Below, piece by piece: positions 1 through 64,000 of a stretch of 64,000 nt of DNA (positions are counted from its first letter, which is position 1; each line of letters opens with the position of its first letter). The DNA lies in assembly GCA_963797555.1 (NCBI GenBank), contig CAWCPV010000020.1, forward strand, positions 1 to 64,000. Direction: 5' to 3'. Position numbers and translations under genes: made by a program. The stretch comes from an uncultured Gammaproteobacteria bacterium (lineage in GTDB: Bacteria > Pseudomonadota > Gammaproteobacteria > CAWCPV01). A model generated the notes under the pieces. That model saw only the letters and a list, made by a program, of their open reading frames with translations. It did no database searches and was not told where the DNA came from.

Positions 1-482
1 ACGATGAAGTGGATGCCCTTGTGGTCGAACGTATAGTTCGGATCTTGGGAAGAACTCGCGGTAAGCCTCGCCTTCGTCCAGGGAAGCATCGTGTTCACCC
101 GGCATGAACTTCACATCCTTGACCTTCAGCCCGGGGACGATCTCGCGGAAGGCGCCCAGTCGTTCCCGGCGCTCTCGCGGGTCGTCGGTGGTGTGAGTCG
201 AGTCCCCGGTAAAAACGACGAAGTCGGGCTCGTCCGGGAGCCCGTTGACCGCGGCAACAGCCTTCTTCAGGGTATTCGCGGCGTCCGGGTTGATGCTCGG
301 TCCCTTGAAGCCCCAATGCATGTCGGACAGCTGCACGGAAAAGAAGTCCTGCCGGACGGTGTCTTTCGGGCGGCGTGGGCGCCGCCGACCGAGAAATGCC
401 TGAATCCGATGCCCGAGGCGAACACCACACCTCCGATACCGGCCAGTTTCAAGAACGCCCTTCTGTCGATCGCTGAACTCAT
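1..482 (-). CDS. Tat-exported metallophosphoesterase (Icc/CpdA-like), frameshifted, runs off the left edge
   Basis: N-terminal DRRAFLK Tat motif (ORF 267..482). After a frameshift near 345 the minus strand reads QLSDMHWG...FVVFTGDLTH...MPGEHD...FDHKGIHFI, the calcineurin-like phosphoesterase motifs. Confidence 0.8.
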
Positions 483-675
483 GTCCGTCTCCTTCGGTTG
501 CGCTGAATCCGTTTCAGCTACCTGTCCACCCTGATTTCTGCGGACAATATTCCCGACCAGCCGATAGCGCCGGGGTGACCGCAGCTCAAATGTTCAGTTG
601 GCCCTGACCCAGGTCGACAGCAGGCCCGTTTTGCGGTGCGCTTGGAATAAAGTCCCCGTGCGCGGGGTATGATCG

Positions 676-1258
676 GTGTCCGCCCCCTTGGAGCAAGCGT
701 TCTTGTCCGATCGGGATAGGCTCAAGCGTTTCGAACAGATCGCTTTGCCCCACTTGGACGCGGCCTACAATCTGGCGCGTTGGCTCACCGGAAACGGTCA
801 CGATGCGGACGACGTAGTGCAGGAGAGCTTCATGCGTGCATTGAAGTATCTCGACGGATTCCATGGTGACAACGGCCGCTCTTGGCTGATCACCATCGTC
901 CGGCACACCTGTTACAGTTGGCTGAGCGTGAACCGGCCCAAGGAGATTGTAAAGGCTTCGACGAGGAGGCCTACGCAAAGGGGATAAGGCCAACCCGGGG
1001 GTCGCCGGCACCTCCGCCAACAATAACCCGGAGACCTTGGCGCCCAGGGCGGTAAATGTCGGAGTTGATCGACCCGGCCATCGAGGAACTGCCGCTGCCA
1101 TACAAAGAGGTCTGATCCTGAGGGAGCTGGAGGACCTGTCCTACAAGGAGATCGGCAAGGTCCTGACGGTTCCTCTGGGCACCGTGATGTCGCGCCTGTC
1201 GCGCGCCCGCCTCATGCTCCGCGAGCGAGTGCAGAGCCGCGTAGGCGAGGAGGGTTGA
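676..1258 (+). CDS. ECF sigma-70 factor, frameshifted
   Basis: Region 2 ([32 protein letters not shown]) is in 676..987; region 4 ([31 protein letters not shown]) is in 1037..1258. Confidence 0.85.
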
Positions 1259-1259
1259 A

Positions 1260-2013
1260 ATGAACTGCCAGGACGCACTCGACAGGGTGCATCTCTATAC
1301 CGACGGGGAGCTGGACGCCCTGGCGGGCCGGGGCGTCGAAGACCATCTCCTGACCTGCCTGGCCTGCAAGCAGGCGTACCAGTTGCACACCGACCTCAGC
1401 GACGCCGTTCGCACCAAGGCTCGCCGTTATGCGGCGCGGCCCATTTCCTGCACGAATCCGTTCGGCCTCCGGCGGGGGCCCCGTCAGCTCCGCGAAATTG
1501 CTTATAGTGCCGTGGGGTTGGCTCGGTGTGGGGGCTTCCCTCGCGGTGGCCCTGATGATGGCGTGGAATCTCGCTTTCCTGGGGCCTGGCGCGCCGGACG
1601 ACGAACGGCGGCTGACCGACGAAGCGGTTGCCAACCACATACGCTCTCTCATGGCGAACCATCTCACCGACGTGGCCTCGAGCGACCAACACACCGTGAA
1701 GCCTTGGTTCGACGGGAAGGTGGATTTTGCGCCGCCGGTCGTGGATCTCACCGCGCAAGGCTTCCCGCTGGTCGGAGGAAGATTGGAGTACCTGGACGGC
1801 CGCGCCGTCGCGGCACTCGTGTACCGGCACCGATAACATCTGATCAACGTCTTTATCTGGCCCGCGCCGGAGGCAAAGGACTCTTTCAACCGTGCCATCG
1901 AGCATCAGGGCTACAACGTGATCCACTTCACGCATTCGAGCATGGCCTTCTGGGCGGTGTCGGATGTGAACCCGACCGAACTGGCGCAGTTTACGCATCT
2001 GTTGTCAAACTGA
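1260..2013 (+). CDS. Zinc-binding transmembrane anti-sigma factor, with frameshift (~1435) and in-frame TAA (1834-1836)
   Basis: MNC...YTDGELD...HLLTCLAC ZAS motif, then a TM helix and DVASSDQHTVKPWFDGK...GFPLVGGRL; the frame continues past the stop (HLINVFIWP...WAVSDVN) to TGA 2013. Confidence 0.85.
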
Positions 2014-2180
2014 GACACTACCAGGGTGGAGGTGCGGATCGGGGTACCGGAGGCATCGGAAACCGGCCCGGCCCACCGGCTCTCCACGCCGCGCTGTCCG
2101 CGGGCCCGAGAAGGCCGGAGTCGCCGGATCGGCGGCCCGAGCGGATCTCGGCTCGCTCGCCGCCGCCAGCCGCGTACTCA

Positions 2181-2489
2181 GAGGTTGGGAAGAAATCGTC
2201 GCGAGCGGCCCGAGAGCGAGGCGCGCGGAGCGCAGCGACGAGACGTATCAAGCAGATAGGCGAGGAGCGAAAGGCAGGACACCTTCGACCGAATGGCAGG
2301 ACAGCCATTCGGCACGTCCGCGGGACGCCCCAAAGGGGTGGCGTACAGGGAGGTACGCCATGACCGAATGGCAGGACAGCCATTCGGCACGTCCGCGGGA
2401 CGCCCCAAAGGGGTGGCGTACAGGGAGGTACGCCATGACCGCCGCGCAACGCCGCTGTCGGGGCACACAGCAGATTTGTTCACAAGCTC
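2181..2489. mobile_element. MITE-like element copy A with internal 75-bp tandem duplication
   Basis: Imperfect terminal inverted repeats GAGGTTGGGAAGAAAT / ATTTGTTCACAAGCTC, TCA on both flanks; 2287-2361 repeated at 2362-2436; related copies elsewhere in the window. Confidence 0.7.
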
Positions 2490-4000
2490 TCACTAGATCG
2501 GCGCTCCGAGGGTCGCGAAACCCGTCCGGCCGCCAGATCGAAGCGTTCCTGGATAGCCGCATCCGGCGCCTTGCCCAGCAGGCTCACCAGAACGATGGCG
2601 GCCATCGAGAAGGCGAAGCCGGGAACCAGCTCGTAGAGGTCGAAGATGCCGCCGCTCAGCTTCCGCCACACCACCACGATGATGCCGCCCACGACAATGC
2701 CGGCGAGGGCGCCGTCGCGCGTCATGCGCCGCCAGTACAGGGACAGGAGGATGGTAGGCCCGAAAGCTGCCCCGAAGCCGGCCCAGGCGTGGGCCACGAG
2801 GTCTAGTACTTTGCTGTCCGGCTTGAAAGCCAGCCAGCAGGCGACGCCGGAGACCGCGAGCACCGCGCCGCGCCCGACCCACATCAGCTCGCGAGGACTC
2901 GCGGCCGGCCGCAGGAACGCCTTGTAAAAGTCCTCGGACAGCGCCGAGGCGGACACCAAGAGTTGGGCGCTGGCGGTGCTCATGATCGCGGCCAGGATGG
3001 CCGCGAGCAGCGCGCCAGCGACAACCGGGTCGAAAAGCAGCAGCGACAGCTTGATGAAGACTTTCTCGCTGTCGCTCCCGGACAGCGGCGGGCGGAAGTA
3101 GCCCACACCGGCAATGCCCACGAGCACCGCACCGAGAAGCGTGAGTGTGACCCAGCTCACCGCGATCCAGCGCGCCTGGGGGATCTGCTCTTCGGAGCGG
3201 ATGGCCATGAAGCGCGGCAGAATGTGGGGCTGACCGAAGTACCCCAGACCCCATCCCAAGAGGGAGACGAGGGCGACCACCGACAGGGTGCGCCCGTCGG
3301 AGGACACCAAGGGGTTCAGCATCGCCGTGTCGGACAACGTCAACGCCGCTAGCGTCCGCTCCCAGCCGCCTTGGTGCAAGATGGCCATGAGCGGGAGCAC
3401 GACGAGCGCGACTAACATCATTAACCCCTGGACCGAGTCCGTCCAGCACACCGCGAAGAATCCGCCGATGAAAGTGTAGGCCACCACTACCAGAGCGCCG
3501 GCGGCGACGGCCCAGCGATAGTCCAGGCCGAACACCGACTGGAACAGCTTGCCCCCGGCGACGAAACCGGAGCTCGTGTAGAAGGCGAAGAACAGCAGGA
3601 TGAAGAAGGCGGTGATGACCCGCAGGACCCGGGTGCGGTCGTTGAAGCGGCGCTCGAAGAAATCGGGCAAGGTCAGCGCGTTGCCGGCAAGCTCCGTGTA
3701 GCGGCGAAGCCGACGCGCCACGAGCCGCCAGTTGAGGTAGGTGCCGGCCAGCAACCCCAGGGCGATCCATCCCGCCCGGAATCCGAACGTGTAAGCGAAG
3801 CCCGGGAGCCCGAGCATCAGCCATCCGCTCATGTCCGACGCCTCCGCGCTAAGAGCGGACACCCAGTAGCCCAGACGTTGGCTTCCCAGGATGTAGTCCG
3901 CGAAGTCCTGCGTGGAGCGGTAGGCCACCACCCCGATGCCCATCATGGCAGCGACATAGACAGCCATGACGGCTGTGATCAGGGAGGCGTCCTGCACCAT
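2480..4000 (-). CDS. putP: Sodium/proline symporter
   Basis: 506 aa SSS-family membrane protein with ALSAEASDMSGWLMLGLPG, WGLGYFGQPHILPRFMAI and AWAGFGAAFGP. Confidence 0.93.
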   Translation of the reverse strand: MVQDASLITAVMAVYVAAMMGIGVVAYRSTQDFADYILGSQRLGYWVSALSAEASDMSGWLMLGLPGFAYTFGFRAGWIALGLLAGTYLNWRLVARRLRRYTELAGNALTLPDFFERRFNDRTRVLRVITAFFILLFFAFYTSSGFVAGGKLFQSVFGLDYRWAVAAGALVVVAYTFIGGFFAVCWTDSVQGLMMLVALVVLPLMAILHQGGWERTLAALTLSDTAMLNPLVSSDGRTLSVVALVSLLGWGLGYFGQPHILPRFMAIRSEEQIPQARWIAVSWVTLTLLGAVLVGIAGVGYFRPPLSGSDSEKVFIKLSLLLFDPVVAGALLAAILAAIMSTASAQLLVSASALSEDFYKAFLRPAASPRELMWVGRGAVLAVSGVACWLAFKPDSKVLDLVAHAWAGFGAAFGPTILLSLYWRRMTRDGALAGIVVGGIIVVVWRKLSGGIFDLYELVPGFAFSMAAIVLVSLLGKAPDAAIQERFDLAAGRVSRPSERRSSESL

Positions 4001-4263
4001 GGTGGGCCGTACAACCGTTCTTGGCTAGGGGCGTGGAGCTGGTAGATTGCCGCACCGCGGTGCGGGTGTCGATAGCGTTAAGCTCTCGGCATGCCGTCGC
4101 GGAAAGAACTGACCGTGAGTCCACCGCCCCAACCGTGGCGCCGCCCGCTCACGCGGAATACCCGGCCCTGCATCCACGTCAGCAGTATGGACAGCCGGAT
4201 GGACTGGCGGATAGAATCGCCAAGCCGACTGGGCATCCATCTCTACTTTTTGGGGGAAAACCA

Positions 4264-4524
4264 ATGAAAAGGATCGCTGTCGTATTTGCCGCCTCCTTGG
4301 CCTGCTTGGTTCTGTCCGGACCCGTCGCCGTCAGCGCGGCGGAAGCGACCAAGGCTCCGACCAAAGCTCTGACCCCGCAGCAACAGCGGATGAAGGACTG
4401 CAACAAGGATGCGGCCGAAAAGAAGCTGCACGGAGCCGAGCGCAAGAAGTTCATGAAGGAGTGCCTGTCTACCAAGCCCAAGGCACCCGCCTCCGAGACT
4501 GCCCCGCCGCAGCAAGGGAAGTAA
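4264..4524 (+). CDS. psiF: PsiF-repeat secreted protein
   Basis: Signal peptide, then TPQQQRMKDCNKDAAEKKLHGAERKKFMKECLS. Confidence 0.8.
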   Translation: MKRIAVVFAASLACLVLSGPVAVSAAEATKAPTKALTPQQQRMKDCNKDAAEKKLHGAERKKFMKECLSTKPKAPASETAPPQQGK

Positions 4525-4880
4525 ACGCCGACCCGGAGAACCGGGCCACCGCGCTCAACGGATCTCTACCGGTAGAGCACGGGAAAGCAGCCCGGCCGGA
4601 GCAGCAGGCGCACCGCCATCTGGTGCCTGTGCCTCCCGGCCGGGAGGTCCGCGACATCTCCTCGAAAGCCCGGCCGACGCCGGGCTCGACTCTTACGCGA
4701 GCATTGACCTCATTCCCTGGCACGAGCCTGCCGCAAAGGCCGTACTCTCCAACAACTCTTCGCGGCGACCAGGACATGGTCTCCGATGGCCGTCCACTGG
4801 GCAGGCAGCGCTGGGACACCGCAGCTGGTGATCGAGGCGGCCGAACTCGCCTCTTCAGGGCGCGCCCCCTGGCGGTGGCC

Positions 4881-5726
4881 TCAGTCCGTATGCCCGCCCG
4901 AGTTCCCCGTATCCGATCCCAGCCTTCGGGAGACGCGGAACTGCAGAGGGTTGTCCCGCAGGCTCAAGGCACGAGCGCCGTCACCCGGCCGATAGGGCTC
5001 GGGTGAGATGACGTAAGTGCCGTAGACGAGGTATCTCCCTTTTGGGGTGCCCGGCGGCGCCTCAATCTTGAACCCAACCTCGCGGGGCTGCGTCGTGTTT
5101 GGTTGGTCTGCCGCTTCAGGGCCAAAATCCAGGTACGGCCTGGCCTCCGCATGACCCGCGAGCGCCTGTGGCAGCGTCACGTAGCTCGCCACCGAACCGT
5201 TCTCGCTGTCCAGGACCATCCATTTTCCGTTCCGCCAGTCCTGTGGCCGCGGGCTGTTCGGCGTTCCTTTGTCCCAGACAAGCATGCCCTGGTCCGAGCC
5301 GATCAGCAGGCGCCGGAAGGGAGAGTGGCCGTAATCGAGGGCCAGGATGAGTGAAGTCTCATGGACGGGGAAGCGCACCCACAAACAGGCGGGTACCCTG
5401 GCGTAATCCGGGTAGTAGAAGCGGTGGCAGATCACCTCCGGGGAGCATAGGCCGAAGCCCAAGTCTATGCAGGCGCGGCTGCGGGTGACGATGCGCACCG
5501 GGCCGGCAATGTAGCCCTCCAGGTGACCGCGAACATCCTCCTCGGTGAAGCGGACCTGTTTCTGAACTGGACCGACGCTGATATTGGTCCGACCGTAAAT
5601 GTGGATACGGTCCAGCACCGAAGTGCCCTGGATGGCCAGATCCTTGATCACAGCCACCTTCGTGTCGGAGAAGCTGAACGCATAGACCGGCGAGGCGATC
5701 CGTCGCTCCTTGGCCCAGTAACGCAT
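4881..5726 (-). CDS. Hypothetical protein, probably 5'-truncated
   Basis: 281 aa ORF with globular composition; no RBS seen; its 5' end abuts an unrelated brxL-like fragment. Confidence 0.5.
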   Translation of the reverse strand: MRYWAKERRIASPVYAFSFSDTKVAVIKDLAIQGTSVLDRIHIYGRTNISVGPVQKQVRFTEEDVRGHLEGYIAGPVRIVTRSRACIDLGFGLCSPEVICHRFYYPDYARVPACLWVRFPVHETSLILALDYGHSPFRRLLIGSDQGMLVWDKGTPNSPRPQDWRNGKWMVLDSENGSVASYVTLPQALAGHAEARPYLDFGPEAADQPNTTQPREVGFKIEAPPGTPKGRYLVYGTYVISPEPYRPGDGARALSLRDNPLQFRVSRRLGSDTGNSGGHTD

Positions 5727-5770
5727 GTACCGGGTCGGTGAGAGCGCTGGGGGCGGCGAGTCGTGGCCAA

Positions 5771-5869
5771 GCCGCTGACCCGGCTGATGTTGGCCTTGAA
5801 GTAGTCGAAGGCGACCTTCACCGCCTCCTTGGCGGCGCTGCTCGAGCCTAGGCCGGAGACATTCAATTT
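5771..5869 (-). pseudogene. brxL: Fragment of BREX Lon-like protease BrxL
   Basis: KLNVSGLGSSSAAKEAVKVAFDYFKANISRVSG resembles the BrxL C-terminal Lon-domain segment; cut by the IS1380 end at 5870. Confidence 0.55.
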
Positions 5870-7095
5870 CCTGGATCCGTGACTTCGAGTTCTGGGCATC
5901 CGGGGCACGGGATAATGGGAGGTATTCTCAGTTGAGTTGGGGGCTTTGACCTTTTGGCGCTGAATTTCAGGCATAGGTTTACACCGGGGCCTGGTGAGGC
6001 CCGGGTCGAGTTTCTAGGGATGTCGTCCTAGCTACCCGAAGGCGAGCTGGTAATACAGCTGTTCGAAGGCGCGAAAGCCGGGACAGAGCCGCCGGCCGGT
6101 GGCCGCCAGCCGGGCGGCGAGGTACATCAGCTCCTGGAGGACGGTCTTGAGCCGCCTGCGCTTGGCTGGATGGCGAAGAGGAGCCGCCTCGCCGGTCAGC
6201 CCGATAAGTCCGATGAAGCGCAGGATGTTGTAGGCGAACACGGCAAAGGCGAGCACCAGGTCATTGGTGTCGAATTTCCCGGAGGGCAGCCGTTCGATAT
6301 CGAGGTCGGTCTTGAACTCGCTGTGGAACTGCTCGGAGGTCCCGGTACAGGGCGACGATCTCCTCGTCCGGATAGGCCAGGGAGGTCCACCAGCCCTCGA
6401 ATCTCAAGCTCCGGCACCAGCAGTGCCTGGCCCCTCTTGTCGATGGTGCGCTCGGTCACCCGCATCACCCGGCGAACGTACGATGGAGGTGCTCCTCGAT
6501 GACGCTGAACAGCGCCACGCGCTTGCCGGGGCGCGGGGTCTCCCATACCCCTTGGCGCTCGGCGCGCTCCAGCCACTCGCCAGGGTCCTCGCCCCGGGGG
6601 TTGCACTTGATAATGAAGTCCACCTCCTCTTCGAGGTAGCGCAGCCGGTTCTCCAAGGCGTCATGGGCGCTGTCCTGGCGTACCAGCAGCGGCAGTTTGG
6701 TCAGCCGCCGGGCCCGCGGCAAAATACGCTCCCAGACGTAGCGGAATTCCTTCTGGGAGTGCTGTTTGCCTTCACGCAGCTCACAGGCCAGCCCCCAGCC
6801 TTCGGTTCCCAGATAGGCGGCGATCGGCGCATAACCGTCATAGCCGTGGTAGGTGCGCGAGACCCCTTCTTTCTTGGTCCCGGAGTTGTTCATGGGAAAC
6901 ACATCGATGTCGAGCGGCACATGGCCGGTCTTGAGCGGGCTCACCGGCACTTTGGCGTTGACCATGAACTCGATATCGGCCTCGTCGATGACCTCCCGCA
7001 TGAGCGCTGCGTGCTCATCGAGGCGCTGCCTCAAGGTTTCCGCCGAAGGCACCCGCTCCAGCCCCAGCGCCTGGCGGAAAAAATCGTCCCCTCGG
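5870..7095 (-). mobile_element. IS1380-family element, frameshifted and 5'-truncated transposase
   Basis: PSAETLRQRLD, LDIDVFPMNNSGTKKEGVSRTYHGYDGYAPIAAYLG, RRRLKTVLQELMYLAARL; end sequence TCACGGATCCAGG (minus strand) at 5870. Confidence 0.85.
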
Positions 7096-7767
7096 ACGTT
7101 TGTTCTTGAACCGCCCGATGAGCTCCTTCTTTTGGGTATCGACCGAGACCACGGGCAGACCCCGCTGCAGAAAATCGCTCACGCTCGTACCGATGAACTC
7201 GAACTGCGCGTTGCGATCGGGATGGTCCGAGCCTTCTCGGGTCTTGCGATTGGACTGCATACTGTAGCGGAGATCATCGAGCAGTCTCCACACCGTCGCC
7301 TGCGATACCCGATGCCCCCTGTCCCGAAGCTCTGCCGCCAGCTTGGTCGTGCTCTTGCAAGTCCAGCGCAACGGCGACATCGGATCGCCTCGGGTCACCG
7401 GATCGAGCAGTCGATCCAGATCCGAGAGCAGCGTCTCGTCCTGCTCCTGTTGTCGCTTACGCCCACCGCCGGGTCTTCGAATCCTCCGGCGCTCCTCCAC
7501 CCGCGCCGCTTCCCGACCAGCTCTCCTCAGCTCCTGCATCCCCGCGTGTACGGTGGTGCGAGATACACCGGCTGCCTTGGCTCCACGGCTCACGCCTCCA
7601 TAGCCCAAAGCGCTCGCCTCCGCTGCCAGACAAACTCGCAACGAGCGCTCGTCCAATAGCGGTGCGAGTATGCGGTATTTCACCCTCAGTGCATCCTCCG
7701 CTACCATGGACCCAGAGCATAGTCAGAAGCCAACAACTGTTCAAGTTATTATGCATAGGCGCCTTAG
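7096..7767 (-). mobile_element. ISAzo13-family transposase, N-terminal part only
   Basis: LAAEASALGYGGVS, RIRRPGGGRK, GDPMSPLRWTCKST, DRNAQFEFI, SVDTQKKELIG; joined to the IS1380 remnant at ~7100. Confidence 0.85.
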
Positions 7768-7935
7768 CATCCGACGAGCGCCGAAGCTGCCCAAGATGGG
7801 CGGGAAGACCGTGGGCCTTCGTGCGCAAAGTTTCTGCAGTTCCGCCCCTATCGCTTGAGGGGAACTACGAGCCGACGGGAGGCAGCCTTGACCGCGCCAG
7901 GACGCCTCTGTCACAGGTTGCCGCGGGAGTAGTTG

Positions 7936-8448
7936 CTAACCGCACGTTTCGCCTGGCGGGAGACTGACCTTCTCCAAGATGGGATCGAAGACCAACTCGC
8001 AGGATGCGCCCTGGTCGACACCCAGCACGAGCCGGATGGTCTCGGTGACGCCGTCCGGCGGGAAGACCACCTGCACTTGACCGTTGCGCTTGTACGTCCC
8101 GCTCCCCACTGCGACCCCCAATACGCGCACCGGAGCACGTACCAGCAGGTCCTGCAGCAAGCCGTCACGCAGCGGCGTGTATGCGTCGGCGCCGTCGCTC
8201 ACGTCCAAGTGCAGACGTTGCGCCTCCATGTCCAGCGTCAGACGCAGGGAGCGCCCGCCGAGCGCCGCCTCCTCCGCGGCCAACTCCAGGGCGCCCGCCA
8301 TGGCTCGCACCCCCCGCCGCAGCTCTTCCCGGTCGTGACCCACGAAACGCGGCATGAGCAGCGTGAGCGTCACGGCGAAGATCACCATGACCATGGTCAG
8401 CTCGATCAGCGTGAACCCGTCCGCGCCGAGGCGCGCCGGATGGATCAT
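7936..8448 (-). CDS. gspH: T2SS minor pseudopilin (GspH-like)
   Basis: Prepilin motif GFTLIELTMVMVI; directly after gspG. Confidence 0.75.
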   Translation of the reverse strand: MIHPARLGADGFTLIELTMVMVIFAVTLTLLMPRFVGHDREELRRGVRAMAGALELAAEEAALGGRSLRLTLDMEAQRLHLDVSDGADAYTPLRDGLLQDLLVRAPVRVLGVAVGSGTYKRNGQVQVVFPPDGVTETIRLVLGVDQGASCELVFDPILEKVSLPPGETCG

Positions 8449-8458
8449 GGGCGGTTCC

Positions 8459-8896
8459 CTATCGTGGAAGATTCCAGGACTCGATGTCCGCGTCGTTGCC
8501 CTCGCCCCCTGGCAAGCCGTCCGACCCATAGGAAACGATGTCGTAGTCCCGATGCACCCCTGGGCTCAGATACACATAAGGGTGGCCCCACGGGTCGGAG
8601 GGGAGCGCATCGAGGTAACCGCCGTCCTTCCAGTGCTCCGGCACGGGCTCGGTCAGCGGCTTGGTCACCAGAGCCTCCAGCCCCTGGTCGGTGGTCGGGT
8701 AGCGCGAATTGTCCAAGTGATACATCTCCAGCGCTGCACTGATGGCCTGGATGTCGAGAGTCGCCTTGGTGCGGCGGGCCTCCTCCGGTCGGCTGAAGAT
8801 CTTCGGGATGATGAGCGTGGCCAGGATGCTGAGGATGACCACGACCACCAGCACCTCGATGAGTGTGAAGCCCTCGTCTCGTCTCGCTCGGCACAT
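8459..8896 (-). CDS. gspG: T2SS major pseudopilin
   Basis: GFTLIEVLVVVVI, YHLDNSRYPTTDQGLEALV, DPWGHPYVY. Confidence 0.93.
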   Translation of the reverse strand: MCRARRDEGFTLIEVLVVVVILSILATLIIPKIFSRPEEARRTKATLDIQAISAALEMYHLDNSRYPTTDQGLEALVTKPLTEPVPEHWKDGGYLDALPSDPWGHPYVYLSPGVHRDYDIVSYGSDGLPGGEGNDADIESWNLPR

Positions 8897-8934
8897 GGTT
8901 CCTCGCTTGCGCCCCTCCCGGCGGTCTGTCGGCC

Positions 8935-10149
8935 TTACAGGTGGATGAGCTGGTTCATCTCGAAGATGGGATACAGGATGGCCAGGACGATGAATCCCAC
9001 GGCAAGGCCCATGAGCACGATCATCAAAGGCTCCAACACGCTGGTCAAAGCCCCGAGCGCAGCCTGAATGTCCACCTCGTAGCTCGCCGCGGCGCTGCCC
9101 AGCATGGCCTCCAGCTCGCCGCTCTGCTCGCCGGCGCGCACCATGTGCAGCAGCAGCGGCGGGAAGATGCCGCAGCCGCGCAGGGACGCTGCGACGGAGG
9201 CACCCTGGGCCACGTCTTCGGACGCTGCGCGCACGGCCTCGGCGGCAGCCTGGTTGCCCAGCACCTCAGCCGTCAAGCGCAGGCTCGGAACGGCCGGCAG
9301 ACCGCTCTGCAGCAGCAGCCCCATGGTGCGGGCAAAGCGCGCACTGACGATGCGCCTGATGAGCGCGCCGGCCAGCGGCAGCCCTAGCAGCCAGCGATCG
9401 CGCAGCACGCGCCGCGGACCGGTGCGCACGTGCCGCAGACCCGCCCAGACCGCGAACGCCGTCCCACCGATGAGGAGCACGCCGTATTCCGACAGGAAAT
9501 CGCTGATGTGCAGCAGCAGCCGCGTGGGCCAGGGAAGCAGTTGATGCGACTCCTGGAAAACCCGGATGACCTTGGGGACCACATAGGCCAGCAGAGTCCC
9601 CACGATACCCACCCCGACCACCAGCATGAAGGCCGGGTAGATGAGCGCGGCGAACAGGCGCGTGCGCAGCATGCGCTGTTGCTCGATGACGTCGGCTAGC
9701 CGGCCCAGCACTCGATCCAGGGCCCCGCTGGCCTCGGCGGCCGCGATGAGCTGCCGGTGCAGCTCCGGGAACACGCGCGGATGGTCTCCCAAAGCACTGC
9801 TCAGGGAACGTCCTTCATTGACCTGGTTGCGAACGCCGGCGAGCACGCCCTTCAATAAGGGCCGCTCCGCCTGTTCTTCGAGCGCGGCCAGCGCCGGAAC
9901 CACGGGCATCCCCGACCCCACGAGCGCAGCGAACTGACGGAACAACACCGCCAGATCCGCCAAGCCTAGGCGCCGCCTCAGCCAGCCGCGCGACCCGGTC
10001 TGCTGACCGACCTGCTCCTCCCAGATCTGCGCCGGCAGGATGCCCTGGCTCCTCAGGCGCGACCGCGCTGCGCGCGGCGAGTCCGCCTCCACCACCCCGC
10101 GCGCGGAACGCCCGTCTGCCCGCACCCCTTCGTAGGCGAACAGACCCAT
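8935..10149 (-). CDS. gspF: T2SS inner membrane platform protein
   Basis: 404 aa GspF/PilC pattern (AAEASGALD, GEQSGELE, LEPLMIVLMG). Confidence 0.92.
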   Translation of the reverse strand: MGLFAYEGVRADGRSARGVVEADSPRAARSRLRSQGILPAQIWEEQVGQQTGSRGWLRRRLGLADLAVLFRQFAALVGSGMPVVPALAALEEQAERPLLKGVLAGVRNQVNEGRSLSSALGDHPRVFPELHRQLIAAAEASGALDRVLGRLADVIEQQRMLRTRLFAALIYPAFMLVVGVGIVGTLLAYVVPKVIRVFQESHQLLPWPTRLLLHISDFLSEYGVLLIGGTAFAVWAGLRHVRTGPRRVLRDRWLLGLPLAGALIRRIVSARFARTMGLLLQSGLPAVPSLRLTAEVLGNQAAAEAVRAASEDVAQGASVAASLRGCGIFPPLLLHMVRAGEQSGELEAMLGSAAASYEVDIQAALGALTSVLEPLMIVLMGLAVGFIVLAILYPIFEMNQLIHL

Positions 10150-11792
10150 CAGATCTCCTCGGCTTGAGTCACCCGCACCACCTCTTCCACCGCGGTGACG
10201 CCCGCCGCCGCCTTCTCCACTCCGGCCTGGCGAATGGTCTGCCAGCCCCGGTCCGCCATGTGCTCGCGCAGCGCCTGGGTGGAGCCGCGGTCGTGGATGA
10301 GCTGACGCGCCATGTCATCCACGGTCAGCAGCTCATAGATCCCGGTGCGCCCCCGATAGCCGGTGCCGAGGCAGGCGTCGCAGCCGCTCGCTCGGTACAG
10401 CACGCCGTTCTGCCCCAGTCCCAGCTCCGCACGCAGGGCCGGAGCAGGCTGGTAGGCCTCGCGGCAGCGGGGGCACAGCACCCGCACCAGGCGCTGCGCC
10501 ATGACGCCCACCAGGGCCGAGGCCAACAGGAACGGCTCCACGCCCATGTCCACCAAGCGGGCGCAGGCCGAAGCCGCGTCGTTGGTGTGCAGCGTCGAGA
10601 GGACCAGATGCCCCGTCAGGCTGGCCTGGATGGCGATGCGCGCCGCCTCGACATCCCGGATCTCTCCCACCATGATGATGTCGGGGTCCTGACGTAGGAT
10701 GGAACGGAGACCATTGGCGAAGGTGAGGCCGGTCTTGGTATTGACCTGAATCTGGCCGACCCCCGAAAGCTCGTATTCGATCGGATCCTCGATGGTGAGG
10801 ATGTTGCGGTCCTCCCTATTCAGCTCCATCAGCGCGGCATACAGGGTCGTGGTCTTTCCGGACCCGGTCGGGCCGGTCACCAGCAACATGCCGTGGGGCA
10901 GGCGTATCCACTTCCTCAACGGCTCCAGCGCCCGCGCATCCAGACCCAGCTCAGGAAGACGGAGCAAGGCCGCGCCGCGGTCCAGGAGACGCATCACGAC
11001 GCGCTCGCCGTAGGCCGTGGGCAGCACCGAGACGCGGATGTCCACCTCCCGCCCGCCCACCCGGATCTTGATGCGGCCGTCCTGGGGGAGGCGCTTCTCC
11101 GCGATGTCGAGGGAGGCCATCACCTTGATGCGCGAGGCCAGCGCGGACTGAAACTGGCGCGGCGGGCGGATCACGTTGTGCAGCACGCCGTCCACTCGGA
11201 AGCGCACGGCGAGGTCGCGCTCGTAGGGCTCGATGTGAATGTCGCTGGCGCGTTTCTTGACGGCCTCGGACAGCAAGGTGTTGACGAGGCGGATGATGGG
11301 CGCGTCGTCGGCGCTCTCCAGAAGGTCCGTGGGCTCCAGGGGCAGTTCCTGGAGCGAACCCTCGAGCGACAGCCCGTCCAGGGTCTCGACCACGTCCTGA
11401 GCGGTCCCGCTCGCCTGGTCGTAGACGCGGTTGATGAGCCGCTCCACCTCACTGCGGCTCGACACCACGAGGCGCAGGGGCCTGGCGAGCAGACGCCGAC
11501 AGTCGTCGAGGGCCTCGATGGCGAGCGGGTCCGCGCACAGGATTTCCACCTGTCCGTCCACCTCGCGCAGGGGCAGCAGGGCATGGCGCTTGGTGAAATG
11601 GATCGGCAGCACGGTGGCAAGTCGAGCATCAATCGCGCCCTCGTCGACGCGCAAACGCCGCTCCAAGCCGAGCTGGCGGCACACCGAGTCGAGCAACTCC
11701 TCGCCAGCCAGGGGCTGCTCGATGGCGCCCTCGGACGGGGAAGCCTGTTCTCTCACGGCGACATCGCTCAAAAACCACCCCCTTCGCCCCAC
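10149..11792 (-). CDS. gspE: T2SS ATPase
   Basis: ASDIHIEP, GPTGSGKTTT, LRQDPDIIMVGEIRD, tetracysteine Zn motif; exact start uncertain. Confidence 0.93.
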   Translation of the reverse strand: MGRRGWFLSDVAVREQASPSEGAIEQPLAGEELLDSVCRQLGLERRLRVDEGAIDARLATVLPIHFTKRHALLPLREVDGQVEILCADPLAIEALDDCRRLLARPLRLVVSSRSEVERLINRVYDQASGTAQDVVETLDGLSLEGSLQELPLEPTDLLESADDAPIIRLVNTLLSEAVKKRASDIHIEPYERDLAVRFRVDGVLHNVIRPPRQFQSALASRIKVMASLDIAEKRLPQDGRIKIRVGGREVDIRVSVLPTAYGERVVMRLLDRGAALLRLPELGLDARALEPLRKWIRLPHGMLLVTGPTGSGKTTTLYAALMELNREDRNILTIEDPIEYELSGVGQIQVNTKTGLTFANGLRSILRQDPDIIMVGEIRDVEAARIAIQASLTGHLVLSTLHTNDAASACARLVDMGVEPFLLASALVGVMAQRLVRVLCPRCREAYQPAPALRAELGLGQNGVLYRASGCDACLGTGYRGRTGIYELLTVDDMARQLIHDRGSTQALREHMADRGWQTIRQAGVEKAAAGVTAVEEVVRVTQAEEI

Positions 11793-13966
11793 TGCGAAGG
11801 TACATGCGACTCCTCGGATGGCCGGGAAGCCTTGGACGCAGCGGGGTGCGGCGCCTGGGGCGCAGGCGCCGGGATCGTCGCCGTCGGAGGAGCGAGGGAG
11901 TGCGATATGGGAGGCGCAGCGCTTGGCGGCGTCATCGACTGCTCAGACCGCCCTTCTCTGGCCGTGAGAGCATGATACTTGCCGCGGGAGAGCGCCTCCA
12001 GATCCTGGGGGCGGCGTATCACCGTCGGCTGGAGAAATATCATGAGGTCCGTCTTCTGCCTCTCGTGGGTTGTGGACCGGAACAGCTGCCCGAGCAAGGG
12101 CACGTCACCCAGCAGGGGCACCTTGGTCACGGAGTCGTTGTCCTGGTCCTGGATGAGCCCGCCGAGAGCGATCATCTGGCCCTGGCGCACCACGACGCTG
12201 GTCTTGAGGGAGCGCTTGTTGGTCAGCAGCCCCTGCGGATTGTTGACGGTGCCCGGCACCACGCTGGAGATTTCCTGGTAGATGTCCAGGCGAATGGAGT
12301 CGCCGGTGGTGATCTGAGGAGTGACCCGAAGCTTGAGGCCGATGTCTTCCCGGGTAATGGTCTGGAAGGGATTGGTCACGCCATTGGTGGTGGGCACCGT
12401 GCCGGTGAGGAAGGGCACGTTCTGCCCGACCACGATCTCCGCCTCTTCATTGTCCATGGTCAGCAGGTTCGGCGTGGAGAGGATGTTCACCGCCGTATTC
12501 GACTGCAGAGCGGTCACCAGCGCGCCCAGATTGAGAAACTGCTGTCCTTGCCAGGTGATCAGGCCATCCACCACACCGATTGCCAGCCCGTTCAGCAGGA
12601 AGGGGTTGGCCGACGCCGCATTGATGTTGTTGGGATTACTGGGGTTACTCAAGGATGTCTGCCCAATAAAAGACGGCCCGGCATTCGGTTTGGTGAAGTC
12701 GTTGGTGGTGCGCCACTCGACGCCGAACTCCTTCTGCAGGTCCGAGGTGATCTCCATGATCAGCGCCTCCACGTACACCTGGAGTCGCCGGATATCGAGC
12801 TGCCCGATCACCGAACGCAAGGTGTCGTAATCCTGGGGGTCCGCGCCGATCACCAGGGCGTTGGTGGACTTGTCGGCCATGACGCTTACGGGCCGCAGGA
12901 AACCTTCCAAGGCGCCCGCCCCCGCCGGGCTTTCCTTGGTTCCCCCCTTCAGGTGCTGGAGCATATCCGTCAGTACCTTCGCCATGCCTTCGGCGTCGGC
13001 ATTCTTGAGGTAATAGACGTGGATGTAGTCGATTACTTTGCCGAGGGGGCGATCCAACTGGCTCAGCACGTGCCGGACCTCTCCCAGCATTGACTTGGGA
13101 ACCAGTGCCACCAGGGAGTTGGTCCGCTCGTCCGCCAGGAACTTGGCCGGCAGGGCCTGCGTCTTGTCCCCGGTAAAAGCCTTGTTGAGGGTCTCGGCGA
13201 TTTTCTGAGCGCTGGCGTAGCGCATAGTGAATAGCTGCAGGGCAGGACCCTGCTCCGCCACGTCCAGCAGGTCCACCATCTCCACGATGCGCCGGACGTT
13301 GCTCGCGTAGTCGGTGAGAATCAGGGTGTTGGACGGCGCATGCGCGGCCAGGTAGCTGTTGGGCGAGACGAGCGGGCGTAGCACCGGCACCAACTGCGCC
13401 GCTTCCACGTGCTTCAGCCGAATGAGCTGGCTCACCAGCGCATCGGTCTTTGGGGGCGGCTTCGCTTCGTCCACCCCGCGCACCGAGACCCCCTTCTGTT
13501 TGGCGTCCACGGCGGGGACGATCTTTTGTACGCTGCCCGCCGGAACGATCGCGTATCCCTGCACCTCGAGGATGGACTCGAAGATTTGCCGGGCCTCTTC
13601 CTTGGTTACCGGCGAGGGGGTGATGATGGTCACTGTCCCCTTGACGCGGTTATCGATCAGATAGTTGACGCCGGTCAGCTCCGACATGAACTTGACGATG
13701 GCGCGGATATCGGCGGCTTGGAAGTCCAGAGTGATGCGCCCATTGCCGTTGGATGCGCGCTCAGCGGCGGCGGTCATTCCCACGGCTCCGAGGAAGGCTA
13801 GACCCAGCAGCGCGAGCAGCGCTCCCCTCCGGCGCCAAGGCGCGCCGTGGAACGGCGAGCCCTGGCGGGGCGGACGACGACCGCAAGACCTCTCAGGCAG
13901 GGGAAAGCGGCGTTGGACGGACACCTTACGGATTGACTCCTGAAGCGTCGTCTGAGGCTCCCGCAA
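11768..13966 (-). CDS. gspD: T2SS secretin (true start probably further downstream)
   Basis: LDFQAADIR N0 domain, N-domain repeats, QVYVEALIMEI, KVPLLGDVPLLGQLFRS. Confidence 0.92.
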   Translation of the reverse strand: MREPQTTLQESIRKVSVQRRFPLPERSCGRRPPRQGSPFHGAPWRRRGALLALLGLAFLGAVGMTAAAERASNGNGRITLDFQAADIRAIVKFMSELTGVNYLIDNRVKGTVTIITPSPVTKEEARQIFESILEVQGYAIVPAGSVQKIVPAVDAKQKGVSVRGVDEAKPPPKTDALVSQLIRLKHVEAAQLVPVLRPLVSPNSYLAAHAPSNTLILTDYASNVRRIVEMVDLLDVAEQGPALQLFTMRYASAQKIAETLNKAFTGDKTQALPAKFLADERTNSLVALVPKSMLGEVRHVLSQLDRPLGKVIDYIHVYYLKNADAEGMAKVLTDMLQHLKGGTKESPAGAGALEGFLRPVSVMADKSTNALVIGADPQDYDTLRSVIGQLDIRRLQVYVEALIMEITSDLQKEFGVEWRTTNDFTKPNAGPSFIGQTSLSNPSNPNNINAASANPFLLNGLAIGVVDGLITWQGQQFLNLGALVTALQSNTAVNILSTPNLLTMDNEEAEIVVGQNVPFLTGTVPTTNGVTNPFQTITREDIGLKLRVTPQITTGDSIRLDIYQEISSVVPGTVNNPQGLLTNKRSLKTSVVVRQGQMIALGGLIQDQDNDSVTKVPLLGDVPLLGQLFRSTTHERQKTDLMIFLQPTVIRRPQDLEALSRGKYHALTAREGRSEQSMTPPSAAPPISHSLAPPTATIPAPAPQAPHPAASKASRPSEESHVPSQWGEGGGF

Positions 13967-14337
13967 ATGCGACCGGCTGACGGCAGCCCGGAGACGCTCG
14001 GTCAGCCGGCTCCCTCACGCAGCGCCCGGGAAGGCCGCAGGCGCTGGCCCGCCAAGGCGGGCACGGAATCGAGGCAGCGGAGACGCCCGAACAGGGGTCC
14101 AGGCTGGCGAATGGAAAACGGCGGTCGAGAGGCGAGCGCTGGCCGGGGGACTGCATCTCTCTTGCGGATCAACGTCTGACGATTCGAGCAAACCGAGTCC
14201 CCGAGGGAAGCCGGCGGCCCGCGCCGGGCGGCCCGGGGTCCTCAAGTCGACCTGCAGTCTAGCACACTCCGGCGACCGGCAAAGCATTGGCCCGCGCCTT
14301 CGCGCAAACGATCAGCGGGACCTGGCGGGGCGACGAG

Positions 14338-14365
14338 AAAAAAGGGGCGAACCGCGGTCCGCCCC
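14338..14365 (-). terminator. Rho-independent terminator after the mtrC-like gene
   Basis: Minus strand GGGGCGGACCGCGGTTCGCCCC followed by TTTTTT. Confidence 0.7.
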
Positions 14366-14417
14366 CATCGAGGGTCACAGCTATAGAAGCGCGCTGGACG
14401 CTGCGCTTTTGTTGTTT

Positions 14418-16775
14418 TTACGGCACCCCGTGCACGGCCTGCACGTCGGCGATCGCGCCTGACGAGTGGCAGACCGCGCAGGTCTCGAAGACCGCCCCAC
14501 TGTCGATGGCCGCCTGGGTGGTGTCGAAGGACCCGCCGCCCGTTTGGGTGATGTGCTGGTTGGTCAGCTCATCGTCGTGACAGGAGGAGCAGGCCGCCGC
14601 GATGGGGGTGACCTTGAGATCGTCGTCCGGCGTGGCGAGGGCGTCCTTGATGCCCTGTACATCGCCGGCCAGGGCGGGGCTCGCGGTCTGCACCGTGGTC
14701 CCCAGCGTGCCTTGCACCAGCGGCACCTGGTAAGTGCTGTCGACATGGCAGATGGTGCAGTCGTTCAGGATGCCCGGGAAGCGCACGTCGTTGAACGAGT
14801 TGGGGTTCCCGCCGAAGCCGTACACGGTGATGCCGCTCGCCCGGTTGGGAACCTGGGACTCGTCCGGACCGCTGGCATGGATGCCGTGGATCATGGCCTT
14901 GAAGTGGATCGCCTGCTCGCGCAAGCCGTCCACCCCTGTCGCCGTGAAGTCCGCATAGTTGTTCGCGGACGCCGGGCGCTGAGTGATGTCGGTCGCGTTC
15001 GGGTTGTGACAGATGACGCAGAGATCGATGTTGTTGGTGCGGTTGGAGCCGTGCAGGCTGAGCACCTCATGGCACTTGTCGCAGTTGGCGATATCCACCA
15101 CCTGCTTGCGCGGCTGCGGCGTACTGTCGGTGATGGGGACGTACTGGACGACGCTCCTCACCGGAATGGACTGCACTGTCCCGTGGGCCGGATCGAAGGG
15201 ATTGGAATTGGTGGCGGCCGGATGACCTTCGATGGCCGCGGCGCCGGTCCCTTTGGCGGCCGGAATCCCCTGCGCCTGCTGGCTGCCGTCGGGGATGGCC
15301 ACGGTCGAGGTCACGGTCAGGGTCCCGTCCCCGTTGTCCGTGGCATTCCTCACGCCGTTGGTCACCGCCGGGATGCTGATGGGCTGGGCGGGGATGCTGC
15401 CGCTCCCGGTATTGTTGTAATCGACCGTGTCCCAACCGAAGTCGATGGCCAGGCGACTGCTGCCGGTGGAGCTGCTGGAAGTCCAGTCGGGTGACTCGGT
15501 CAAATTCATGGGCTGACCATCCTTGAGCACTTGGAACACCACCTTCGGTTTCTGGCCCGGCGCGGTGTCGGAAACGCTGACGATCTTGTACTCGTAACGC
15601 TTAGCCTCGTTTTCGGCGAAAATCTGGTGCACCTCGGCGCTGGGAGCGAGGCCGTTCGGTCCGTGACAGCTCGCGCAGCCGCCGTTGCTCGGCTGCGGGC
15701 CGGCGGTGTGCTCCCTCATCCCCGGAGGCGGCGGAGAAGTGAAGCTCACGTCCTCGTGGCAGGATGTGCATGCCTGCATGGTGGGGACCGTCTGCCAGGA
15801 GTCGCCATTCGGGGCGGTCGCCTGGTTGTGGCACTTGGCGCAGTGCCGGATATCCTGGGGAAAGACCACGGTGGAGAAGTCGGTGCTGCTGATCTTATAG
15901 GGAGTGCCTGCTTTAACGCTGAGGAGGTCGGCGCCGAGGTGGAGCTTGTGGATGAACACCTTGAAGTCCACGGTATTGCCGGTTTCGGCATCCGTGGTCC
16001 CGGGGTTGTGGCAGGTGACGCAGTACTTCGTCTCGATCCGTCCGCCGTAGATCACCTCCCTGCCTCCCACAACCTGGGGGTTGGCGCCGTGCGCCCGCAG
16101 TTGAGTGTGGCACTCGTTGCAGTTCGAGGTCGTCACGATGTCGTTGGTGGTGGTGACCTGACCGCCATTTGGAACGAAGTCCAGGGTCGGGTTGCCCGCC
16201 GGCAGGGGGGAGCCGTTGAGCGACCCGCTGAACTGGATGGCGACCCGGGTGGTCGCCGTCGGGTCATAGGGCACGGGGATTGGCGTCGTGACGTTCGTGA
16301 CGTCGGTCGCGAAGGTGTACGTGTAAGTGCCGTCGCCGTGGTCCACCAGGGTCCCGGTTCTGTCGTAGGTCGCCTGGATCGCGTTTTGGAGGGCGGCACC
16401 CGACGCCGTCCGGTTGATGTAGCTCTGCCAGGAGTTGCCATCGCCGTTGTTGGGCACAACGAGCTTCGCCATGGTGAAGCGCACGTTGCCGGTGGAGCCG
16501 GCGGTGAGCCCGATCACCGGCGCGTTGTTCTGGTCCAACACGGTGAAGTTCACCACCGGGGGACCGTTGATGGGTTCCACGCTCGTAATCGTCGCGTTGA
16601 GCGCCGTGGGCGCCGCGGTCGGCGTCCCACCGGGCGGCCCCGCAGGCCCCTCGGGCCCCGAAGGTCCGGCAGCCCCGGAAGAGCCACTGCTGCCATTGAA
16701 ACATCCCGTCAGTGCCAGAGAGAGCGCAAGCGCCCCCAACACGGACCCTGTCCCGAACGCTCGTCGCTGTGTCAT
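14418..16775 (-). CDS. mtrC: OmcA/MtrC-family outer-surface decaheme cytochrome c lipoprotein
   Basis: Lipobox LALTGC; 10 CxxCH in two groups of five separated by beta-rich domains; WQSYIN and DHGDGTYTYTF motifs; GGAGGA RBS before ATG 16775. Confidence 0.9.
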   Translation of the reverse strand: MTQRRAFGTGSVLGALALSLALTGCFNGSSGSSGAAGPSGPEGPAGPPGGTPTAAPTALNATITSVEPINGPPVVNFTVLDQNNAPVIGLTAGSTGNVRFTMAKLVVPNNGDGNSWQSYINRTASGAALQNAIQATYDRTGTLVDHGDGTYTYTFATDVTNVTTPIPVPYDPTATTRVAIQFSGSLNGSPLPAGNPTLDFVPNGGQVTTTNDIVTTSNCNECHTQLRAHGANPQVVGGREVIYGGRIETKYCVTCHNPGTTDAETGNTVDFKVFIHKLHLGADLLSVKAGTPYKISSTDFSTVVFPQDIRHCAKCHNQATAPNGDSWQTVPTMQACTSCHEDVSFTSPPPPGMREHTAGPQPSNGGCASCHGPNGLAPSAEVHQIFAENEAKRYEYKIVSVSDTAPGQKPKVVFQVLKDGQPMNLTESPDWTSSSSTGSSRLAIDFGWDTVDYNNTGSGSIPAQPISIPAVTNGVRNATDNGDGTLTVTSTVAIPDGSQQAQGIPAAKGTGAAAIEGHPAATNSNPFDPAHGTVQSIPVRSVVQYVPITDSTPQPRKQVVDIANCDKCHEVLSLHGSNRTNNIDLCVICHNPNATDITQRPASANNYADFTATGVDGLREQAIHFKAMIHGIHASGPDESQVPNRASGITVYGFGGNPNSFNDVRFPGILNDCTICHVDSTYQVPLVQGTLGTTVQTASPALAGDVQGIKDALATPDDDLKVTPIAAACSSCHDDELTNQHITQTGGGSFDTTQAAIDSGAVFETCAVCHSSGAIADVQAVHGVP

Positions 16776-16988
16776 ATCCTCCACCCCTGACTTTCGCAGC
16801 CGGCCCATAGTTGGGCACCCTGTGTGCCGTGAAAAATTCGCTGTATCCAAAACGCCTCACCGCGCGCAACTTTGTCAGCGCCGTGGCGTTTGTAGCATAG
16901 GCTCCCCCCGCGGTCAACTTCTCGTTGCATGTTAGGGAACATACACCTGGCAATCTCTCGCCGGCCCGTCGGGCGGGCGGTACTCACC

Positions 16989-17219
16989 ATGAAGCTCCAT
17001 GGTGAAATCGAGCAGCATCAAAAACGGCGTCTCGGTGCTGCTGGACGAGTAAGACTTAGGCGGGTCCTGTTCTCGCAGGGGGGTTGGATGAAGGCGCGCT
17101 ACCCGGTCCATCTGGCCAACACGGCGGGTATCCGGCGGTACGAGGGCTTGAAGTACACCGACAATGGGCACGATGCCCGCTGGCCCGCCCGTCTGCTGCG
17201 CCCTGGGGCCACTGCCTAG
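16989..17219 (+). pseudogene. IS110-family transposase remnant
   Basis: YPVHLANTAGIRRYEGLKYTDNGHDARW resembles the DEDD IS110 N-terminal domain; internally deleted. Confidence 0.6.
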
Positions 17220-17238
17220 TGACATTTGGTCAGGAGAG

Positions 17239-17317
17239 GTAGGCCGGGTTTAGCGCAGCGTCACCCGACAAATCCAGCCGCGTCGGGTGACGGCCTGTCG
17301 GCCTATCCCCACCTTAC
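17239..17317. repeat. GTAG-type REP doublet (inverted pair)
   Basis: GTAGGCCGGGTTTAGCGCAGCGTCACCCGAC and an inverted GTCGGGTGACGGCCTGTCGGCCTATCCCCACCTTAC. Confidence 0.55.
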
Positions 17318-17369
17318 GATCTGCTGAGAGAAGGAGGTACGTCCCTGAGACGGAGGAGCACCGTGAAAG

Positions 17370-17400
17370 CGGGACGGAGAGCTGTGGGCTCTCCGTCCCG
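17370..17400 (-). terminator. Strong hairpin downstream of the multiheme lipoprotein gene
   Basis: CGGGACGGAGAGC-TGTGG-GCTCTCCGTCCCG perfect 13-bp stem; short T run on the minus strand. Confidence 0.6.
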
Positions 17401-17414
17401 TGGCGAGGCGCTCT

Positions 17415-20084
17415 TTACAGCCCGTTCAACTGGGCCACCGTCGCGCTGGACACGGCCTGGTAGAAGGGCGGGTTATGCACCCCTTCGCTCGCGTCCTGGT
17501 CGAGGAGCGAGTAGTTCCAGTTGGCCTTGGCGAGGATGTCCGTCTGGTTGGACGTGAGGTTCGGCAGATAGTCGGGAATATTCATTGCCGTCCCGCCCGC
17601 CGGCGTCACCTTCGGCTGGCGCCCACCCGTGTAGCTCACCGCCACCCCGTCGCCCTTGAGCTTGGTGACCGCCTGCTGAAAGGCCGCCTGGATGGCATCG
17701 ACCTGTGCCTTCCCGGCTGTTTGTATCTGATCGGCGTTAGGCGACCCCGAGGTGTGGCAATCGATGCAGATGGTCGGGCTGGCCGCAAACTGGTGGTTGG
17801 TACCGCCGCCCTCGATGCTGAGATTCGGGTCCGGCGGGGTCTTCACCATATGGCAAGTGACGCAGGTGTCCGTGACGGTGATATCCCCGGCCTGGACCCC
17901 CGAGTGGGGGGAGCGCTCACCGGTCACGAAGTAAGCATTACGCCCCATGAGCGTATCCCCCTGGCAGGCCTCGTGCGGCGCGCTGAACGAAGTGAGGGTG
18001 CCCCAGTTGGGATCGCCGTCCTCGTGGAGGGTGATCTCCCCATTCGAGGCTTCGCCGTTGCGGGAGTTGTGGCAGGTGATGCACATGGCTCCCTTGCCCA
18101 CGTTGTCGGCTTCGAAGCCTGCCGGGAGCTTCGGCGTGCTGCCGGTCACCCGCGGCTGGGCGTTGGTAGTGGGCCCGCTGGTCGTTCCCGGATCGTGGGG
18201 GTCGTGGCAGACCGCACAGGTCTGGGGCTGGACGGTCTGCGGGGTGAGATTCGCCAGGGCCGGGCTCGCCAGGCTCTCCGGCGTCAGGACGCGCGAGGCG
18301 TCGCCGCCCTCGAGCTGCGTCAACCAGACCAGGAAGCCCTCGCCGGTATGGCAGCCGGCACAACCGTTGCGAACGCTAGTGCTTCCGTCGGCGGCGACGC
18401 TGAACCCCTCGCTAACGGCAACGTTGTAGTTGGCGTGGCCGCTCTCCTGCCACTGCTGGTAGCGCCCGTGACGCAAGGGCTCCCCGTGGCAGCTACCGCA
18501 CGTGTCGGAGGACAGGCTGAAGCGCTCGGGAACATAACCGGAGAACGTCGCATGGGCGGCCGTGTTGTTGGGCCCGTGGCAATTCTCGCACTGGATGTTC
18601 GCCAGGCCCGCCGTCTTCGGGTAGTTCGCCAGGATATTGGTCCAATTGTCGGGGTTGACCACCACCGCGCCGTTGTTGGCGAAGATAGTGCTGAGCATGT
18701 CGGCGTAGTCGCTCTGATCGTCGAAGCCGTTGTTCGCGGCGTTGAGGTCGTAGCCGACCGAATGGCACACGAAGCAGGAGGAGCTGTAGTGGTTGGGGCT
18801 GGGGGCATCCACGTTCTGGGTGAAGATCTCGGCATGCCCGGAGAGCTGCCAGGCGTTGTAGGAAACCACAGCCTCCGGAGCCGAGCTGCCATGGCACGCC
18901 GGGAAGCACGACCCGCTGTTCACCGGTCTGCCATTCGCATCCTGGCCCGTGATCAGGCCTGCCCAGGTGCCCGCGTAGATGGTCAGCACGTCCGTGCCGC
19001 CCTCGGATACGATGTACTTGCCGGCGGCCGTGGGCGTGAACCAGGGGTCCTGGCTTGCCGCGTCGTTGAGCGCGGGGTTACCGGGCCCGCTGACGGTCCA
19101 GGTGTAGCCGCTCTGGGCTTCGGGGATGGGTTTGCCGGTGACTGGATCCGTCGGCGGCGGGTCGGTTGGTTTTGTCCCCTTGAACGCGCCGTGGAGGAGC
19201 ACCCCCGGGCCCACCGGGACATTCTGCACCCCCGTGGTCACGTCGAAGGGAAGCGTCGCGGTGACCGGCACATCCTGGCTGTAGGTCTGCCCGCCGCTGT
19301 CGGTCCCGGTGACGGTCAGCACCGTCGTCCCGGCCTCTGCCAGGTCGAAGGGGGCGCTGCCCATCACCATGTAGCGGTTCAGGACGACGGTCCCGCGCGC
19401 GGGCTCCTGGGTGTCTTCGTCGACGACGATGTTGCCCTCGGAGTCGGTCTCAATCTCGCCGCGCTCTTGGGTGAGGATGCGGAAGTACTCGTTCTTGTAG
19501 ACCGTGGCGGACGGCAAGGTGGCCGTCACGGTTTGGGTGTCGACGTTGGCAAGCTCCAACGGGACGCTGTTGGACTGCGTCCACTGGTACGAGGCCACGG
19601 TGTTGCAGACGAGGGCGGTGGGCGTGGCGGTTACCTGGATCTGGCTGCCGGGGTCGGCAGTCCCGTTGACCGTTGTCTGGAAGGGCTTGGCGGTAGCCGT
19701 GGGAGCCAGCGCGGCGTCGCCCGGGGCCGTCTGACCTGCTGCCACGGTGACGTTGACCGTTTGCGAGGTGAAGTTGGTCGCCGCGATGGTCAGCGTGTAG
19801 TCCCCGGCCGCCAAGGCGGCGAGGGTATAGGCGCCGCTTTGATCCGTTGTGGTGTTGGCGCCGGTGGTGGGACCGGCCGTGACGGTGACGGTCGCCCCGG
19901 CGACCGCAGCCCCCGACGCACCGGCAGCACACTGAGCGTTCGTGACCGTGCCGGCCACGGTCCCGGTGGTTCCGCCTCCGCCACCACTGCTTGCATTGTG
20001 ATGGTTGTTGTTGCACCCGGCGAGCCCGAGCAGGCCGGTCAATAGGGCGGGCAATAAAAGTTGCCACGTGCTGGTGGTTTTCAT
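17415..20084 (-). CDS. Multiheme cytochrome c lipoprotein with Ig/carboxypeptidase-regulatory-like N-terminal domains
   Basis: Lipobox LAGC, Gly/Thr-rich linker, beta-sandwich region; 8 CxxCH plus one CX3CH (CFPACH); AGGAGG RBS. Confidence 0.85.
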   Translation of the reverse strand: MKTTSTWQLLLPALLTGLLGLAGCNNNHHNASSGGGGGTTGTVAGTVTNAQCAAGASGAAVAGATVTVTAGPTTGANTTTDQSGAYTLAALAAGDYTLTIAATNFTSQTVNVTVAAGQTAPGDAALAPTATAKPFQTTVNGTADPGSQIQVTATPTALVCNTVASYQWTQSNSVPLELANVDTQTVTATLPSATVYKNEYFRILTQERGEIETDSEGNIVVDEDTQEPARGTVVLNRYMVMGSAPFDLAEAGTTVLTVTGTDSGGQTYSQDVPVTATLPFDVTTGVQNVPVGPGVLLHGAFKGTKPTDPPPTDPVTGKPIPEAQSGYTWTVSGPGNPALNDAASQDPWFTPTAAGKYIVSEGGTDVLTIYAGTWAGLITGQDANGRPVNSGSCFPACHGSSAPEAVVSYNAWQLSGHAEIFTQNVDAPSPNHYSSSCFVCHSVGYDLNAANNGFDDQSDYADMLSTIFANNGAVVVNPDNWTNILANYPKTAGLANIQCENCHGPNNTAAHATFSGYVPERFSLSSDTCGSCHGEPLRHGRYQQWQESGHANYNVAVSEGFSVAADGSTSVRNGCAGCHTGEGFLVWLTQLEGGDASRVLTPESLASPALANLTPQTVQPQTCAVCHDPHDPGTTSGPTTNAQPRVTGSTPKLPAGFEADNVGKGAMCITCHNSRNGEASNGEITLHEDGDPNWGTLTSFSAPHEACQGDTLMGRNAYFVTGERSPHSGVQAGDITVTDTCVTCHMVKTPPDPNLSIEGGGTNHQFAASPTICIDCHTSGSPNADQIQTAGKAQVDAIQAAFQQAVTKLKGDGVAVSYTGGRQPKVTPAGGTAMNIPDYLPNLTSNQTDILAKANWNYSLLDQDASEGVHNPPFYQAVSSATVAQLNGL

Positions 20085-20691
20085 GCGCCTCCTCCTTCTG
20101 ATGGTTGAGAACGAACCGGCCATTGCCGGCTCTGATGCTCGCTGTCGACGGGTCGACCCAAGGAGCGGCACGCGGGCCGCCTCGGGTCCCCTGTGTCAGG
20201 AAAAAACACAGCCTTCCCTCTACCTATCCCCAGCCTCTATCTATCCCCAGCGCGGGGGGGACAGAAGACAAATCTCCCCCCCATAACCGTACACCGCGAC
20301 ACTCCTGACAAATATTGAACTGACCAGTGGCGTTCTCTCCTCAGCCATGGCCCGCCTCTCCGTCCGTGATCCGAAACAGGCGAATTGGTTGCCACACACC
20401 GAGGATCGGTCCAGCCGTTCCGACAAAGCAATGCGCGTCACGGCCGTGTGTAGCTCCTTCCCGCCCGCCTGCAGGAGGGTAAGCGCTGCGCCACTGTAGA
20501 TTCGCCAGCAAGGTATGTCAATATTTGATGAAGCATACCGAATTTACCAGTTCCAACGCGTCTACCGTGGAGAAATCGAAATCTAGCCCTACCGCGCGCA
20601 GCCGTCAAGGCTGAGGTGAGATTTCTTACATTGGTTCTGAATCAAACGCTTATATTCTAATGTAGCGGCAGCGATACTTGTCGCGAAAAAC

Positions 20692-20721
20692 TTGACAGCC
20701 TTCTTTTGAATTGCTTATAAG
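20692..20721 (+). promoter_or_regulatory. Putative sigma-70 promoter of mtrAB
   Basis: TTGACA-18 bp-TATAAG about 100 bp upstream of mtrA. Confidence 0.55.
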
Positions 20722-20817
20722 TGCCCGAGCAAGGGCTTTTCAGGCGAGCAGGGCACTACCCTGCGGTAATCCCGTCCGACCAGACGTATTGATGCATCTC
20801 GAGGGGAGAGCTTTTCG

Positions 20818-21783
20818 GTGATTCCGCACATCGTCAAGGTATCGTTGGCCGTTGGGCTCTGCGGCTGTCTGGCCATGGGTGCAGGACATGCCACACCGGC
20901 CAGCCCGGCAAATCCTGAAGGCACGCACCCGCAAAGCGCCCAGCCTGCCTACTCCGAAAAGGGCGCCGATACGTGTCTGATGTGTCACGCCAACGCCCAG
21001 GTCTTGCCCATCTTCAAGACCAAGCACGGCAATCGAGGGGATCCTCGTAGCCCTATGGCGGGCCTGCAGTGCGAGGCGTGCCACGGGCCCGGAGGCGAGC
21101 ACGTCAAGGCGATGATGTCCGGCAAGATGGTGCCGCCGCCGGTGACCTTCGGTCCCAAGGGGCACACCCCGCCCGCGGAGCAGGACCAGGCATGCCTGCA
21201 GTGTCACGAGAACCACGAGCGCATCGGCTGGAAGGGGAGCCCCCATCAACAGAACGACGTGACCTGCTCCCAGTGCCACCGCGTGCACGTCGCGAAGGAC
21301 GCGGTGCTGGCGCGCAGCGAGCAGCCGGACGTCTGTTACCGGTGTCACAAGCCCCAACGGGCGGAGAGCTACGAGGCATCGTCCCACCCGATCCGTTACG
21401 GCAAGATGGACTGCAGCGACTGCCACAGCCCCCATGGCTCACCCGGCTCGCATCTGCTCATCAAGGAGACGGTGAACGAGACCTGCTACACCTGTCATGC
21501 GGACAAACGGGGACCGTTCCTGTGGGAGCACGCGCCGGCGTCGGAGAACTGCGAGCTTTGCCACCGGCCGCACGGCTCCAATCACCTGGCACTGCTGAGA
21601 AAGGAACCACCGTACCTGTGCCAGGAGTGCCACGCCGAGATCGGCCATCCCAGTGTGTTCTACAACGGAAATGGGATACCGCCGGTGGGCGCCGACCGCG
21701 CCATGCTCGCCCAGGGGTGCATGAACTGCCACTCGCAGGTGCATGGGTCCAACCATCCGTCGGGGGCCACGCTGCTGCGATGA
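20818..21783 (+). CDS. mtrA: DmsE/MtrA/MtoA-family periplasmic decaheme cytochrome c
   Basis: Signal peptide, 10 CxxCH, KRGPFLWEHAP and CMNCHSQVHGSNHPSG signatures. Confidence 0.93.
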   Translation: MIPHIVKVSLAVGLCGCLAMGAGHATPASPANPEGTHPQSAQPAYSEKGADTCLMCHANAQVLPIFKTKHGNRGDPRSPMAGLQCEACHGPGGEHVKAMMSGKMVPPPVTFGPKGHTPPAEQDQACLQCHENHERIGWKGSPHQQNDVTCSQCHRVHVAKDAVLARSEQPDVCYRCHKPQRAESYEASSHPIRYGKMDCSDCHSPHGSPGSHLLIKETVNETCYTCHADKRGPFLWEHAPASENCELCHRPHGSNHLALLRKEPPYLCQECHAEIGHPSVFYNGNGIPPVGADRAMLAQGCMNCHSQVHGSNHPSGATLLR

Positions 21784-21843
21784 ATTTGGGGAGCCGGCAT
21801 CCCTGAGGTGCGGGCTAACTGAACTGAGGGTAGGGGTGAGAAC

Positions 21844-23979
21844 ATGAAAACGACGATGAGTGCTCGTGCCATCCTCGTCATCGCGTCGTCGGGGTGTTTG
21901 CTGACTCCGGCGCTCGCTCAGGAGTCCGGCGACGCGTCGAACTACGGAGAAATCACCAAGAACTGGAAATGCGAGCTGTGCCCCAAGGAGCAGGGACCGA
22001 GCGGCGAGGTGGAAGGGGGCGTCGGTTACGTCTCGGAGGACTCCGCCAAATTCGGGCAGTATACCGGCCTGAACGAGCAAGGACCCTACTTCATCGGCAA
22101 TGGGAATGTCCGCTACCTCACGGGGGGCGCGTGGTATTGGAACATGGACGTTACCAACCTCGGGCTGAGCTCGCGGGATATCGGGTTCGAGGGCGGCAAG
22201 CAAGGAAGCTACACGGGCTTCGTGACATACGACCAGATCCCCGACAACCTGTGGGATACCACGCAAACGCCGTTCCTCGGGGTGGGGGGCAACACGCTCA
22301 CACTCCCCGACAACTGGGTTCCCGCGAGCACCACGCAGGGCATGACGGCCCTTCCCGAAACGCTCAGGAAAGTCAACGTCGACACCCAGCGCAACACCGT
22401 CGCCACCGGCTTCTCCTACATTCCGCTCAAGGACTGGGAAGTCAAACTCCGCTACAGCCACGACCATCAGGACGGCCTGCAGATCATGGGGGGGGCCATT
22501 GGCGGCTCCTTCGGCACGGCCCGCTCCGCCATCCTGCTGGCGCCGGTCGACTACGGCACCGACCAGGTGAACCTCGATGCGTCTTACACCGGCAAACAGT
22601 TCCAGGGACAGATCGGCTACTACGGGTCGTTCTTCACCGACGGCAACAAGTCGCTCACCTGGCAGAATCCCTTCACCGACCCGACCGCTCCCAACGCCCT
22701 CGGGCGCTCGGCTTTGCCGCCCGACAACCAGTTCAATCAGTGGTTCGTACGCGCGGGGTACGATGTGCTTCCGAGCACGCGGGTGAACGGCTACTTTTCG
22801 TATGGCAGGATGTCACAGGACTCGAGCTTCCTCCCCTACACCACGAACCCGACCCTGCCCACGCAGCCGCTGCCCACGGATTCGCTGGGCGGTCAGGTCG
22901 ACGTGATGGCGGCCAAGTTGAACGTCGCGTCCAGGCCGCTTCAGAAGCTTCGGCTGAACGCGGAGTGGCAATACAACGAGCGCGACAACTACACGTCCCA
23001 GAACGTGTACGATTATGTGGTTGCCGACACGGTGATCTCGCCTAATCCCCAGACCAACCCGACGTACAGCTTCCGCCAGAACCTCCTCAAGCTGGACGCG
23101 GCCTATTCGCTGCCCATGCGCACCACGCTCACCGGCGGCGTGGACTACGAGAAGTACCAGCGCACCCAGCAGGAGGTGAATTCGACCAACGACTGGACCT
23201 TCCGAATGAAGCTGAAGACCGTGCCCCACGACATGGTCAATCTGTTCCTGGACTACGCCCACTCCAATCGCACCGGAACCAACTACAACACCGTCGACAC
23301 CATCGTCCCGCCGGAGAACCCGCTGCTGCGCAAGTACTACATGGCCGACCGCGGCCGCAACCTAGTGGGGACACTGCTTACCGTGACTCCGATCGACAGG
23401 ATCAGCATGCAGTTGGGGGTCGACTATGCCCTCGACGACTACCGAAACTCCAGCGTCGGGCTGACCAGCGACGAGGACATCACGTACACCGTGGACCTCT
23501 CCTACGTGCCGTTGGAGCGGCTCACCACGCACGTCTTCTACACTCGCGAAGCCATCACGTCGAAACAGGCCGGAAGTGCGGCCTTCGCCGCGCCGAACTG
23601 GTTCGCGACGAATGAAGATACCGTCAACAGCGTGGGCGCTGGGTTCAAGGTCGCGGCCATCAAGGACAAGCTCGACTTCAGCGTGGACTACGTTTGGTCG
23701 CAGTCCACCGGACAAATCAATCTGTCGAGCCCAGACCTACTTTTTGCCCCTCTCCCCGACCTGACCACCAATCTGCACAGCGTGCGGGTCCAGGGCAAAT
23801 ACAAGCTCAAGGACAATCTGTCCGTCAAGCTCGCGTACTGGTACCAGAATTACGATTCCAGCGACTGGGCGCTGAACAACGTGGCGCCGAATACCATTCC
23901 GCAGGTGCTGAGTCTGGGCCAGCAGCCGTACAAGTACAACGACAACGTCGTCGGCCTCTCAGTCCTTTATCATTTCTAG
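21844..23979 (+). CDS. mtrB: MtrB/PioB-family outer membrane beta-barrel
   Basis: N-terminal WKCELCP, FGQYTGL, PVDYGTD, PDNQFNQ, LRKYYMADR, C-terminal YHF. Confidence 0.93.
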   Translation: MKTTMSARAILVIASSGCLLTPALAQESGDASNYGEITKNWKCELCPKEQGPSGEVEGGVGYVSEDSAKFGQYTGLNEQGPYFIGNGNVRYLTGGAWYWNMDVTNLGLSSRDIGFEGGKQGSYTGFVTYDQIPDNLWDTTQTPFLGVGGNTLTLPDNWVPASTTQGMTALPETLRKVNVDTQRNTVATGFSYIPLKDWEVKLRYSHDHQDGLQIMGGAIGGSFGTARSAILLAPVDYGTDQVNLDASYTGKQFQGQIGYYGSFFTDGNKSLTWQNPFTDPTAPNALGRSALPPDNQFNQWFVRAGYDVLPSTRVNGYFSYGRMSQDSSFLPYTTNPTLPTQPLPTDSLGGQVDVMAAKLNVASRPLQKLRLNAEWQYNERDNYTSQNVYDYVVADTVISPNPQTNPTYSFRQNLLKLDAAYSLPMRTTLTGGVDYEKYQRTQQEVNSTNDWTFRMKLKTVPHDMVNLFLDYAHSNRTGTNYNTVDTIVPPENPLLRKYYMADRGRNLVGTLLTVTPIDRISMQLGVDYALDDYRNSSVGLTSDEDITYTVDLSYVPLERLTTHVFYTREAITSKQAGSAAFAAPNWFATNEDTVNSVGAGFKVAAIKDKLDFSVDYVWSQSTGQINLSSPDLLFAPLPDLTTNLHSVRVQGKYKLKDNLSVKLAYWYQNYDSSDWALNNVAPNTIPQVLSLGQQPYKYNDNVVGLSVLYHF

Positions 23980-24115
23980 GGCGCTGAGGGCCATTGTCCG
24001 TGCCGTCCGGTTCGACCGATTTCCTGCGTCGCCGGGCGGCGGGTTTTTGATTGTCGCTAAACGGGGTCAATCAAGAGCTGTTGTCCCTGATATCGAAACG
24101 GTGGAGGAGGATTGA

Positions 24116-24703
24116 ATGAAGATCGACCAACGAGCGTTGCGCGCAGCATTATTGGCCTGCGCCGCGGCCGCAGCTCCGGCCGTCCTCGCCGCCGGGCCTT
24201 CGGCGGAGATGTTGAGCCAGCCCTGCGCGGGGTGTCACGGCGTCAACGGCGTCAGTGCCGGAGACAGCATCCCGAGCATCGCGGGCATGCCCGAGTCCTA
24301 TCTCGAGCAGGCCATGACCCAGTTCAAGGATGGCAAGCGCTACAGCTCCATCATGGGCCGCATCGCGAAGGGCTATAGCGCCGACGAGATCAAGGCGATG
24401 GCCGGATTCTTCGCGAAGCAGAAGTGGGTCTCCCCGAAACAGAAGGTCGATGTCGCCCTGGTGGAGCAGGGCAAGAAGATACACGGAGCCAAATGCGCCT
24501 TGTGCCATCAAGATAATGGCCGCTCCCAGACGATGAGCGGGCGCTTGGCGGGGCAGTGGCGCGAATATCTGGAGATCCACTTCCACGAGTGCAAGGAGCG
24601 GGCTTCGGGTGTTCCGCAGCCCGCCCCGATGCAGCAGGCCATCGATCAGCTCAATGCCGAGGACATGAAGGCCCTCGCCAACTTTTACGCCAGCCAGCGC
24701 TAA
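24116..24703 (+). CDS. fccA: Diheme cytochrome subunit of flavocytochrome c sulfide dehydrogenase
   Basis: Signal peptide, CAGCH and CALCH, IPSIAGM, SSIMGRIAKGYS; directly upstream of fccB. Confidence 0.85.
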   Translation: MKIDQRALRAALLACAAAAAPAVLAAGPSAEMLSQPCAGCHGVNGVSAGDSIPSIAGMPESYLEQAMTQFKDGKRYSSIMGRIAKGYSADEIKAMAGFFAKQKWVSPKQKVDVALVEQGKKIHGAKCALCHQDNGRSQTMSGRLAGQWREYLEIHFHECKERASGVPQPAPMQQAIDQLNAEDMKALANFYASQR

Positions 24704-24716
24704 CGAGGGGACCCCG

Positions 24717-26000
24717 ATGCCCAATATCTCACGCAGGAACTTCATCAAGACAGCGGCGGGTCTGGCCGCCGTTGGGACTTTCGGAGCCGGCTTTCCGTCC
24801 GTGGGCCGGAGCGCCGCCAAGGGAAGGGTCGTTATCGTCGGGGCCGGCTACGGCGGCGCCATCGCCGCCAGATACCTGCGCATGGAGGACCCCGGCCTGG
24901 ACGTCGTGCTCGTCGAGCAGAACGCGAAGTACGTGTCTTGCCCCCTCAGCAACGAGGTCCTCAGCGGCGAGCGCACCCTGGCGTCCCTCACCTTCGGTTT
25001 CCAGGGCCTCGCTTCTCACGGCGTGAAGGTGCTCCACGACAAGGTCACCGGGATCGACCCCCAGGCACGCAAGGTGCGCACGCACGGCGGCAAGACACTT
25101 CCCTATGACCGCCTTGTGCTTTCGCCCGGCATCGCCTTCAAGTGGGGGGCCATCGAGGGCTACGATGAAGCAGCGAGCGAGATCATGCCTCACGCCTGGG
25201 AGGCAGGGCCGCAGACGGTCCTGCTGCGCAAGCAGATCGAGGCGATGAAGGATGGCGGGACGGTGATCATCGCCGCCCCGCCGAACCCGTACCGCTGCCC
25301 GCCGGGGCCTTATGAGCGCGCTTGCCAGATCGCATACTACTTCAAACAGCACAAGCCCAAGTCGAAGGTGATCATCCTGGACGCCAAAGACGCGTTCGCC
25401 AAGCAGCCCCTGTTCCAGCAAGGGTGGGAGCAGGAGTACCCGGGAATGATTAGCTGGGTGTCCGGAGCGAACGACGGCAAAGTCCTGCGCGTGGACCCCA
25501 AGGCCATGAAGGTGTTCACCGAGTTCGGGGAGCAAATCGGCGACGTGGTGAACATCATTCCGCCCGAGCAAGCCGCCGAGATCGCGACCTCCGCAGGGCT
25601 TGCGGACCCAAGCGGCTGGTGCCCAGTGGATCCGAAGACCTTCGAATCCACCCTGCAGAAGAACATCCACGTCATCGGAGACTCTTGCATCGCCGGCGCC
25701 ATGCCCAAGTCCGGGTACTCAGCGAACTCCCAGGCCAAGGTCTGCGCGGCGGCTATCATTGCGCTGCTCGAGGGCAAACCGGTCGGTGAGCCGTCCTATA
25801 TCAATACCTGCTACAGCCTGGTCGCCCCGGACTACGGGATTTCGGTCGCTGCCGTTTATGCGATGGCCGATGGCAAGATTGACTCGGTCAAGGACTCCGG
25901 TGGCGTGTCTCCCAAGGAGGGCACCGCGTGGGACCGGTACGTCGAGGCGGTTTACGCCAGAAGCTGGTACAAGAACATCACCACCGAGATGTTCGGCTGA
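24717..26000 (+). CDS. fccB: Flavocytochrome c sulfide dehydrogenase flavoprotein (FccB/SoxF)
   Basis: Tat SRRNFIK, GAGYGG FAD motif, YVSCPLSN, RCPPGPYERA, MPKSGYSANSQAK, NTCYS. Confidence 0.92.
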   Translation: MPNISRRNFIKTAAGLAAVGTFGAGFPSVGRSAAKGRVVIVGAGYGGAIAARYLRMEDPGLDVVLVEQNAKYVSCPLSNEVLSGERTLASLTFGFQGLASHGVKVLHDKVTGIDPQARKVRTHGGKTLPYDRLVLSPGIAFKWGAIEGYDEAASEIMPHAWEAGPQTVLLRKQIEAMKDGGTVIIAAPPNPYRCPPGPYERACQIAYYFKQHKPKSKVIILDAKDAFAKQPLFQQGWEQEYPGMISWVSGANDGKVLRVDPKAMKVFTEFGEQIGDVVNIIPPEQAAEIATSAGLADPSGWCPVDPKTFESTLQKNIHVIGDSCIAGAMPKSGYSANSQAKVCAAAIIALLEGKPVGEPSYINTCYSLVAPDYGISVAAVYAMADGKIDSVKDSGGVSPKEGTAWDRYVEAVYARSWYKNITTEMFG

Positions 26001-26097
26001 AGGCAATTCCCGGACTGCGCAGATGCTGGCACGACCTCGCCGTGCCGCGGAGACGGGCTTGCACCACGTAGGATAGTCATCGGAGGGAAATGGTCTG

Positions 26098-26679
26098 ATG
26101 AGACTCATCAAGAATCTACTGGCCATCGTGGGCCTGATCGCCATTGTCGCCGCGGGCGTCACCTACTACGAAGCACACAGGTTCCTGTCACAGCTCGATC
26201 CCGGTGCGCTGGGGACGTACGCGGATTTTGCGCGCAAGCTGGTGGCCACTAAGGACCCCGGCAGCGCGATGGTCTGGTCCGTTCCGGTCGACGAGGGCCT
26301 GGGCGTGGATGAAGTCAAGGAGTCCATGAAGAGCATCGCCGCCAACCACAACTTCCTCTTCGTGGGCGAATCACCGTTCTACAAGCAGGCCGAGGCCGTC
26401 ACGGGGAAACCCTACCGCTACATGAGCTTCCTGTCCTTCTGCGACGCCCGCGTCGGCATGGAGATGGCCGACTACAACAATGCCTACACCGCCTTCATGC
26501 CCTGCCGCATCGCCCTGGTGCAGGACGCGAAGAGCGGCAGGCTCTCCCTGTGGAGCCTGGACCTGGACATGATGATCTATGGCGGCAAGCCGCTGCCGCC
26601 GCATCTCAAGGAGGGCGCCCTGCGCGTCAGGAACACGATCCGCGAGATCATGGAAGGCGCAGCCCACGGGAGCTTCTAG
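26098..26679 (+). CDS. DUF302-domain protein with N-terminal membrane anchor
   Basis: SFC...FMPCRIALV motif; the family is often next to sulfur-oxidation genes. Confidence 0.75.
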   Translation: MRLIKNLLAIVGLIAIVAAGVTYYEAHRFLSQLDPGALGTYADFARKLVATKDPGSAMVWSVPVDEGLGVDEVKESMKSIAANHNFLFVGESPFYKQAEAVTGKPYRYMSFLSFCDARVGMEMADYNNAYTAFMPCRIALVQDAKSGRLSLWSLDLDMMIYGGKPLPPHLKEGALRVRNTIREIMEGAAHGSF

Positions 26680-26830
26680 GATTGGGGCATAGCGCAGCGC
26701 CCCATGGGCACGGCCGCCGATAACCCCGAGGAACCGGCCACTCTAGTCTTGAAGAGGTCCGAACTACGGTCTCGCGAATAAACACGCATACTGCTCCTCG
26801 GGCGAGGAAGCAATACCCTGCCAGACCTCA

Positions 26831-26893
26831 GGGCTCGTGAACAAATTCCGTTGCGCGTCCTGATAGCGCTGGCCGCTATTTCTCTACAAGCCG
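26831..26893. mobile_element. Minimal copy of the MITE-like element
   Basis: TCA|GGGCTCGTGAACAAAT...ATTTCTCTACAAGCCG|TGA: degenerate ends of the same family. Confidence 0.4.
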
Positions 26894-27155
26894 TGATTCA
26901 CACACAGATGTTGGGCGGCTTTTGAGACGCTGCCCGTTTGTGCCGTTTGGCAGAACGCGCGGCTGGCGCAGGCGGTTGGGGGGCAGGGATGGTAGGGACG
27001 GGGCAGCATCGGTGCATTTCGATTATAAGAAAATAATATAGCGACTATTCGCTAAATGGCCTAGTCAAATACTCCGTCCTTTTCTACGGTTAGTGAAGGC
27101 CCGCGGGCAGGACCCGTGGGCAGCACCTTCCCAGCGCTTGGAGCGAGAGAGTCCC

Positions 27156-28760
27156 ATGGCCAGCGGCAGCGCCCGGCGCCTCACCGACGAGTTCCAGATC
27201 ACCGCAGCCGGTGCGGGCGAGGAGCGCCTACTGTCGCCCGAGGCCTGCGCCTTCCTGGTGGGGCTGCACGAGACCTTCGCCGAGCGCGTGGCCGAGCGGT
27301 TGCGCGCCCGGGCGGAGCGCCAAGCACAGTTCGACGCCGGGCAGTTGCCGGATTTTCTGCCCGAGACGCGCTGGGTGCGGGAATCCGCTTGGCAGATCGC
27401 CGCCATCCCCCGCGACCTCCTGGACCGGCGGGTGGAGATTACCGGCCCGGTCGAGCGCAAGCAGGTCATCAATGCGCTCAACAGCGGTGCCAAGGTGTAC
27501 ATGGCCGACTTCGAGGATGCGCACTGCCCCACCTGGGAGGCCACGCTCGCGGGGCAGATCAATCTGCACGAGGCGCTGCGCGGCACCATCGAGTATGTCT
27601 CGCCCGCAGGCAAGCGCTATCGGCTCGGCGAGGCGCCGGCCACCCTGGTGGTCCGGCCGCGGGGCTGGCACTTGGTGGAGAAGCATTTTCTCGTGCGCGG
27701 CCGACCCATCCCCGCGGGACTCTTCGACTTCGGGCTGTATTTCTTTCACAACGCCCGTTACCTCTTGGAGCACGGCAGCGGTCCCTATTTCTACCTCCCC
27801 AAGCTAGAGAGTCACCGGGAGGCGCGGCTGTGGAACGAGGTGTTCAACCTGGCCCAGGATCGGCTCGGGCTGCCGCGCGGCAGCATCAAGGCGACCGTAC
27901 TCATCGAGACCCTGCCGGCGGCCTTCGAGATGCACGAGATCCTCTATGAGCTGCGCGAGCACGTGAGCGGCCTCAACTGCGGGCGCTGGGACTACATCTT
28001 CAGCTTCATCAAGAAGCTGCGCAGCCGCCCCGACTGCGTGCTACCGGAGCGGGCGCAGCTCACCATGCGCACCCACTTCCTGCGCAGCTACTCCCGGCTG
28101 CTCATCCAGACCTGTCACAGGCGCGGCGCCCACGCCATGGGCGGCATGGCCGCCCAGATCCCGGTACGAGACGACGCGCAGGCTAACGCGCGCGCCTTTG
28201 CCCAGGTGCGGGCCGACAAGGAGCGCGAGGCGAGCGACGGGCACGATGGCACCTGGGTCGCCCACCCGGACCTCGTGGCGGTGGCGCAGGAGGTGTTCGA
28301 CACGGTCATGCCGGGTCCCCACCAAATCGAGCGGCGGCAGGAGGAGATGCCCATCGGGGCGAGCGACCTGCTGCGCGTGCCGCCCGGCACCATCACCGAG
28401 CAGGGCGTGCGCGGCAACGTCAGCGCGGCACTTCGTTACCTCGCGGCGTGGCTCGGCGGACGCGGCGCGGTGCCCATCCATCACCTGATGGAAGACGCCG
28501 CGACGGCCGAGATCGCCCGCGCCCAGTTGTGGCAGTGGATACGCCACCCCGCGGGGGTGTTGGAGGACGGACGGCGCGTCAGCGTCGAGATGTTCCGAAA
28601 CGCGCTCTCCGATGATCTCGCGTGTATCGCCCAGGAGCTGGGACGAGACGCGATCGAGCAGGGACATTTCCTGCGCGCCGCAGCGCTGCTGCGGGTCATC
28701 GTGGAAAGCGAGCCGTTCGAGGAGTTCCTGACCCTGCCGGCCTATGAGCAGCTCCCCTGA
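27156..28760 (+). CDS. aceB: Malate synthase A
   Basis: [44 protein letters not shown]. Confidence 0.95.
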
Positions 28761-28835
28761 GTTCAGCCGGCTTTCACTAAAACAACCACGACGCGTCGTC
28801 CAGGCAGGCGACGCGCACCACCGGAGGAGAGCAGC

Positions 28836-30164
28836 ATGCAGCGAGGCCCCCTGATAGCCCAGCTCGAGCGAGACTGGGCCCACAACCCGCGCTGGAAGAC
28901 GGTGCGCCGCGCCTATACGGCGCAAGACGTGATCCGGCTGCGCGGCTCCCGACCGGCCGAGCACACTCTCGCCCGACGCGGCGCAGAGCGGCTGTGGGAG
29001 CTGTTGAACGGCGCCGCCGAGCGCGGCTACGTGAGCTGCCTCGGTGCACTCACGGGAGGCCAGGCGGTGCAGCAGGCCAAGGCCGGCATCCAGGCGATCT
29101 ACGTCTCGGGCTGGCAGGTCGCCGCCGATGCCAACACCTCCGAGACCATGTACCCGGACCAGTCACTCTATCCCCACGACTCGGTGCCCGCCCTGGTGCG
29201 GCGCATCAATCATGCCTTCCAGCGCGCCGACGAGATCCAGTGGGCGCGAGGCATCGAGCCCGGAGCGCCGGGGTGCGTGGACTACTTCCTGCCCATCGTG
29301 GCGGATGCCGAGGCGGGATTCGGCGGCGTATTGAACGCCTTCGAGCTGATGAAGAGCCTCATCGCGGCGGGCGCCGCCGGGGTGCACTTCGAGGACCAGC
29401 TCGCCTCGGCCAAGAAGTGCGGGCACATGGGCGGCAAGGTGCTGGTGCCCACCCAGGAGGCGCTGCACAAGCTCACCGCCGCCCGACTGGCCGCCGATGT
29501 CATGGGGGTGCCCACCCTGCTCATCGCCCGCACCGATGCCGAGGCGGCGTGCCTGCTGACTTCGGACGTGGACGAGCGCGACCGGCGTTTTCTCACCGGG
29601 GAGCGCACCGCCGAGGGCTTTTTCCACACCCGCGCCGGCCTGGAGCAGGCCATCGCCCGGGCGCTCTGCTATGCCCCCTATGCCGATCTCCTGTGGTGCG
29701 AGACCAGCACCCCCGATCTGCTCTTCGCGCGCCGCTTCGCCGAGGCGCTCAAGCGGGAGTATCCGGATCTGATCCTGGCCTACAATTGCAGCCCCTCCTT
29801 TCACTGGAAGAAGAACCTCGACGATGTGAGCATCGCGCAATTCCAGCGCGAGCTGGGCGCCATGGGCTATGCCTACCAGTTCATCACCCTGGCCGGTATC
29901 CACAGCATGTGGCTCAACATGTTCGAGCTGGCCGAGCACTATGCCCGGGAAGGCATGAGCGCTTATGTGAACCTGGTGCAGCAACGCGAGTTTGCCGCCG
30001 CCAGCCGCGGCTACACCTTCGTCGCGCACCAGCAAGAGGTCGGGGCCGGGTATTTCGATGACGTCACGACCGTCATCCAGGGCGGGACCTCCTCGCTTAC
30101 CGCGCTCACGGGCTCCACGGAACAGGCGCAGTTCGAGCCCGCCCGTCACGCCGCAGCCGGCTGA
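28836..30164 (+). CDS. aceA: Isocitrate lyase
   Basis: KKCGHMGGK active-site motif, [14 protein letters not shown]. Confidence 0.96.
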
Positions 30165-30201
30165 GCCGCTCCCCGATCTGGCGCCCAGCGACCCCCCACC
30201 C

Positions 30202-32097
30202 ATGAATGCCCCCCCGCAACGCCAATCCACGGCTCCAGAGCCCTCGCAGAACACCCCAACCCCTGGGCACGGCTGGGATCGGCGGGCAGCCGCACGCCCT
30301 GCGGAGATCGCGCGGGCAGACCCCAACCCCATCGCCCAGGCCATCCTGAGCGGCTTCGAGCGGCACTATCAACGGCTCCGTGAGATCACTGCGGGCGCGC
30401 GCCAGCGCTTCGAGGACGCGAACTGGAAGGCGGTGCAGGAGGCGTCCCGGGAGCGCGTCGATTACTACGATCGAGGTGTTGGCGAGACCATCCAGGAGCT
30501 GCGAGACGGCATCGGGATCACCGCGCTGGACGAGGTGCTCTGGCAGCGTGTCAAGGTCGACTACGTGCACCTGCTTTACGAGCACAGGCAGCCGGAGCTC
30601 GCCGAGACCTTCTACAACACCGTGTTCTGCCGACTCTTCGAGAGAAAGTATTACAACAACAAGAACATCTTTGTGCGGCCCGCGGTGTCCACCGAGCATA
30701 TCGAGATAGAGTCCGATACGCCTATCTACCGCGTTTACTATCCAGCCCGGGACGGGTTCTACCGGGTCATCTCCGAGATTCTCGGGAGCTTCGGCTTTGG
30801 CCTGCCCTTCGCCGACCGTCGGCGCGATATCCGCAACCTCTTGCGCGCCGTCCGACAGCATTGTCCATCCGCTGCCGAGCGTCAGCAGGACTTTCACATC
30901 GCAGTCTTGAGCTCCCCCTTTTTCCGCAACAAGGCCGCATACATCATCGGCAAGGTGGTGAACGGCTCGGAGGAGACGCCCTTCGGGGTGCCGGTCCTGA
31001 ACAACGAGCACGGAGGGCTCTACGTCGATGCACTGCTGTTCGGGGAATCCGATCTCGCCAATGTCTTCAGCTTCGCACGGGCCTATTTCATGGTGCAGAC
31101 GGAGGTCCCCTCGGCGGTGGTGGAGTTCCTGCTTCCGCTCCTTCCCTGCAAGACGAAGGCAGACCTCTATACGGCCATCGGCTTATGGAAGCAGGGCAAG
31201 ACGGAATTCTATCGCGATTTCCTCCACCACCTCAGGCATTCCAGCGACGCCTTCGTCGCCGCCCCGGGCGCCAAAGGAATGGTGATGACCGTCTTTACAC
31301 TGCCTTCCTATCCCTACGTGTTCAAGGTTATCAAGGACACCTTCCCGCCTCCCAAGGAGATGACGCGCCAGCAGGTCAAGGACAAATATCAGTTGGTTAA
31401 GCGCCATGACCGGGTCGGGAGGATGGCGGACTCTCTCGAATACTCCGATGCCGCCTTCCCACTGCAGCGCTTTACGCCCAAGCTTCTGGAAGATCTCTTG
31501 GCCGAGGCGGGGTCCAGCGTTGAGATCGAACGCGAGCAGATCATCATCAAGCACCTCTACATCGAGCGGCGCATGGCGCCTCTCAACGTCTACATCCAGT
31601 TTGCCGACGACGAGGAGCTGAGGCGCATCATCGGTGACTATGGGGATGCGATCAGGGAGCTGGCCGCCGCCAACATCTTTCCCGGCGACATGTTCCTGAA
31701 AAACTTTGGGGTCACGCGCCAGAGACGTGTGGTGTTCTACGACTACGACGAGATCTGCTACCTGACCGAGTGCCGCTTCAGGAACATACCGGCTGCGCCC
31801 TATCCAGAATACGAATTCTCGGACGAGCCATGGTATTCCGTGGGGCCGAAAGACGTCTTCCCGGAAGAGTTCGCCACCTTTCTGCTGAGCGATCCCAGGG
31901 TGCGCGAGGCATTTATCGAGCTGCACCGTGAGCTGCTGGACGCGGACTACTGGACGCAAAAGCAGGCAGCGGTTTCCGAGGGGTGTTTCGAGGATGTCTT
32001 CCCGTATCCGGAAGCCAAGCGGTTCGCGGCATCGCCGAGCGTTCCCGAACCGGCGCCCGATCCCGAGCCGATGGCGGCGGCCGGGGCGTGCGGATGA
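30202..32097 (+). CDS. aceK: Isocitrate dehydrogenase kinase/phosphatase
   Basis: ELAETFYN, APGAKGMVM, HDRVGRMAD, NIFPGDMFLKNFGVTR, FYDYDEI; start uncertain. Confidence 0.93.
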   Translation: MNAPPQRQSTAPEPSQNTPTPGHGWDRRAAARPAEIARADPNPIAQAILSGFERHYQRLREITAGARQRFEDANWKAVQEASRERVDYYDRGVGETIQELRDGIGITALDEVLWQRVKVDYVHLLYEHRQPELAETFYNTVFCRLFERKYYNNKNIFVRPAVSTEHIEIESDTPIYRVYYPARDGFYRVISEILGSFGFGLPFADRRRDIRNLLRAVRQHCPSAAERQQDFHIAVLSSPFFRNKAAYIIGKVVNGSEETPFGVPVLNNEHGGLYVDALLFGESDLANVFSFARAYFMVQTEVPSAVVEFLLPLLPCKTKADLYTAIGLWKQGKTEFYRDFLHHLRHSSDAFVAAPGAKGMVMTVFTLPSYPYVFKVIKDTFPPPKEMTRQQVKDKYQLVKRHDRVGRMADSLEYSDAAFPLQRFTPKLLEDLLAEAGSSVEIEREQIIIKHLYIERRMAPLNVYIQFADDEELRRIIGDYGDAIRELAAANIFPGDMFLKNFGVTRQRRVVFYDYDEICYLTECRFRNIPAAPYPEYEFSDEPWYSVGPKDVFPEEFATFLLSDPRVREAFIELHRELLDADYWTQKQAAVSEGCFEDVFPYPEAKRFAASPSVPEPAPDPEPMAAAGACG

Positions 32098-32118
32098 CAC
32101 GAAGCGCCCGTTTGCCGA

Positions 32119-32338
32119 GAGCTTGTGAAGAAATCGTCGTGAGCGGCGCGAGAGCGAGGCGCACGGAGCGCAGGAACGGGGACATACCCGGTGGACAGGC
32201 GGGGAAGCGAGCCGAATGGCAGGATAGCCATTCGGCACGTCCGCGGGACGCCCCAAAACCGGGTCGCGTACAGGGAAGTGCGCCAGAACACCGCGCAACG
32301 CCGCTCGCGGGAGGCGCACCAGAGTTATTCACAGGCTC
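32119..32338. mobile_element. MITE-like element copy B
   Basis: GAGCTTGTGAAGAAAT...TTATTCACAGGCTC; shares GAATGGCAGGAYAGCCATTCGGCACGTCCGCGGGACGCCCCAAA with copy A. Confidence 0.7.
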
Positions 32339-32392
32339 TGAGCCAATCCCCTTCTTAGCTGGACGCGATCAGCAACAGCGCTGGGAGGCGAC

Positions 32393-34873
32393 GTGAGTAT
32401 GACGACCAAGCTGGGCACCCGACGTACCGTGAACTGGCGTACTCACCACGGCGCCGATCCAAGGCCGGAGTGCGTGATTTCGCTCGCCCATCTGGGCGCG
32501 TCCGACGTGGCTCGGGTAGGGGGAAAAAACGCGTCGCTCGGCGAGATGATCGCACAGCTCGGCTCGGCAGGGGTCCGAGTGCCGGGAGGCTTTGCCACGA
32601 CGGCCAAGGTCTACCGGGATTTTCTGGCCCAGGGTGGACTCGACCGCCGCATCTACGCAGTGCTGGACACCTTGGACACAGAGGACGTGAAGGCCTTGGC
32701 GGCCAGTGGCGAGGCCATCCGCCAGTGGATCGTGCAGACACCATTTCCGGTGGCGCTGGAAGAGGCGATCGCCGAGGCGTACCAGACCATGCAACTGGCC
32801 GTCCCCGGGGGATTCGCCGTGGCCGTGCGCTCCTCGGCGACCGCGGAGGATTTGCCCGAGGCCTCCTTTGCCGGTCAGCAGGAGACTTTCCTCAACGTGC
32901 GCGGGCTGCCAGAGACCCTGGCCGCCATCAAGGACGTGTTCGCGTCTCTCTTCAACGACCGAGCCATCGCCTACCGTGTCCACCAGCGCTTCGCCCATCG
33001 CAATGTGGCGCTCTCGGCCGGTGTGCAGCGCATGGTCCGCAGCGACATCGGTGCGAGCGGGGTGATGTTCACCCTGGACACGGAGACCGGGTTCCGTGAC
33101 GCCGTGTTGATTACGGCAAACTATGGGCTAGGCGAAACCGTGGTCCAAGGTCAGGTCAATCCGGACGAGTTCTACGTATACAAGCCGTCTCTCGCCCAGG
33201 GACGCAAGGCGATCCTGCGCCGCCGCCTCGGCGCCAAGGCCATCCGCATGGTCTACAGCAGGACGCTGGGCCACGCCAAGGCCACAGCCGTTGAGTCGGT
33301 GCCCGATGGCGAGCGACTGCTGTTTTGCATTACCGATGCCGAGGTCGAGGAGTTGGCCCGCCAGGCAATCGTTATCGAACAGCACTACGGGTGTCCCATG
33401 GACATCGAGTGGGCGCGGGACGGCGAAGACGGCCGGCTGTACATCCTCCAGGCCCGTCCGGAAACAGTGCAGAGCCGGGCGAGCAGGATGAGCCGGGTGA
33501 TTGAGCACTACCAGCTCAAGGAGAGGTCGCCGGTGTTGTGCAGCGGACGCGCCGTTGGCCAGAGGATCGGCGCGGGCACGGCTCGCGTCATCCTCAACGT
33601 GAAGGAGATGGGGCGGGTGCGAGCAGGCGACGTGCTCGTCACGGATATGACCGACCCGGACTGGGAGCCCGTGATGAAGCGGGCCTCGGCCATCGTCACC
33701 AACCGCGGTGGCCGCACCTGCCATGCTGCCATCATCGCCCGCGAGCTCGGCATACCCGCGGTGGTCGGCTGCGGGGATGCTACGACCGCCGTCGGCGACG
33801 GTGCCGAGGTGACAGTGTCCTGCGCCGAGGGCGACACCGGCTTCATCTACGGAGGCATACTGGGCTTCGAGATTGGACGCACCGAGCTCGACCGGATGCC
33901 CGAGATCCCGGTGAAGATCATGATGAACGTGGGCAGCCCGGAACAGGCATTCGCCTTTGCGGATCTGCCCAATGCGGGGGTCGGACTGGCGCGCGTGGAG
34001 TTCATCATCGCCCGCGCCATCGGCGTGCATCCCCAGGCGCTGCTCGAGTATGACGCCCTGCCGCCGGAACTGCGCGCCGAGATCCACCCACACATCGCAG
34101 CCTATGCAGACCCGGTGAGCTTCTACGTGGAGAAGCTCACCGAAGGTATCGCCACCATCGCAGCGGCCTTTGCGCCGAACCCGGTCATCGTGCGCCTGTC
34201 CGACTTCAAGTCCAACGAATACGCCAACCTGCTGGGGGGCAAACGCTACGAGCCCGACGAGGAAAACCCCATGCTGGGCCTTCGAGGAGCGGGCCGTTAC
34301 GTGGCGGAGTGTTTCCGCCCCAGCTTCGAGCTGGAGTGCCGGGCGCTCAAGAAGGTACGCGAAGACATGGGTCTCACCAACGTGCAGGTCATGGTCCCCT
34401 TCGTGCGCACGGTGGCTCAAGGCAAGGCGGTCGTCGAGGCGCTCGCCGCGAACGGACTACGCCGGGGGGAGGATGGACTCCAGGTCATCATGATGTGCGA
34501 AGTGCCGTCCAATGCCATCCTGGCCGAGCAGTTTCTGGAGTCGTTTGACGGGTTCTCGATCGGCTCCAACGACCTGACACAGCTTACCCTCGGCCTGGAT
34601 CGGGACTCTGCTTTGGTGGCGGATCTGTTCGACGAGCGCGACGATGCGGTCAAGTTCTTGCTGGCCCGCGCCATCCAGGCCTGCCGCACCAAGGGCAAGT
34701 ACGTAGGCATCTGCGGTCAGGGCCCCTCCGACCATCCGGATCTCGCCCTCTGGCTGCTGGAGCAGGGTATCGAGAGCATGTCCCTGAACCCCGATACGGT
34801 CGTCAAGACTTGGCTGTACCTCGCTCAGCAGGCACTCAGCAGCGAGAATATGAGCCGATCCCAGAGCTCGTAA
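32393..34873 (+). CDS. ppsA: Phosphoenolpyruvate synthase
   Basis: [54 protein letters not shown]. Confidence 0.96.
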
Positions 34874-35002
34874 AGAAGCTGTCGCGAGCGGCCCGCGGGC
34901 AAGGCGCGCGGAGCGCAGCGACAAGGCGGATCAGGCAGGCGAGGAGCGAGCACCGCCTAGCGCGCCGCGACCGGGACGCACAGCAGATCTGCTCACAAGC
35001 TC
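34864..35002. mobile_element. MITE-like element copy C
   Basis: GAGCTCGTAAAGAAG...GATCTGCTCACAAGCTC; internal similarity to copy A; contains the ppsA stop codon. Confidence 0.65.
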
Positions 35003-35206
35003 AGCGTGAGCTGCGCCTCCGCAACGCCGTTTCCTCAGATGCACCGACGTGCGGTCCCCGGGTGTGCCGGAGAACAGGTGCAGGATCTCCTCGCACCCCT
35101 GCTGGGGTATGAACGAGATCTGTCGCGGCCTGCGGATCTTCGGTAAGCTTGGCGTCGGGGACGCGACGGCAAGGGTCGCCGCCGGGGGCCCCACGGGAGG
35201 GCGTGT

Positions 35207-36495
<1,289 letters not shown>

Positions 36496-36503
36496 AGCCC
36501 TCG

Positions 36504-36605
36504 GAGCTTGTGCAGAAATCCCTCGCCGAGCGGCCCGAGAGCAACGACGAGACCAATCCGGTCGATAGGGGGAGTGAGCAGCGCGTCTCGCCCAGCGTGG
36601 CACTC
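36504..36605. mobile_element. Partial MITE-like copy D
   Basis: GAGCTTGTGCAGAAAT...GAGCGGCCCGAGAGCAACGACGAGAC just after the gltA stop; right end unclear. Confidence 0.5.
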
Positions 36606-36890
36606 CTGCCCCTGCTGCGCCCTCGCGGCATCGTCCGACGACGCCCCCCAGACACACCGCCCGATTCACGCCTGAAACCGCCGACCCCACTGCTCGCATT
36701 CGTGCAGAGGCGCCCCGGCCTCCAGACTCTGTCGCTCCGACTCGCATCCCACCGCCTCAACGTCGGATTGTTGCGAATTGGCAACCTAATGTTGCTGGCG
36801 GGGCTTCCGCCGACTACAATACAACTATCCAGCGGACCGCCAAATTCGGTAGGAGAAGCTGGGGATCAGGACCGTTCGGAGGAAAGTGCC

Positions 36891-37046
36891 ATGTATAAGG
36901 TGTATGGTCTGGGCTACACTGGGTCCCAACACGTGCCGCTGCCGATCGACTATGTCGTATGGGCCACGGGCTACGAGGATGCCATCCGAAAAGTGTGTCA
37001 GCTCGGCATCGTGGTAATCCAGTGTACTGTGGAGGCCATCGGCTAG
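36891..37046 (+). CDS. Small hypothetical protein (51 aa)
   Basis: GGAGG RBS before ATG; MYKVYGLGYTGSQHVPLPIDYVVW... Confidence 0.45.
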   Translation: MYKVYGLGYTGSQHVPLPIDYVVWATGYEDAIRKVCQLGIVVIQCTVEAIG

Positions 37047-37311
37047 AACGGATCCGGCTGATGGACTCTTTCCCCTCCTGCGCTGCACACGGATGCAAGA
37101 GCTAGGCTAGCGGAGAAAGTACTCTGCGGCTGACTCAACGCCGGGATCGAGGGCCGAGCTTGATCCCGTTCCCGCGGCACCCCGGCGAGCCTGCAACTCC
37201 GTCGCTCCTTGACCGGTCCACTGCGCCTGTGTGTGGCCGGTGGAAAATCCCCACTCCGCTCGGCCCCCGCCGGTCCCGCAGGGTTCCGGTCGGTCCGCAA
37301 TTGGGAGGTCA

Positions 37312-37428
37312 ATGATGTTCTCATTCGATGGTCTAACCATGGTGGGCATCGCCGTGGCAGTGCTCGTGACTATTGTCGTAGGCTGCTGCAGTCACCCGAA
37401 GTGTCCGTTCTGTAACAACGCGGAATAA
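37312..37428 (+). CDS. Small single-TM Cys-rich peptide (38 aa)
   Basis: GGGAGG RBS; hydrophobic helix, then CCSHPKCPFC. Confidence 0.4.
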   Translation: MMFSFDGLTMVGIAVAVLVTIVVGCCSHPKCPFCNNAE

Positions 37429-37727
37429 TGGCGCGCTGATAGCGACCAGGTTTCTCAGCGCCCCGGGCTTGTCTTGCCGGCAGGCGCGGTGGGCGCCAAA
37501 GTCACTTTGGGTCAGTAATCAGGGCGCCCGGCCCTTCCGCGACAGCCTGAGCAGTTGCGCCGAGGCATCTACCGGGGCCTGACGGATGCGGCAACTCCCG
37601 GACCGACCGGCTTCAAAGGGGCGGTGTGATTCCAAGAACAGGTCCGGGTGCAGGCGTCCCAGCCGGGAACCAGTGACTCAGTCTGTGCTACTCTGCGACA
37701 TGAATCTGCGGCAAGGACGGTGCATGA

Positions 37728-38012
37728 ATGAGCGAGTACGGCGGTGGCTACCTTGACTTGACTGAGGAGATGGCGTCTCTGCTCGTAAAGCTGACTGAAG
37801 CACTACCAGCAGATGCCACAGAGTCTCAACGAGAGCGATGGGCTCAAATGCGCAAGCTATGGATGCAAGATCTCCGCAAGCTCTGGAATAGCAGGGATAA
37901 AGGCGAAATCTCCAGACTCTGGGAGAAGCTCGGAGGCGATCCGCAGATCTTGGCTAACTTATGTGCAGATCCGACCGAAGCCGAGCAATGGATGCGGCCC
38001 GGTTCGGCCTAA
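37728..38012 (+). CDS. Hypothetical helical protein
   Basis: 94 aa ORF with protein-like composition. Confidence 0.5.
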   Translation: MSEYGGGYLDLTEEMASLLVKLTEALPADATESQRERWAQMRKLWMQDLRKLWNSRDKGEISRLWEKLGGDPQILANLCADPTEAEQWMRPGSA

Positions 38013-38147
38013 CGGAGATTGCTGCTTGGAACCAGCGGTGGTCGCCTCGCACGGCTGCTGACGGACGCTGGTGAGGTGTCGACGCCGGGTTGTCCGTCGG
38101 AAGACCTCGGACTTCACGGATTGTTGGCTCAGCCGACCTCGAGTTCT

Positions 38148-38289
38148 GAGTGCTTAATAAAAATCTGCTGCGCGTTCCAATAGGGGCGTTGGGCAGCGCT
38201 CACTCCTCGCCGATCTACTGGACATGTCTCGTCGTTGCGCTCCGTACACGGTGATCTCAGGCCGCTCGGGACGATTTCTCCGTAAGCTC
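38148..38289. mobile_element. MITE-like element copy E (inverted)
   Basis: Minus strand GAGCTTACGGAGAAATCGTCCCGAGCGGCC...GCAGCAGATTTTTATTAAGCACTC. Confidence 0.6.
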
Positions 38290-38538
38290 TGAGCCTCGCA
38301 GCGCACTTGAATCGGCTGGCCACGGATCACCGACAACCTGTCAGCGCCACCCGAGGCAGCAGGGTAATGACCACCCGCGAGGAGGAAGGCGCGGCAATCC
38401 TGGGAGGCGGTCTCAGAAAACCAACACGCCGCCGGAGGGCGCCAATCCAGCGACTGTTCGTCTTCGGAGATAGCCAGCCCAGTCTTACGTCTGCAAATAC
38501 GGCAAGCACTGCAGTAACATAGCAAGAATCCGCGCGAG

Positions 38539-39159
38539 GTGAGTGGTGTGGCTAGCTCTGCAGGGGGCAACGTGACGACGCTACGGGAGACTATCCCGCT
38601 GCGTAAGCGGAAGATTCTGAAAAAGCTCTTCACATCCGCCGCGCGGCCGGTCCTCCCGTGGGCTGTCCTGCTGCTGTCGGCCCTGGGGTTCTTCTACATC
38701 GATCCCGGTAAGCTACCGCCCGCGTTGGCGGCTCATAAACCCGGGCTGTGGGCGCTTTGGCTCTCCCTAGCGGCGGTCCTCGTGCTCTGGAACCCCGTCT
38801 ATCAGGTGCTTTACTTCATTCGCTATTTCTATGACATTCAGGGGAGCAATATCGTCATCCGCAAAGGGGTGCTCACACGCCGGGAGATCACGTTGCCCTT
38901 CTCTCGCATCACGGATGTCTACGTAGACCAGGACTTCTTTGATGTCTTGTTTGGGCTCTATGACGTGCACATCTCGACCCCCACGCAGCAATCGGGTCTT
39001 TTCGCTCACATCGACGGCGTGGACAGGCAGGGCAGCGCCCGGCTGCGCCAGCTGATCCTCGACGCCATCAGCAAGACGGAGGGAGCTGAGGCGCGAGGGG
39101 TTGCCGTGGCTGCTGCGTTCCAGCCTCCTGCAGGTGAATCGCCTGCGCGGGATTATTGA
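38539..39159 (+). CDS. Membrane protein with bacterial PH (bPH_2) domain
   Basis: Two TM helices, then IRKGVLTRREITLPFSRITDVYVDQDFFDVLFGL. Confidence 0.75.
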   Translation: MSGVASSAGGNVTTLRETIPLRKRKILKKLFTSAARPVLPWAVLLLSALGFFYIDPGKLPPALAAHKPGLWALWLSLAAVLVLWNPVYQVLYFIRYFYDIQGSNIVIRKGVLTRREITLPFSRITDVYVDQDFFDVLFGLYDVHISTPTQQSGLFAHIDGVDRQGSARLRQLILDAISKTEGAEARGVAVAAAFQPPAGESPARDY

Positions 39160-39406
39160 GACGGCAGTGCGAGGTAGCGCCAGGGTTTGTCGTGCGCACT
39201 CTCGGCCCTTGAACGGCCGGCCAACAAGAGCATGAGAAAGGCGAGCGGGATCCCTTGAGCGCTGGGTTCAGCCATATTCCTCCGCGACAGCCTGCTTGCC
39301 CCCCACACTCAAGAACATGTTCGTTTGCCGATGCGTTCGGGCTTGATCCTGCACGTCTCCGAGTCCCTCCGGGGTCTGGCAGGGGATTCCAGCCCGTGCT
39401 CCTGTC

Positions 39407-41971
39407 TTAGGCCCATGGCGTTTTCTCTTCGCTTTCCAGCTTTTGTACCCGATCCTCCAACTTGCGGTGCTTTTCCTGCAGTTCTTCGAGCTGCTTCTGG
39501 AGCGCGGCCTGCCGCGGCGGCTTTTCGGCACGCAAGGTCTGTAGGATGCGGTCGACCTCCACCTGCTCCTGCACCGAGAGCGAACGGCGGTAGCGCTCGA
39601 GCTGTCCGGTGGCCTCTCGCGCCTCCACGGTCTTGAGTCCGTTGGCGGCGGCTTTGCGGACTCGCGGCTCGGGGTCGCGCAGCAGGTCCAGCAGTTGTTC
39701 CACTACCGGCTCGCGTCCCGGTTTCTCCTGTACGGTCCCAATGTCCGCAAGCGCCCCGACAGCGGCCGGCCGCGCGCGCTGGGGCAGGCACCCATAGCCG
39801 ACCTTCGCAAGCAGCATATCGAGCGCCTCCCGGCGCCGGGTGGCGGCCAAGCCCCGGAGGGCTCCCGACTGGCCGAAGCCGCTCCAGTCGGCCCGCTCCG
39901 CTGCTTCGCGCAGCACCGCCCAGGGAGCGTCCTGGCGCTGTGCTCCCAACGCCTCGTAGGCGGCCTGACTCGCACGGTAGGGCAAGCCAATCTGCAGACG
40001 CCCCAGGACGGCCTCCCCTATCCGCCGGTCCCGATACTTCCCGGCCGCGCGCATCACCGCTTCCAGCACGCGGGGGTCTTGCTCCTCCCGAATCATCTCG
40101 TGGATAGCCTCCACGGCCGGCTCCAATCCGGCGTCTCCGAGGGCCTTGGCCATCTGCTCGCGCACCCCCCAGAAGCGCTCGGTGCGATACGCCGCCGCAA
40201 CGGCCTCGATGTTGCCACGCTTGCCGCTCTTGACCAGCTCGCGGGCCGCGAGGATGCGCCCGATGACGTCGGGCGCGTCCGTCAACTGTTTTTTCAGCAT
40301 GGGGTCCCCGGGATTGAAGTCGAGCTTGTGGAGCATCTTGCATCGCGGGTCGAAGCGCACCTGCTCGGGGCGCACCGCCATGGGGATCGTGAACGTCTGA
40401 CGCGGCTGGCGAACCTCCACGGGCAGCACCTGTAGCTCACCTTCTGACACCCAGCCCAGCTCGGTGGAGAGATCGAAGGCAGGTACCCCCTTCTCCTTGT
40501 CTACCTGGGTCTGCTCGACCTCGAAGGTGCCGGCCTTCTTCTCCTCGTCGTAGCTGAACGTCACTTTGAGCGCCGGGTAGCCTGGGGTGAAGAACCACTG
40601 GTCGAACAACTTCCCGAGGGAGCGCCCGGAATGCTCCTCCAGCACTCGCCGGAAATCGTCCGTCTCCACCACCTGCCCGGCATGGCGGCCCAGGTAGTCG
40701 CGCACCGCTGTCCAGAATGTCTCGTCCCCCAGCAGACAGCGTAACGTGTGGAGACGGCAGGCGCCGCCCGGGTAGAGGTGGCGGTCGTACATCTGCCAGG
40801 ACGACTTGAACTGGCGCGTGACGATGGGGCGGCGGTAGCGCTCGTCAGCTTCGGTGAAGTAGGCCTGAGCGTTGCGGTGGAAATCGCAGAGCTTCTCGTC
40901 TTCCCCATAACGGTGCTCCAGCCAGCACTGCTCCATGTAGGTCGCCCAGGATTCCTTCAGCCAGGCATGGGCGAAGTCGCGGATCACGACCAAGTCGCCG
41001 AAATAACTGTGGGCCATCTCGTGGACGTTGACCTGGTCCACCAGCCACCCCCACTCCTCGGCCAGCCTCTCATCCAGTACAAAGATGTCATCCCAGCTGA
41101 CCAGCGAGATGTTCTCCATGGCGCCGCCGAAGCCGGGCAGCGCGAACTGGTAGTACTTCGGAAATGGAAAGGGCAGGGCCAGCTTGTCCGTCATCCATGC
41201 CAGCATGTCCTTGGTGCGCCCGAAGGTACGCTGCAGATGCTCGGGGGTGAAGCGGCGGGTGGCGAAGTAGGCGACCGGGATGCCCTGGAATTCGCCGTCG
41301 TCGTAACGCACGAAGTCGCCGATGGCGAAGCACACCAGATAGCTGGGGCAGCGCTGTTCCAGCCGCCAGCAGGCAGTCTTGGTGCCATCGCCGTGGTCGG
41401 TCTCTTCGAGCAGCTTGCCGTTGGCCAAGACGGTGAAGCGGCTGTTGGCCCGCAGGCGCAGCTCGAGAGTGGTACGCACGCTGGGCAGGTCCACGCACGG
41501 CAGCCAATGACGGGCGCGCTCGGTCTCGTGGTCGGTGGCAGCGAACCAGGGCGCGTCCGGGTAGGCATCGGTCGGCTTGGAGAAGAACAGGCCGCTCGCC
41601 GGCTTGACTACCCGATAGCTCAGCGCGAGCTTGCGGTCCTCGCCGCTGGCAAACGGTTCCTCCCAGACGACACTCAGCGTCTCGCCGTCGTAATGGTAGG
41701 ACAGCGGCCGACCATCAACGTCCCGCGCCGAGAGCTCCAGCAGGTCCACCGCATGGAGCTTGAGGGTGCGCGGGCCGCTCCGGCGGCTGACCACCGTGGT
41801 GACCACCGAGCCTTCGGCCTTCTGACCCTCCAGGTCGACATGCAGCTCAACGTCCAGGTGTCGCGGCTCGATCTCCAGATCCGGCGGGTAATGCGTCGGG
41901 GCGTCCGGGCCGGAGAACTCTGTGGGCGTGGCGGCGGGCTGGCAGACCTGATGCTCGTCGAGAAGCGGCAT
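39407..41971 (-). CDS. M1-family aminopeptidase with C-terminal HEAT repeats and coiled coil
   Basis: GGAMEN and HEMAH-X18-E motifs; HEAT-like C-terminus. Confidence 0.9.
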   Translation of the reverse strand: MPLLDEHQVCQPAATPTEFSGPDAPTHYPPDLEIEPRHLDVELHVDLEGQKAEGSVVTTVVSRRSGPRTLKLHAVDLLELSARDVDGRPLSYHYDGETLSVVWEEPFASGEDRKLALSYRVVKPASGLFFSKPTDAYPDAPWFAATDHETERARHWLPCVDLPSVRTTLELRLRANSRFTVLANGKLLEETDHGDGTKTACWRLEQRCPSYLVCFAIGDFVRYDDGEFQGIPVAYFATRRFTPEHLQRTFGRTKDMLAWMTDKLALPFPFPKYYQFALPGFGGAMENISLVSWDDIFVLDERLAEEWGWLVDQVNVHEMAHSYFGDLVVIRDFAHAWLKESWATYMEQCWLEHRYGEDEKLCDFHRNAQAYFTEADERYRRPIVTRQFKSSWQMYDRHLYPGGACRLHTLRCLLGDETFWTAVRDYLGRHAGQVVETDDFRRVLEEHSGRSLGKLFDQWFFTPGYPALKVTFSYDEEKKAGTFEVEQTQVDKEKGVPAFDLSTELGWVSEGELQVLPVEVRQPRQTFTIPMAVRPEQVRFDPRCKMLHKLDFNPGDPMLKKQLTDAPDVIGRILAARELVKSGKRGNIEAVAAAYRTERFWGVREQMAKALGDAGLEPAVEAIHEMIREEQDPRVLEAVMRAAGKYRDRRIGEAVLGRLQIGLPYRASQAAYEALGAQRQDAPWAVLREAAERADWSGFGQSGALRGLAATRRREALDMLLAKVGYGCLPQRARPAAVGALADIGTVQEKPGREPVVEQLLDLLRDPEPRVRKAAANGLKTVEAREATGQLERYRRSLSVQEQVEVDRILQTLRAEKPPRQAALQKQLEELQEKHRKLEDRVQKLESEEKTPWA

Positions 41972-42161
41972 GATTTTGTTTCCCTGCGTGGGTGCGGCTC
42001 TATTGTCACCCCGTGCGGCGAAGGGTTGGAAGCATGACAGCCGGGCCTTCAGCAACCGTGTAGCGGTCGACGCAGGGGAAGTACCACGTCGTCGTCACCC
42101 ATCGCACCGCGAGCGGCCTTCGAGGCGGCGCGGCAACGTCTCCCGTTTGCTTGCGCTGATG

Positions 42162-42180
42162 AATGATAACGATTATCATT
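42162..42180. promoter_or_regulatory. Fur box
   Basis: AATGATAACGATTATCATT, a near-perfect inverted repeat upstream of the iron-uptake genes. Confidence 0.85.
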
Positions 42181-42228
42181 GCTGACGTGTTCTGCCCCGT
42201 TCAAACCAGCTCACCAAGGTGATAGCTC

Positions 42229-42561
42229 ATGAAACCCGTCAGGCATCTGCTCCTCTCGGTCGCATTCCCGGCCCTGCTGTCCTTGTCCGCCCACGCTGAT
42301 GACTCCTACGCCCTGGCCATCAAGGACCATCGTTTCGACCCTGTCGAACTGGTCGTACCCGCCGGACAGAAAGTCAAGCTGCGAATCCTGAACCGCGATG
42401 GCACTCCAGAAGAGTTCGAGAGCTACGAGTTGAACCGAGAAAAGATCATTCCCGGCGGGCAGGAGGCCGTTGTGTTCATCGGTCCGCTGGATGCGGGCCG
42501 CTACTCCTTCTTCGGCGACTTCAATCGGGACACGGCCAACGGCGTCATCATCGCCAAGTGA
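42229..42561 (+). CDS. Periplasmic cupredoxin (FtrB/EfeO-N-like)
   Basis: Signal peptide; F.P.ELVVPAG, EEFES..LNREKII, GRYSFFGDF. Confidence 0.85.
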   Translation: MKPVRHLLLSVAFPALLSLSAHADDSYALAIKDHRFDPVELVVPAGQKVKLRILNRDGTPEEFESYELNREKIIPGGQEAVVFIGPLDAGRYSFFGDFNRDTANGVIIAK

Positions 42562-42581
42562 CTACCGGAGAGATTCAGTCC

Positions 42582-44147
42582 ATGTTCGCTACCGCTCTGA
42601 TCGTATTTCGCGAAACGCTGGAGGCAGCCCTGATCGTCGGTATTGTGATGGCGGCCACGCGGGGCGCCGCGGGTCGGGGCCGCTGGGTCGGTGCCGGCAT
42701 CGTGGCAGGCACGGCCGGTGCGGCCGCCGTTGCTGCCTTCGCAGACGCCATCGCCACAGCCGTCTCGGGTATGGGTCAGGAACTCTTGAATGCTTGTGTG
42801 CTGTTCACCGCGGTGACCATGCTGGGCTGGCACAACGTCTGGATGAAACAGCACGGCCGCGAGCTAGCGGCCCGAATCAGTGGCATCGGGCGCGGCGTGG
42901 TGGAGGGGTCTCGGCCGCTGTATGCCCTCGCGGTCGTCGTGGGGCTTGCGCTCCTCAGGGAGGGATCGGAGGTCGTGCTGTTCCTCTACGGTGTCGTCTC
43001 ATCCCAGCGGGCCGGCACCCTGCCAATGCTCGCGGGCGGTATCATCGGGCTTGGGGGCGGTACCGCGGCGGGGTTTGCGATGTATCGGGGCCTGCTGCGC
43101 ATCCCAGCGCGTCATCTGTTCACGGTGACAGCGTGGATGATCCTCCTGCTCGCGGCGGGCATGGCGGCCCAGGGCGCCCGTTACCTGGTTCAGGCGGGCG
43201 TCCTTCCGCCGCTCGGCACGGCTCTTTGGAACACGTCGGCATTACTGCCCGAGCAAAGCCTGCCGGGACAGATCCTGCATGTATTGGTCGGCTACATGGC
43301 GCGTCCGGACGGCGTCCAAGTGCTGTTCTACACGGTCACATTGGTTCTGATAGGTGGGCTGATGAAGTGGAGCGGCCGGCGGACTGCGCGCCCGGCAGCG
43401 GCGCAGGCCGCCGCGATCGCGGTCTTGGTCTGCGGCGCGCTGACGTTGGGCGCTCCGCCCGAGGCACGGGCGAACTGCAAAGTGTACTCACCGCACGTCG
43501 AGACGGGTGAGCTGGAGTTGGAAGCGCGCGAGTGCCTGCTTCAGGATAGTAACCCCGAGGAAAGCGGTATCCGAACGGATACGTACGAGGTCGGTTACGG
43601 CTTTACCGATTGGTGGTCCTCGACCGCGGTGTTCGAGTACACGAACGAAGGAGAGGAAGGCTACCACCCGGCGGTGAGGGGGTGGGAGAACATTTTCCAG
43701 CTCACCGAGCCAGGCCGGTACTGGATGGACCTGGGCCTGTATCTGGAGTACGAGTGGGCCGTAGCTCATGACGAGTCGGACGGGGTCGAGGCGAAGATCC
43801 TCCTGGAGAAAAGTGTCGGTCGCTGGACGAATACCGCCAACGTCATCTTCGAGCGGCCGGTCGGCGGCGGCGCCGGCAACGACGTGGCGGTCAGCTACGC
43901 TTGGCGGACGCGCTATCGGTGGAGGCCCGAGTTCGAGCCTGCCATCGAGGCCTTTGGAGGGATCGGGAACACCGGCAACTTCGGGTTTAGCGGTCAATCC
44001 CAGACCCTCGGGCCCGTGGTCCTGGGTAAGGTCCGTCTCAACTCCAGGATGACGCTGGGCTATGAGGCGGGGTATCTCTTCGGTCTGACTTCCGGGAGTC
44101 CAGACGGAACCTTCAAATGGCTGCTGGAGCTGGAAGCGCGGATATGA
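42582..44147 (+). CDS. FTR1 iron permease fused to a putative outer-membrane beta-barrel domain
   Basis: Two RExxE motifs (RETLE, REGSE); after a signal-peptide-like segment comes an aromatic beta-strand domain (KVYSPHVETGELELE...LLELEARI). Confidence 0.8.
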   Translation: MFATALIVFRETLEAALIVGIVMAATRGAAGRGRWVGAGIVAGTAGAAAVAAFADAIATAVSGMGQELLNACVLFTAVTMLGWHNVWMKQHGRELAARISGIGRGVVEGSRPLYALAVVVGLALLREGSEVVLFLYGVVSSQRAGTLPMLAGGIIGLGGGTAAGFAMYRGLLRIPARHLFTVTAWMILLLAAGMAAQGARYLVQAGVLPPLGTALWNTSALLPEQSLPGQILHVLVGYMARPDGVQVLFYTVTLVLIGGLMKWSGRRTARPAAAQAAAIAVLVCGALTLGAPPEARANCKVYSPHVETGELELEARECLLQDSNPEESGIRTDTYEVGYGFTDWWSSTAVFEYTNEGEEGYHPAVRGWENIFQLTEPGRYWMDLGLYLEYEWAVAHDESDGVEAKILLEKSVGRWTNTANVIFERPVGGGAGNDVAVSYAWRTRYRWRPEFEPAIEAFGGIGNTGNFGFSGQSQTLGPVVLGKVRLNSRMTLGYEAGYLFGLTSGSPDGTFKWLLELEARI

Positions 44148-44249
44148 GTCCCCCGCAAGGGCTCGCCGAGGAGCGCATCGCCCACCACAGGCTTTTCTCG
44201 CTGCAGCGTGTGGGCGGGTTTGACTTTTGGTGACCGGTTGCCTGCTCGC

Positions 44250-44990
44250 CGGCATCGCAGAATGCTTCCACGGACTTGGCCATGACGCCTTGTGGTCGCG
44301 CCGCAGCGCCTCGTTCAGGAAGGCGGCCCCCTCGTCCGGATCCACGGTCTCGCTGCGCGCCAGAGCGGAAGGTTGGGACTCCGGGAGCGCCCGGAGCCCC
44401 AACGCGCCGGTGAGGTCGCTGCCGTCCAGTTAGAGGGAGTCGAAGAAGTACGCACTGAGCGGCACGGAGCCCCCGCACCGCCGCCGTCTGCTCCAGACGG
44501 CCGCAGTTACGTTGTTCCACCGGAACACCCGGACCGGGGTCCCCCGCCTTGTGCACCTGCATCCGGCCAGGCGATCCGCTTGGCCGAGGACGCTCCTGTC
44601 GCTACCGATTTCCACCAGCAGCATGGCCGTGCCGATGAGAGCGACGCCCGGCAGGGTTTTGAGCCAACAGGCGCCGGCTGGCCAACTGCAGGACCTCGTG
44701 GAGAGCGGCCCCCCTTGGATGAGGGCCTTGACCATGGCACAGGCCGATTGGCGCTGACCATTACCCCCAAACGGATGCTGCCATCGGTGAGCACCTTGTG
44801 CAGCCTCTTCTCCGAGGCAAGCTGCCCGACCAGCTTCTGGCGCTGCCGGGCGATCAGGCGCAACTCGCGCAGTTTGGCCGGGGGGACGAAGGAGCCGTGC
44901 CACAAACCGGCCAGAGCCAGCATGGCCAGCCACTGGGCATCACCGATGTCGGTCTTGCGCCCCGAGAACTATTTGACGTGGCGGGCGTTG
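44250..44990 (-). mobile_element. Degraded IS110-family transposase
   Basis: NARHVK*..GRKTDIGDAQWLA, SFVPPAKLRELRLIARQRQKL, LKTLPGV...MLLVEIG; stops and frameshifts. Confidence 0.75.
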
Positions 44991-45107
44991 ACCTCTCCCC
45001 GCCGTCTCCCACCCCTGAGTTTCTTTCATCCTCTGGGGTGGCGCCGGATGCAATGATCGTTGGGAGGGGAAGAGGGCAGCCTACGGTCGGGGCTGCCCGC
45101 GGGGCGA

Positions 45108-45430
45108 TTACTTCAGGCCCATGCAGTTGGCATAGTACGTCACCGTGGCGGGCCAGTCGGAGAAGATCCCCAGGATTTTCACCTTGCGGGCCAGCACGTC
45201 CAGGGCCTTGTACATGTCGCTGTCCTTTTTGATTGCCTTGCCTTCCGGATCGAACAAGTAGTATAAGCCGGCGTTTGCGGCGCCTTGGCGCAGGTCAGAG
45301 CGCTCGAAGGTCCAGGTGATGATGTCCAGGCCCGCTTTTTTGATGTCCGTTGCGTACTCGGATGGGACCACTTCGCCGGCATCGTTCACCGCGAGCAGCG
45401 CAAACATGGGCGGGGCGAAGACATCGGCAC
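45108..45430 (-). pseudogene. C-terminal fragment of a glycerophosphodiester phosphodiesterase
   Basis: APPMFALL...AGLDIITWTFERS...GIFSDWPATVTYYANC; N-terminus absent. Confidence 0.7.
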
Positions 45431-45555
45431 TGAGCGAATCCGCCCGGCTACGGCGCAGACACAGCACGAATCCCTAGCGGCGTGGGGTGGTCGTCATCCC
45501 TGTTGGCCTCTCAGGCGCATCGGTCGGCTGGCGTCGCTGGCGTTATCGCCGCCGG

Positions 45556-45990
45556 TCAGTGCTGCAGCAACGTCAAGCGAGTTGCCTTCAGCAGGCGCCG
45601 AAAGCCCTTGTCGAAGCTCACGAGATGGCCGTGGTTCGACTCGACGGCGGCCGCGATCCAGGCATCCGGGATGTCATTGCCGGTCAGGCGGTGCCGCTCG
45701 CACAGATCCAGCAAGACCGGCCACTCCCGACCGAGCGGGGGCATATCGACGCCGGGGGACTCCAGCACGACGCGCAGGAACGTCACGGCGGCTTCCACCG
45801 GCGTGGGCTGGACGAAGACACGCGGATGCGTGACCAGGCGCAGGAATCCGGCGGCTACCATCGGCAAGACGGTCAGGGTCCGTCCCTCCGCGCACGCGTC
45901 CAGAGCCGAGTCCAGCCAGGCTCGCGCTGATTCGTGGTGCGGGTGGTCGGCGCGCGAGGCGGCGACCAGCACATTCACGTCGGGGGTCAT
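45556..45990 (-). CDS. vapC: VapC PIN-domain toxin
   Basis: PDVNVLVAA, FLRLVTHPR, DAWIAA, SFDKGF. Confidence 0.88.
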   Translation of the reverse strand: MTPDVNVLVAASRADHPHHESARAWLDSALDACAEGRTLTVLPMVAAGFLRLVTHPRVFVQPTPVEAAVTFLRVVLESPGVDMPPLGREWPVLLDLCERHRLTGNDIPDAWIAAAVESNHGHLVSFDKGFRRLLKATRLTLLQH

Positions 45991-46250
45991 GTCCCCTCGT
46001 CCGCCTCGGTCCAGTCGTTAGTGGCGTCCAGCAGGGCACGGTGGCTGGTGGGGTCCGCAACCGCTGCTGTAAGTCCACCGACTCCTGCGAATACCGGGAG
46101 CGGGGGACGGGCACGTTGGAGTTTAGCCGGCGGCCGCAGCCGTAGCGCGAGCGCTTCCTCGATTAGACGGGTCAGGGTCGTGTGCTCCTGCGCGGCCACG
46201 GCCTTGGCCCGGGTCAGCAAGGCATCGTCGATGTCGAGGGTCGTTCTCAT
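45987..46250 (-). CDS. vapB: VapB-type antitoxin
   Basis: MRTTLDIDDALL...TLTRLIEEAL; overlaps the vapC start. Confidence 0.85.
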   Translation of the reverse strand: MRTTLDIDDALLTRAKAVAAQEHTTLTRLIEEALALRLRPPAKLQRARPPLPVFAGVGGLTAAVADPTSHRALLDATNDWTEADEGT

Positions 46251-47028
46251 GGGTGGAGCACCGATGCAGATTTCTGCATCATCCTATTATCGAGCGACGA
46301 CCCTGTCAATTCGGATCCCTGTTGCAGACAATGCCTGCTTCCGGTCGTTTTCGGACAGAGCGCCTGGACTATAGCCCGCTCCTCGCCCATGGTCAGCCCC
46401 TGGCGGCAGCGCGGCCAGGCCCAGAGTCAGGGCGAGAATGTGAGCGCTGTGGAACCACTCGGGGTCGAAGGCATGCGGCCAGGCGCAGCTCCAGCACCAA
46501 CCGCCCGTCGAAACCGGTGGCATGCAGCGCCACATCGAAAGCCGAACCGGGTGTCCACCAGCTTGCCACACAGCTCGTAGCGCTGCCCGCCGGCCCGCGC
46601 TGCAATGCGGCACAGGTAAACGAAGGCAGGCCAGGGAGGGGAGCCAGGGTGCGTCTGCGCGACCCATGCCCGGCGGTTGCTCAGGGCCTCCTGAGCGAAT
46701 CCCTTGTAGCCGTGGAAGCTGTTAGCGGGCCAGAGTGAGGGCGGCACCCAACAGCTCGGCCTCACCGACCTCGGGTCTGCCTGACCCGCTCCGGGCCGGG
46801 ACCGGAAGCCATTTGCGACCACTCGCTCCAGCGCCAAACGACATGCGGGGTGCCGACGCGAAAGATTCCACGCGCTGATCCTGATCGACCGCAGCCACCG
46901 CGCCGGGCGGGCCTCTATATCTCTCGCGTTCCCGGTCCTCCACCCCGACCCGGGCCGAAAGCTTGCGGCCCCGTCACCGCATATCCCCCGGGTGAGAGAA
47001 TCGAGCCCGGTCACCGGAGGAGCATCCC

Positions 47029-48174
47029 ATGGAAGTGTCTTTTTACCGGCTCACCTGGCACGCCCAGCTCGCGGCTGGCGCCTTGCTGTTCGTGTTGTCG
47101 CTCGCGATCGAGGCCGCCGTGCTTACCGAATACTTGACCAACGCGGTCCTCGCCGCGCCGCTCGCCCTCGGCCTGGAAGTCAGCAAGGCGGTGACCATCG
47201 TGCTCCACCGCTTCCTCACCGGGCAGGACCGGGGCAGCTACCCGGCGTCGGTACGCTCCATCGTTCTCGTTTTTCGAGCGGCCCTGCTGGTGCTGTCCGC
47301 TCTATGCTCGCTGATGTACCTCGCCCACAAGCTCGATCGCCCGCACCTGGAAGCGGTCCGCCAAGCCGACCTGGCGAGTATAGAACACGCCTATACGGCC
47401 GATCGCTCCCGCCTCGAGCGACAGTTCGCGCGCCAAGGGACCGAGACCGACAAGGTGGTCGCCGCCCGTTTCGCACAACTGCGGGAGCAGGCCGCAGACG
47501 GTTACCGGCCCGCCATCCGGGGCCTGCAAGCCCAGCTCACCGTGGAAATGGACAACTCCGTGAAAGGGAACTTCGTCGGCCCTCGCTACCGGACGATCGC
47601 TTCGCGCCTCGAGCAGGAGAAGTCCGCGTACCGGGAGCGCCTGGATGGACTCGCCGAGCGGGAGGCACGGGAGCGCGCCGAGAGCTTGGGCTCGCTCCGC
47701 GACGCGCAGGAGCGGGACCTGTCGCGGCTGCGCAGCGTCTTCGAGGCTCGTGCGGCGCATCTGCGCGGCGAAGATTATGCGGGAGATAGCCGGGTGGAGA
47801 ACCCCATGATCACCGCCTTCACTCGGGTGGTGCATCGGGTCACCGGCCTCGACCTGGACCCCCTGCTGTTCATCTTCCTGTTTTCGGTCTTTATCAGCCT
47901 CCTCATGGAGCTTGGCATCGTGGCGAGCTTCGAGACGCTCACCAGCTCCCACCTGCCGATCCTCTCTGCGGCCCACCGCATGAAGCTCCAGGTCACCAAG
48001 CACCGGATCGAGTCCGAGGGAGACTTGCAGACCGCCCGGATCGACGACGCGGCACAGCGCCAGAGAACGGCAGGATGGGTACGGGACATCGCTCGTTCAG
48101 TCGGCTTCGGCGCGGGCGGCCTCGACCGCAAGCTTGCGGATCCGGCGGAGCCCGGCGGATCTGGTTTCAAATAG
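47029..48174 (+). CDS. Uncharacterised membrane protein (about 3 TM, long coiled coil, 1 TM); DUF4407-like architecture
   Basis: Hydrophobic N-terminal helices, a helical middle with EMDNSVKGNFVGPRYR, and a C-terminal TM; GGAGGAG RBS. Confidence 0.7.
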   Translation: MEVSFYRLTWHAQLAAGALLFVLSLAIEAAVLTEYLTNAVLAAPLALGLEVSKAVTIVLHRFLTGQDRGSYPASVRSIVLVFRAALLVLSALCSLMYLAHKLDRPHLEAVRQADLASIEHAYTADRSRLERQFARQGTETDKVVAARFAQLREQAADGYRPAIRGLQAQLTVEMDNSVKGNFVGPRYRTIASRLEQEKSAYRERLDGLAEREARERAESLGSLRDAQERDLSRLRSVFEARAAHLRGEDYAGDSRVENPMITAFTRVVHRVTGLDLDPLLFIFLFSVFISLLMELGIVASFETLTSSHLPILSAAHRMKLQVTKHRIESEGDLQTARIDDAAQRQRTAGWVRDIARSVGFGAGGLDRKLADPAEPGGSGFK

Positions 48175-48210
48175 ACACGGATCACATCACAACTTGGAGG
48201 GACAGCAGCC

Positions 48211-48756
48211 ATGCCTGAAAACCGCGGGTCGGGAGACTCCCACACCGCCACCTACCACCCGGAGATCCTCCGGGCGCCGGTGGCGGACAACTCGGCGCTG
48301 GTCGACTCGGCGCTCGCCGCGCACCGGCAGAACTTCCTGCTCCGCCTGTTCCCGAACGACCAGGAGCGGGCGGTGCGCGGCCATGAGCTGGACCAGATCA
48401 AGGCCGGCTTCGAGTTCCGCCGCCGTGCCCTGCAGATGGCGGTGGAGACGAAGCTCCAGGCCATGGAGGAGATGTGCAACCACGTCCTGGTCACCGGCAA
48501 GAGCGAGATCCGCCGGCAGCGCCAGGAGTTCTTCGCCGAGCAGCAGCTCAAGCTGCAGACGGCCATGGACCAGCACGCGGAGCGCTTCAACACCCGCCTG
48601 GAGCGGCGTCTGGCGGAGCTTCAGCGTTACCAGAACCCGCAGCTCCGGCAGCGGGAGGAGCAGCGCCTGCTGCGGGCGCTGGATCAGTTCCACGAGATGA
48701 TCGAGCAGCTCTCCCAGGACTTCATGGCCATCATCCATGAAGGCGTCCACCGCTGA
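48211..48756 (+). CDS. Uncharacterised alpha-helical/coiled-coil protein
   Basis: 181 aa, strong host codon bias, GGAGG RBS, 26 bp before cas2. Confidence 0.75.
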   Translation: MPENRGSGDSHTATYHPEILRAPVADNSALVDSALAAHRQNFLLRLFPNDQERAVRGHELDQIKAGFEFRRRALQMAVETKLQAMEEMCNHVLVTGKSEIRRQRQEFFAEQQLKLQTAMDQHAERFNTRLERRLAELQRYQNPQLRQREEQRLLRALDQFHEMIEQLSQDFMAIIHEGVHR

Positions 48757-48782
48757 GGGGCGCGGAGCCCGGAGGACGAAGC

Positions 48783-49067
48783 TTGACCACACAGCCCGCC
48801 ATCATCGCCTACGACATCGCGAGCGACGCCACCCGGCGGCGGGTGCGCCAGGTGGTCCAGGAGTGGCGCCTCGACGGCCAGAAGTCGGTGCACGAGTGCC
48901 TGCTGACGGAGGCCCAGGCGCAGGAGCTGTTCCTGCAGCTCGCCGAGACGTTGTCGGGCACTCGGGACCGGTTGCTGCTCGCCTGGGTGGCGCCTCACCG
49001 GGCGTGCATGGCGCGCGGGAAAGGCCGGATCGGCGGCCCGCCCTTCGGGGCGGCACGGGTGATATGA
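48783..49067 (+). CDS. cas2: CRISPR-associated Cas2 (copy 1)
   Basis: IIAYDIASDATRRRV...QKSVHEC; TTG start with GGAGG RBS. Confidence 0.88.
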   Translation: MTTQPAIIAYDIASDATRRRVRQVVQEWRLDGQKSVHECLLTEAQAQELFLQLAETLSGTRDRLLLAWVAPHRACMARGKGRIGGPPFGAARVI

Positions 49068-49071
49068 GGCG

Positions 49072-49432
49072 ATGGCCAAACGCGGCTGGTATCTGCTCGC
49101 CTACGACATCGCCTGCCCGCGCCGGCTGCAGAGGGTGCAGCGGCTCCTGAAGGGCGAAGGGCTCGCGGCGCAGCTCTCGGTGTTTTTCGTGTTCGGGTCG
49201 CAGGCCGAGGTCTCGGGGCTCCTCGACCGTGTGGCGGAGCGGATCCACGTCCGGGAAGACGATGTCCGCTGCTGGCCGATTCGACCATCCGGGGGCGGTG
49301 TGGTTCCACGGCGAGCCCCCAGTCAAAGGCCCCCTGGCACCGCCGGGCCGCAGACCTCGGCCCGAACAGGCGGAGAGCAAGAAACGGCGCGGCTCGGCGG
49401 TGCTCCGTATCCTGGGGAGGTGGCGGGCTTGA
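49072..49432 (+). CDS. cas2: CRISPR-associated Cas2 (copy 2); read in frame with cas1 in this assembly
   Basis: YLLAYDIACPRRLQRV...QLSVF...EDDVR; a plausible C-terminus (DHPGAVWFHG...) lies in the +1 frame ending at TGA 49432. Confidence 0.8.
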
Positions 49433-50469
49433 CCGGGGAGTTGCTGGTGGTGCTCGACCGTCGGGAAAGCACGGTTCGGCTCGAGGGTCGCGCCTTGCGC
49501 GTCCAGCATGCAGGCGGATGGGAGCGCATCCCCCTGGGGCTGGTGGGCCTGGTGGTGGTCCACGGGAGCCCCTCGGTGTCTTGCGACGTCTGGCGCGCCC
49601 TGGCGGAGCGCGGCGTGCCCGCGGTCATGCTGCCGTCGCGGGGCACCGGCGCGGCCGCCTGGGCCGGTGCCGGGCTGTCCACCAGCATCCAGGTACGGCG
49701 GCGCCAGCACCGGGCGGCCTCGGACCCTCCGCAACGCCTCGCGGTGGCGCGGGAGATTGTGCTGGCCAAGCTGTCTGCCCAGCGAGCCCTCGTACAGGGA
49801 CTGGGTTCCGGCACGATCCCGGTCCTGTTCGACACGGGGGGGACCGCCGCCCTGGTGGCGACGCTGGACAGCCAGTTGGCCGCGGCCCGCACGGCTCCCG
49901 ACCCAACCACCCTCATGGGGGCCGAAGGGGCAGCCGCCTCAGCCTGGTACCAATGGCTCTGCGAACATTTGCCGGGCCGCTGGCGCTTCAGCGGCCGCAA
50001 CCGCCGCCCACCGCGCGACCCGGTCAACGCACTGCTCTCCCTCACCTACACCCTCGCCATGACCGAGGCCCGGTACCAGCTCGAAGCCGCCGGGCTGGAC
50101 CCCGCCTTGGGCTTCCTGCATGGGGTGGTGCCCGGAAGAGACTCCCTGATGCTGGACGTGGTGGAGCCGCTGCGTCCAGGTGTCGACGCTTTCGTGCTGC
50201 GCCTGCTCGAACGGGTGGTCGAGCCGCGGGACTTTCACTACAGCCAGCGGGACGGCTGCCGGCTCAACAAAGCGGCGCGGGGAACGTATTACCAGGCGTG
50301 GGCCGCCTATCGCCTGGAATGGCCGGACCTCGAAGCGCGCGCTGCCGCCGGCAGCGAAGAAGAAGCGCCTGCTTACGCAGGCACGCTCTCCGGTGCCGCC
50401 TGGCGGGTCGTCCAATCCTTGCGGCGTCTCCTGCCCGACTTGGGCGACGAGCCCCAGTCCGATGGGTAA
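49429..50469 (+). CDS. cas1: CRISPR-associated integrase Cas1
   Basis: LMGAEG, FSGRNRRPPRDPVNALLS, GFLHG, LMLDVVEPLRP; TTG start with GGAGG RBS. Confidence 0.93.
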   Translation: MTGELLVVLDRRESTVRLEGRALRVQHAGGWERIPLGLVGLVVVHGSPSVSCDVWRALAERGVPAVMLPSRGTGAAAWAGAGLSTSIQVRRRQHRAASDPPQRLAVAREIVLAKLSAQRALVQGLGSGTIPVLFDTGGTAALVATLDSQLAAARTAPDPTTLMGAEGAAASAWYQWLCEHLPGRWRFSGRNRRPPRDPVNALLSLTYTLAMTEARYQLEAAGLDPALGFLHGVVPGRDSLMLDVVEPLRPGVDAFVLRLLERVVEPRDFHYSQRDGCRLNKAARGTYYQAWAAYRLEWPDLEARAAAGSEEEAPAYAGTLSGAAWRVVQSLRRLLPDLGDEPQSDG

Positions 50470-51296
50470 GCTGCTGGACCGGGCACTGACGCCCGATGCC
50501 GTCAACCGCGCCTGGAAGAGCGTCCGAAACGACCGCGCACCGTGGCATGTCGGGATGAGCAGGACGGAAATGGAACGGAATCTTGCGACCCACCTGCTGC
50601 GCCTGGTCGATGATCTGCGACAGGGCCGGTACCGCCCCGATGCCATGAGGCAATTTACGATCGCCAAGGGAGACGGCCGCCAGCGCGTGCTCTCCGCCCT
50701 CACCCTGCGGGACAAGCTGGCGCAGCGCGCGGTCCTGTCGGTTCTCGAGCCCATCGGCGAACAACTGTTCCACCACGACAGCTTCGGCTACCGGGCCGGG
50801 CGCAACGTCGCCATGGCGCTGGCACGGGTCCGGGAGCGGGTGCACTGCGGTCTTCCCTGGCTGGTGGACGCGGACATTCGGGCGTTCTTCGATAACATCC
50901 CCCACCGCCCGCTGCGCAAGGCGCTGGCGCGTGTCGTCCCGGACCGGGAGGTCCTGCACCTCATCGACCAGTGGCTCGAGGTCGGCACGTACCACACCGG
51001 CATCCTCACCGGCCCCCGGGGGGTCCCCCAGGGGGCTGTCATCTCTCCGTTTCTCTGCAACGTCTACCTGCACCAGCTCGACGGACGGCATGCGCGAAGC
51101 GGCGTACCCTTCGTTCGTTATGCCGACGACTTCCTGCTGTTCGCTCCCGACGAGCGGACGGCCGCCAAGGCCCTGAAGCTCGTCGGCGTATACCTGCGGG
51201 AGTCTCGACCTCGAGCTCCACCCCGAAAAGACCCGGGTAGTGCTCTCCGGACCCCAGGTCAGCTTCCTCGGACAACCGCTGCCTGCGCCGCCGTGA
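50462..51296 (+). CDS. Stand-alone group II intron-like reverse transcriptase (CRISPR-associated); frameshift ~51200
   Basis: IAKGDGRQRVL, DKLAQRA, SFGYR, DADIRAFFDNI, GVPQGAVISP, RYADD; LHPEKT...FLG in the shifted frame; no maturase or endonuclease domain; overlaps the cas1 end. Confidence 0.9.
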
Positions 51297-51316
51297 CATC
51301 GTACGAGCCTAGCTAG

Positions 51317-51663
51317 CCTACCGCCCCCGCGCCATCCTCAAGCGCCGCAGGCGCTCTCTGCCCCCGCGCGCCCCCATCCCTACCCCTGCTCCCCGCGGCA
51401 GATGAAAACGGCCGCTGCGCCCACCACGACCGTGGACAGCGGCCGGGGGTCAGCTACGAAAGGGAGGAGTGACGCAACCCGTGATGGCGAGCAAGCGCCC
51501 ACATATCCCGATCTGCCAAACATCGCCAACATGGTCTACACTACACTTGGTTTCCAACCGAGACCGTACCGACATGCGTGTAGCTAACTCCCTCGAACAG
51601 TTTCCGTGTCGCCGCGGCAACGCCCAACCGCCTGCTGGCCGTGGCTGTCTCGCGGCAGGGGGG
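51317..51663 (+). promoter_or_regulatory. Putative CRISPR leader
   Basis: Non-coding stretch between RT and the first repeat; degenerate repeats are at the opposite end of the array. Confidence 0.6.
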
Positions 51664-53894
51664 GGCAGAACGCAGACCTGATGAAGAAGGGATTGAGACA
51701 AGCCTAAACTTCCGCTTTCACTCCCCACGTCGGCAGAACGCAGACCTGATGAAGAAGGGATTGAGACTTGACAAGAAGAGCTATTGCCGCATTATGCCAG
51801 AGGCAGAACGCAGACCTGATGAAGAAGGGATTGAGACATCGGCTGCCGCGCATATCCAACTTCCCGATCTCGGGCAGAACGCAGACCTGATGAAGAAGGG
51901 ATTGAGACATGGACGCCCTGAACGGCGCCGTCAACTCCACGGGCAGAACGCAGACCTGATGAAGAAGGGATTGAGACCGGAACAGCCCGGGGACGCCCAT
52001 CGGGATCAGGTGGCAGAACGCAGACCTGATGAAGAAGGGATTGAGACCGTAGCGTTGGGTGACATACTGCACGATGTCAGGGGCAGAACGCAGACCTGAT
52101 GAAGAAGGGATTGAGACCCGAGAGCCTGCTCTATCGGACTTACATCCCCCGGCAGAACGCAGACCTGATGAAGAAGGGATTGAGACACTGGGCGCGCATC
52201 CCGGCCTACACGCGGTAATAGGGCAGAACGCAGACCTGATGAAGAAGGGATTGAGACCTCACCTCTTTCGATACTGGTAAGGTCATCGAGGGCAGAACGC
52301 AGACCTGATGAAGAAGGGATTGAGACTTCCGTGATACCCGCAATAGAGCGTCATCGCCAGGCAGAACGCAGACCTGATGAAGAAGGGATTGAGACGCGTA
52401 TAGAACCTACCGAACGAGATGATCTTTCCGGCAGAACGCAGACCTGATGAAGAAGGGATTGAGACATGAGCCGGCGTAGTCAGCTATCTGTAGGGCAGAA
52501 CGCAGACTGATGAGGGATCAGAACGCAGCACCTGATGACGAAGGGAATGCAGACCTGATGAAGAAGGGATTGAGACTTGCCACTGACACTCGCAGGATCG
52601 ACGGGCAGAACGCAGACCTGATGAAGAAGGGATTGAGACGACTTGGAGCGCCGCATATTCCGCCAATGTGAGGGCAGAACGCAGACCTGATGAAGAAGGG
52701 ATTGAGACCGATGCGATCCATCTCCTCAAAGCGCGCCTCGAGGGCAGAACGCAGACCTGATGAAGAAGGGATTGAGACTTCCCGAAGGCGGACGGACCAT
52801 CCTGTGTACGCCGGCAGAACGCAGACCTGATGAAGAAGGGATTGAGACCTCCCGAAAGAGCTACCAGCGCTGTTCGCCTCCGGCAGAACGCAGACCTGAT
52901 GAAGAAGGGATTGAGACAGATACAACCTCGGCGGTGCGTCGATCAGGACTTGGCAGAACGCAGACCTGATGAAGAAGGGATTGAGACCCATACGTGATTG
53001 CCGCTAGTAATAGATCAATGAAGGCAGAACGCAGACCTGATGAAGAAGGGATTGAGACCGCCTAAGGTAGTCCTCTGTGCTCTCCTTTCCCTGGCAGAAC
53101 GCAGACCTGATGAAGAAGGGATTGAGACAACGTCGCGAAAATCGTGAACGCTCCGGTTGGGGGCAGAACGCAGACCTGATGAAGAAGGGATTGAGACTCC
53201 AGTCCTTTGATGTAATCGCATGGTGCTAACAGGCAGAACGCAGACCTGATGAAGAAGGGATTGAGACAATTTGAGCAAGGCAGGGTCAAACCATTATCTT
53301 GCGGCAGAACGCAGACCTGATGAAGAAGGGATTGAGACGCTATTCGAAGTCGCATTTGACCACCTCCTCGAGGGCAGAACGCAGACCTGATGAAGAAGGG
53401 ATTGAGACACGTGGACGCAGAGCGACACAGTCGAATTGCCAGGGCAGAACGCAGACCTGATGAAGAAGGGATTGAGACGCCGTGATTCCAGCTACCGCCG
53501 TCAATTTCTTGTGGCAGAACGCAGACCTGATGAAGAAGGGATTGAGACCACCTGTCCGGCAGGTAACTGCTAAGGCTTATGGGCAGAACGCAGACCTGAT
53601 GAAGAAGGGATTGATACTGGAGAAAGAGCGGCACACCTCACTTCACCAGCGGCAGAACGCAGACCTGATGAAGAAGGGATTGAGACATGTTCCTCCCGCG
53701 TTATCAGTGGATTGGCGTGGCAGAACGCAGACCTGATGAAGAAGGGATTGAGACCTGTAGGGATGTGGTCGTTTGGATAGAGAGCCGTAGGCCGAACGGA
53801 GACCTGATGAACAAGGGATTACGACGGCGACCGGAAGGTCACCGTGGCCATGTCCCTTGGCGGGACGGGGATCTGGTGAAGAAGGAGTTAGGAC
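51664..53894 (+). CRISPR. CRISPR array, 36-bp repeat GGCAGAACGCAGACCTGATGAAGAAGGGATTGAGAC, about 32 repeats and 31 spacers
   Basis: Repeats every ~69-71 bp; spacers mostly 32-35 bp; garbled unit at 52494-52576; variant at 53582; degenerate repeats at 53790 and 53859. Confidence 0.98.
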
Positions 53895-53995
53895 GACATT
53901 TTCGACAGCCGATGCGGTCAGCGCGGCGCTGATGTGCCATGGGGGCGGTGGGTGTTGCGAATATCAACGTCACAACGTGGAAAGGAGAAAGCGCC

Positions 53996-54871
53996 ATGGG
54001 TAAGAGCCGCAAGAAGGCGCGGTCTGGGCCGCCGGCCATCCAGGCCGAGCGTGCCTTCGCCGCTATCAAACAGACATTCGGCTCGAACAAACCGCTGGCC
54101 ATCGGTCTAGCGGCCTTGCTGCTACTGACCTTTGGCTGGTTCGTGAATGCGACTTACGACCTGCCCCTTTTGCTGGATGGAAACACTGCCTTGGGGTTTC
54201 GGCTGCGGGTGGTGGGGGGCCTTTTGGCCTTTCTCCTTGTGTCCGTCTGGCTGGTCTGGATGGCTAGCCGTGCGAACGTGACTGTCCCAGTGATCGTGGT
54301 GCAGACACCCGACCCGCCCAAGGTCGCAGGCCTTATCACGTTTCTGAGCCCGCCCGGCGCCGATAGGGCGCAGATCGAGACCTTTGCGGCCAGCACCGTT
54401 GGCGAAGCAGAGCCACCCGACCCCCGTGCGTCTCTGAAGGGCTCGTGGCGAATGCCCCTTGAGGCCCTGGCCTACCACGCAGAGCGGCTCAAGTACCTGG
54501 TGGTCATCCCCTCCGCCGATGACCCCAGAGACCCGCAGGGCAAACCTGGAACTTGGCGGGACATGGAACTGTTCAAGGCCGTGGTCGCGCGGTATAGCGG
54601 GGGTCGGGTTGCCGCGGAATGCCTACCCGACTGCCACCAGGGTGTGGATTACGAAGATGCCCGCGCCGCAAAGGATGGCGTGGATAGCGCCTATGCGTCG
54701 CTTCTGCAACGCGGACTTAAAACCTGCGATATCCTGGTGGACATCACCGCCGGACAGAAACCCACCACGATTGCCGGCGCCGCAGTGGCGCTCGTGGAAG
54801 ATCGTCAGTTCCAGTACGTCAGCACCCGCGACTACCGCGTAGTGACCTACAACATCACCTATCAGAGCTGA
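53996..54871 (+). CDS. Transmembrane CARF effector (Cam1/Cam2-like)
   Basis: Two N-terminal TM helices and a Rossmann-like domain with GLITFLS and LVDITAGQKPTT (CARF motif II); no nuclease domain. Confidence 0.75.
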   Translation: MGKSRKKARSGPPAIQAERAFAAIKQTFGSNKPLAIGLAALLLLTFGWFVNATYDLPLLLDGNTALGFRLRVVGGLLAFLLVSVWLVWMASRANVTVPVIVVQTPDPPKVAGLITFLSPPGADRAQIETFAASTVGEAEPPDPRASLKGSWRMPLEALAYHAERLKYLVVIPSADDPRDPQGKPGTWRDMELFKAVVARYSGGRVAAECLPDCHQGVDYEDARAAKDGVDSAYASLLQRGLKTCDILVDITAGQKPTTIAGAAVALVEDRQFQYVSTRDYRVVTYNITYQS

Positions 54872-54873
54872 CC

Positions 54874-55197
54874 ATGGGCACCATTTATGTCATCAACTCC
54901 CCCGTCCTCACCGACTACGGGTTCTGGCGCTTCCGTGGCCCATTATCCGTGGACGAGGCCCGCGACATGCTTGCGGGCGGTTTCGTGTCCGCCATCGGCC
55001 ATGAATCGGCGGCCCAGTTCCTGTCCCGACGCCTCGGGGTGACCGTCCCGCACAACCGGGTGCGCGTGAGCATGGCGCCGGGTGACCGAGCGCTGGTGCT
55101 GCGGCTGGGCGCCCGTCTGCCCGAAGGGCGGCAACTGACCGATGAGGACATGGAGCAACTTCCGTTCGAGCTGGGGCTGATGGAGCGGGAGGGATAG
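54874..55197 (+). CDS. crn2: DUF1874 / AcrIII-1-like ring nuclease (Crn2)
   Basis: YVINS...FVSAIGHESAA...NR...GDRALVLRL..RLPEG, the STIV B116/YddF family signature. Confidence 0.85.
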   Translation: MGTIYVINSPVLTDYGFWRFRGPLSVDEARDMLAGGFVSAIGHESAAQFLSRRLGVTVPHNRVRVSMAPGDRALVLRLGARLPEGRQLTDEDMEQLPFELGLMEREG

Positions 55198-55529
55198 CCG
55201 GCCACCTGGCACGGACGGGAGTCCGGGACGTCCGAGTCGGCCCGAGAACGCGGACAGGTGTTACGGTGGTTCCTTGCTTGCTGGAACGTCATCAGAGCAA
55301 ACCGGCCTGGAACGTCTGGCGCCGGGCCCCGTTATCGGGTGACGCGATGAACCTCAGTCCTGCCGTCGGCGCCTACCCCGGGGGGCGAGCCACGCGAACA
55401 GCAGCCGATCCCGGCTCAAGTCGACGGACTCCACCAACTGCAGGAATAGCTCCTCCGCCTCGGGTTCGGTAGGCGGGTACTGCACACCCTGCGCGAGTGG
55501 CGGCTGGATCTGCAGGAATCGGTTCACGA

Positions 55530-55738
55530 GTCCAGATTCCGCGCGAGATATACTGTATGACGGAGCACGCCACCGAGAGCAGCAGCAACGCTACTCGGAA
55601 CGACAGCACCATGGAGGACGGAACCGAGGCAGTCGCCACCGCATGGGTCTTCATGAAGCGGTACACGACGATGGCGAACGCCTTACTCAGCTCCAAGCCG
55701 CCGGAGAGGGCAAGAGCGAGCACCGCGCTATCGAGGAA
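55530..55738 (-). pseudogene. Fragment paralogous to the 47029..48174 membrane protein
   Basis: FLDSAVLALALSGGLELSKAFAIVVYRF...SMVLSFRVALLLLSVACS...YLARNLD aligns with YLTNAVLAAPLALGLEVSKAVTIVLHRF...SIVLVFRAALLVLSALCS..YLAHKLD. Confidence 0.75.
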
Positions 55739-55799
55739 CGGTAATCCGGGGTTCTAGCCCGTGTTACACTGTCTTACGCTATACGGAGCGGAGGATTCC

Positions 55800-56015
55800 A
55801 TGAGCACTCTGACCATCCGCATCGACGACAAGCTCGATGCCGAGCTCGAGCAGCTCGCGAGGATCACACAGCGCACCAAGAGCGATCTCGCGCGCGAGAT
55901 GCTGCGCCGGCAGGTCGCCATCGCTCGATTCCGGGAGCTGCGCAGAAAGGCCATGCCGTTTGCGGAGGCAGCGGGCTACCTGACGGATGAGGACGTGTTC
56001 CGCGACATCTCGTGA
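55800..56015 (+). CDS. Ribbon-helix-helix antitoxin
   Basis: MSTLTIRIDDKLDAELEQLA...TKSDLAREML; GGAGG RBS. Confidence 0.82.
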   Translation: MSTLTIRIDDKLDAELEQLARITQRTKSDLAREMLRRQVAIARFRELRRKAMPFAEAAGYLTDEDVFRDIS

Positions 56016-56416
56016 GGGTATTTTTGGACACCAACGTGCTCGCAAGTGCATTGACCGCCCGCGGCCTGTGCGCCGATGTCCTGCAGACGGTCCTTGCTGA
56101 CCACCAGCTTCTGTTCTCCGCCCAGGTTCTCGCCGAGCTCGCCGATGTCTTGCCACGCAAGTTCGGCCTCCCGTCCGCCGTGGTAGATGAATTCCTCACT
56201 CTTCTTACGGACGAAGGAACGCTGTCCGCCGCACCCGGCCCATGTCCGATCCTGCCTGATAACCCAGCCGATGCCGTCATCGTCGCCAGCGCGCTGGCGG
56301 GCGGGGCGGAAGTCTTCGTCACCGGGGACAAGGAACTGTTGGATCTCGGGAAGGCCGAAGGCGTGCCCATGCTGTCGCCGCGGCAGTTCTGGGAGCGGTT
56401 GGCCGCGGGCACGTGA
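56012..56416 (+). CDS. PIN-domain toxin
   Basis: VFLDTNVLAS...D..IVASA...FVTGDKELL; GTGA overlap with the antitoxin. Confidence 0.85.
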   Translation: MRVFLDTNVLASALTARGLCADVLQTVLADHQLLFSAQVLAELADVLPRKFGLPSAVVDEFLTLLTDEGTLSAAPGPCPILPDNPADAVIVASALAGGAEVFVTGDKELLDLGKAEGVPMLSPRQFWERLAAGT

Positions 56417-56658
56417 GTGTCCCCAGTCCGCGCAACCGCGGCGGACTGCTTGGTCCAGCACGGCCGCGCCTGGGCCGCTGAAACGCGGATACGCAGGAGA
56501 GCCTAACCGAAAGAAGGAGGAATCACTGGGCTGGCAAATTTGCCGAGGGGTACGTTGAATAGCGACCGATGACGGCTCTCGTCAATGCCCGCCGTTCAGG
56601 GCAAAGAACACTTGGTGAGGCCAGGACGGCCCACGGAGGAGGCCGACGGGAGGACCCG

Positions 56659-57768
56659 TTACAGCTTTTTGTCGAGTCGGTCGAGAACAAATATCTCGCC
56701 CTCAAAGTGGCCGAACAGCCGCTTCGCGTCTTGGTCGGCCCAGGCATCGCATTCGTGGGTGCTGTCATCCACCGGATTCTTGAGGATCTTGAAATCGAGG
56801 CTGCTCAAAGCGATCTGCTGATTCGATTCCAGGTACCGAGCCAGTTGATCTACACGCTCATTCACCAAGCGCAGCCGCTCCCCCGCGAGGGTGCGGATGC
56901 TGCGTTCAAAGCCGGAGCCGAAGCGTAGCCGGCGCGAGGGTGAGTCCCAAAGGCGTTCCTCGTAGATCCGTGGGCAGGCTTCCCGCCAGACGATCTCACC
57001 CCAGGCTGAAAGAGTAGCCTGTCCCCCGTCGACGAACAGCAGGGTATCCGGGATTCCAGCCACTTCCGCCGCCGCCACCGCAAGCTGTGCCCCCATCCGG
57101 CGGAAGGCGGCAAGATGGGCCCGCACGGTCGCCTCTGCATCGAGCTTGAGCGGGAGACGCGGCAAGCGCAGCAGCTCGTGACCCGATTCGAAGACATATA
57201 CGCTCTCGTCCGCATAAAGCATCGCGAGGGCCTGCATGAACCCTTGTACGCTCTTGAACCCACCGGTGAGGTTGAAGACTACACGGTAGCCTTGCCGCGA
57301 ATACTTCCGAAGGGTTCCGGCACACCAGGTGGCAAGTTCGGTCATGGCAGCCTGGAAACCAGGCAGCTCCTCTGTCTGCAAGTCCTTGACCCGGTAAACT
57401 TCTGCTCCCAAGCCGGCCTGCTGCAGTATGTCTGCGATTATCCGTGCGCCATTCTCTCCTAACCAGGTATCTGTACAGAGCAGCACATGGTGATCGGGCG
57501 CACGGGCAGGGAACCTTCCGTGATACCAGCGCAGCAGGCCATTCAGCTCGGCGCTCAGGGCCATCAATATCGCGGGTTCCCTCCGATCGACAAGTTCCTC
57601 GCGCCGTTTCTGGATGTGCGGCTCGATTAACTCTCGTACCTCGGTTGGGATCTGTTCCGCGGAAACTGCATTTGCATACTTGGTAAGTAGCTTTCGCAAC
57701 TCATCCTGAACCTGATTGGTAAACAGGCTGGTCCCGCAGGTGGAAACGATGAGGTGTCGCTGCGCCAT
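56659..57768 (-). CDS. cami1: CARF(APE2256)-wHTH-RelE effector, Cami1-like mRNA interferase
   Basis: STCGTSL, SAELN, FNLTGGFKS, YVFE CARF motifs; RelE-like C-terminus (LDFKILK...THECDAWAD..AKRLFGHFE). Confidence 0.82.
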   Translation of the reverse strand: MAQRHLIVSTCGTSLFTNQVQDELRKLLTKYANAVSAEQIPTEVRELIEPHIQKRREELVDRREPAILMALSAELNGLLRWYHGRFPARAPDHHVLLCTDTWLGENGARIIADILQQAGLGAEVYRVKDLQTEELPGFQAAMTELATWCAGTLRKYSRQGYRVVFNLTGGFKSVQGFMQALAMLYADESVYVFESGHELLRLPRLPLKLDAEATVRAHLAAFRRMGAQLAVAAAEVAGIPDTLLFVDGGQATLSAWGEIVWREACPRIYEERLWDSPSRRLRFGSGFERSIRTLAGERLRLVNERVDQLARYLESNQQIALSSLDFKILKNPVDDSTHECDAWADQDAKRLFGHFEGEIFVLDRLDKKL

Positions 57769-57819
57769 ATTCCTCTCCGAACTGGTCAAAAGCATCGCGG
57801 ACCGGAGTGCGAGCTGATG

Positions 57820-58119
57820 TGTCCATCGCGCCCATCCGCAAGACCTTGTACTCCTCGACCCGCGCCCCGAGAGCGCGCATGTCCTCGGCCGTCAGCTCCT
57901 TGCCGCGCAAGTCCGGGGCAGCTCCAGGGCCAGGTGCAGGTAGCGCCCGCCCCGCTCGCCCACGTCGGCAGCGAGGTTGACCGGCAGCGAGCCGATCACT
58001 ACGTCGGCGGCCTCGATCCGCGCCACGTCCAGGTGATCCACGATCTGGTCTACTCGAATCCCCCCGTCCTGCGTCCAGTTGCGGGCACCGGGGTGGCGGG
58101 TAACGAAGTAGGTGGTCAT
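57820..58119 (-). CDS. csx16: Csx16 (VVA1548 family), frameshift ~57915; end approximate
   Basis: TYFVTRHPGA..W, DVVIGSLPVNLAADV; then LRGKELTAEDMRALGARVEEY in the other frame. Confidence 0.82.
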
Positions 58120-58153
58120 AGCTGTCGCTCGCTTTCTCGTAGTGCATAGTTAC

Positions 58154-60265
58154 CTAACCGCCTTTGGGATCGATCTTGATGATTTTCCAGTTGGGTCCGC
58201 CCCGGTGCTCCACGGTGATGTCCGCCCTGAGCCTGCCCTGCTGCAAACGCTTAAGTGCAGCGGGGTCCAGGGAAGCTAGGAGCGAATCAGCCTCAGCGCC
58301 CATCACAAAGGCACGTTCCTTTTCTTTAGAGGCGGAAATCTCCCTCTTTCCTTTGTTGAAGACCAGAGGCACGCCTAGCCAACGGTCAGTGCCCCCGGGT
58401 GATGAAGTTTTCAGACCTGAAGCACCACGCTGAGGATATGCTGCCAACACGAGTCGGTCCTTCTTCGCTTTCACGAAGTCGTTGCGACCATCCTCCTGAG
58501 CAAGAACCATGTGTCGCAGATCGCCCCGGAATGCCCGCGCACTCGCTGCATCAGCCATTCCTCGAAGGGCCCTCATTTGAGGGCTCTTTGCCCACCCCTG
58601 CACCTGTTTTTCCATAAAGCTCACGAATTTTTCCATACAGTTGCTGAGGCTGAGAGGCGTAGTAATTGGATCATTACTGACGACGTGGCTCGACTCGATC
58701 TGAACGCTCGCTTGCCCATATCCATATGGTTTGCCCATTCCGATTGAATGATGCATCGCTTCGTCACCACCCCAGGTAAGCGCCCAAATTAATGCTCCTA
58801 ATTCTTCGGGCTTAAGATTATGAAACACAACTCTGCCGGAGAATTGAGCACCCCCGTCGATCGGAAATAGGTTTACCGAAACTGCATCGGTTCCTTCTGA
58901 GGAGTGCGTCAATGCAGGTCGCACAGGATAGCGCTTCCAGCCCCGTATCTCGGAATCTTTGTCCATATAAGTCTTATAGGTGTCCCGAGCGAGCGTCGTA
59001 CCGTCCACGGTCGGTTGTGCGACATAATTCGGGTAATAGGTCGGCTTCGGCGAATTCAGCACTACCCTTCGTGCATCCAATTCCAGGACTCCCGCCCTCT
59101 CAGTGCAGGGTTCGAACCATACCCGTCCCTTTAGTGGCGTAAGGCCATCTACCACATCGGTCATACCGAACATTAGGCAAGCGAAATCATCGGGACGCTT
59201 CTCGGCGTGGGATGAAGATGTGTGTTTGATGGTCTCTACGATCGAGTGCGGATATGCAAGCTTGAACATAAGCGCCAAGCCTAGAGAAGCGATCGTCCCC
59301 CCGAGGTCGGTCAAGAAGAATATTGGTATGCGGGCACGGCTTTTCCAGTAGGCCCACTCGTCGGTTTCCGCGTGGATGTGCATAAAGTCCCGCATCACCG
59401 CCTCAGGCACTTCAACCTGTCGGGTCGTGGGCACATCGTAAAACACGAACTCCAGATGCTTCTTGCCCGCCGCAGGCGGGACGCGGGCCGCAGGTTGGCC
59501 GGTGAAAACGAGCATACCCTCGACTGCACCTCTCCCCACGTCGGCCGCCTTACTGTATACCAGCATCTTGCCGCCGCTGTGCGGGTGGGCTTCCTGTAGG
59601 CCAGGAGTGAACCGGATGTCGAGGGAACGGGGCCGCCATCGACTATATTTTTCACGGGCACAGACACGGGGCACTGCACGCCACCAGCGATCCCCGGAGA
59701 GTACAGCGAGTTCATCGTGATCGATACGGGAGTAAGCACAAGGTGTGACAAACCACCGATCACCTTGGAAGCTCAGCCAGCCTGCCTGCGAAAGAGGTCG
59801 GTACATGTTCTCGCCGACTTTCTCGGTCATGAATCTCCCATAGAAGCCACGCGCCGGATTGGTCAGGTCGCGCACCGAGTAGCGTGCATCATCCACCATC
59901 CCCATCCTTGAGAAAGTGATAATCTCCAGCACGTTCCGGACCATGCCCTTTAGGCTCGATCCGGGGATGGCGTAGCCGTCCGGCGTCTGGAAAAACCGCA
60001 CCTCGCCGGGTGCCTGTTGGCTCGCCTTGGTCTGCTGTCCACCGACCAGGATCGGGGTGTGCGCGGTAAGGGTGAAGGCGATCTCGCCGCTCAAGCCGTC
60101 CTTGAACGGGACGTCGTGAGAAACGAGGTGTGCCCAATCGGGGACTACAACCTGCTCCGAAAGAGGGACGAAGTTGTAAGGGGAGTTAATCGCCTGCATC
60201 GCTGGCTCTTGGGGCCGATTAGCGCCCGGTGGGCGAGGGTTGTTCCGGTGGTGCTGTCTGGGCAT
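58154..60265 (-). CDS. Type III-D Cas7 with large insertion (TIGR03986-like RAMP)
   Basis: SPYNFVPL, SHD...LSGEI, IPGSSLKGMVR, LNSPKPTY, RGWKRY, IGMGKPYGYG. Confidence 0.88.
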   Translation of the reverse strand: MPRQHHRNNPRPPGANRPQEPAMQAINSPYNFVPLSEQVVVPDWAHLVSHDVPFKDGLSGEIAFTLTAHTPILVGGQQTKASQQAPGEVRFFQTPDGYAIPGSSLKGMVRNVLEIITFSRMGMVDDARYSVRDLTNPARGFYGRFMTEKVGENMYRPLSQAGWLSFQGDRWFVTPCAYSRIDHDELAVLSGDRWWRAVPRVCAREKYSRWRPRSLDIRFTPGLQEAHPHSGGKMLVYSKAADVGRGAVEGMLVFTGQPAARVPPAAGKKHLEFVFYDVPTTRQVEVPEAVMRDFMHIHAETDEWAYWKSRARIPIFFLTDLGGTIASLGLALMFKLAYPHSIVETIKHTSSSHAEKRPDDFACLMFGMTDVVDGLTPLKGRVWFEPCTERAGVLELDARRVVLNSPKPTYYPNYVAQPTVDGTTLARDTYKTYMDKDSEIRGWKRYPVRPALTHSSEGTDAVSVNLFPIDGGAQFSGRVVFHNLKPEELGALIWALTWGGDEAMHHSIGMGKPYGYGQASVQIESSHVVSNDPITTPLSLSNCMEKFVSFMEKQVQGWAKSPQMRALRGMADAASARAFRGDLRHMVLAQEDGRNDFVKAKKDRLVLAAYPQRGASGLKTSSPGGTDRWLGVPLVFNKGKREISASKEKERAFVMGAEADSLLASLDPAALKRLQQGRLRADITVEHRGGPNWKIIKIDPKGG

Positions 60266-60276
60266 GACCGTTCTCC

Positions 60277-60765
60277 TCATTCTTCTCCGAAGCCTATGAA
60301 GCAAGCGGCAAAGGGCTCCGCGCCGCGCTCCCGGTCGATCCGCCAATAGCGGCGGTAGCGCAGGCGATTCAGTTCGTCATCAATGGCGATCAGGGCCACC
60401 GTGTCGCAGAGGTATTGATATTCACCCCCTGCCGCCGGGGTATATCGGGTGGCGATCCAATTGCCCGTGCCGCCGTAACGGATGTGCAGGGATTCGCCTG
60501 CCGCATTGACGGCCTCAGCGGCTAGCATCATGCCGGTCGTGTGGTCCATCGCAGGGGGAGTCTCGGTGAAGGTCCGGTTAGCCGACTGAAAGCCGGCCCA
60601 GCCCTCCTTCGGCCCGAAAGCCACAAGCCGCGCGAGCGCATCCTCAGCGGAAGCCAGGCGCTCGGGCTTGGCCTCAAGCGAGGTGGTGTTGGGATGGATG
60701 GACGGCAGGCGGCTCTTGCCTCTGCGCACCCGATTGTAAAGATCAAGTAGTGTGGTCGCATCCAT
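60277..60765 (-). CDS. csx19: Type III-D subunit Csx19
   Basis: Lies between RAMP genes; C-terminal LRYRRYW...FIGF. Confidence 0.75.
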   Translation of the reverse strand: MDATTLLDLYNRVRRGKSRLPSIHPNTTSLEAKPERLASAEDALARLVAFGPKEGWAGFQSANRTFTETPPAMDHTTGMMLAAEAVNAAGESLHIRYGGTGNWIATRYTPAAGGEYQYLCDTVALIAIDDELNRLRYRRYWRIDRERGAEPFAACFIGFGEE

Positions 60766-62225
60766 TACGCGGCCTCCAGCCTTGCCTTGCCTTCGATCCA
60801 GGCGCCCTGGTCCGACCATTGGATTTCGCCATCGAAAAACCCATGTCCTTTGCCTGCGCCACCTCCCAGGGCGAGCCGCCCGACGCACAGATCTTGGAGA
60901 GCACACCGTAGTGCCTTGCGCGCTGTATCCGGGGCGCCGCCCGTATCGATGGTGACTTGAAGCTCAATGCCCTTGCCCCAAACCAGTTCCTCCATGAACA
61001 GCATGTGTTCCCGCACCCCGCCGGTGAACCGATCGATAGCGTTGTGCATCATGAGCTGGAGGTCTTCCTTCCGGAACGCTACGAAGGTGTCGTCGATGAA
61101 GACCCGGCCGGCTCGGCCTCTCTCGTCTTCTCGCGCGTGTTCCTTGCCGTCGCGGGCATAGCCGAAGAGCGCCCGCACTTCTGGACAGCGATCCGACTTG
61201 TCGTAGCTGACGAGGTCTTCCATCTCGTTTGCCCAGCGCCCGGCCAGGCGATTGGCGTGGAAGGCCACCCGGTGTGCGATCGCTCCCTTGACCGAGGAGG
61301 CGGGGATCAGCAGTTGGGCGGCAATCGGCTCGGCTTTATTGTCGTTCCAGATCACCCGCTGCTCCAACTTGGGCAGCAGGTCTGCCGGCTTGCCCTCGCT
61401 GTCCCTTCTAGTGGGCGTATCGCCCTGGCCGATGCGCCAGAAGGCTCGGGGTTTCAATTTGAGTGTGGCGATCACGAAGCGAGTGACGGTATCCGTGCCT
61501 GCTCGGCCGGGGTTCACCTCGCTCAACCCCGTGGTATTGTCAAGCCTGCGCGACTGGGCGGCAAAGCGGCGCCGTCCCTCTGCTGTTCGGAGGTTGAACT
61601 GACCTGAGTGCACCCGAACGACCCTTAGCCGACCGAGTCCGGCCCGAACCGCACCACCCAGGCGAAACACGGGATGGGCCAGCAGGTCCAGCAACTGGTT
61701 CCAACGTAGATCGTCCGCCCGGTCGCTCCACAGAGACAGCTCAGTGCTGAAGCGGTAGCCGGCCGGCAACACGGCTCGGTCGAACTTGCCGGTGTCGGTC
61801 GCCGCGCCCCGGTGGCCGATGCGCACCCGGTCACGATGGACAGGCGCAGCTTCCGCCTCGTAGGCAGCGCGCAGTAGGGCATCGGTTTCCAACCGCTCAC
61901 GGTCCCGCCCGGGCAGCAAGCCCTCCACAGGGCGTCCCTGGCTGTCCTGGATGGCTCCCCAGGACACATGCAGCCGCGACGGCTCGCCTTCGTCCTTCTC
62001 CTGAAAACCGAACAGCGCTTGCATTGACGCCTTATCGTGCAGGTCCCAAAAAAGATGCCGCAACACCCCGGCAAGCGCGGAACCCGGCAGGGCTGGAAAG
62101 CCGTTGGCGTCCCGCACCAGAATCACATCGAACACCCCGTCTGCGCCGCCCGCAGCGATGGACAGGGGCGTGGCCGCTTCGAGGGTTATGCGTGCCAGGT
62201 AGTAGTGGGGAACGTTGGGGGTCAT
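60765..62225 (-). CDS. Type III-D double Cas7 (Csm3-Csm3) fusion
   Basis: Two RAMP modules: TPLSI..LPGSALAGVLR..GGAVRAGLG, and IPASSVKGAI..NAIDRFTGG..GGGAGKGHG. Confidence 0.88.
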   Translation of the reverse strand: MTPNVPHYYLARITLEAATPLSIAAGGADGVFDVILVRDANGFPALPGSALAGVLRHLFWDLHDKASMQALFGFQEKDEGEPSRLHVSWGAIQDSQGRPVEGLLPGRDRERLETDALLRAAYEAEAAPVHRDRVRIGHRGAATDTGKFDRAVLPAGYRFSTELSLWSDRADDLRWNQLLDLLAHPVFRLGGAVRAGLGRLRVVRVHSGQFNLRTAEGRRRFAAQSRRLDNTTGLSEVNPGRAGTDTVTRFVIATLKLKPRAFWRIGQGDTPTRRDSEGKPADLLPKLEQRVIWNDNKAEPIAAQLLIPASSVKGAIAHRVAFHANRLAGRWANEMEDLVSYDKSDRCPEVRALFGYARDGKEHAREDERGRAGRVFIDDTFVAFRKEDLQLMMHNAIDRFTGGVREHMLFMEELVWGKGIELQVTIDTGGAPDTARKALRCALQDLCVGRLALGGGAGKGHGFFDGEIQWSDQGAWIEGKARLEAA

Positions 62226-63748
62226 CGGCGGGTCTCCTGTTTAATGACGGCCATCACCTCGCGCGCCAGCAGTTGAACGAAACGGGGGTCCGGCTCGGTG
62301 CCGAGGACCTCACGCAGCCAAGCGGCGAAGCTGCGGGTGGGATGATTTCGGTCGTCCCAGTGCTCGTCACTCCAGCCGGGCGCGGAGGGCTTGCAGACGC
62401 CGTTGTTCTCGTCGAATAGTTTCCGGGCCAAGTCTCCGCGCGCGGCCTTGGCCTCTGCCAGTGCGCTGCCCCACTGACTCGCCGAGGGACCGATCTCCGC
62501 CCTGTCCGCTAGACCCTTGAGACGGCGGGCTGAGCCGAGCAGTGCTCGGTATTCGTGGGCGAGCTCGCGCGCACGGGTAGCGCTATCTTGGCGGACCGAC
62601 TGACTCTTCCATCGTTCCTCCAACCACTCGACGAGCGGGCTGACCGGACGTTGTGGCTTTGCAGGTTCTGCGGCAGCCTTCGCCGGTGTGGCGAAGTGTG
62701 GCTGCTCGGTCGCCAGCAATGGCGAGTCAAGCGAAACCTGTCCCAGACCTGCCTCCCGGTGGGCGCCGAGTCCGGCGGCAATGCGTGCTCGCTCCATCTC
62801 GTTGAGTGAGCGTTCGAGCTGAAAAACTAGGACGCTGCCTTGGGCGAGCACCTGGCGTTCCAGATCCGGCCCGCCTCGGTGAGCATTCCAAGGGGAGTAG
62901 CGGCGCACCCGCACGAAGCTCTTATTCGCCAGCAGATCGCCCCGTGGCAGGCCCAGCGACTCTGGTCGCGGCGTCAGGGTGGGCTGACCGAAGTCGTCCA
63001 GGGCGGCCAAGTCAGAGAGCAGCCACATGATTGTCTCCTTCATCTTGGCCCCATCTCCGAGTGGGAGAGGAAGGTCCAGTGCCGCTCCAGGATCAGCCAC
63101 GATTTCTCGGATCTCGACACCGGCACGGCCGTACTCGGCACTCCGGGAGCGGCCTAGAAGGACCTCTTGCATCAGTACCTCTCCAAGCTTGTCAAGCAGC
63201 CCGTCGGAAACGTCAGCATCGGCGGTAACCCGTGAGGCGAAACGCTGCCCCGCCGAGAGGGAGTCGTAGCCGAACAGGGCCGCCTCACGGGCCCTGCCGG
63301 TCGTCGGGTCAATGGCGGTCTTGAGGCGCAACGCCTGGGTGGGCACGCATAGCTCTCCGCCAGCCGTGACATAGCCTCGCCGCAATTGCTGTGGTTGGTG
63401 CCCGTGAGGAAGTTCGTCCAGCAGCCCCAGGTGCCAGATGCGCTCGCCGACGAGCCGGCCACCTTCCTCTGCGCGCTCACCCTTGATATGGTGCCAGCAG
63501 AACGGCACGGGCCAGGCGCGTTCACCGTCCTCGGCGATAGGCAGGCCGTTGCCGAAACGGACCCTGCCGGAGTGAAACAGCAGAAAGGCATCCACAGTCG
63601 GGAGCGTGCGGTAGAGCTGTGCCGCGGCAGCGCCGAGGATGGCGCCTCCCGGAATGTAATCGAGTCCGCGATGCCCCCCCTCAGTGGCGGCCCGCTCACT
63701 GAAGACGCAGTCGTCCTTCAAGGTCAGGAACAGGTCGAAACCCTTCAC
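62222..63748 (-). CDS. csx10: Csx10 (Cas7-Cas5) with C-terminal Cas11-like helical extension
   Basis: LDYIPGGAILG, TAIDPTTGRA, LGRSRSAEYG, GLGAHREAGLG; C-terminal PSASQWG helical domain. Confidence 0.82.
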   Translation of the reverse strand: MKGFDLFLTLKDDCVFSERAATEGGHRGLDYIPGGAILGAAAAQLYRTLPTVDAFLLFHSGRVRFGNGLPIAEDGERAWPVPFCWHHIKGERAEEGGRLVGERIWHLGLLDELPHGHQPQQLRRGYVTAGGELCVPTQALRLKTAIDPTTGRAREAALFGYDSLSAGQRFASRVTADADVSDGLLDKLGEVLMQEVLLGRSRSAEYGRAGVEIREIVADPGAALDLPLPLGDGAKMKETIMWLLSDLAALDDFGQPTLTPRPESLGLPRGDLLANKSFVRVRRYSPWNAHRGGPDLERQVLAQGSVLVFQLERSLNEMERARIAAGLGAHREAGLGQVSLDSPLLATEQPHFATPAKAAAEPAKPQRPVSPLVEWLEERWKSQSVRQDSATRARELAHEYRALLGSARRLKGLADRAEIGPSASQWGSALAEAKAARGDLARKLFDENNGVCKPSAPGWSDEHWDDRNHPTRSFAAWLREVLGTEPDPRFVQLLAREVMAVIKQETRR

Positions 63749-64000
63749 GACGCACCCTCCAGGGTCAGAACGGCTCGCCCGAGCCCACGCGAGCGACGTG
63801 CCCCCACTCCCTGCACCAGCGGCAACGCCATCTTGACCAATTCCGGCCAGCGCGACGCCAGATCAGCATAGCGAGCGCCAAGCACGATATGCACCTGCGC
63901 GTACAGGGTGAGGGGCACCACCATCTCGATGCCACGCAGGGTCTTCTCCCTGGCGGTGCCCGTCTCGTGCTCGATCCCGGTACTAAAATGGCTGCGATAG
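63745..64000 (-). CDS. csm3: Cas7/Csm3 RAMP, C-terminal part (runs off the right edge)
   Basis: STGIEHETGTAREKTLRGIE...VGARRSRGLG glycine-rich loop; stop overlaps the csx10 GTG. Confidence 0.8.
   Translation of the reverse strand, partial: YRSHFSTGIEHETGTAREKTLRGIEMVVPLTLYAQVHIVLGARYADLASRWPELVKMALPLVQGVGARRSRGLGRAVLTLEGAS

Follow-up and report, generated by a model that had tools for sequence, protein, structure and literature searches.

The 64-kb stretch of DNA analysed here (the window) carries five open reading frames on the + strand, mtrA, mtrB, fccA, fccB and a DUF302 gene, whose identities, order and coordinates agree with the initial annotation of this locus and are borne out by profile and structure matches. 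The product of mtrA (20818-21783) contains 10 CXXCH motifs, matches the DmsE/MtrA decahaem model TIGR03508 at 299.9 bits (cutoff 192.2) and 6r2q_A at 317 bits, and is 47-58% identical to 31 MtrA proteins from the loci surveyed below. After a gap of 60 bp it is followed by mtrB (21844-23979), which encodes a protein that matches PF11854 at 559.8 bits, TIGR03509 at 517.7 bits (cutoff 240) and 6r2q_B at 275 bits, and the N-terminal CXXC pair of this protein (C43/C46) is invariant among 26 aligned sequences.

Upstream of mtrA lies a further, divergently transcribed part of the locus, which was overlooked when the cluster was first described as the five genes alone. A 646-bp divergent intergenic region (20172-20817), with two promoter-like sites on the - strand (consensus matches only) and a 17-nt tandem repeat at 20217-20250, separates mtrA from the gene of a 918-aa multihaem lipoprotein (17415-20171, likely start 20084, - strand). 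This protein has 8 CXXCH motifs, 1 CXXXCH motif and an Ig-like CarboxypepD_reg domain, and it matches 298 representative clusters at E<=1e-30, while no solved relative was found for its haem part. On the same strand, an 810-aa ORF (14418-16850) encodes a decahaem lipoprotein of the OmcA/MtrC family with 10 CXXCH motifs and the lipobox LTGC, which scores 549.4 bits against TIGR03507 (cutoff 209.3), 180 bits against Pfam MtrC-MtrF_II-IV and 140.7 bits against the MtrF structure 3pmq_A, also matches OmcA-like_N, and is predicted to reside on the cell surface. In addition, gspD (11768-13966; TIGR02517, 580.5 bits), gspE (10149-11792; TIGR02533, 714.5 bits) and gspF (8935-10149; TIGR02120, 436.6 bits) are encoded on the - strand, all above their cutoffs. 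A type II secretion system has a role in exporting MtrC/OmcA in Shewanella, and by analogy gspDEF are likely to provide the export route for the surface cytochromes of the window. Taken together, these genes would make up a rearranged MtrCAB-type outer-membrane conduit, with mtrA-mtrB on the + strand and, on the divergent side, an OmcA/MtrC-type decahaem protein, a lipoprotein with about nine haems and the type II secretion system expected to carry both to the cell surface.

The second module begins 136 bp after mtrB, a gap that had been measured correctly. The dihaem cytochrome c subunit is encoded by fccA (24116-24703, + strand; 2 CXXCH; 118.3 bits to 3vrd_A and 114.6 bits to 1fcd_C), and 13 bp further downstream fccB (24717-26000, + strand) encodes the TAT-exported FAD subunit, which matches 5n1t_A at 507.8 bits and 1fcd_A at 476.1 bits and carries the FCSD_central (PF21706, 173.8 bits), FCSD-flav_bind (PF09242, 91.9 bits) and TAT_signal (PF10518, 26.2 bits) domains, all above their cutoffs. 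Cys75, Cys194 and Cys365 of FccB align with cysteines of 1fcd_A; the corresponding residues of 1FCD, Cys42, Cys161 and Cys337, serve to bind FAD covalently and to form the redox-active cysteine pair. With its high scores against solved flavocytochrome c chains, its TAT signal and all three key cysteines in place, FccAB is canonical. Similarly to the FccAB systems of Allochromatium vinosum (1FCD), Thermochromatium tepidum (3VRD) and Thioalkalivibrio paradoxus (5N1T), it combines a dihaem FccA with a closely spaced gene for an exported FccB, and it differs from them in its neighbourhood only, since it follows mtrB and precedes a membrane-anchored DUF302 protein.

The DUF302 gene (26098-26679, + strand), 97 bp downstream of fccB, encodes a protein with an N-terminal hydrophobic anchor that matches PF03625 at 26.2 bits (cutoff 23). 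Its closest relatives are 98% and 75% (P0174) identical, and 820 relatives of about 60% identity occur in named sulfur oxidisers, including Beggiatoa-like bacteria, Thiorhodovibrio and Magnetococcales. DUF302 genes are described within sox clusters in the available text of an earlier report (PMC5037610), and the protein is a companion of fccAB. FccA has five relatives at 92, 89, 88, 83 and 83% identity; its relatives carry the source name "sulfide dehydrogenase cytochrome subunit" and bear no sign of an association with Mtr. The unit fccA-fccB-DUF302 is a canonical sulfide dehydrogenase unit as found in sulfur oxidisers, in which FccB would oxidise periplasmic sulfide and pass the electrons through the two haems of FccA to soluble c-type cytochromes.

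Between the two modules, a terminator-like stem-loop with a T-run occupies positions 24002-24049 of the + strand. The sequence GGGTTTTTG comes after the stem-loop itself (24002-24040), for which a dG of -22.3 kcal/mol is predicted, and a generic terminator scan likewise marked 24027-24041, although terminator-like sites are not enriched overall in the region (8 versus 6.8 +/- 2.5 in shuffles). The initial annotation was therefore right about the presence of a hairpin and T-run here, but not in calling it weak. Given this terminator-like hairpin after mtrB, transcription of mtrAB and of fccAB is probably separate, at least in part. On the other hand, the genes are co-oriented with a short gap, and the stretch from the hairpin to fccA yielded no promoter-like site, so that fccAB could rely on read-through from mtrAB.

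Among all ORFs of at least 70 aa in the window, CXXCH motifs occur solely in the OmcA-like gene, the 918-aa cytochrome, mtrA and fccA, and none of these CXXCH ORFs is a pdsA or a cymA/MtoD-type gene. The absence of a CymA/MtoD-type partner, first claimed for the cluster, thus extends to the entire 64 kb, and fccA is the sole small cytochrome c gene within it. Oxidase or bc1 genes were not found in the window either. GC3 is even over both modules (0.82-0.88), which means that composition shows no sign of a recent foreign origin.

Whether mtrAB and fccAB belong together in other genomes, a survey that the initial annotation had proposed, was addressed with the 80 top-ranking loci among 439 MtrB matches, one genome per species, in which MtrB is 36-46% identical to that of the window. 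Homologues of FccB and of DUF302 were each found in 0 of the 80 loci by tblastn (E<=1e-5), and in 55 of the loci the sequence continues for 3.5 kb or more past mtrB. In the MtrB tree, the window forms a four-row clade with L035, L042 and L054 (SH-aLRT 100), and in these nearest loci mtrB is followed by unrelated genes (CYTH/TPR, ccmEFH and corrinoid genes among them), with neither pdsA nor fccAB nearby. Such variable flanks fit the movement of mtrCAB as a mobile module, as described in the available text of Baker et al. 2022 (PMC8805035). The adjacency of mtrAB and fccAB is a single observation and is not conserved in the 80 loci. Among the matches listed, MtrB has one relative at 92% identity and the next at 46%, against five at 83-92% for FccA and two at 98 and 75% for DUF302, which suggests that fccA-DUF302 travels without mtrB. 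The relative with 92% MtrB, 92% FccA and 98% DUF302 identity, in which the pieces lie on short contigs, may share the layout of the window.

The arrangement of the Mtr genes is also unusual. The locus resembles Shewanella MtrCAB (6R2Q) and its gammaproteobacterial relatives, as far as these are covered by the available text of Baker et al. 2022 (PMC8805035), in the 10 haem motifs of MtrA, the CXXC of MtrB and the presence of an OmcA/MtrC-family lipoprotein, and furthermore in the closely spaced mtrA-mtrB order and the nearby T2SS genes. An MtrC-like gene is co-stranded with mtrAB in 54 of the 54 surveyed loci that have one (upstream in 53, downstream in 1), whereas it is divergent in the window only. 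In further contrast to these systems, the window adds the 918-aa multihaem lipoprotein, homologues of which were found in 0 of the 80 Mtr loci, lacks pdsA and cymA, and has fccAB-DUF302 in the place after mtrB.

The known periplasmic partner of MtrA is PdsA, the sister family of which is FccA (PMC8805035 for PdsA, available text). The sister relationship and the position of fccA as the lone small cytochrome c gene are points that favour the initial annotation. In the survey, a PdsA-like dihaem cytochrome, homologous to FccA, was found in 21 of the 80 MtrB loci and in 16 of the 38 with enough flank, and a CymA/NapC-type tetrahaem gene stands beside it in 5 of 16 such loci examined. We use the label PdsA-like since the 18 Mtr-linked dihaem proteins tested reach 134-173 bits with the PdsA model NF049874, the cutoff of which is 330. 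The one protein of this kind that was checked against solved structures matches 1fcd_C at 94.7 bits, and its best match is a solved FccA. Directly 3' of mtrB, a PdsA-like gene is found in 3 of the 67 loci that extend 1 kb or more beyond mtrB, L004, L040 and L064, at gaps of 104, 141 and 103 bp, respectively, and no hairpin comparable to that of the window was found in these gaps. As PdsA-like genes can hold the slot after mtrB, a substitution of FccA for PdsA is conceivable; however, the nearest MtrB relatives lack pdsA as well, so its absence is typical of the subclade and provides no evidence of a swap.

The FccA of the window is homologous to the PdsA dihaem shuttle of Aeromonas and Vibrio Mtr pathways (NF049874), with the same size and two-domain build, but its gene precedes fccB, whereas in the surveyed loci none of the PdsA-like genes is followed by an fccB. 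Its score on the PdsA model is 97.9 bits, below its scores to solved FccA (118 and 115), and in a maximum-likelihood tree of 72 rows it falls inside the FccA clade, split from the 21 Mtr-linked rows with 100/99 support. The possibility that it is itself a PdsA or an Mtr-adapted cytochrome was rejected by the PdsA-model score and the clade placement.

These comparisons bear on the proposal, made in the initial annotation, of a periplasmic route from sulfide to extracellular acceptors. In a dedicated outward route, electrons would pass from sulfide through FccB, FccA, MtrA and MtrB to the surface decahaems, which would hand them to Fe(III)/Mn(IV) oxides, electrodes or partner cells, and FccA would have assumed the role of PdsA. 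The full-length homology of FccA to PdsA, the best match of a PdsA-like protein to a solved FccA and the similar spacing of the PdsA-like genes in L004, L040 and L064 speak for such a route, as do the lack of any other small cytochrome c, pdsA or cymA gene in the window, the co-orientation of the genes, with no promoter-like site found ahead of fccA, and the complete surface module formed by the OmcA/MtrC-like gene and the T2SS. Against it would weigh that the haem potentials of FccA may lie above those of Shewanella MtrA and that the route would conserve no energy; since all of its steps are periplasmic or extracellular, it would be of use for removing sulfide or balancing redox state more than for conserving energy. 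A dedicated route of this kind is not upheld by the linkage, absent from all surveyed loci including the three nearest relatives, by the deep position of FccA in the canonical clade, or by the strong terminator-like hairpin that stands between the units, and we consider it unlikely.

Sulfide-dependent respiration of iron oxides occurs in nature, and the concept that FccAB and MtrCAB could drive it is already published and not new. In the available text of a Nature 2025 paper (PMC12545173), "MISO" gene sets are described in which Sqr/FccBA and MtrCAB are proposed as one route for sulfide-dependent iron(III) oxide respiration, which is the same pair of systems and the same overall reaction as inferred for the window. 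The gene set is a proposal there, and it concerns co-occurrence within genomes (two uncultured Rhodoferax), in contrast to the adjacency in the window. A literature search for the mtrAB-fccAB layout returned no paper that describes it, but only papers that list the genes separately, in accordance with the earlier statement that no characterised operon with such a layout is known.

Electrons might instead flow inward, with Mtr taking them from Fe(II), reduced minerals or cathodes, similarly to the MtoAB/PioAB homologues, and with FccA or its cytochrome c pool collecting them from both MtrA and FccB for delivery to a terminal oxidase or bc1; the genes for these two lithotrophic inputs would be placed together for co-expression. 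FccAB normally gives electrons to soluble cytochromes c, which counts in favour of a shared carrier, and the window has no quinol dehydrogenase (CymA/NapC) gene of the kind needed for outward flow. Moreover, judging by record titles, most of the MtrB relatives belong to lineages of sulfur oxidisers, such as Thiogranum, Ectothiorhodospiraceae, Thiohalomonas and Acidiferrobacterales, and MtrCAB is noted in cultivated thiosulfate oxidisers in the available text of PMC12545173. The surface OmcA/MtrC-type decahaems and T2SS, however, are hallmarks of outward, mineral-reducing systems, and the CymA-like and PdsA-like genes of related loci are typical of outward extracellular electron transfer. Given also that the linkage is not conserved and that the window offers no oxidase or bc1 genes, this shared-carrier reading is very unlikely.

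The best explanation, to which we assign a probability of roughly 0.6, is that two known periplasmic redox modules have lately become neighbours. The neighbourhood looks recent, lineage-specific and possibly accidental, and unlike a conserved pathway from sulfide to minerals. The co-orientation, the short intergenic gap, the lone small cytochrome c gene, the PdsA-like genes that take the place after mtrB in three loci, the even GC3 and the close relative that may share the layout are points against this two-module reading. Under it, both modules could still meet via the periplasmic cytochrome c pool, and direct transfer from FccA to MtrA is plausible, given the homology of FccA to PdsA and the lack of any other small cytochrome c gene in the window.

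It is quite unlikely that FccA has replaced PdsA as the partner of MtrA, either by wiring the sulfide dehydrogenase straight to the conduit or by making FccA a hub for sulfide and extracellular donors. If it had, the locus would connect sulfide with minerals, electrodes or partner cells in three steps that all lie outside the cytoplasm, or would feed electrons from sulfide and from extracellular donors into one FccA hub, and PdsA shuttles and FccA subunits would be interchangeable members of one cytochrome family.

The five open reading frames that the initial annotation had read as a possible route from sulfide to extracellular acceptors are all present on the plus strand, exactly where it had placed them, with gaps of 60, 136, 13 and 97 bp in order, and GC3 is even over both the Mtr and the Fcc modules (0.82-0.88). 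The mtrA gene (20818-21783) encodes ten CXXCH motifs; its product matches the DmsE/MtrA decahaem model at 299.9 bits, where the cutoff is 192, and chain A of the Shewanella MtrCAB structure 6R2Q at 317 bits, while the mtrB product (21844-23979) reaches 559.8 bits on Pfam MtrB_PioB, 517.7 bits on TIGR03509 and 275 bits to 6r2q_B, and has an N-terminal cysteine pair (C43/C46) that is invariant across 26 aligned family members. In the PDB, the MtrA and MtrB chains of 6R2Q bear the labels 'Cystathionine beta-synthase' and 'Uncharacterized protein', which are misleading depositor or database names. Among solved flavocytochromes c, the cytochrome subunits of 3VRD and 1FCD are matched by the dihaem protein encoded by fccA (24116-24703) at 118 and 115 bits, and the flavoprotein encoded by fccB (24717-26000) has a TAT signal, both FCSD-specific Pfam domains and scores of 508 and 476 bits to 5N1T and 1FCD. 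Its residues Cys75, Cys194 and Cys365 line up with three cysteines of 1FCD, which we take to be those of covalent FAD attachment and the redox-active pair. Judged by sequence, the two genes read as a textbook fccAB pair. The DUF302 protein (26098-26679) lies above the Pfam cutoff and has a hydrophobic anchor at its start.

The conduit had been described as mtrAB, and these genes are real; however, it is not a bare MtrAB, as surface cytochromes and gspDEF upstream had been overlooked. A divergent unit on the opposite strand is separated from mtrA by a 646-bp spacer and includes a 918-aa multihaem lipoprotein (17415-20171, -, likely start 20084) with the lipobox LAGC, a CarboxypepD_reg Ig-like domain, eight CXXCH motifs and one CXXXCH, as well as an OmcA/MtrC-family decahaem lipoprotein (14418-16850, -; 549 bits on TIGR03507 and 141 bits to MtrF). 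The type II secretion genes gspD, gspE and gspF (8935-13966, opposite strand to mtrA) are likely the export system for these surface cytochromes, and with both beside mtrAB the conduit therefore amounts to a complete MtrCAB-type module. The haem part of the 918-aa cytochrome gave no named family and no solved relative, and 298 representative clusters match the protein at E<=1e-30, which places it in a widespread uncharacterised family. Among haem-motif ORFs of at least 70 aa, the 64 kb hold four cytochrome genes only, and the initial statement that a CymA/MtoD-type partner is missing holds, as no CymA/NapC, MtoD or PdsA gene was found across the 64-kb window.

Between the 918-aa cytochrome gene and mtrA there is a 17-nt tandem direct repeat, CCTCTACCTATCCCCAG (20217-20250, two copies, 94% identical), a possible target of a regulator within the divergent promoter region. 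Near the end of the secretion genes lies a DDE transposase fragment of the ISAZ013 type (7015-7707, -), covering profile positions 1-108 of 308 only. Directly after DUF302 come the glyoxylate-shunt genes for malate synthase, isocitrate lyase and AceK (27093-32097, +), which are unrelated to the redox modules, followed by PEP synthase (32393-34873) and citrate synthase (35207-36481). Further along, a cupredoxin-like protein gene and an FTR1-family iron permease gene (42229-44147, +) are likely an iron-uptake pair. In addition, a CRISPR array with a 36-nt repeat (51660-53755) is found beside a Cas2-Cas1 fusion (49072-50469) and a reverse transcriptase ORF (50180-51316), with a Cas_APE2256 protein encoded at 56659-57795 and RAMP-family genes at 58154-63748. 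Together they resemble a type III system whose adaptation genes are RT-associated.

Whether the two modules form a shared system was addressed with an MtrB alignment including 25 relatives as the query against one genome per species, which yielded 439 confirmed MtrB matches. The best 80 loci (36-46% MtrB identity to the window), mostly from gamma- and betaproteobacterial MAGs including Thiogranum, Ectothiorhodospiraceae, Thiohalomonas, Acidiferrobacterales and Burkholderiales, were taken with as much as 10 kb of sequence to either side and compared with the window proteins by tblastn. In these 80 loci, mtrA stands immediately upstream of mtrB in 73 and an MtrC-like gene is present in 54, and neither an FccB nor a DUF302 homologue was detected in any (0/80 each); at least 3.5 kb, enough room for fccAB, lay 3' of mtrB in 55 of them. 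Within the reach of the survey the linkage is therefore unique to this genome, an outcome that the initial annotation had itself set as counting against its proposal, and the apparent mtrAB-fccAB operon is not a conserved system. The Mtr cluster itself is a rearranged, unusual form of its kind and carries an additional multihaem lipoprotein that is uncharacterised: its MtrC-like gene is divergent from mtrAB, whereas in the same best 80 of 439 loci that gene shares the strand of mtrAB in 54 of 54 cases (53 upstream, one downstream), and no homologue of the 918-aa cytochrome was found by tblastn (0/80). One surveyed locus, L001, carries a full-length MtrB homologue (10001-12085, 43% identity); it lies on the chromosome of a complete MAG, and neither MtrA nor MtrC homologues were detected in the 10 kb to its left and right.

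The survey also revealed what does accompany these conduits. FccA homologues adjoin the Mtr genes in 21 of the best 80 loci, all of them dihaem and 30-36% identical to the window FccA (a four-haem match at L078 was left out); where the flanks extend at least 6 kb upstream and 1 kb downstream, such a gene occurs in 16 of 38 loci. Most diverge from the mtrC start, and in L004, L040 and L064 the gene lies directly 3' of mtrB, with gaps of 104, 141 and 103 bp. All 18 scanned proteins (three with long N-terminal ORF extensions were omitted) score 134-173 bits on the NCBIfam model of PdsA, a dihaem cytochrome that serves the Aeromonas/Vibrio Mtr pathway as its periplasmic shuttle; this is below the strict cutoff of 330, hence the name PdsA-like. 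When a single PdsA-like protein was compared with solved structures, FccA was the top match (94.7 bits), and the two are therefore regarded as sister families. A PdsA-like cytochrome is the small partner conserved in this MtrCAB clade. In 5 of 16 inspected PdsA-like loci, a NapC/NirT (CymA)-type tetrahaem protein of 200-234 aa adjoins, and the result is the CymA-PdsA-MtrCAB set of Baker et al. 2022 (PMC8805035); the accessible sections place pdsA in all of group 2 and most group 3 Gammaproteobacteria, and the word 'sulfide' is absent from the paper. In L064, from a Steroidobacteraceae MAG, mtrA, mtrB, the PdsA-like gene, a NapC/CymA-like tetrahaem gene and rquA (rhodoquinone biosynthesis methyltransferase, 290.6 bits) follow in a row on one strand (8948-14390), which hints at a low-potential quinone feeding the Mtr pathway.

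The window dihaem protein belongs on the other side of this divide. Maximum likelihood was used to place 72 dihaem proteins in a tree, 51 of them relatives no shorter than 160 aa and 21 from the loci (excluding L078). In it the 21 Mtr-linked rows split from the window FccA clade with support of 100/99, and the window FccA lies well inside a group whose source records call them sulfide dehydrogenase cytochrome subunit. A PdsA orthologue was ruled out by this tree and by the scores (97.9 bits on the PdsA model vs 118/115 bits to flavocytochrome c), and the protein is a canonical FccA.

The outward route put forward initially would here have FccA stand in for PdsA and bring sulfide electrons to the conduit. 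A complex prediction for MtrA (residues 26-321) and FccA (26-195) scored 0.03 against a mark of 0.32, which, run without controls, speaks neither for nor against binding. On reasoning alone, the outward route would conserve no energy, as all of its steps are external to the cytoplasmic membrane. We consider this route unlikely. An MtrB tree (68 rows, quick method, 13 loci with <90% coverage left out) joins the window MtrB with L035, L042 and L054 from the best 80 of 439 loci in a four-row clade (SH-aLRT 100), nested in a gammaproteobacterial clade of 30 rows, 16 of which carry a nearby PdsA-like gene; the window MtrB is on a long branch, and its grouping with L054 is possibly a long-branch artefact. 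The flanks of these three, the nearest MtrB loci among the best 80, contain no PdsA-like gene, fccAB or sulfur gene, and the genes 3' of mtrB differ among them. Absence of pdsA is therefore a trait of the MtrB subclade of the window, and an in-place swap of pdsA for fccA is weakened.

FccA relatives (P0122-P0126) are 92, 89, 88, 83 and 83% identical and DUF302 relatives 98 and 75%; for MtrB, one relative reaches 92% and the next 46% among the matches listed. The records of FccA P0123 (89%) and DUF302 P0174 (75%) each give a longest contig of 53,573 nt, and none of the 120 MtrB matches listed gives that length or the 20,822 nt of an 83% FccA, which indicates that fccA-DUF302 is a unit moving without mtrB. 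The relative at 92-98% (MtrB P0001, FccA P0122 and DUF302 P0173), whose pieces are on contigs of 5225, 2104 and 3143 nt, may have the same layout. A length of 3059 nt is given for both MtrB relative P0029 and FccA relative P0124; P0029 is 83% identical to the L004 MtrB, whose gene is followed by a PdsA-like gene, not fccA, so chance is the likelier explanation. Named sulfur oxidisers (Beggiatoa-like bacteria, Thiorhodovibrio and Magnetococcales) carry DUF302 relatives at ~60% identity, and the accessible part of an earlier paper notes DUF302 genes within sox clusters (PMC5037610).

The junction between the modules carries a stem-loop (24002-24040, dG -22.3 kcal/mol) followed by GGGTTTTTG, and a generic terminator scan marked the inner part of the stem-loop; no comparable hairpin was found in the mtrB-pdsA gaps of L004, L040 and L064. 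Over the entire region, terminator-like sites are not enriched. The fold of the whole 136-nt gap is not significantly structured (z = -1.87), which leaves the local hairpin as its one conspicuous feature. An Rfam scan of the window gave no matches. Since this terminator-like hairpin is followed by 66 nt up to fccA in which no sigma-70-like promoter was found, fccAB expression may depend on read-through or on another promoter type. No convincing insertion-scar repeats flank fccAB-DUF302.

The best-supported reading, to which we assign a probability of roughly 0.6, is that two known modules have recently become neighbours. The first would be an MtrCAB conduit in rearranged form, together with surface cytochromes and a secretion system of its own, and the second a standard fccAB-DUF302 sulfide dehydrogenase delivering electrons to the periplasmic cytochrome c pool, with cross-talk between the two possible. 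Direct electron transfer from FccA to MtrA is biochemically plausible, since the known partner of MtrA comes from the family that is sister to FccA. An inward flow, in which MtrA and FccB would both deliver electrons to FccA or to that pool, seems even more doubtful than the outward route.

A literature search returned no paper describing an mtrAB-fccAB cluster, in agreement with the initial remark that no characterised operon has this layout. Microbial sulfide oxidation coupled to iron(III) oxide reduction has recently been shown (Nature 2025, PMC12545173). As a second gene set that might serve, the accessible portion of that paper presents Sqr/FccBA with MtrCAB, present in the genomes of two uncultured Rhodoferax, and it also mentions MtrCAB among cultivated oxidisers of thiosulfate. 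The concept of FccAB with MtrCAB is already published, and the window is therefore new in the arrangement of known parts only. If FccA passes electrons to MtrA, no simpler genetic basis would be known for coupling biological sulfide oxidation to the reduction of minerals or electrodes, and the five genes would make a compact cassette for bioelectrochemical strains that sense or remove sulfide. On present evidence, the main value of the cluster lies in the non-conserved apparent operon, the PdsA-like partner and the unusual Mtr variant.

Follow-up and report, generated by a model that had tools for sequence, protein, structure and literature searches.

The locus raises the question of what two genes of no recognised family are doing at the head of an adaptation operon that brings together a reverse transcriptase (RT), Cas1 and Cas2. 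The window, i.e., the whole 64,000-nt stretch that was analysed, comes from an uncultured Gammaproteobacteria bacterium, and a sequence-only reading had singled out a run of six genes in it, suggesting that the first two may encode new accessory factors of RT-linked type III adaptation. These two genes, called ORF1 and ORF2 here, probably encode unstudied helpers of RNA-derived spacer capture.

Organisation of the operon

The operon lies on the plus strand and comprises ORF1 (47029-48174, 381 aa) and ORF2 (48211-48756, 181 aa), a stand-alone cas2 (48783-49067, 94 aa; PF09827 at 9.8e-9 and PADLOC Cas2 models), a cas2-cas1 fusion (49072-50469, 465 aa; PF09827 at 2.4e-9 and PF01867 at 5.1e-67 in a single ORF, TIGR00287 at 2.2e-50) and a stand-alone RT gene (50462-51316, 284 aa; PF00078 at 3.5e-33). 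Gaps of 36 nt (ORF1-ORF2), 26 nt (ORF2-cas2) and 4 nt (cas2 to cas2-cas1) separate the genes, and the RT start at 50462 overlaps the preceding stop (50469) by 8 nt. On the same strand follow a 347-bp leader from the RT gene to the first repeat (51317-51663, delimited by sequence and repeat positions) and a CRISPR array (51664-53825) with 31 copies of the 36-nt repeat GGCAGAACGCAGACCTGATGAAGAAGGGATTGAGAC. The tight same-strand packing and the leader and array behind it are as given in the sequence-only reading. Its gene order also fits the family, but the six genes are five ORFs here, because the second cas2 and cas1 form one uninterrupted 465-aa frame; in many relatives the two lie in different frames, i.e., are separate genes. 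The operon end, previously placed at 51296, moves to the end of the RT ORF at 51316.

GC3 is 0.82-0.93 across all five ORFs, against a GC2 of 0.36-0.55, with coding-type values of 0.83 and 0.93 for ORF1 and ORF2. This pattern, together with the many homologues of both leading genes, means that all five ORFs are more than chance, and ORF1 and ORF2 are real, conserved gene families. A terminator scan of the gene strand upstream of the RT gene found one weak terminator-like hairpin, at 49158-49177 within cas2-cas1, and the four terminator-like sites of the region are little above the shuffle mean of 2.2.

The adaptation module and its type III-D locus

Within the 465-aa fusion, a Cas2 domain (residues 6-71) and a Cas1 domain (residues 127-411) are joined by a low-complexity linker; counting the stand-alone protein, the module thus has two Cas2 domains. 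The RT adjoins cas1 without being fused to it and is group-II-intron-like, with fingers, palm and a YADD motif and without a thumb/X domain. The PADLOC CRISPR RT model PDLC01136 matches it at 2.7e-82, and TIGR04416 matches it at 5.7e-65 over only positions 2-239 of 353, a score that stays under the equivalog cut-off because the thumb is absent. The PDB matches, too, extend over fingers and palm only, both in group II RTs and in Cas6-RT-Cas1 (7kft). The leader matches no Rfam family; the array has a period of about 70 bp, with degenerate repeat copies at its RT-distal end.

Beyond the array, the plus strand encodes a membrane CARF protein combining transmembrane (TM) and CARF parts (53939-54871; PADLOC CARF_TM at 2.3e-36) and an STIV B116-like Csx16 (54874-55197; PF08960 at 2.5e-25, PADLOC Csx16 at 1.4e-40). 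The type III-D interference and signalling set on the minus strand includes CARF-RelE (56659-57795), two Cas7_IIId proteins (58154-60346 and 60765-62225) and Cas5_IIId/Csx10 (62222-63748), and Cas10 is encoded just outside the window (L039:344-1948). This RT-linked type III locus is of subtype III-D. With Cas1, Cas2, a group-II-like RT, an array and type III effector genes all present, it belongs among the RT-associated type III adaptation modules, in keeping with the RT-CRISPR adaptation operon of the sequence-only reading.

The two leading proteins

The AF2 model of ORF1 (pLDDT 91.4) consists of three TM helices, an antiparallel coiled-coil hairpin spanning about residues 107-247 with a conserved tip at 173-187, a fourth TM helix and a C-terminal helix of ~60 residues, and on this basis ORF1 can be predicted with confidence to be a four-TM inner-membrane protein. 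Its conserved membrane-buried residues are E28, E50, K53, S90 and E294, of which E50, K53 and E294 are 97-100% conserved and lie inside TM helices. The charges of the N-terminus (+0.84), loop 1 (-0.39) and loop 2 (+1.58) are as expected if both termini are inside (N-in/C-in) and the hairpin is outside, and the hairpin, ~100 Angstrom long, is probably periplasmic. Homologues amount to 175 representatives at E<=1e-3, and architecture and key residues persist at identities as low as about 20%. A subclade represented in at least seven loci has a short form of ORF1 that lacks the hairpin, which therefore cannot be required for what the family does in common.

ORF2 is modelled as a soluble all-helical protein, with a variable N-terminus followed by three long helices (AF2, pLDDT 67). 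It has 80 homologue clusters at E<=1e-3, and an alignment with homologues down to 42% identity retains 29 invariant columns, with an invariant patch at the turn between helices 1 and 2 (E86, E87, C89, N90, H91, G96, K97, R101, R102, R104 and Q105). Outside this context ORF2 is rare: of 400 genomes of the class, 3 have it, each within this cassette; no match was found in plasmids, phages or viral contigs.

Neither protein reaches the threshold of any family in Pfam, NCBIfam, PADLOC or PHROGs, in line with the earlier statement that the leading genes match no Cas family. Fold searches returned nothing significant for either, including no match at E<=1e-3 for ORF1 in Foldseek against the PDB. Sub-threshold matches of ORF2 are to DUF5344 (16.4 bits, cut-off 27) and to PADLOC ZorA coiled-coil segments (2.6e-4 and 5.8e-3); the former of the two ZorA matches, to a tail segment, is weak and, lying in a coiled-coil segment, probably compositional.

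Synteny, co-divergence and dispensability

The neighbourhoods of homologues were compared in 37 related loci; metagenome or genome contigs supplied 35 of them, and genomes of the same class the other 2. Where at least 250 bp of sequence lie downstream of ORF2, it is followed by cas2 in 31 of 32 loci, at a median match-to-match gap of 21 nt; Cas2b/Cas1 come next wherever at least 1200 bp are available (19/19), then the RT (12/12 loci with at least 2600 bp), and the array begins a few hundred bp past the RT in each of the 8 relatives whose sequence extends far enough. Upstream of ORF2, an ORF1-profile match is present in 20 of the 22 loci with at least 1000 bp, and the remaining two (L027 and L029) have at that place a multi-TM ORF with an ELG/IEL-like TM4. 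Relatives of the pair are thus almost always found beside cas2-cas2-cas1-RT and an array, not mostly unlinked, as would have refuted the sequence-only reading. ORF2 pairwise identity tracks that of Cas1 and of the RT (r 0.79 for each, 91 pairs), about as closely as Cas2 tracks Cas1 (r 0.78, 120 pairs), and its mean of 0.49 compares with 0.47-0.48 for Cas1.

Close kinship is common among the 37 loci, with several pairs more than 90% alike on the RT tree, and the synteny counts therefore correspond to fewer independent observations than their size suggests. This inflation would favour a reading in which the two ORFs are passengers with no role in CRISPR biology, kept by linkage alone, or in which ORF2 is no real gene. 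This explanation is nevertheless very unlikely, to the point of being hardly credible: ORF2 retains its 29 invariant residues across homologues as distant as 42% identity, ORF1 keeps its architecture and key residues to about 20%, GC3 is of the coding type in both, and the gene order holds even where the RTs have diverged to about 44-50% identity.

Two sister modules (L077/G268 and L078/G251) have the same cas2-cas2-cas1-RT order and RTs of 53-55% identity, and lack ORF1 and ORF2 even at E<=1; ORF2 was not found elsewhere in either genome. Mapped onto the RT tree, the distribution of the pair requires five changes, and the starred branches force at least two. Together these data indicate that ORF1-ORF2 is dispensable and has been repeatedly lost or gained; the pair is accessory, not core, to the adaptation module. 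The proposal of accessory factors is supported in part, by the synteny with adaptation genes, with the qualification that the module also occurs without them.

Dispensability would also suit a membrane effector, or a toxin-antitoxin-like addiction module, riding with the adaptation genes. ORF1 would then be a channel or pore restrained by ORF2 that stabilises the cas operon or arrests the infected cell, and the pair would take no part in acquisition chemistry. Buried charged residues are frequent in ion-conducting proteins, and the four-TM bundle of ORF1 buries four conserved ones, three acidic and one basic. Toxin-antitoxin modules safeguarding cas genes are reported in general terms in the available part of PMC10910872, and membrane pores are known as CRISPR accessories, Csx28 being mentioned in the excerpted text of PMC12669027. 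Against this stand the conservation of ORF2, which is among the highest in the cassette and unusual for an antitoxin, and the size and structured character of the 381-aa ORF1, unlike small hydrophobic toxins; moreover, the pair was never away from the cas2 side in the loci examined and has no meaningful PADLOC matches. An effector or addiction function consequently appears unlikely.

Deletion relics point to the unit in which these genes travel. A second copy of the module has left a remnant on the minus strand of the window (55354-55741), in which an ORF1 fragment (residues 34-96, 48% identity) abuts cas2 fragments, ORF2 and the remainder being deleted; in this relic and in another, in G248, ORF1 is still joined to cas2 or RT remnants, suggesting that the block moves and decays as one unit. 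The same relics bear on the idea that the pair belongs to cyclic-oligoadenylate signalling in the type III-D system, as partner or regulator of the membrane CARF protein and Csx16, since they never join ORF1 to CARF. It is true that ORF1 and the CARF protein are both membrane proteins and that TM-CARF and/or Csx16 lies directly upstream of ORF1 in many relatives (L006, L014, L019, L022, L025, L062, L063 and L064). However, in the window CARF-Csx16 is located beyond the array while ORF1-ORF2 stays beside cas2, L012 and L024 have neither TM-CARF nor Csx16 within 8 kb upstream, and Csx16-ORF1 gaps range from about 220 bp (L064) to more than 2 kb, whereas ORF2 and cas2 are a median of about 21 nt apart. 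A signalling role is accordingly quite improbable.

Proposed role

A functional linkage of ORF1-ORF2 to adaptation is, on the whole, likely. What the pair would contribute can be outlined more tentatively. ORF1-ORF2 would be a dedicated accessory pair to a module made up of a free Cas2, Cas2-Cas1 and an unfused thumb-less RT, a module that would feed the adjoining array of the type III-D system. ORF1, the four-helix inner-membrane protein with conserved buried Glu/Lys, would have a cytoplasmic C-terminal helix and, in the long form found here, a hairpin reaching into the periplasm, and ORF2 would be a cytoplasmic three-helix protein presenting its invariant Cys/Asn/His and Lys/Arg patch. Anchored in the membrane as one unit, the two may position RT-dependent spacer acquisition at the inner membrane or gate it there. 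The inner membrane is the entry site of foreign nucleic acid, and acquisition there would bias the system to invaders over host RNA. We infer co-transcription, the membrane topology, contact of ORF1 with ORF2 or of ORF2 with a Cas protein, and an effect on acquisition. As a whole, the reading of a dedicated accessory pair forming a membrane-anchored unit of the adaptation module is our tentative preference, held at somewhat less than even confidence; that the pair specifically localises, tethers or gates RT-dependent acquisition at the membrane is a possibility we put forward with more reserve.

Comparison with known systems

In outline, TM helices with a central coiled coil, ORF1 resembles DUF4407 (PF14362), and the language-model neighbour score between the two is 0.80. 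Pfam gave no DUF4407 match for the ORF1 of the window; sub-threshold matches occur in 3 of 38 ORF1-family members (best 3.4e-6), and one of these, P0216, scores 17.5 bits (cut-off 31.3) over the coiled-coil part only. The DUF4407 model yields similar sub-threshold coiled-coil matches in 13 of 151 genomes, none over the cut-off. ORF1 is not assigned to this family, as no match reaches the Pfam gathering threshold of 31.3 bits over TM helices and coiled coil. In Zorya ZorAB, a protein of the inner membrane with buried conserved charges and an extended coiled coil is linked to a cytoplasmic anti-phage response; ORF1 can be likened to it only as an analogy of working principle, in its buried conserved charges and long coiled coil. 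No fold or sequence match to the membrane parts of MotA, ExbB or ZorA was found, in searches that barely probed the TM part of ORF1: coiled-coil hairpins filled the wide VIA-align list, in which this part was hardly sampled.

As a membrane protein of a CRISPR locus, ORF1 is comparable to Csx28, CorA and membrane CARF (Cam1-like) proteins, the last of which is also encoded here. According to the excerpted text of PMC12669027, these come into play after interference, as pore, channel or cOA/SAM-AMP effectors, whereas ORF1-ORF2 is tied to adaptation genes and has no CARF or sensor domain. Two surveys describe membrane proteins in a similar setting: unnamed ones beside type III loci, which Shmakov et al. 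(2018, bioRxiv 10.1101/270033, Fig. 3C) propose to be membrane anchors of the CRISPR machinery, and transmembrane ones that Altae-Tran et al. (2023, PMC10910872, Fig. 6B, S14) link to adaptation modules. ORF1 shares with them a place in the membrane, type III or adaptation genes as neighbours and the lack of a recognisable soluble domain. These families, compared by the text descriptions alone, may include ORF1 or ORF2; the available parts of both texts give no function, structure or ORF2-like partner for them.

Small function-unassigned proteins encoded beside type III cas1/cas2 have a precedent in the adaptation-associated accessory genes Csx18, C3a216 and PrimPol (Shah et al. 2018, PMC6546367, in the part available). 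PADLOC-DB includes a C3a193 model, a cluster name from the same part of that source. ORF1 and ORF2 differ in having no Cas-accessory match in PADLOC-DB, and ORF1 in being a membrane protein.

The nearest relatives as systems are the RT-linked type III modules, namely Marinomonas RT-Cas1/Cas2, Vibrio vulnificus RT-Cas1 and Thiomicrospira Cas6-RT-Cas1-Cas2, with which the locus shares a thumb-less group-II-like RT and Cas1 and Cas2 beside a type III locus and array; absence of the thumb/X domain is described for the RT of Cas6-RT-Cas1 in the excerpted text of PMC8102632. In contrast to those modules, the RT here is a separate 284-aa protein without Cas1 fusion, Cas2 occurs twice, once on its own and once fused or adjacent to Cas1, and the operon is headed by two extra conserved genes of no known family.

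Association of ORF1 and ORF2 with the adaptation genes

ORF1, encoding a membrane protein of 381 aa (47029-48174, + strand), and ORF2, encoding a helical protein of 181 aa (48211-48756, +), head a compact predicted operon that continues with cas2 (48783-49067, +; 94 aa), a 465-aa Cas2-Cas1 ORF (49072-50469, +) whose N-terminal Cas2 part is joined to Cas1 through a low-complexity linker, and a 284-aa RT (50462-51316, +). Gaps of 36, 26 and 4 nt separate ORF1, ORF2, cas2 and Cas2-Cas1 in turn, the cas1 stop and the RT start overlap by 8 nt, and all five ORFs show coding-type codon bias in a region of 62-70% GC. A promoter scan, uninformative in a 65% GC genome, returned no sigma-70-like site on the + strand upstream of ORF1, and no Rfam family was found in 44000-56500. 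Among sequencing runs matching 46900-51700, DNA runs with a small share turned up and no RNA run did.

The sequence-only reading had singled out the two leading genes as possible accessory factors of adaptation, and the neighbourhoods of their homologues are consistent with this. The sample comprised 35 loci with ORF2 relatives (L001, L005-L038) and two genomes of the same class (G019, G353), with matches scored by tblastn, phmmer and profiles from the family alignments A1 (ORF2) and A2. Where 250 bp or more of downstream sequence is available, cas2 lies 3' of ORF2 in 31 of 32 loci, L037 being the one that differs and having only an ORF2 fragment, and the gap between the ORF2 and cas2 matches is at most 120 nt in 29/33 cases (median 21 nt). 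Cas2b/Cas1 comes next in all 19 loci whose downstream sequence reaches 1200 bp and the RT in all 12 that reach 2600 bp; in L015, which has 2299 bp downstream, the 670 bp that follow cas1 contain no RT. Directly 5' of ORF2, an ORF1-profile match is present in 20 of the 22 loci that extend 1000 bp or more upstream, and in the remaining two, L027 and L029, a gene for a divergent short-type multi-TM protein takes the place of ORF1. The array starts a few hundred bp past the RT in 8/8 relatives with enough sequence. Plasmids and phages yielded no ORF1 or ORF2 match, and viral contigs none with the ORF2 alignment or two remote ORF1 relatives as query.

The RT carries the YADD motif and is fitted end to end by the PADLOC CRISPR RT model (2.7e-82), and its similarity to group II intron RTs is confined to fingers and palm (TIGR04416 positions 2-239 of 353; residues 3-243 of 428 in the GsI-IIC RT). 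That CRISPR RTs have no thumb is already described in the accessible text of PMC8102632. Throughout the clade each module retains two Cas2 domains (window 48783-50469; L006, L012, L022, L077, L080, L081), one of them free and the other either fused to Cas1, as in the window and L064, or encoded on its own immediately ahead of cas1; a tandem Cas2-Cas2 ORF occurs in L080 and L081. This pattern suggests a heterodimeric Cas2 core.

The wider type III-D locus

The CRISPR system is of type III-D and its locus sits in a defence-rich stretch. A 347-bp leader precedes the array (51664-53825), which holds 31 copies of a 36-nt repeat with a period of about 70 bp, the degenerate copies marking its far end. 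Within the array, 52430-52604 is irregular: a 111-bp spacing leads to a repeat degenerate in its 5' part, after which the spacing is 63 bp. Beyond the array lie genes for a membrane CARF protein (53939-54871, +; PADLOC CARF_TM 2.3e-36) and Csx16 (54874-55197, +), and the minus strand encodes CARF-RelE, two Cas7_IIId proteins and Cas5_IIId/Csx10, with Cas10 just outside the window. Directly ahead of the operon and divergent from it, a VapC (PIN) and VapB-like antitoxin pair (45556-46250, -) is separated from ORF1 by 780 bp; two promoter-like sites for this pair fall in 46281-46396. Beside cas10, on the same contig beyond the window (G000:C20), are a further CARF protein (CARF5, 1.3e-43; L039:2218-3288, -) and, next to it, a helicase resembling BrxHI/SngC (4.9e-50; L039:7726-9954, -).

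In many relatives the membrane CARF and Csx16 genes are directly upstream of ORF1, so the window's locus, where they follow the array, seems rearranged. This proximity might suggest that ORF1 and ORF2 are partners of the membrane CARF effector. The pair nevertheless stays with cas2 when membrane CARF and Csx16 are located elsewhere, as in the window, or, in L012 and L024, go undetected in the 8 kb upstream; ORF1-ORF2 is for this reason firmly tied to the adaptation operon and not to interference or signalling genes, and we regard partnership with the CARF effector as unlikely.

Properties of the two protein families

Neither ORF1 nor ORF2 has a Pfam, NCBIfam, PADLOC or PHROGs match at threshold. 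An exhaustive search with 50% clustering gave 175 ORF1 representatives at E<=1e-3, including 55 at E<=1e-30, nearly all of 350-390 aa and aligned end to end. A remote relative, P0225 (659 aa), has a 357-residue N-terminal extension. The predicted ORF1 structure (pLDDT 91.4) comprises three TM helices (2-36, 39-65 and 73-102), an antiparallel coiled-coil hairpin of 2 x 65 residues (107-174 and 185-247) whose small tip is conserved (E173, N176, G180, G184, Y187), a short helix and an 80-residue helix (278-358), the first third of which is TM4. Conserved positions within the membrane helices are S24, E28, E50, K53, S90, S286, S290 and E294, with E294 conserved at 100% and E50 and K53 at 97%. Under the positive-inside rule, mean loop charges across 38 homologues (N-terminus +0.84, loop 1 -0.39, loop 2 +1.58) would leave the hairpin on the periplasmic side of the membrane and the N- and C-termini on the cytoplasmic side.

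ORF1 also exists in a shorter form, of about 190-280 aa, which occurs in L009, L012, L014, L015 (where it is cut off by the contig start), L018, L019, L024 and L063, and the ORF1 of G353 is similar to it; the short-type ORFs of L027 and L029 are so divergent that the ORF1 profile misses both. In the first seven of these loci a single ORF of about 217-283 aa matches the profile at positions ~14-118 and ~280-380 and skips the hairpin, and the conserved core of ORF1 is thus the four-TM bundle with the C-terminal helix, the hairpin being an optional insert.

Structural comparisons of ORF1 gave nothing at E<=1e-3 in a Foldseek search of the PDB (best E 0.018, TM-scores ~0.1), and a wide VIA-align search returned only generic helical hairpins with Z of ~9-10, below the tool's meaningful level for long helices, among them T7 ejection proteins, EmrA/HlyD adaptors, IpaB, PspA and a chemoreceptor. 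Assignment to DUF4407 was rejected, all matches being sub-threshold and limited to the coiled coil, and the literature search found no paper joining DUF4407 with CRISPR, RT, Cas1 and Cas2. The ESM Atlas offered unnamed clusters only, its pointers towards DUF4407 (0.80) and a largely viral cluster (0.92) being without substantiation.

The ORF2 family comprises 80 clusters (90%) at E<=1e-3, with identities of 45-70%. Among 20 aligned sequences 29 columns are invariant, concentrated in ...EEMCNHVLVTGKSEIRRQRQEFFA..., where the first long helix turns into the second. ORF2 is predicted to have a disordered N-terminus followed by three long helices (pLDDT 67), its sequence contains no hydrophobic segment, and Foldseek found nothing in the PDB at E<=1e-3 (best E 0.54). 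The possibility that ORF2 supplies an RT thumb in trans (best E 0.87 for its profile against PDB sequences) was dropped, since CRISPR RTs in general do without one, according to the same portion of PMC8102632. No fused ORF2 forms appeared among longer proteins, which is weak evidence, and prediction of an ORF1-ORF2 complex, run twice without controls, gave an ipSAE of 0.00 both times and carries no weight either way.

Co-inheritance, decay and distribution of the pair

In pairwise comparisons, ORF2 identity correlates with Cas1 identity and with RT identity (r 0.79 for each, 91 pairs) about as strongly as Cas2 identity does with that of Cas1 (r 0.78, 120 pairs), the pairs being non-independent throughout. 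The block also stays together in two decay products. The first is a relic of a second module copy beyond the array and csx16 (55354-55741, -), in which an ORF1 fragment (residues 34-96, 48% identity) abuts cas2 fragments, one of them inverted, with ORF2 and the rest deleted. The second is the decayed cassette L062 (G248:C367), where ORF1 residues 3-310 are joined directly to RT residues 72-246 and a membrane CARF fragment lies upstream of the ORF1 remnant.

ORF2 was found in 3/400 genomes sampled from the class, the window's own included; short RTs of the clade are commoner, matching in 15/400 genomes at E<=1e-40, a count that includes some ordinary group II RTs. Five RT loci were examined, out of 14 other genomes with a match. 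G268 (L077) and G251 (L078) have cas2-cas2-cas1-RT in the same order, with no ORF1 or ORF2 at E<=1 and with unrelated genes or an array upstream; L080 and L081 differ in order, the RT adjoining tandem Cas2-Cas2 and Cas1, and in L079 the RT stands alone. On an RT tree of 21 rows the presence of the pair requires five changes, of which the starred branches force at least two, and L077 groups with the ORF2-bearing L064 (support 90/94). Judged from these sister modules and the RT phylogeny, the pair is accessory and has repeatedly been lost or gained.

Possible functions

The most economical reading, which we put forward tentatively, is that ORF1 and ORF2 together position RT-dependent acquisition at the inner membrane or gate it there: ORF1 would be the unit embedded in the membrane and ORF2 its cytoplasmic partner. 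With its buried Glu and Lys residues and its hairpin, probably periplasmic, ORF1 could also have a sensing or ion-conducting role. A rival reading, which we consider unlikely, is that the two genes encode a pore or an addiction pair.

A sensing role can be extended further, if improbably, to an envelope sentinel for adaptation, which would switch on or recruit the RT-Cas2-Cas1 integrase upon infection. The periplasm-spanning hairpin and buried charges of ORF1 would detect phage genome entry or membrane depolarisation, caused for example by the locus's own membrane CARF effector; the signal would pass through the cytoplasmic helix of ORF1 and ORF2 to the integrase, and RNA-derived spacers would be captured at the time and place of infection. 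If true, this would build a choice between self and non-self into RNA spacer acquisition.

Comparison with known systems

In characterised RT-Cas1 systems many spacers derive from host transcripts, and localisation or gating of acquisition at the membrane touches the question of how such systems choose the RNAs they record. Two sizeable, uncharacterised families gain a genomic context, and both proteins are candidate parts for RT-Cas1-based RNA-recording tools.

Neither family is named in the literature found, as far as its running text goes, as distinct from figures and supplements (texts including PMC5541045, PMC5513706, PMC8632793, PMC12669027 and PMC6546367). RT-linked type III adaptation modules are already known (text of PMC5541045). 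The accessible parts of two surveys also mention membrane proteins, left unnamed, at type III loci (10.1101/270033, Fig. 3C) and transmembrane proteins associated with adaptation modules (PMC10910872); the figures or supplements of these two may already list the ORF1 and ORF2 families. Set beside these systems, a conserved membrane protein and its partner, tied to one clade of RT adaptation modules, form a concrete and testable lead towards possible localisation or gating of acquisition at the membrane.

What the first reader, a model, noticed from the sequence alone, without database searches (positions are those of the whole stretch)
50462..51296. Minimal stand-alone RT downstream of cas1, not fused to Cas1 or Cas6
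Seen: about 278 aa, YADD intact, ends just after RT motif 7 with no thumb/maturase domain; start overlaps the cas1 3' end. Known: the best-characterised CRISPR RTs are RT-Cas1 or Cas6-RT-Cas1 fusions; separate RTs are described mainly bioinformatically. Inference: it must associate with Cas1-Cas2 in trans, possibly via one of the two Cas2s.
Basis: partly seen in the sequence, partly recalled or inferred. Interest (0 to 1): 0.7.

Follow-up and report, generated by a model that had tools for sequence, protein, structure and literature searches.

The report
Stand-alone CRISPR reverse transcriptase gene
A short reverse transcriptase gene sits beside cas1 and two cas2 genes in a conserved CRISPR spacer-acquisition operon; this class has been described but not tested at the bench, and its apparent frameshift is probably an assembly error.

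Summary
An RT gene starts at 50462, overlapping the cas1 stop by 8 nt. It keeps YADD and ends a few residues after motif 7. As assembled it needs one base skipped near 51203; read that way it is 277 aa and 93% identical, without gaps, to an unbroken 277-aa homologue.

It belongs to a large family of about 280-aa RTs with fingers and palm only. In 52 of 74 related loci Cas1, Cas2a and Cas2b lie beside the RT. On trees the family is one well-supported clade among RT-Cas1 fusions and apart from group II intron RTs. No intron RNA flanks the gene. This fits the published unfused CRISPR-RT clade 13, which often carries two Cas2 genes, so it is a new member of a known kind.

The cas2-cas1 "fusion" is a second +1 frameshift. 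About 10% of conserved genes in this genome are split the same way, so assembly error is the likelier cause (about 0.75-0.8).

Added here: five loci fuse Cas2a and Cas2b, and two uncharacterised genes often precede the module. Association of the RT in trans remains inferred; the complex prediction gave no verdict.

The parts
47029..48174 (+). u381: uncharacterised 381-aa protein, hydrophobic at both ends with a coiled-coil middle; often the first gene of the operon
   Evidence: No Pfam, NCBIfam or PADLOC family. tblastn finds it in 20 of 80 fetched loci, upstream on the same strand as the module. It is present in 15 of 33 loci that have all four genes and at least 2.6 kb upstream. Alignment A8. 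The Atlas gives only 'hypothetical' clusters, with DUF4407 at 0.80 as a lead only.
48211..48756 (+). u181: uncharacterised 181-aa all-helical protein directly upstream of cas2a
   Evidence: Found in 24 of 80 loci and in 19 of the 33 loci with enough upstream DNA. In those 19 its match ends 0-555 nt before the module's first gene, within 171 nt in 17 of them. Alignment A7 has 10 invariant columns. The model shows long helices (pLDDT 78, pTM 0.44). There is no PDB match by sequence or by fold.
48783..49067 (+). cas2a (94 aa, TTG start)
   Evidence: Pfam CRISPR_Cas2 E 9.8e-9. It aligns full length with 36 orthologues (A3).
49072..49432 (+). cas2b, broken as assembled. The N-part is 49072-49281. 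The C-part is 49283-49429 in the +1 frame, with stop TGA 49430-49432.
   Evidence: Pfam Cas2 at residues 6-71 of the 49072 frame. The three-frame comparison with relatives and alignment A4 place the two pieces on the N and C halves of about 110-130-aa orthologues.
49429..50469 (+). cas1 (about 346 aa; the likely TTG start overlaps the cas2b stop)
   Evidence: Pfam Cas_Cas1 E 2.2e-67. The start was inferred from relatives. The one-ORF 'Cas2-Cas1' of 465 aa is seen only in the window and in 0 of 53 relatives.
50462..51296 (+). Stand-alone RT, 277 aa when one extra base near 51203 is skipped. Codons 1-247 are 50462-51202, codons 248-277 are 51204-51293, and the stop is 51294-51296.
   Evidence: PADLOC model 'RT' (263 positions) is matched end to end, E 7.2e-91.
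51297..51663 (+). Putative leader between the RT stop and the first repeat
   Evidence: Position only. Inferred from the degenerate repeats at the far end of the array.
51664..53826 (+). CRISPR array: about 30 repeats of 36-37 nt, 28 regular spacers of 32-35 nt, the last repeats degenerate
53939..54871 (+). Membrane-associated CARF protein (CARF_TM / Csx1-like)
   Evidence: PADLOC CARF8--CARF_TM E 2.3e-36. No Pfam or NCBIfam hit.
54874..55197 (+). STIV_B116-like (DUF1874) protein. The reading as a Crn2/AcrIII-1-type ring nuclease is recalled, not tested.
   Evidence: Pfam PF08960 E 2.5e-25.
56659..57795 (-). CARF-domain protein (Cas_APE2256)
   Evidence: Pfam E 4.2e-32; TIGR02619.
58154..63748 (-). 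Type III effector genes: TIGR03986 RAMP (58154-60346), weak Csx19-like (60277-60906), double Cas7 (60765-62225), weak Csx10-like (62222-63748). Cmr4-like and Cas10-like genes follow beyond the window.
   Evidence: Only TIGR03986 passes its cut-off (305.9 bits against 161), so the subtype is not settled.

Best explanation
This is the reverse-transcriptase subunit of a type III CRISPR adaptation operon: (u381-u181-)cas2a-cas2b-cas1-RT, followed by a leader and the array. The protein has about 277 residues and consists of group-II-intron-like fingers and palm (RT0-7, YADD) with no thumb/X domain and no fused Cas1 or Cas6. It belongs to a widespread family of unfused CRISPR RTs that matches the published description of 'clade 13'.

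Inferred mechanism: the RT is translated together with Cas1, since the two genes overlap, and joins a Cas1-Cas2a/Cas2b integrase in trans. There it would copy RNA protospacers into DNA, or finish RNA-derived integration intermediates, so that spacers can come from transcripts, as shown for fused RT-Cas1 proteins.

Shown here: the gene's anatomy, the conservation of the operon, the tree placement and the fold. Inferred: RT activity, binding to the integrase, and acquisition of spacers from RNA.

The +1 frameshifts in the RT (about 51203) and in cas2b (about 49282) are most likely insertion errors of the assembly.
For: Family: 118 of the 120 best of 2054 hits are 270-319 aa. Of 74 family loci, 69 carry an uninterrupted RT of 269-343 aa.

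Context: of the 74 loci, Cas1 is present in 62, Cas2a in 57, Cas2b in 57 and all three in 52. None is present in the 6 longer outgroup loci. Arrays are adjacent in many loci. Cas1 and RT overlap in 31 of 38 RT-last loci.

Phylogeny: the family is one side of a branch with SH-aLRT 99 in both trees. In the 202-row tree it lies inside a 97-supported clade with RT-Cas1 fusions, within a 96-supported group that excludes 23 of the 24 group II rows. The next-best profile hits are RT-Cas1 fusions: 7 of 10 tested, plus one partial.

No intron RNA was found at E<=1 in 44000-58000. The fold is fingers plus palm only. A PADLOC CRISPR 'RT' model is matched end to end.

Heterodimer hint: Cas2a and Cas2b are fused in one ORF with two Cas2 domains in 5 of 5 loci of one subclade.

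Literature: both Cas2A and Cas2B are required with the V. vulnificus RT-Cas1, and two Cas2 genes are 'frequently observed in clade 13' (PMC6821258, passages). Clades 9 and 13 are unfused (PMC6013744, section 6). RT-Cas1 RT domains lack a thumb (PMC8102632 and bioRxiv 10.1101/2023.09.01.555893, passages).

Artefact reading: there are 15 frameshift-like splits in 12 of 116 conserved genes over 133,209 aligned nt. mfd and a dnaE-like gene are split, and csm6 in the same locus is split. 13 of 17 background events are of the same '+1' type. Completeness is 84.6% for only 20 contigs. A 90%-alike contig from another metagenome lacks one base at 51204.
Against: No read or contig identical to the window covers 51203 or 49282, so the frameshifts were not checked directly.

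Two shifts in about 2.5 kb exceed the background rate of about 0.11 per kb: 0.28 are expected, and the Poisson probability of two or more is about 0.03 (my arithmetic). Clustering is seen elsewhere, though, with three shifts in one gene.

The closest relative at 97% identity (P0004) is itself frameshifted, at another site. That could mean decay in this lineage.

No unfused CRISPR RT has been tested in the papers listed by my searches, so activity and mode of action rest on fused relatives.

The 28 spacers match nothing in the organism's own genome or in the phage collection, so there is no clue to RNA or DNA targets.

Clade 13 membership was not tested against reference sequences, because supplements are closed.
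Confidence: 0.7

Rival explanations
1. The locus is decaying. The frameshifts in the RT, cas2b and csm6 are real mutations, so the RT and the adaptation module are inactive in this organism, although the family is functional elsewhere.
For: There are three frameshifts within about 19 kb of one CRISPR locus. Two of them fall in a 2.5-kb module where 0.28 are expected. The 97%-identical P0004 is also frameshifted. The genome holds other arrays with cas1-like DNA nearby that could replace this module.
Against: The genome-wide rate of such splits in conserved genes, mfd among them, is far above what a free-living bacterium should tolerate: 12 of 116 genes. The locus rate of 3 per 19 kb is close to the genome rate. 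The events are of the same '+1' type as 13 of 17 background events. Outside the shift the RT is 93% identical to an intact homologue, with no stops and no other damage. The array is long and regular.
Confidence: 0.2
2. The RT serves the CRISPR locus, or the cell, in some way other than RNA spacer capture. It might prime or fill gaps during DNA spacer integration, or act as a defence RT that merely shares the operon.
For: Cas6-RT-Cas1 favours DNA substrates in vitro and copies DNA templates (PMC8102632, passages). No RNA-phage or other target was found for the spacers. Two unknown conserved genes, one of them a membrane protein, share the operon.
Against: The gene overlaps cas1 in 31 of 38 RT-last loci, and it keeps the module after its two separate moves to the front of it. 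The nearest relatives are RT-Cas1 fusions, for which RT-dependent RNA spacer acquisition has been shown (PMC6821258 passages; PMC8632793 passages). Defence-RT models (DRT, retron) score far lower than the CRISPR RT model.
Confidence: 0.08
3. It is the remnant of a mobile group II intron that landed beside cas1, or a gene read by programmed +1 frameshifting.
For: The best NCBIfam and PDB sequence matches are group II intron RTs. A second family member, P0121, is shifted at the same alignment column.
Against: There is no GIIM/X domain and the score is below the family cut-off. No intron RNA is found. The family forms a clade apart from group II RTs. 69 of 74 relatives, and the closest homologue, read straight through the site, so frameshifting is not a family trait. 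P0121 was found by a search that selects for late shifts reading into the next gene.
Confidence: 0.02

Closest known systems
Unfused CRISPR-associated RTs, 'clade 13' of Toro et al. 2018 (= branch 7 of Silas et al. 2017)
   Same: A group-II-like RT without intron RNA, not fused to Cas1, in type III loci, often with two different Cas2 genes. Sources: PMC6013744 section 6 read; PMC6821258 passage read. All of these features were seen here.
   Different: Membership was not tested against the clade's reference sequences, because the figures and supplementary tables could not be seen. The papers' text as I read it does not mention the two upstream genes, the tandem Cas2a-Cas2b fusions or the Cas1-then-RT gene order.
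Vibrio vulnificus YJ016 RT-Cas1 + Cas2A + Cas2B (clade 6, type III-D), PMC6821258
   Same: Two distinct Cas2 proteins, both required there. YADD RT. Type III locus with csx16, csx19 and CARF genes; here there are weak Csx16, Csx19 and Csx10-like hits.
   Different: There the RT is fused N-terminally to Cas1 and the order is RT-Cas1, Cas2A, Cas2B. Here the RT is a separate 277-aa protein encoded after cas1. The RT-Cas1 fusions I could fetch are only 34-43% identical to P0002, the window RT's 93%-identical homologue. None was confirmed to be the Vibrio protein.
Thiomicrospira Cas6-RT-Cas1-Cas2 complex (PDB 7kft/7kfu), PMC8102632
   Same: The RT has fingers and palm and lacks the thumb/X subdomain. 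The family profile matches chain residues 355-595 at E 1.8e-46.
   Different: That RT is covalently held between Cas6 and Cas1, which contact it. Here any such contacts would have to form between separate chains, and no cas6 was identified in the part of the locus I annotated.
Group II intron RTs (GsI-IIC RT 6ar1; Roseburia/Eubacterium RT domains 5hhj/5hhl)
   Same: Best fold and sequence matches: TMq 0.86, 32-34% identity, E about 1e-52. The match starts at about residue 3 of both proteins, so the N-terminal part is shared.
   Different: No thumb/X or D domain, no intron RNA, and a separate clade.

Membership tests
Unfused CRISPR-associated RT (Toro clade 13 / Silas branch 7) | [quoted passage not shown] | tested here: met
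   RVT_1 E 3.5e-33. TIGR04416 is the best NCBIfam hit. YADD at 220-223. A, D and D are invariant in 34 of 34 orthologues.
Unfused CRISPR-associated RT (Toro clade 13 / Silas branch 7) | No group II intron RNA around the gene | tested here: met
   Rfam at E<=1 over 44000-58000 gave only two weak, unrelated hits.
Unfused CRISPR-associated RT (Toro clade 13 / Silas branch 7) | A separate gene adjacent to cas1 in a type III CRISPR locus | tested here: met
   Cas1 lies beside the RT in 62 of 74 family loci. The nearest fused forms are only 34-43% identical.
Unfused CRISPR-associated RT (Toro clade 13 / Silas branch 7) | Two different Cas2 genes (stated as frequent in clade 13, PMC6821258) | tested here: met
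   cas2a and cas2b in the window. In the related loci Cas2a and Cas2b were each found in 57 of 74.
Unfused CRISPR-associated RT (Toro clade 13 / Silas branch 7) | Clusters with the clade's reference sequences on an RT tree | not testable with these tools
   The reference lists are in figures and supplements that are closed. Only the wider placement among RT-Cas1 fusions, apart from group II RTs, was shown (quick tree, SH-aLRT only).
Mobile group II intron RT/maturase | Maturase (X/GIIM) domain after RT motif 7, and a score above the family cut-off | tested here: not met
   No PF08388. TIGR04416 scores 247.8 bits against a 300 cut-off and is matched only over profile positions 2-265 of 353.
Mobile group II intron RT/maturase | Encoded inside intron RNA (domains I-VI) | tested here: not met
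RT-Cas1 fusion proteins | RT and Cas1 domains in one polypeptide | tested here: not met
   The RT starts at its own ATG after cas1 and ends 5 residues after RVT_1. The gene order Cas1 then RT is the reverse of the fusion order.
Retron / defence RTs (DRT, Abi) | Score above the cut-off of a retron or DRT model | tested here: not met
   The best such hits score 58.9 bits (Drt2, cut-off 390) and 53.7 bits (retron St85, cut-off 235).

The most novel reading that the evidence does not exclude
The unfused RT may not dock on Cas1. It may instead be recruited through an obligate, asymmetric Cas2a/Cas2b heterodimer, which one subclade even encodes as a single tandem-Cas2 chain. The two conserved upstream proteins (membrane-anchored u381 and helical u181) may then be further subunits of a six-gene RNA-spacer acquisition machine, perhaps tethering it to the membrane. 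That would be an adaptation complex built differently from the RT-Cas1 fusions.
Probability: 0.15. Interest if true: 0.6.

Novelty: new member of a known kind. Interest (0 to 1): 0.3.

Why it matters
All bench work on CRISPR reverse transcriptases that I could find concerns fused RT-Cas1 or Cas6-RT-Cas1 proteins. A natural version split into separate small proteins (RT, Cas1, Cas2a, Cas2b) would let each contact and activity be studied apart, and it is a compact candidate for RNA-recording tools.

For this window the practical message is more modest. The gene is an ordinary member of a described clade. The 'Cas2-Cas1 fusion' and the broken RT are most likely artefacts of an error-prone assembly.

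Tried and rejected
Reads. No run listed as a holder is on record as RNA. The best DNA holder (X1) has contigs identical to the window only at 50123-50273, 50525-50733 and 50951-51178, so neither frameshift site could be checked.

Metagenome scan with P0002. It returned only 33-51% relatives, mostly group-II-like, and not the 93% relative's contig.

Relatives of the genome. All 40 are only 'same class', so no close genome was available for a DNA-level check.

GC3 frame plot of the window. Too noisy at 64% GC.

GANTC motif at frameshift sites. It occurs at 6 of 19 sites against 1.9 expected, but the idea came from the two sites in question. Without them the count is 4 of 17, so I treat it as weak.

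Complex prediction with Cas1, Cas2a, Cas2b and RT of locus L012, RT as the partner: no verdict. The scores were 0.33, 0.39 and 0.32. With the partner replaced the controls scored 0.00 and 0.00. With Cas1 replaced the control scored 0.47. It counts neither for nor against binding.

u181: no PDB relative by sequence or by fold. The weak ZorA-tail hit in PADLOC (E 2.6e-4) is taken as coiled-coil noise. The Atlas gave only hypothetical clusters. The idea that u181 is a thumb supplied in trans has no support.

Spacers: no match in the organism's own genome or in the phage collection.

Literature. One search for 'stand-alone RT' and similar phrases returned only unrelated papers. 'RT-Cas1' together with 'unfused' gave 0 papers. 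Searching 'tandem Cas2', 'Cas2-Cas2' and 'heterodimeric Cas2' gave nothing relevant beyond PMC6821258. Toro et al. 2019 (RNA Biology, 'Multiple origins...') is recalled only and was not seen.
Full report
WHAT IS THERE

The window (G000 contig C20, bases 1-64000) carries a type III CRISPR-Cas locus. On the + strand lie:
- cas2a (48783-49067);
- a 465-aa ORF with a Cas2 domain followed by a Cas1 domain (49072-50469);
- an RT gene whose ATG at 50462 overlaps the cas1 stop by 8 nt;
- 367 nt of spacer-free sequence;
- a CRISPR array of about 30 repeats (51664-53826).

Downstream and on the other strand are a membrane CARF protein, a DUF1874 protein, a second CARF protein and type III RAMP genes. 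Cmr4-like, Cas10-like and Csm6 genes lie just beyond the window. Only the TIGR03986 RAMP passes its curated cut-off. The Csx10-, Csx19- and Csx16-like hits are weak, so I call the system type III with III-D-like hints.

THE RT GENE

The frame of 50462 stays open to 51316 (284 aa). After residue 247, however, its translation loses all similarity to relatives. The conserved motif 6 and 7 sequence appears in the +1 frame and ends at TGA 51294-51296. Reading one four-letter step at codon 247 gives a 277-aa protein. It is 258 of 277 identical, without gaps, to the unbroken 277-aa P0002 and ends on the same residues.

YADD is intact. RVT_1 ends 5 residues before the C-terminus of P0002. The group II RT/maturase model is matched only over positions 2-265 of 353 and stays below its cut-off. 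The AlphaFold model of P0002 (pLDDT 91.1) superposes over 271 columns on the fingers and palm of group II intron RTs, leaving their thumb and D domains unmatched.

IS THE FRAMESHIFT REAL?

I could not see reads over the site. The only contigs identical to the window stop at 51178. A 90%-alike contig from another metagenome lacks one base at 51204, so that relative is in frame. I therefore asked how common such breaks are in this assembly.

The 'Cas2-Cas1 fusion' is itself a +1 frameshift. The N-part of cas2b is in the frame of 49072. Its conserved C-part is in the next frame and stops at a TGA that overlaps a TTG start of cas1. Cas2b and Cas1 share one ORF in 0 of 53 related loci. The csm6 gene of the same locus is split too.

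Genome-wide, mfd and a second dnaE-like gene are split, while dnaE, uvrA, carB, polA and valS are whole. rpoB and rpoC were not found.

I ran tblastn with 543 ORFs taken from 400 kb of a complete genome of the same class against the whole assembly. It found 116 orthologous genes (133,209 aligned nt) with 15 frameshift-like splits in 12 of them. Of the 17 background events, 13 are of the same '+1' kind as those in the RT and cas2b.

A free-living bacterium with a tenth of its conserved genes broken is implausible. An assembly of 20 contigs that is only 84.6% complete fits an indel-prone assembly.

Against this, two events in 2.5 kb are more than the 0.28 expected, and the 97%-identical fragment P0004 is frameshifted at another site. 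I put the artefact reading at about 0.75-0.8. I ran no control of the census on a high-quality genome. The events are adjacent HSPs in different frames with contiguous query coordinates, and they cannot arise without an indel.

THE FAMILY AND ITS CONTEXT

Proteins of this size are the rule: 118 of the 120 best database hits are 270-319 aa. I analysed the best 80.

Seventy-four of the 80 belong to the short family. They come from Chromatiales, Thiotrichales, Competibacteraceae, Methylococcaceae, Desulfobacterota and others. Sixty-nine of the 74 carry an uninterrupted RT of 269-343 aa. Using the window's proteins as tblastn queries, Cas1 lies in the locus in 62 of 74, Cas2a in 57, Cas2b in 57 and all three in 52. 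Eight have none, several of them on short contigs. The six longer outgroup RTs (385-427 aa where complete, 36-40% identity) have none.

The usual order is cas2a-cas2b-cas1-RT. Two separate subclades have RT-cas2a-cas2b-cas1. In 31 of 38 RT-last loci the RT start overlaps the cas1 end, most often by 8 or 4 nt. Many loci end in, or are followed by, a CRISPR array.

PLACEMENT

In an 80-row tree the family is one side of a branch with SH-aLRT 99, apart from 24 group II intron RTs and 7 RT-Cas1 fusions.

A profile search of 1.84 billion representatives gave 5,291 hits at E<=1e-30. About the first 25-30 representatives are short family members. The next hits are mostly 630-780-aa proteins. Of ten of these that I checked, seven are RVT_1 plus Cas1, one is a partial RT-Cas1, one is RVT_1 plus Cas4, and one is a double RT with GIIM.

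In a 202-row tree the family is a 58-row clade (SH-aLRT 99). It lies inside a 69-row clade (97) that also holds RT-Cas1 fusions, and inside a 167-row group (96) that excludes 23 of the 24 group II rows. These are quick LG+G4 trees with SH-aLRT only, and the outgroup was not one clean side of a branch, so deeper relations are open.

Rfam finds no intron RNA. A 263-position CRISPR 'RT' model in PADLOC is matched end to end at E 7.2e-91.

COMPARISON WITH THE LITERATURE

Toro et al. 2017 (PMC5541045, parts 1-2 of the text read) list unfused RTs in a few clades. Toro et al. 2018 (PMC6013744, section 6 read) define clade 13 (Silas branch 7), with clade 9, as the RTs not fused to Cas1.

Gonzalez-Delgado et al. 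2019 (PMC6821258, passages read) show that the V. vulnificus RT-Cas1 needs both Cas2A and Cas2B. They state that two different Cas2 proteins are characteristic of clade 6 and frequent in clade 13.

Wang et al. 2021 (PMC8102632, passages) and Mohr et al. 2023 (bioRxiv 10.1101/2023.09.01.555893, passage) state that RT-Cas1 RT domains lack the thumb.

The window's gene therefore fits a described class, and thumblessness is the norm for CRISPR RTs. I could not test clade membership against reference sequences. My searches listed no bench work on an unfused CRISPR RT.

HOW IT MOST LIKELY WORKS

What is shown is a conserved, apparently translationally coupled operon of a fingers-palm RT with Cas1 and two Cas2 paralogues next to the leader end of an array.

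The rest is inferred. The RT would join a Cas1-Cas2a/Cas2b integrase as a separate subunit and supply cDNA synthesis for RNA-derived spacers, as in the fused enzymes.

The two Cas2 proteins probably form a heterodimer. In one subclade they are a single ORF with two Cas2 domains (5 of 5 loci), and both are required in the Vibrio system. Which subunit holds the RT is unknown; the single complex prediction gave no verdict.

NEW SIDE OBSERVATIONS

Two genes without any family assignment precede cas2a on the same strand. One is a 381-aa protein with hydrophobic ends and a coiled-coil middle (47029-48174). The other is a 181-aa helical protein (48211-48756). They recur in 20 and 24 of the 80 loci. 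Among the 33 loci with all four genes and at least 2.6 kb upstream, they recur in 15 and 19, mostly directly in front of the module. Their role is unknown.

VERDICT

The finding is real but ordinary. It is a new member of a known, bioinformatically described kind, in an assembly whose indel errors create the broken RT and the false Cas2-Cas1 fusion. Interest 0.3.

Noticed in passing
window 49072-50469: The 465-aa 'Cas2-Cas1 fusion' ORF comes from a +1 frameshift in cas2b near 49282. In 0 of 53 related loci do Cas2b and Cas1 share an ORF.
   Followed up: yes
window 47029-48756: Two conserved genes of no known family, u381 (membrane plus coiled coil) and u181 (long helices), lie directly upstream of cas2a. 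They recur in 20 and 24 of the 80 related loci.
   Followed up: partly
L065:1149-1799, L066:2616-3254, L073:2855-3571, L074:1185-1730, L082:8857-9480: Single ORFs with two Cas2 domains (Cas2a-Cas2b tandem fusions) occur in the RT-first subclade. My literature searches did not find such fusions in print.
   Followed up: partly
G000:C20:66221-67608 (L199:3221-4608, minus strand): The csm6-like gene is split into two frames at about C20:66890. This is a third frameshift in the same CRISPR locus.
   Followed up: partly
G000 whole genome: There are 15 frameshift-like splits in 12 of 116 conserved genes. mfd (C3, about 510800) and a dnaE-like gene (C14:280016) are also split. 13 of these 17 are of the '+1' type. 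GANTC lies at 6 of 19 sites against 1.9 expected (post hoc, weak).
   Followed up: partly
window 51199-51219: Without the T at 51203 this stretch would be a perfect 9-nt inverted repeat separated by two bases. The extra base sits as a bulge in it.
   Followed up: no
P0121 and P0004 (database proteins): Two other family members are frameshifted. P0121 (60% identical) is shifted at the same alignment column as the window and reads on into the next gene. P0004 (97% identical) is shifted in a G/C homopolymer stretch near residue 183.
   Followed up: partly
P0267 (database protein, 628 aa): An RT of this wider group is fused to a Cas4 / PD-(D/E)XK nuclease domain instead of Cas1.
   Followed up: no
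G000: C2:233202-234550, C17:1585-3033, C4:239385-244673, C9:241458-244762, C7:418054-418354: The genome has five further CRISPR arrays. Those on C2 and C17 have repeats that share the 3' half of the window's repeat. One spacer seen in run X1 lies in the C17 array.
   Followed up: partly
window 52466-52603: The array has an irregular unit: a 139-nt interval that holds a truncated, degenerate repeat copy (52515-52577).
   Followed up: no
window 53939-55197: A membrane-associated CARF protein (PADLOC CARF_TM, E 2.3e-36) is followed by a DUF1874 / STIV B116-like protein right after the array. The reading of the latter as a ring nuclease is recalled only.
   Followed up: no
L019 (cas1), L034 and L079 (RT): Internal stops or interruptions occur in module genes of other MAGs. 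Broken copies are therefore not confined to this assembly.
   Followed up: no

Follow-up and report, generated by a model that had tools for sequence, protein, structure and literature searches.

A probable scrambled relic of a former adaptation cassette beside a type III-D CRISPR operon in an uncultured gammaproteobacterium

The closest described systems to the locus analyzed here are the reverse transcriptase (RT)-linked type III adaptation systems, in which, going by the text of the papers that describe them (PMC5513706; 10.1101/270033), cas1, cas2 and a group-II-intron-like RT are found by a type III operon and an array. The text of the second of these papers has RT adaptation modules evolving as separate units. 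It also describes type III loci stably linked to uncharacterised integral membrane proteins with no recognisable soluble domain, and proposes that these are membrane anchors of the CRISPR-Cas machinery (10.1101/270033). The window, by which we mean the whole 64,000-nucleotide stretch of DNA that was analyzed, has its cas1, cas2 and RT placed in the same way as the RT-linked systems. It differs from those systems, as far as their text describes them, in that the RT is unfused to Cas1 and in that the adaptation operon starts with three extra genes, encoding a membrane protein (mem), orf181, and a second Cas2 (cas2a). No description of this trio was found in a literature search that included text of PMC8632793, PMC12669027, PMC5513706, and 10.1101/270033. 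Our subject is a short stretch at 55354-55741, across the array from the intact adaptation operon, which we think is probably the scrambled relic of the III-D operon's former adaptation cassette, since exchanged for a cassette of other ancestry.

The intact cassette, the array, and the two genes that follow it are on the plus strand:

47029 to 48174, plus strand: intact membrane gene, first gene of the cassette, encoding P0001 of 381 aa (AlphaFold2 mean pLDDT 91.9)
48211 to 48756, plus strand: orf181, a conserved soluble helical protein (80 clusters; after mem in 10 of 10 distinct loci)
48783 to 49067, plus strand: cas2a, stand-alone additional gene of the Cas2 family, TTG start (Pfam CRISPR_Cas2, E = 9.6e-9)
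49072 to 50469, plus strand: single open frame that encodes both cas2 (residues 6-71) and cas1 (residues 127-411) (Pfam)
50180 to 51316, plus strand: unfused group-II-intron-like RT (Pfam RVT_1, E = 7.5e-33; PADLOC RT, E = 6.7e-82)
51664 to 53825, plus strand: CRISPR array, the sole one in the window, with 31 matches to a 23-nt repeat core
53939 to 54871, plus strand: CARF+TM protein (PADLOC CARF8--CARF_TM, E = 2.3e-36)
54874 to 55197, plus strand: Csx16/STIV B116-like protein (PADLOC Csx16, E = 1.4e-40; Pfam STIV_B116-like, E = 2.5e-25)

The adaptation operon has two Cas2-family genes, the stand-alone cas2a and a Cas2-Cas1 open reading frame (ORF) of 465 aa. Tested as 48786-49067, cas2a passes Pfam PF09827 with 35.8 bits over a gathering cut-off of 23.8, and the longer ORF at 49072-50469 matches Cas_Cas1 with E = 5.1e-67 and CRISPR_Cas2 with E = 2.4e-9. 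Several relatives have cas1 and the second cas2 as separate matches in different frames. The RT domain takes up residues ~99-350 of its ORF, so the true RT start is probably near 50460. Orf181 is ~180 aa long and is represented by 80 clusters at 42-70% identity, all "hypothetical" or unnamed except for one odd label; it has no Pfam, NCBIfam, or strong PADLOC match. In the array, the last repeat (53790-53825) is degenerate, which puts the leader on the RT side. One unit, 52466-52577, is irregular, with a spacing of 111 nt versus ~70 and with a partial, mutated extra repeat.

The gene at 54874-55197 pairs with the CARF+TM gene downstream of the array and is cas2-like by position only. As a correction to the initial annotation of this DNA, Pfam and PADLOC both make it Csx16/STIV B116-like (DUF1874) and not cas2. 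The STIV B116-like/DUF1874 family includes ring nucleases degrading cyclic tetra-adenylate. The CARF+TM and Csx16-like genes (53939-55197, plus strand) are convergent with the relic.

On the other side of the relic there is a small plus-strand module, and beyond that the minus-strand interference operon:

55797 to 56015, plus strand: RHH antitoxin (Pfam RHH_1, E = 1.9e-6)
56012 to 56416, plus strand: PIN toxin (Pfam PIN_3, E = 2.6e-10; NCBIfam TIGR00305)
56659 to 57795, minus strand: CARF-RelE effector, last gene of the III-D operon and upstream of the relic (PADLOC CARF7--CARF_RelE, E = 3.8e-122)
57701 to 63999, minus strand: III-D interference genes (PADLOC, NCBIfam)

The genes in the last of these lines encode a Csx16/VVA1548-like protein, a Cas7 of 730 aa, Csx19, a Cas7 of 486 aa, Csx10/Cas5, and a small Cas7, with Cas10d, CARF5, and Cas6 lying beyond the window edge at 64001-69066 of the contig (C20). 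The operon order on the minus strand is accordingly Cas6, CARF5, Cas10d, small Cas7, Csx10/Cas5, Cas7, Csx19, Cas7 (730 aa), Csx16/VVA1548-like, and CARF-RelE. PADLOC identifies the module as III-D, with E-values of 2e-138 and 2.4e-107 for Cas7_IIId, 4e-59 for Cas5_IIId, 1.1e-4 for Csx19, and, just beyond the window, 6.6e-73 for Cas10d. The CARF-RelE effector at 56659-57795 we take to be Cami1-like. CARF5, upstream of Cas10d (C20 66218-67608, L020 2218-3608, minus strand), is in two overlapping ORFs that match profile positions 2-154 and 154-349, the split being a frame shift or an assembly error. A few kb past Cas6 is a BrxHI/SngC-like helicase gene (C20 71726-73954, L020 7726-9954, minus strand), so the CRISPR locus may belong to a larger defence island.

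The relic itself is in four pieces, with the prime marking the remains of a gene:

55354 to 55470, minus strand: cas2a' from residue 41 to the end, with its stop TGA at 55356-55354 (cas2a profile, E = 1.4e-9)
55471 to 55530, plus strand: cas2a' residues 18-38, inverted, reading RRVLHTLREWRLDLQESVHE (cas2a profile, E = 2e-7)
55533 to 55553, minus strand: mem' residues 97-103 (VYLARNL/D), with a one-base shift relative to the 55556-55741 piece
55556 to 55741, minus strand: mem', family residues 35-96, in an open frame

The intact protein finds the larger mem' piece directly. A tblastn search with P0001 against the whole window returns only the gene itself and 55741-55556 on the minus strand, the runner-up having an E of just 0.5. 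The match takes in query residues 34-96 with 48% identity over 64 aa, and its E is 5.7e-8 under composition-based statistics, or 1.9e-8 when these are not applied. A profile made from 54 family members aligns with mem' over profile positions 35-96 at E = 8.7e-15, or 1.1e-12 in a search of the whole genome, and finds no further piece of mem in the six frames of the window. The initial annotation had aligned about 70 aa of this fragment by eye with the N-terminal TM region of 47029-48174, and that alignment is real: it stays significant after composition correction and with the profile. All three of the paired motifs on which it was based are present, but YLARNLD can be read only past a one-base frame shift at ~55554, where it spans 55553-55533. 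Family homology goes no further than that short piece, after which comes the break; the family motif at this place is MYLAxxLDRP. Over the whole genome (5.3 Mb on 20 contigs, a bin that is 84.6% complete), homology to P0001 is in two places, 47029-48174 and mem', and there is no third copy.

Five residues within the range of mem' are invariant or near-invariant in the family, namely E50, K53, R83, L86, and S90. All five are kept, and the frame is open over 62 codons, which indicates that most of the divergence predates loss of function. What is left amounts to residues 35-103 only, where the family gene is ~360 aa with four TM helices and a hairpin. Judging from its sequence, mem' is a relic and not a working family member. 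Its position is that of the family, as it comes downstream of CARF-RelE, on that gene's strand, and has the cas2a' pieces after it; the PADLOC gene map agrees with the earlier description of the fragment as co-oriented with the III-D/CARF-RelE operon and downstream of it.

The 5' truncation of mem' abuts the RHH-PIN module, with homology ending at residue 35, ~55 nt from the RHH start codon, and so the cut-off at this module is also as first described. The RHH and PIN genes overlap by 4 bases (56012-56015) and are a putative type II toxin-antitoxin by gene content. A search for their DNA elsewhere in the genome finds no copy, only two short chance-level matches. The module may have cut mem, or it may sit where a deletion ended. 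In the relatives, MNT-HepT pairs are found between type III ancillary genes and mem in L008 (9182-9818), L012 (7241-8621), and L014, so small toxin-antitoxin modules recur at this junction. In L014, the same junction has MNT-HepT and an AbiEii-like gene (9452-9754 and 5478-7371).

A candidate N-terminus for mem' had been proposed on the far side of RHH-PIN on the basis of the pentapeptide SFFRL. The pentapeptide is present at 56518-56504 on the minus strand, and a translation of the window in six frames has SF[FY]RL at two positions only (47038 plus, 56518 minus), versus 0.07 expected. However, the minus-strand interval 56417-56658 gives no match to the family profile even at E <= 100 with all filters off, and the region has no blastn match to the relatives and only weak tblastx matches away from the mem N-terminus. 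As the N-terminus of mem', then, SFFRL is not supported by the profile, blastn, or tblastx; it is unproven, and given the rarity of the pentapeptide we neither accept nor reject it.

Next to mem' in the relic is what is left of cas2a. When 55198-55800 is compared by tblastx and blastn with the relatives and with the window itself, it has homology to the orf181-cas2 interval. The cas2a' pieces were resolved by a DNA alignment with 10 intact copies together with a profile from ten cas2a proteins. The piece at 55471-55530 aligns plus/plus by blastn with the cas2a of L012 (80% over 56 nt), L013, L009, and L011. A minus-strand reading, LVNRFLQIQPPLAQGVQY, had been a candidate for cas2a residues 18-40 and was rejected, as it is the reverse strand of the homologous plus-strand piece. 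Since the two cas2a' pieces adjoin in the gene and have opposite orientations, there is one breakpoint between cas2a codons 38 and 41. A second breakpoint is where mem' ends, at codon 103, ~55531-55533. Everything from mem codon 104 through cas2a codon 17 is missing, a distance of 1,496 nt in the intact cassette. On the other end, the cas2a' stop is 157 nt from the stop of the Csx16-like gene (54874-55197), and with just that much left, none of the old cas2, cas1, RT, or array survives. No repeat remnants of a second array were found in the window, all 31 repeat-core matches being inside the single array. That cas2a' is found beside mem' argues that a whole older adaptation cassette stood there, and not a lone gene.

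A search of 1.8 billion clusters gives 175 representatives of the membrane family at E <= 1e-3. In genomes the family is rare, with one occurrence among 60 class relatives and none among 400 sampled phylum genomes, and one metagenome scan with P0001 gave no locus. The loci used for comparison are 13 from collection scans and one from a single genome (G019). With repeats merged (L016 and L017 into L009, L018 into L015, and L019 into L010) there are 10 distinct loci. All 10 have the order mem, orf181, cas2a. The cas2, cas1, and RT genes then follow, co-oriented, in every locus that reaches that far (9/9; L013 ends early), and 5 loci have an array with the same repeat core after the RT. Upstream of mem there is a co-oriented type III operon in 8 of the 10, which is III-B in L006, L008, L010, L011, and L012 and III-D in L009, L014, and L015; the other two, L007 and L013, have <1.7 kb of upstream DNA. 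The gene order of the relatives is therefore type III operon, mem, orf181, cas2a, cas2, cas1, RT, much as the initial annotation had anticipated, and this order, with cas2a' adjoining the fragment, upholds its proposal that the interference operon was once followed by its own copy.

Two of the relatives carry nearly the same cassette. L008 8246-14967 and L014 6596-15314 are 85-95% identical in DNA over a stretch that contains Csx16-like, MNT-HepT, mem, orf181, cas2a, cas2, cas1, RT, and array. Upstream of it they have no common DNA, with a III-B operon in L008 versus a III-D operon in L014. A common cassette with different interference operons is a direct case of a cassette changing partners, and it agrees with the separate evolution of RT adaptation modules as given in the text of 10.1101/270033. 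The CARF+TM gene is in L014 and is absent from L008. The mem gene of L014 (10001-11042) gives two P0001 matches in different frames, residues 3-270 and 293-348, which may be a frame shift in that genome bin.

One can ask if the relic ever belonged to the III-D/CARF-RelE operon, or if it came from a plus-strand cassette that followed CARF-TM/Csx16 and was later inverted. A Csx16/STIV B116-like gene is less than ~1 kb upstream of mem and co-oriented with it in L006, L011, and L012, and a Csx16-like gene is further upstream of mem in L010. The relic abuts the Csx16 3' end, 157 nt away, and the 18-38 piece of cas2a' is on the plus strand. But the minus strand has three of the four pieces, about 310 nt out of 370, and two flanking inversions would be needed versus one internal inversion. 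A plus-strand origin also needs an array directly upstream of CARF-TM/Csx16, and no examined relative has CARF-TM after the array. We regard such an origin as rather unlikely.

Another possibility is duplication in place, with the intact cassette or its first genes copied locally and the copy then decayed, making the relic a true recent paralog. Having both copies in one locus, and no third copy in the genome, is what that would look like, and an AU test with mem' alone (68 columns) leaves the intact copy acceptable as its sister (p = 0.373). The degree of similarity speaks against it, being only 47-48% in protein and 73% in DNA (over 74 nt), and a pseudogene that had drifted so far would not retain all five invariant residues and an open frame of 62 codons. 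Both relic genes are closer to L008/L014 than to the intact copy, mem' by 54% identity versus 47% and cas2a' by 66% versus 60%. In a 68-row family tree, mem' is in a 7-row clade with P0095, P0023, P0005, P0047, L008, and L014 (SH-aLRT 99), and the intact copy is in a separate clade (99) with the 84%-identical P0002, L015, and P0003. A concatenated mem+cas2a tree (12 rows; 126 relic columns) joins the relic to L008/L014 with support of 80/76, inside a clade (96/97) that does not have the intact copy. When the relic and the intact copy are held together in the concatenated tree, the log-likelihood drops by 12.6 and the AU test gives p = 0.009, a value weakened by the tested group having been named after earlier trees were seen. 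As for the rest of the locus, the interference proteins in the window are nearest to those of L009/L014 (Cas7 46-47%; L015 28%), and L015 has the closest matches to the intact cas1, cas2, and RT, at 61-68%.

With the trees and the AU test on the concatenation, replacement by a cassette of other ancestry fits better than duplication in place, which we consider improbable. The fragment had been called a decayed paralog at the outset; of that label, the family relic stands and the in-place duplicate is disfavoured by the concatenated test. The accompanying suggestion that the present plus-strand module may have replaced an older one gains from the same tree and test, which favour different ancestry.

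We would be surprised if the fragment were a working small gene, for which the candidate is a 116-codon ORF at 55373-55723 (minus strand, GTG start) encoding a two-helix membrane peptide. Its frame is open and both hydrophobic helices are intact, but in its second half the ORF runs through cas2a DNA, out of frame or on the reverse strand, that gives no family signal, a search of 55100-56750 turned up no promoter-like site, and the short family matches that do occur among the representatives may be contig-end fragments. Chance similarity between hydrophobic Ala/Leu-rich stretches in a GC-rich genome is hardly credible, for although the match falls in a transmembrane stretch of biased composition, its E of 5.7e-8 is already composition-corrected, the profile gives 8.7e-15 with the tblastn runner-up at 0.5, and a second cassette gene, cas2a', is alongside in the expected order.

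The exchange of a former III-D cassette, the reading we prefer, would have left the present arrangement as follows. The old cassette of mem, orf181, cas2a, cas2, cas1, RT, and array would have continued the III-D/CARF-RelE operon on the minus strand. The first 34 codons of mem would have been lost where RHH-PIN now sits. A deletion of ~1.5 kb would have removed the remainder of mem, orf181, and the beginning of cas2a, accompanied by an inversion with its breakpoint between cas2a codons 38 and 41, and everything after cas2a, namely cas2, cas1, RT, and array, would also have gone. We infer both the order and the number of these rearrangements. Spacer acquisition for the III-D system would now come from the intact plus-strand cassette and the only array. 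The relic itself would be without function, and the locus would record an exchange of adaptation modules and not a duplication in place.

The membrane protein that heads the cassette has no Pfam, NCBIfam, or PADLOC match, with none in Pfam at E <= 0.1. Weak matches to DUF4407 (PF14362) are found in 7 of the 54 family members, the best at E = 1.8e-6, and a protein-atlas search with P0001 gives unnamed clusters plus a DUF4407 cluster at a score of 0.79. The layout of DUF4407 is similar, with membrane helices and a coiled coil. What the two have in common is weak profile matches, whereas P0001 itself has no Pfam match, and from this the family is best described as a distant DUF4407 look-alike, which we do not file as a member. 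Papers mentioning DUF4407 number only three in a literature search, and going by the listing none of them is about its function.

The AlphaFold2 model of P0001 (pLDDT 91.9) has three membrane helices, an antiparallel coiled-coil hairpin of 68+61 residues, a fourth membrane helix, and a long C-terminal helix. In the model, a small beta tip on the hairpin carries the conserved motif EMDN..G.F.GPRYR. A sequence-profile search of the Protein Data Bank (PDB) with P0001 gives coiled-coil noise only (E >= 0.32), Foldseek with the model against the PDB gives nothing at E <= 0.001, and a wide VIA-align search gives only generic coiled-coil hairpins, with a best Z of 10.5 that is under the meaningful level for helical models. 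Across the family, the short loops facing one way have Lys/Arg counts of 1.3 and 2.6, against 0.2 for the opposite side, so by the positive-inside rule the N-terminus and the C-terminal helix would be cytoplasmic and the hairpin would be outside.

CARF+TM effectors such as 53939-54871, presumably Cam1-like, are also membrane proteins of this locus. Unlike them, the P0001 family has no CARF or other sensor domain that could be found, and so nothing suggests cyclic oligoadenylate switching. In comparison with the type III-linked membrane proteins of 10.1101/270033, as its text describes them, the P0001 family travels with adaptation genes and not with effector or CARF genes. A complex prediction for the membrane protein with orf181 has a score of 0.04 (mark 0.32), which counts neither way. 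We would guess, weakly, that the membrane protein ties adaptation to the cell envelope. Our working guess for the trio of mem, orf181, and cas2a is that it couples the Cas1-Cas2-RT integrase to the envelope, a guess that comes from strict gene linkage alone.

That CRISPR systems swap adaptation modules is generally deduced from trees that conflict. In this locus, the displaced adaptation module would have left a physical scar beside its replacement, and two relatives have a near-identical cassette behind operons of different type, one III-B and one III-D. The relic also points to a rare trio, mem, orf181, and an extra Cas2, that heads the unfused-RT adaptation operon in every one of the 10 distinct loci. 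We offer as a tentative possibility, with more doubt than confidence, that the trio, undescribed to date, are obligatory partners in RT-dependent type III spacer acquisition and tie the Cas1-Cas2-RT integrase to the envelope, and that the seven-part cassette moves between III-B and III-D interference modules as a unit, with the relic as the footprint of such a swap. If the trio does act in spacer uptake, it would link the acquisition of RNA/DNA spacers to the membrane.
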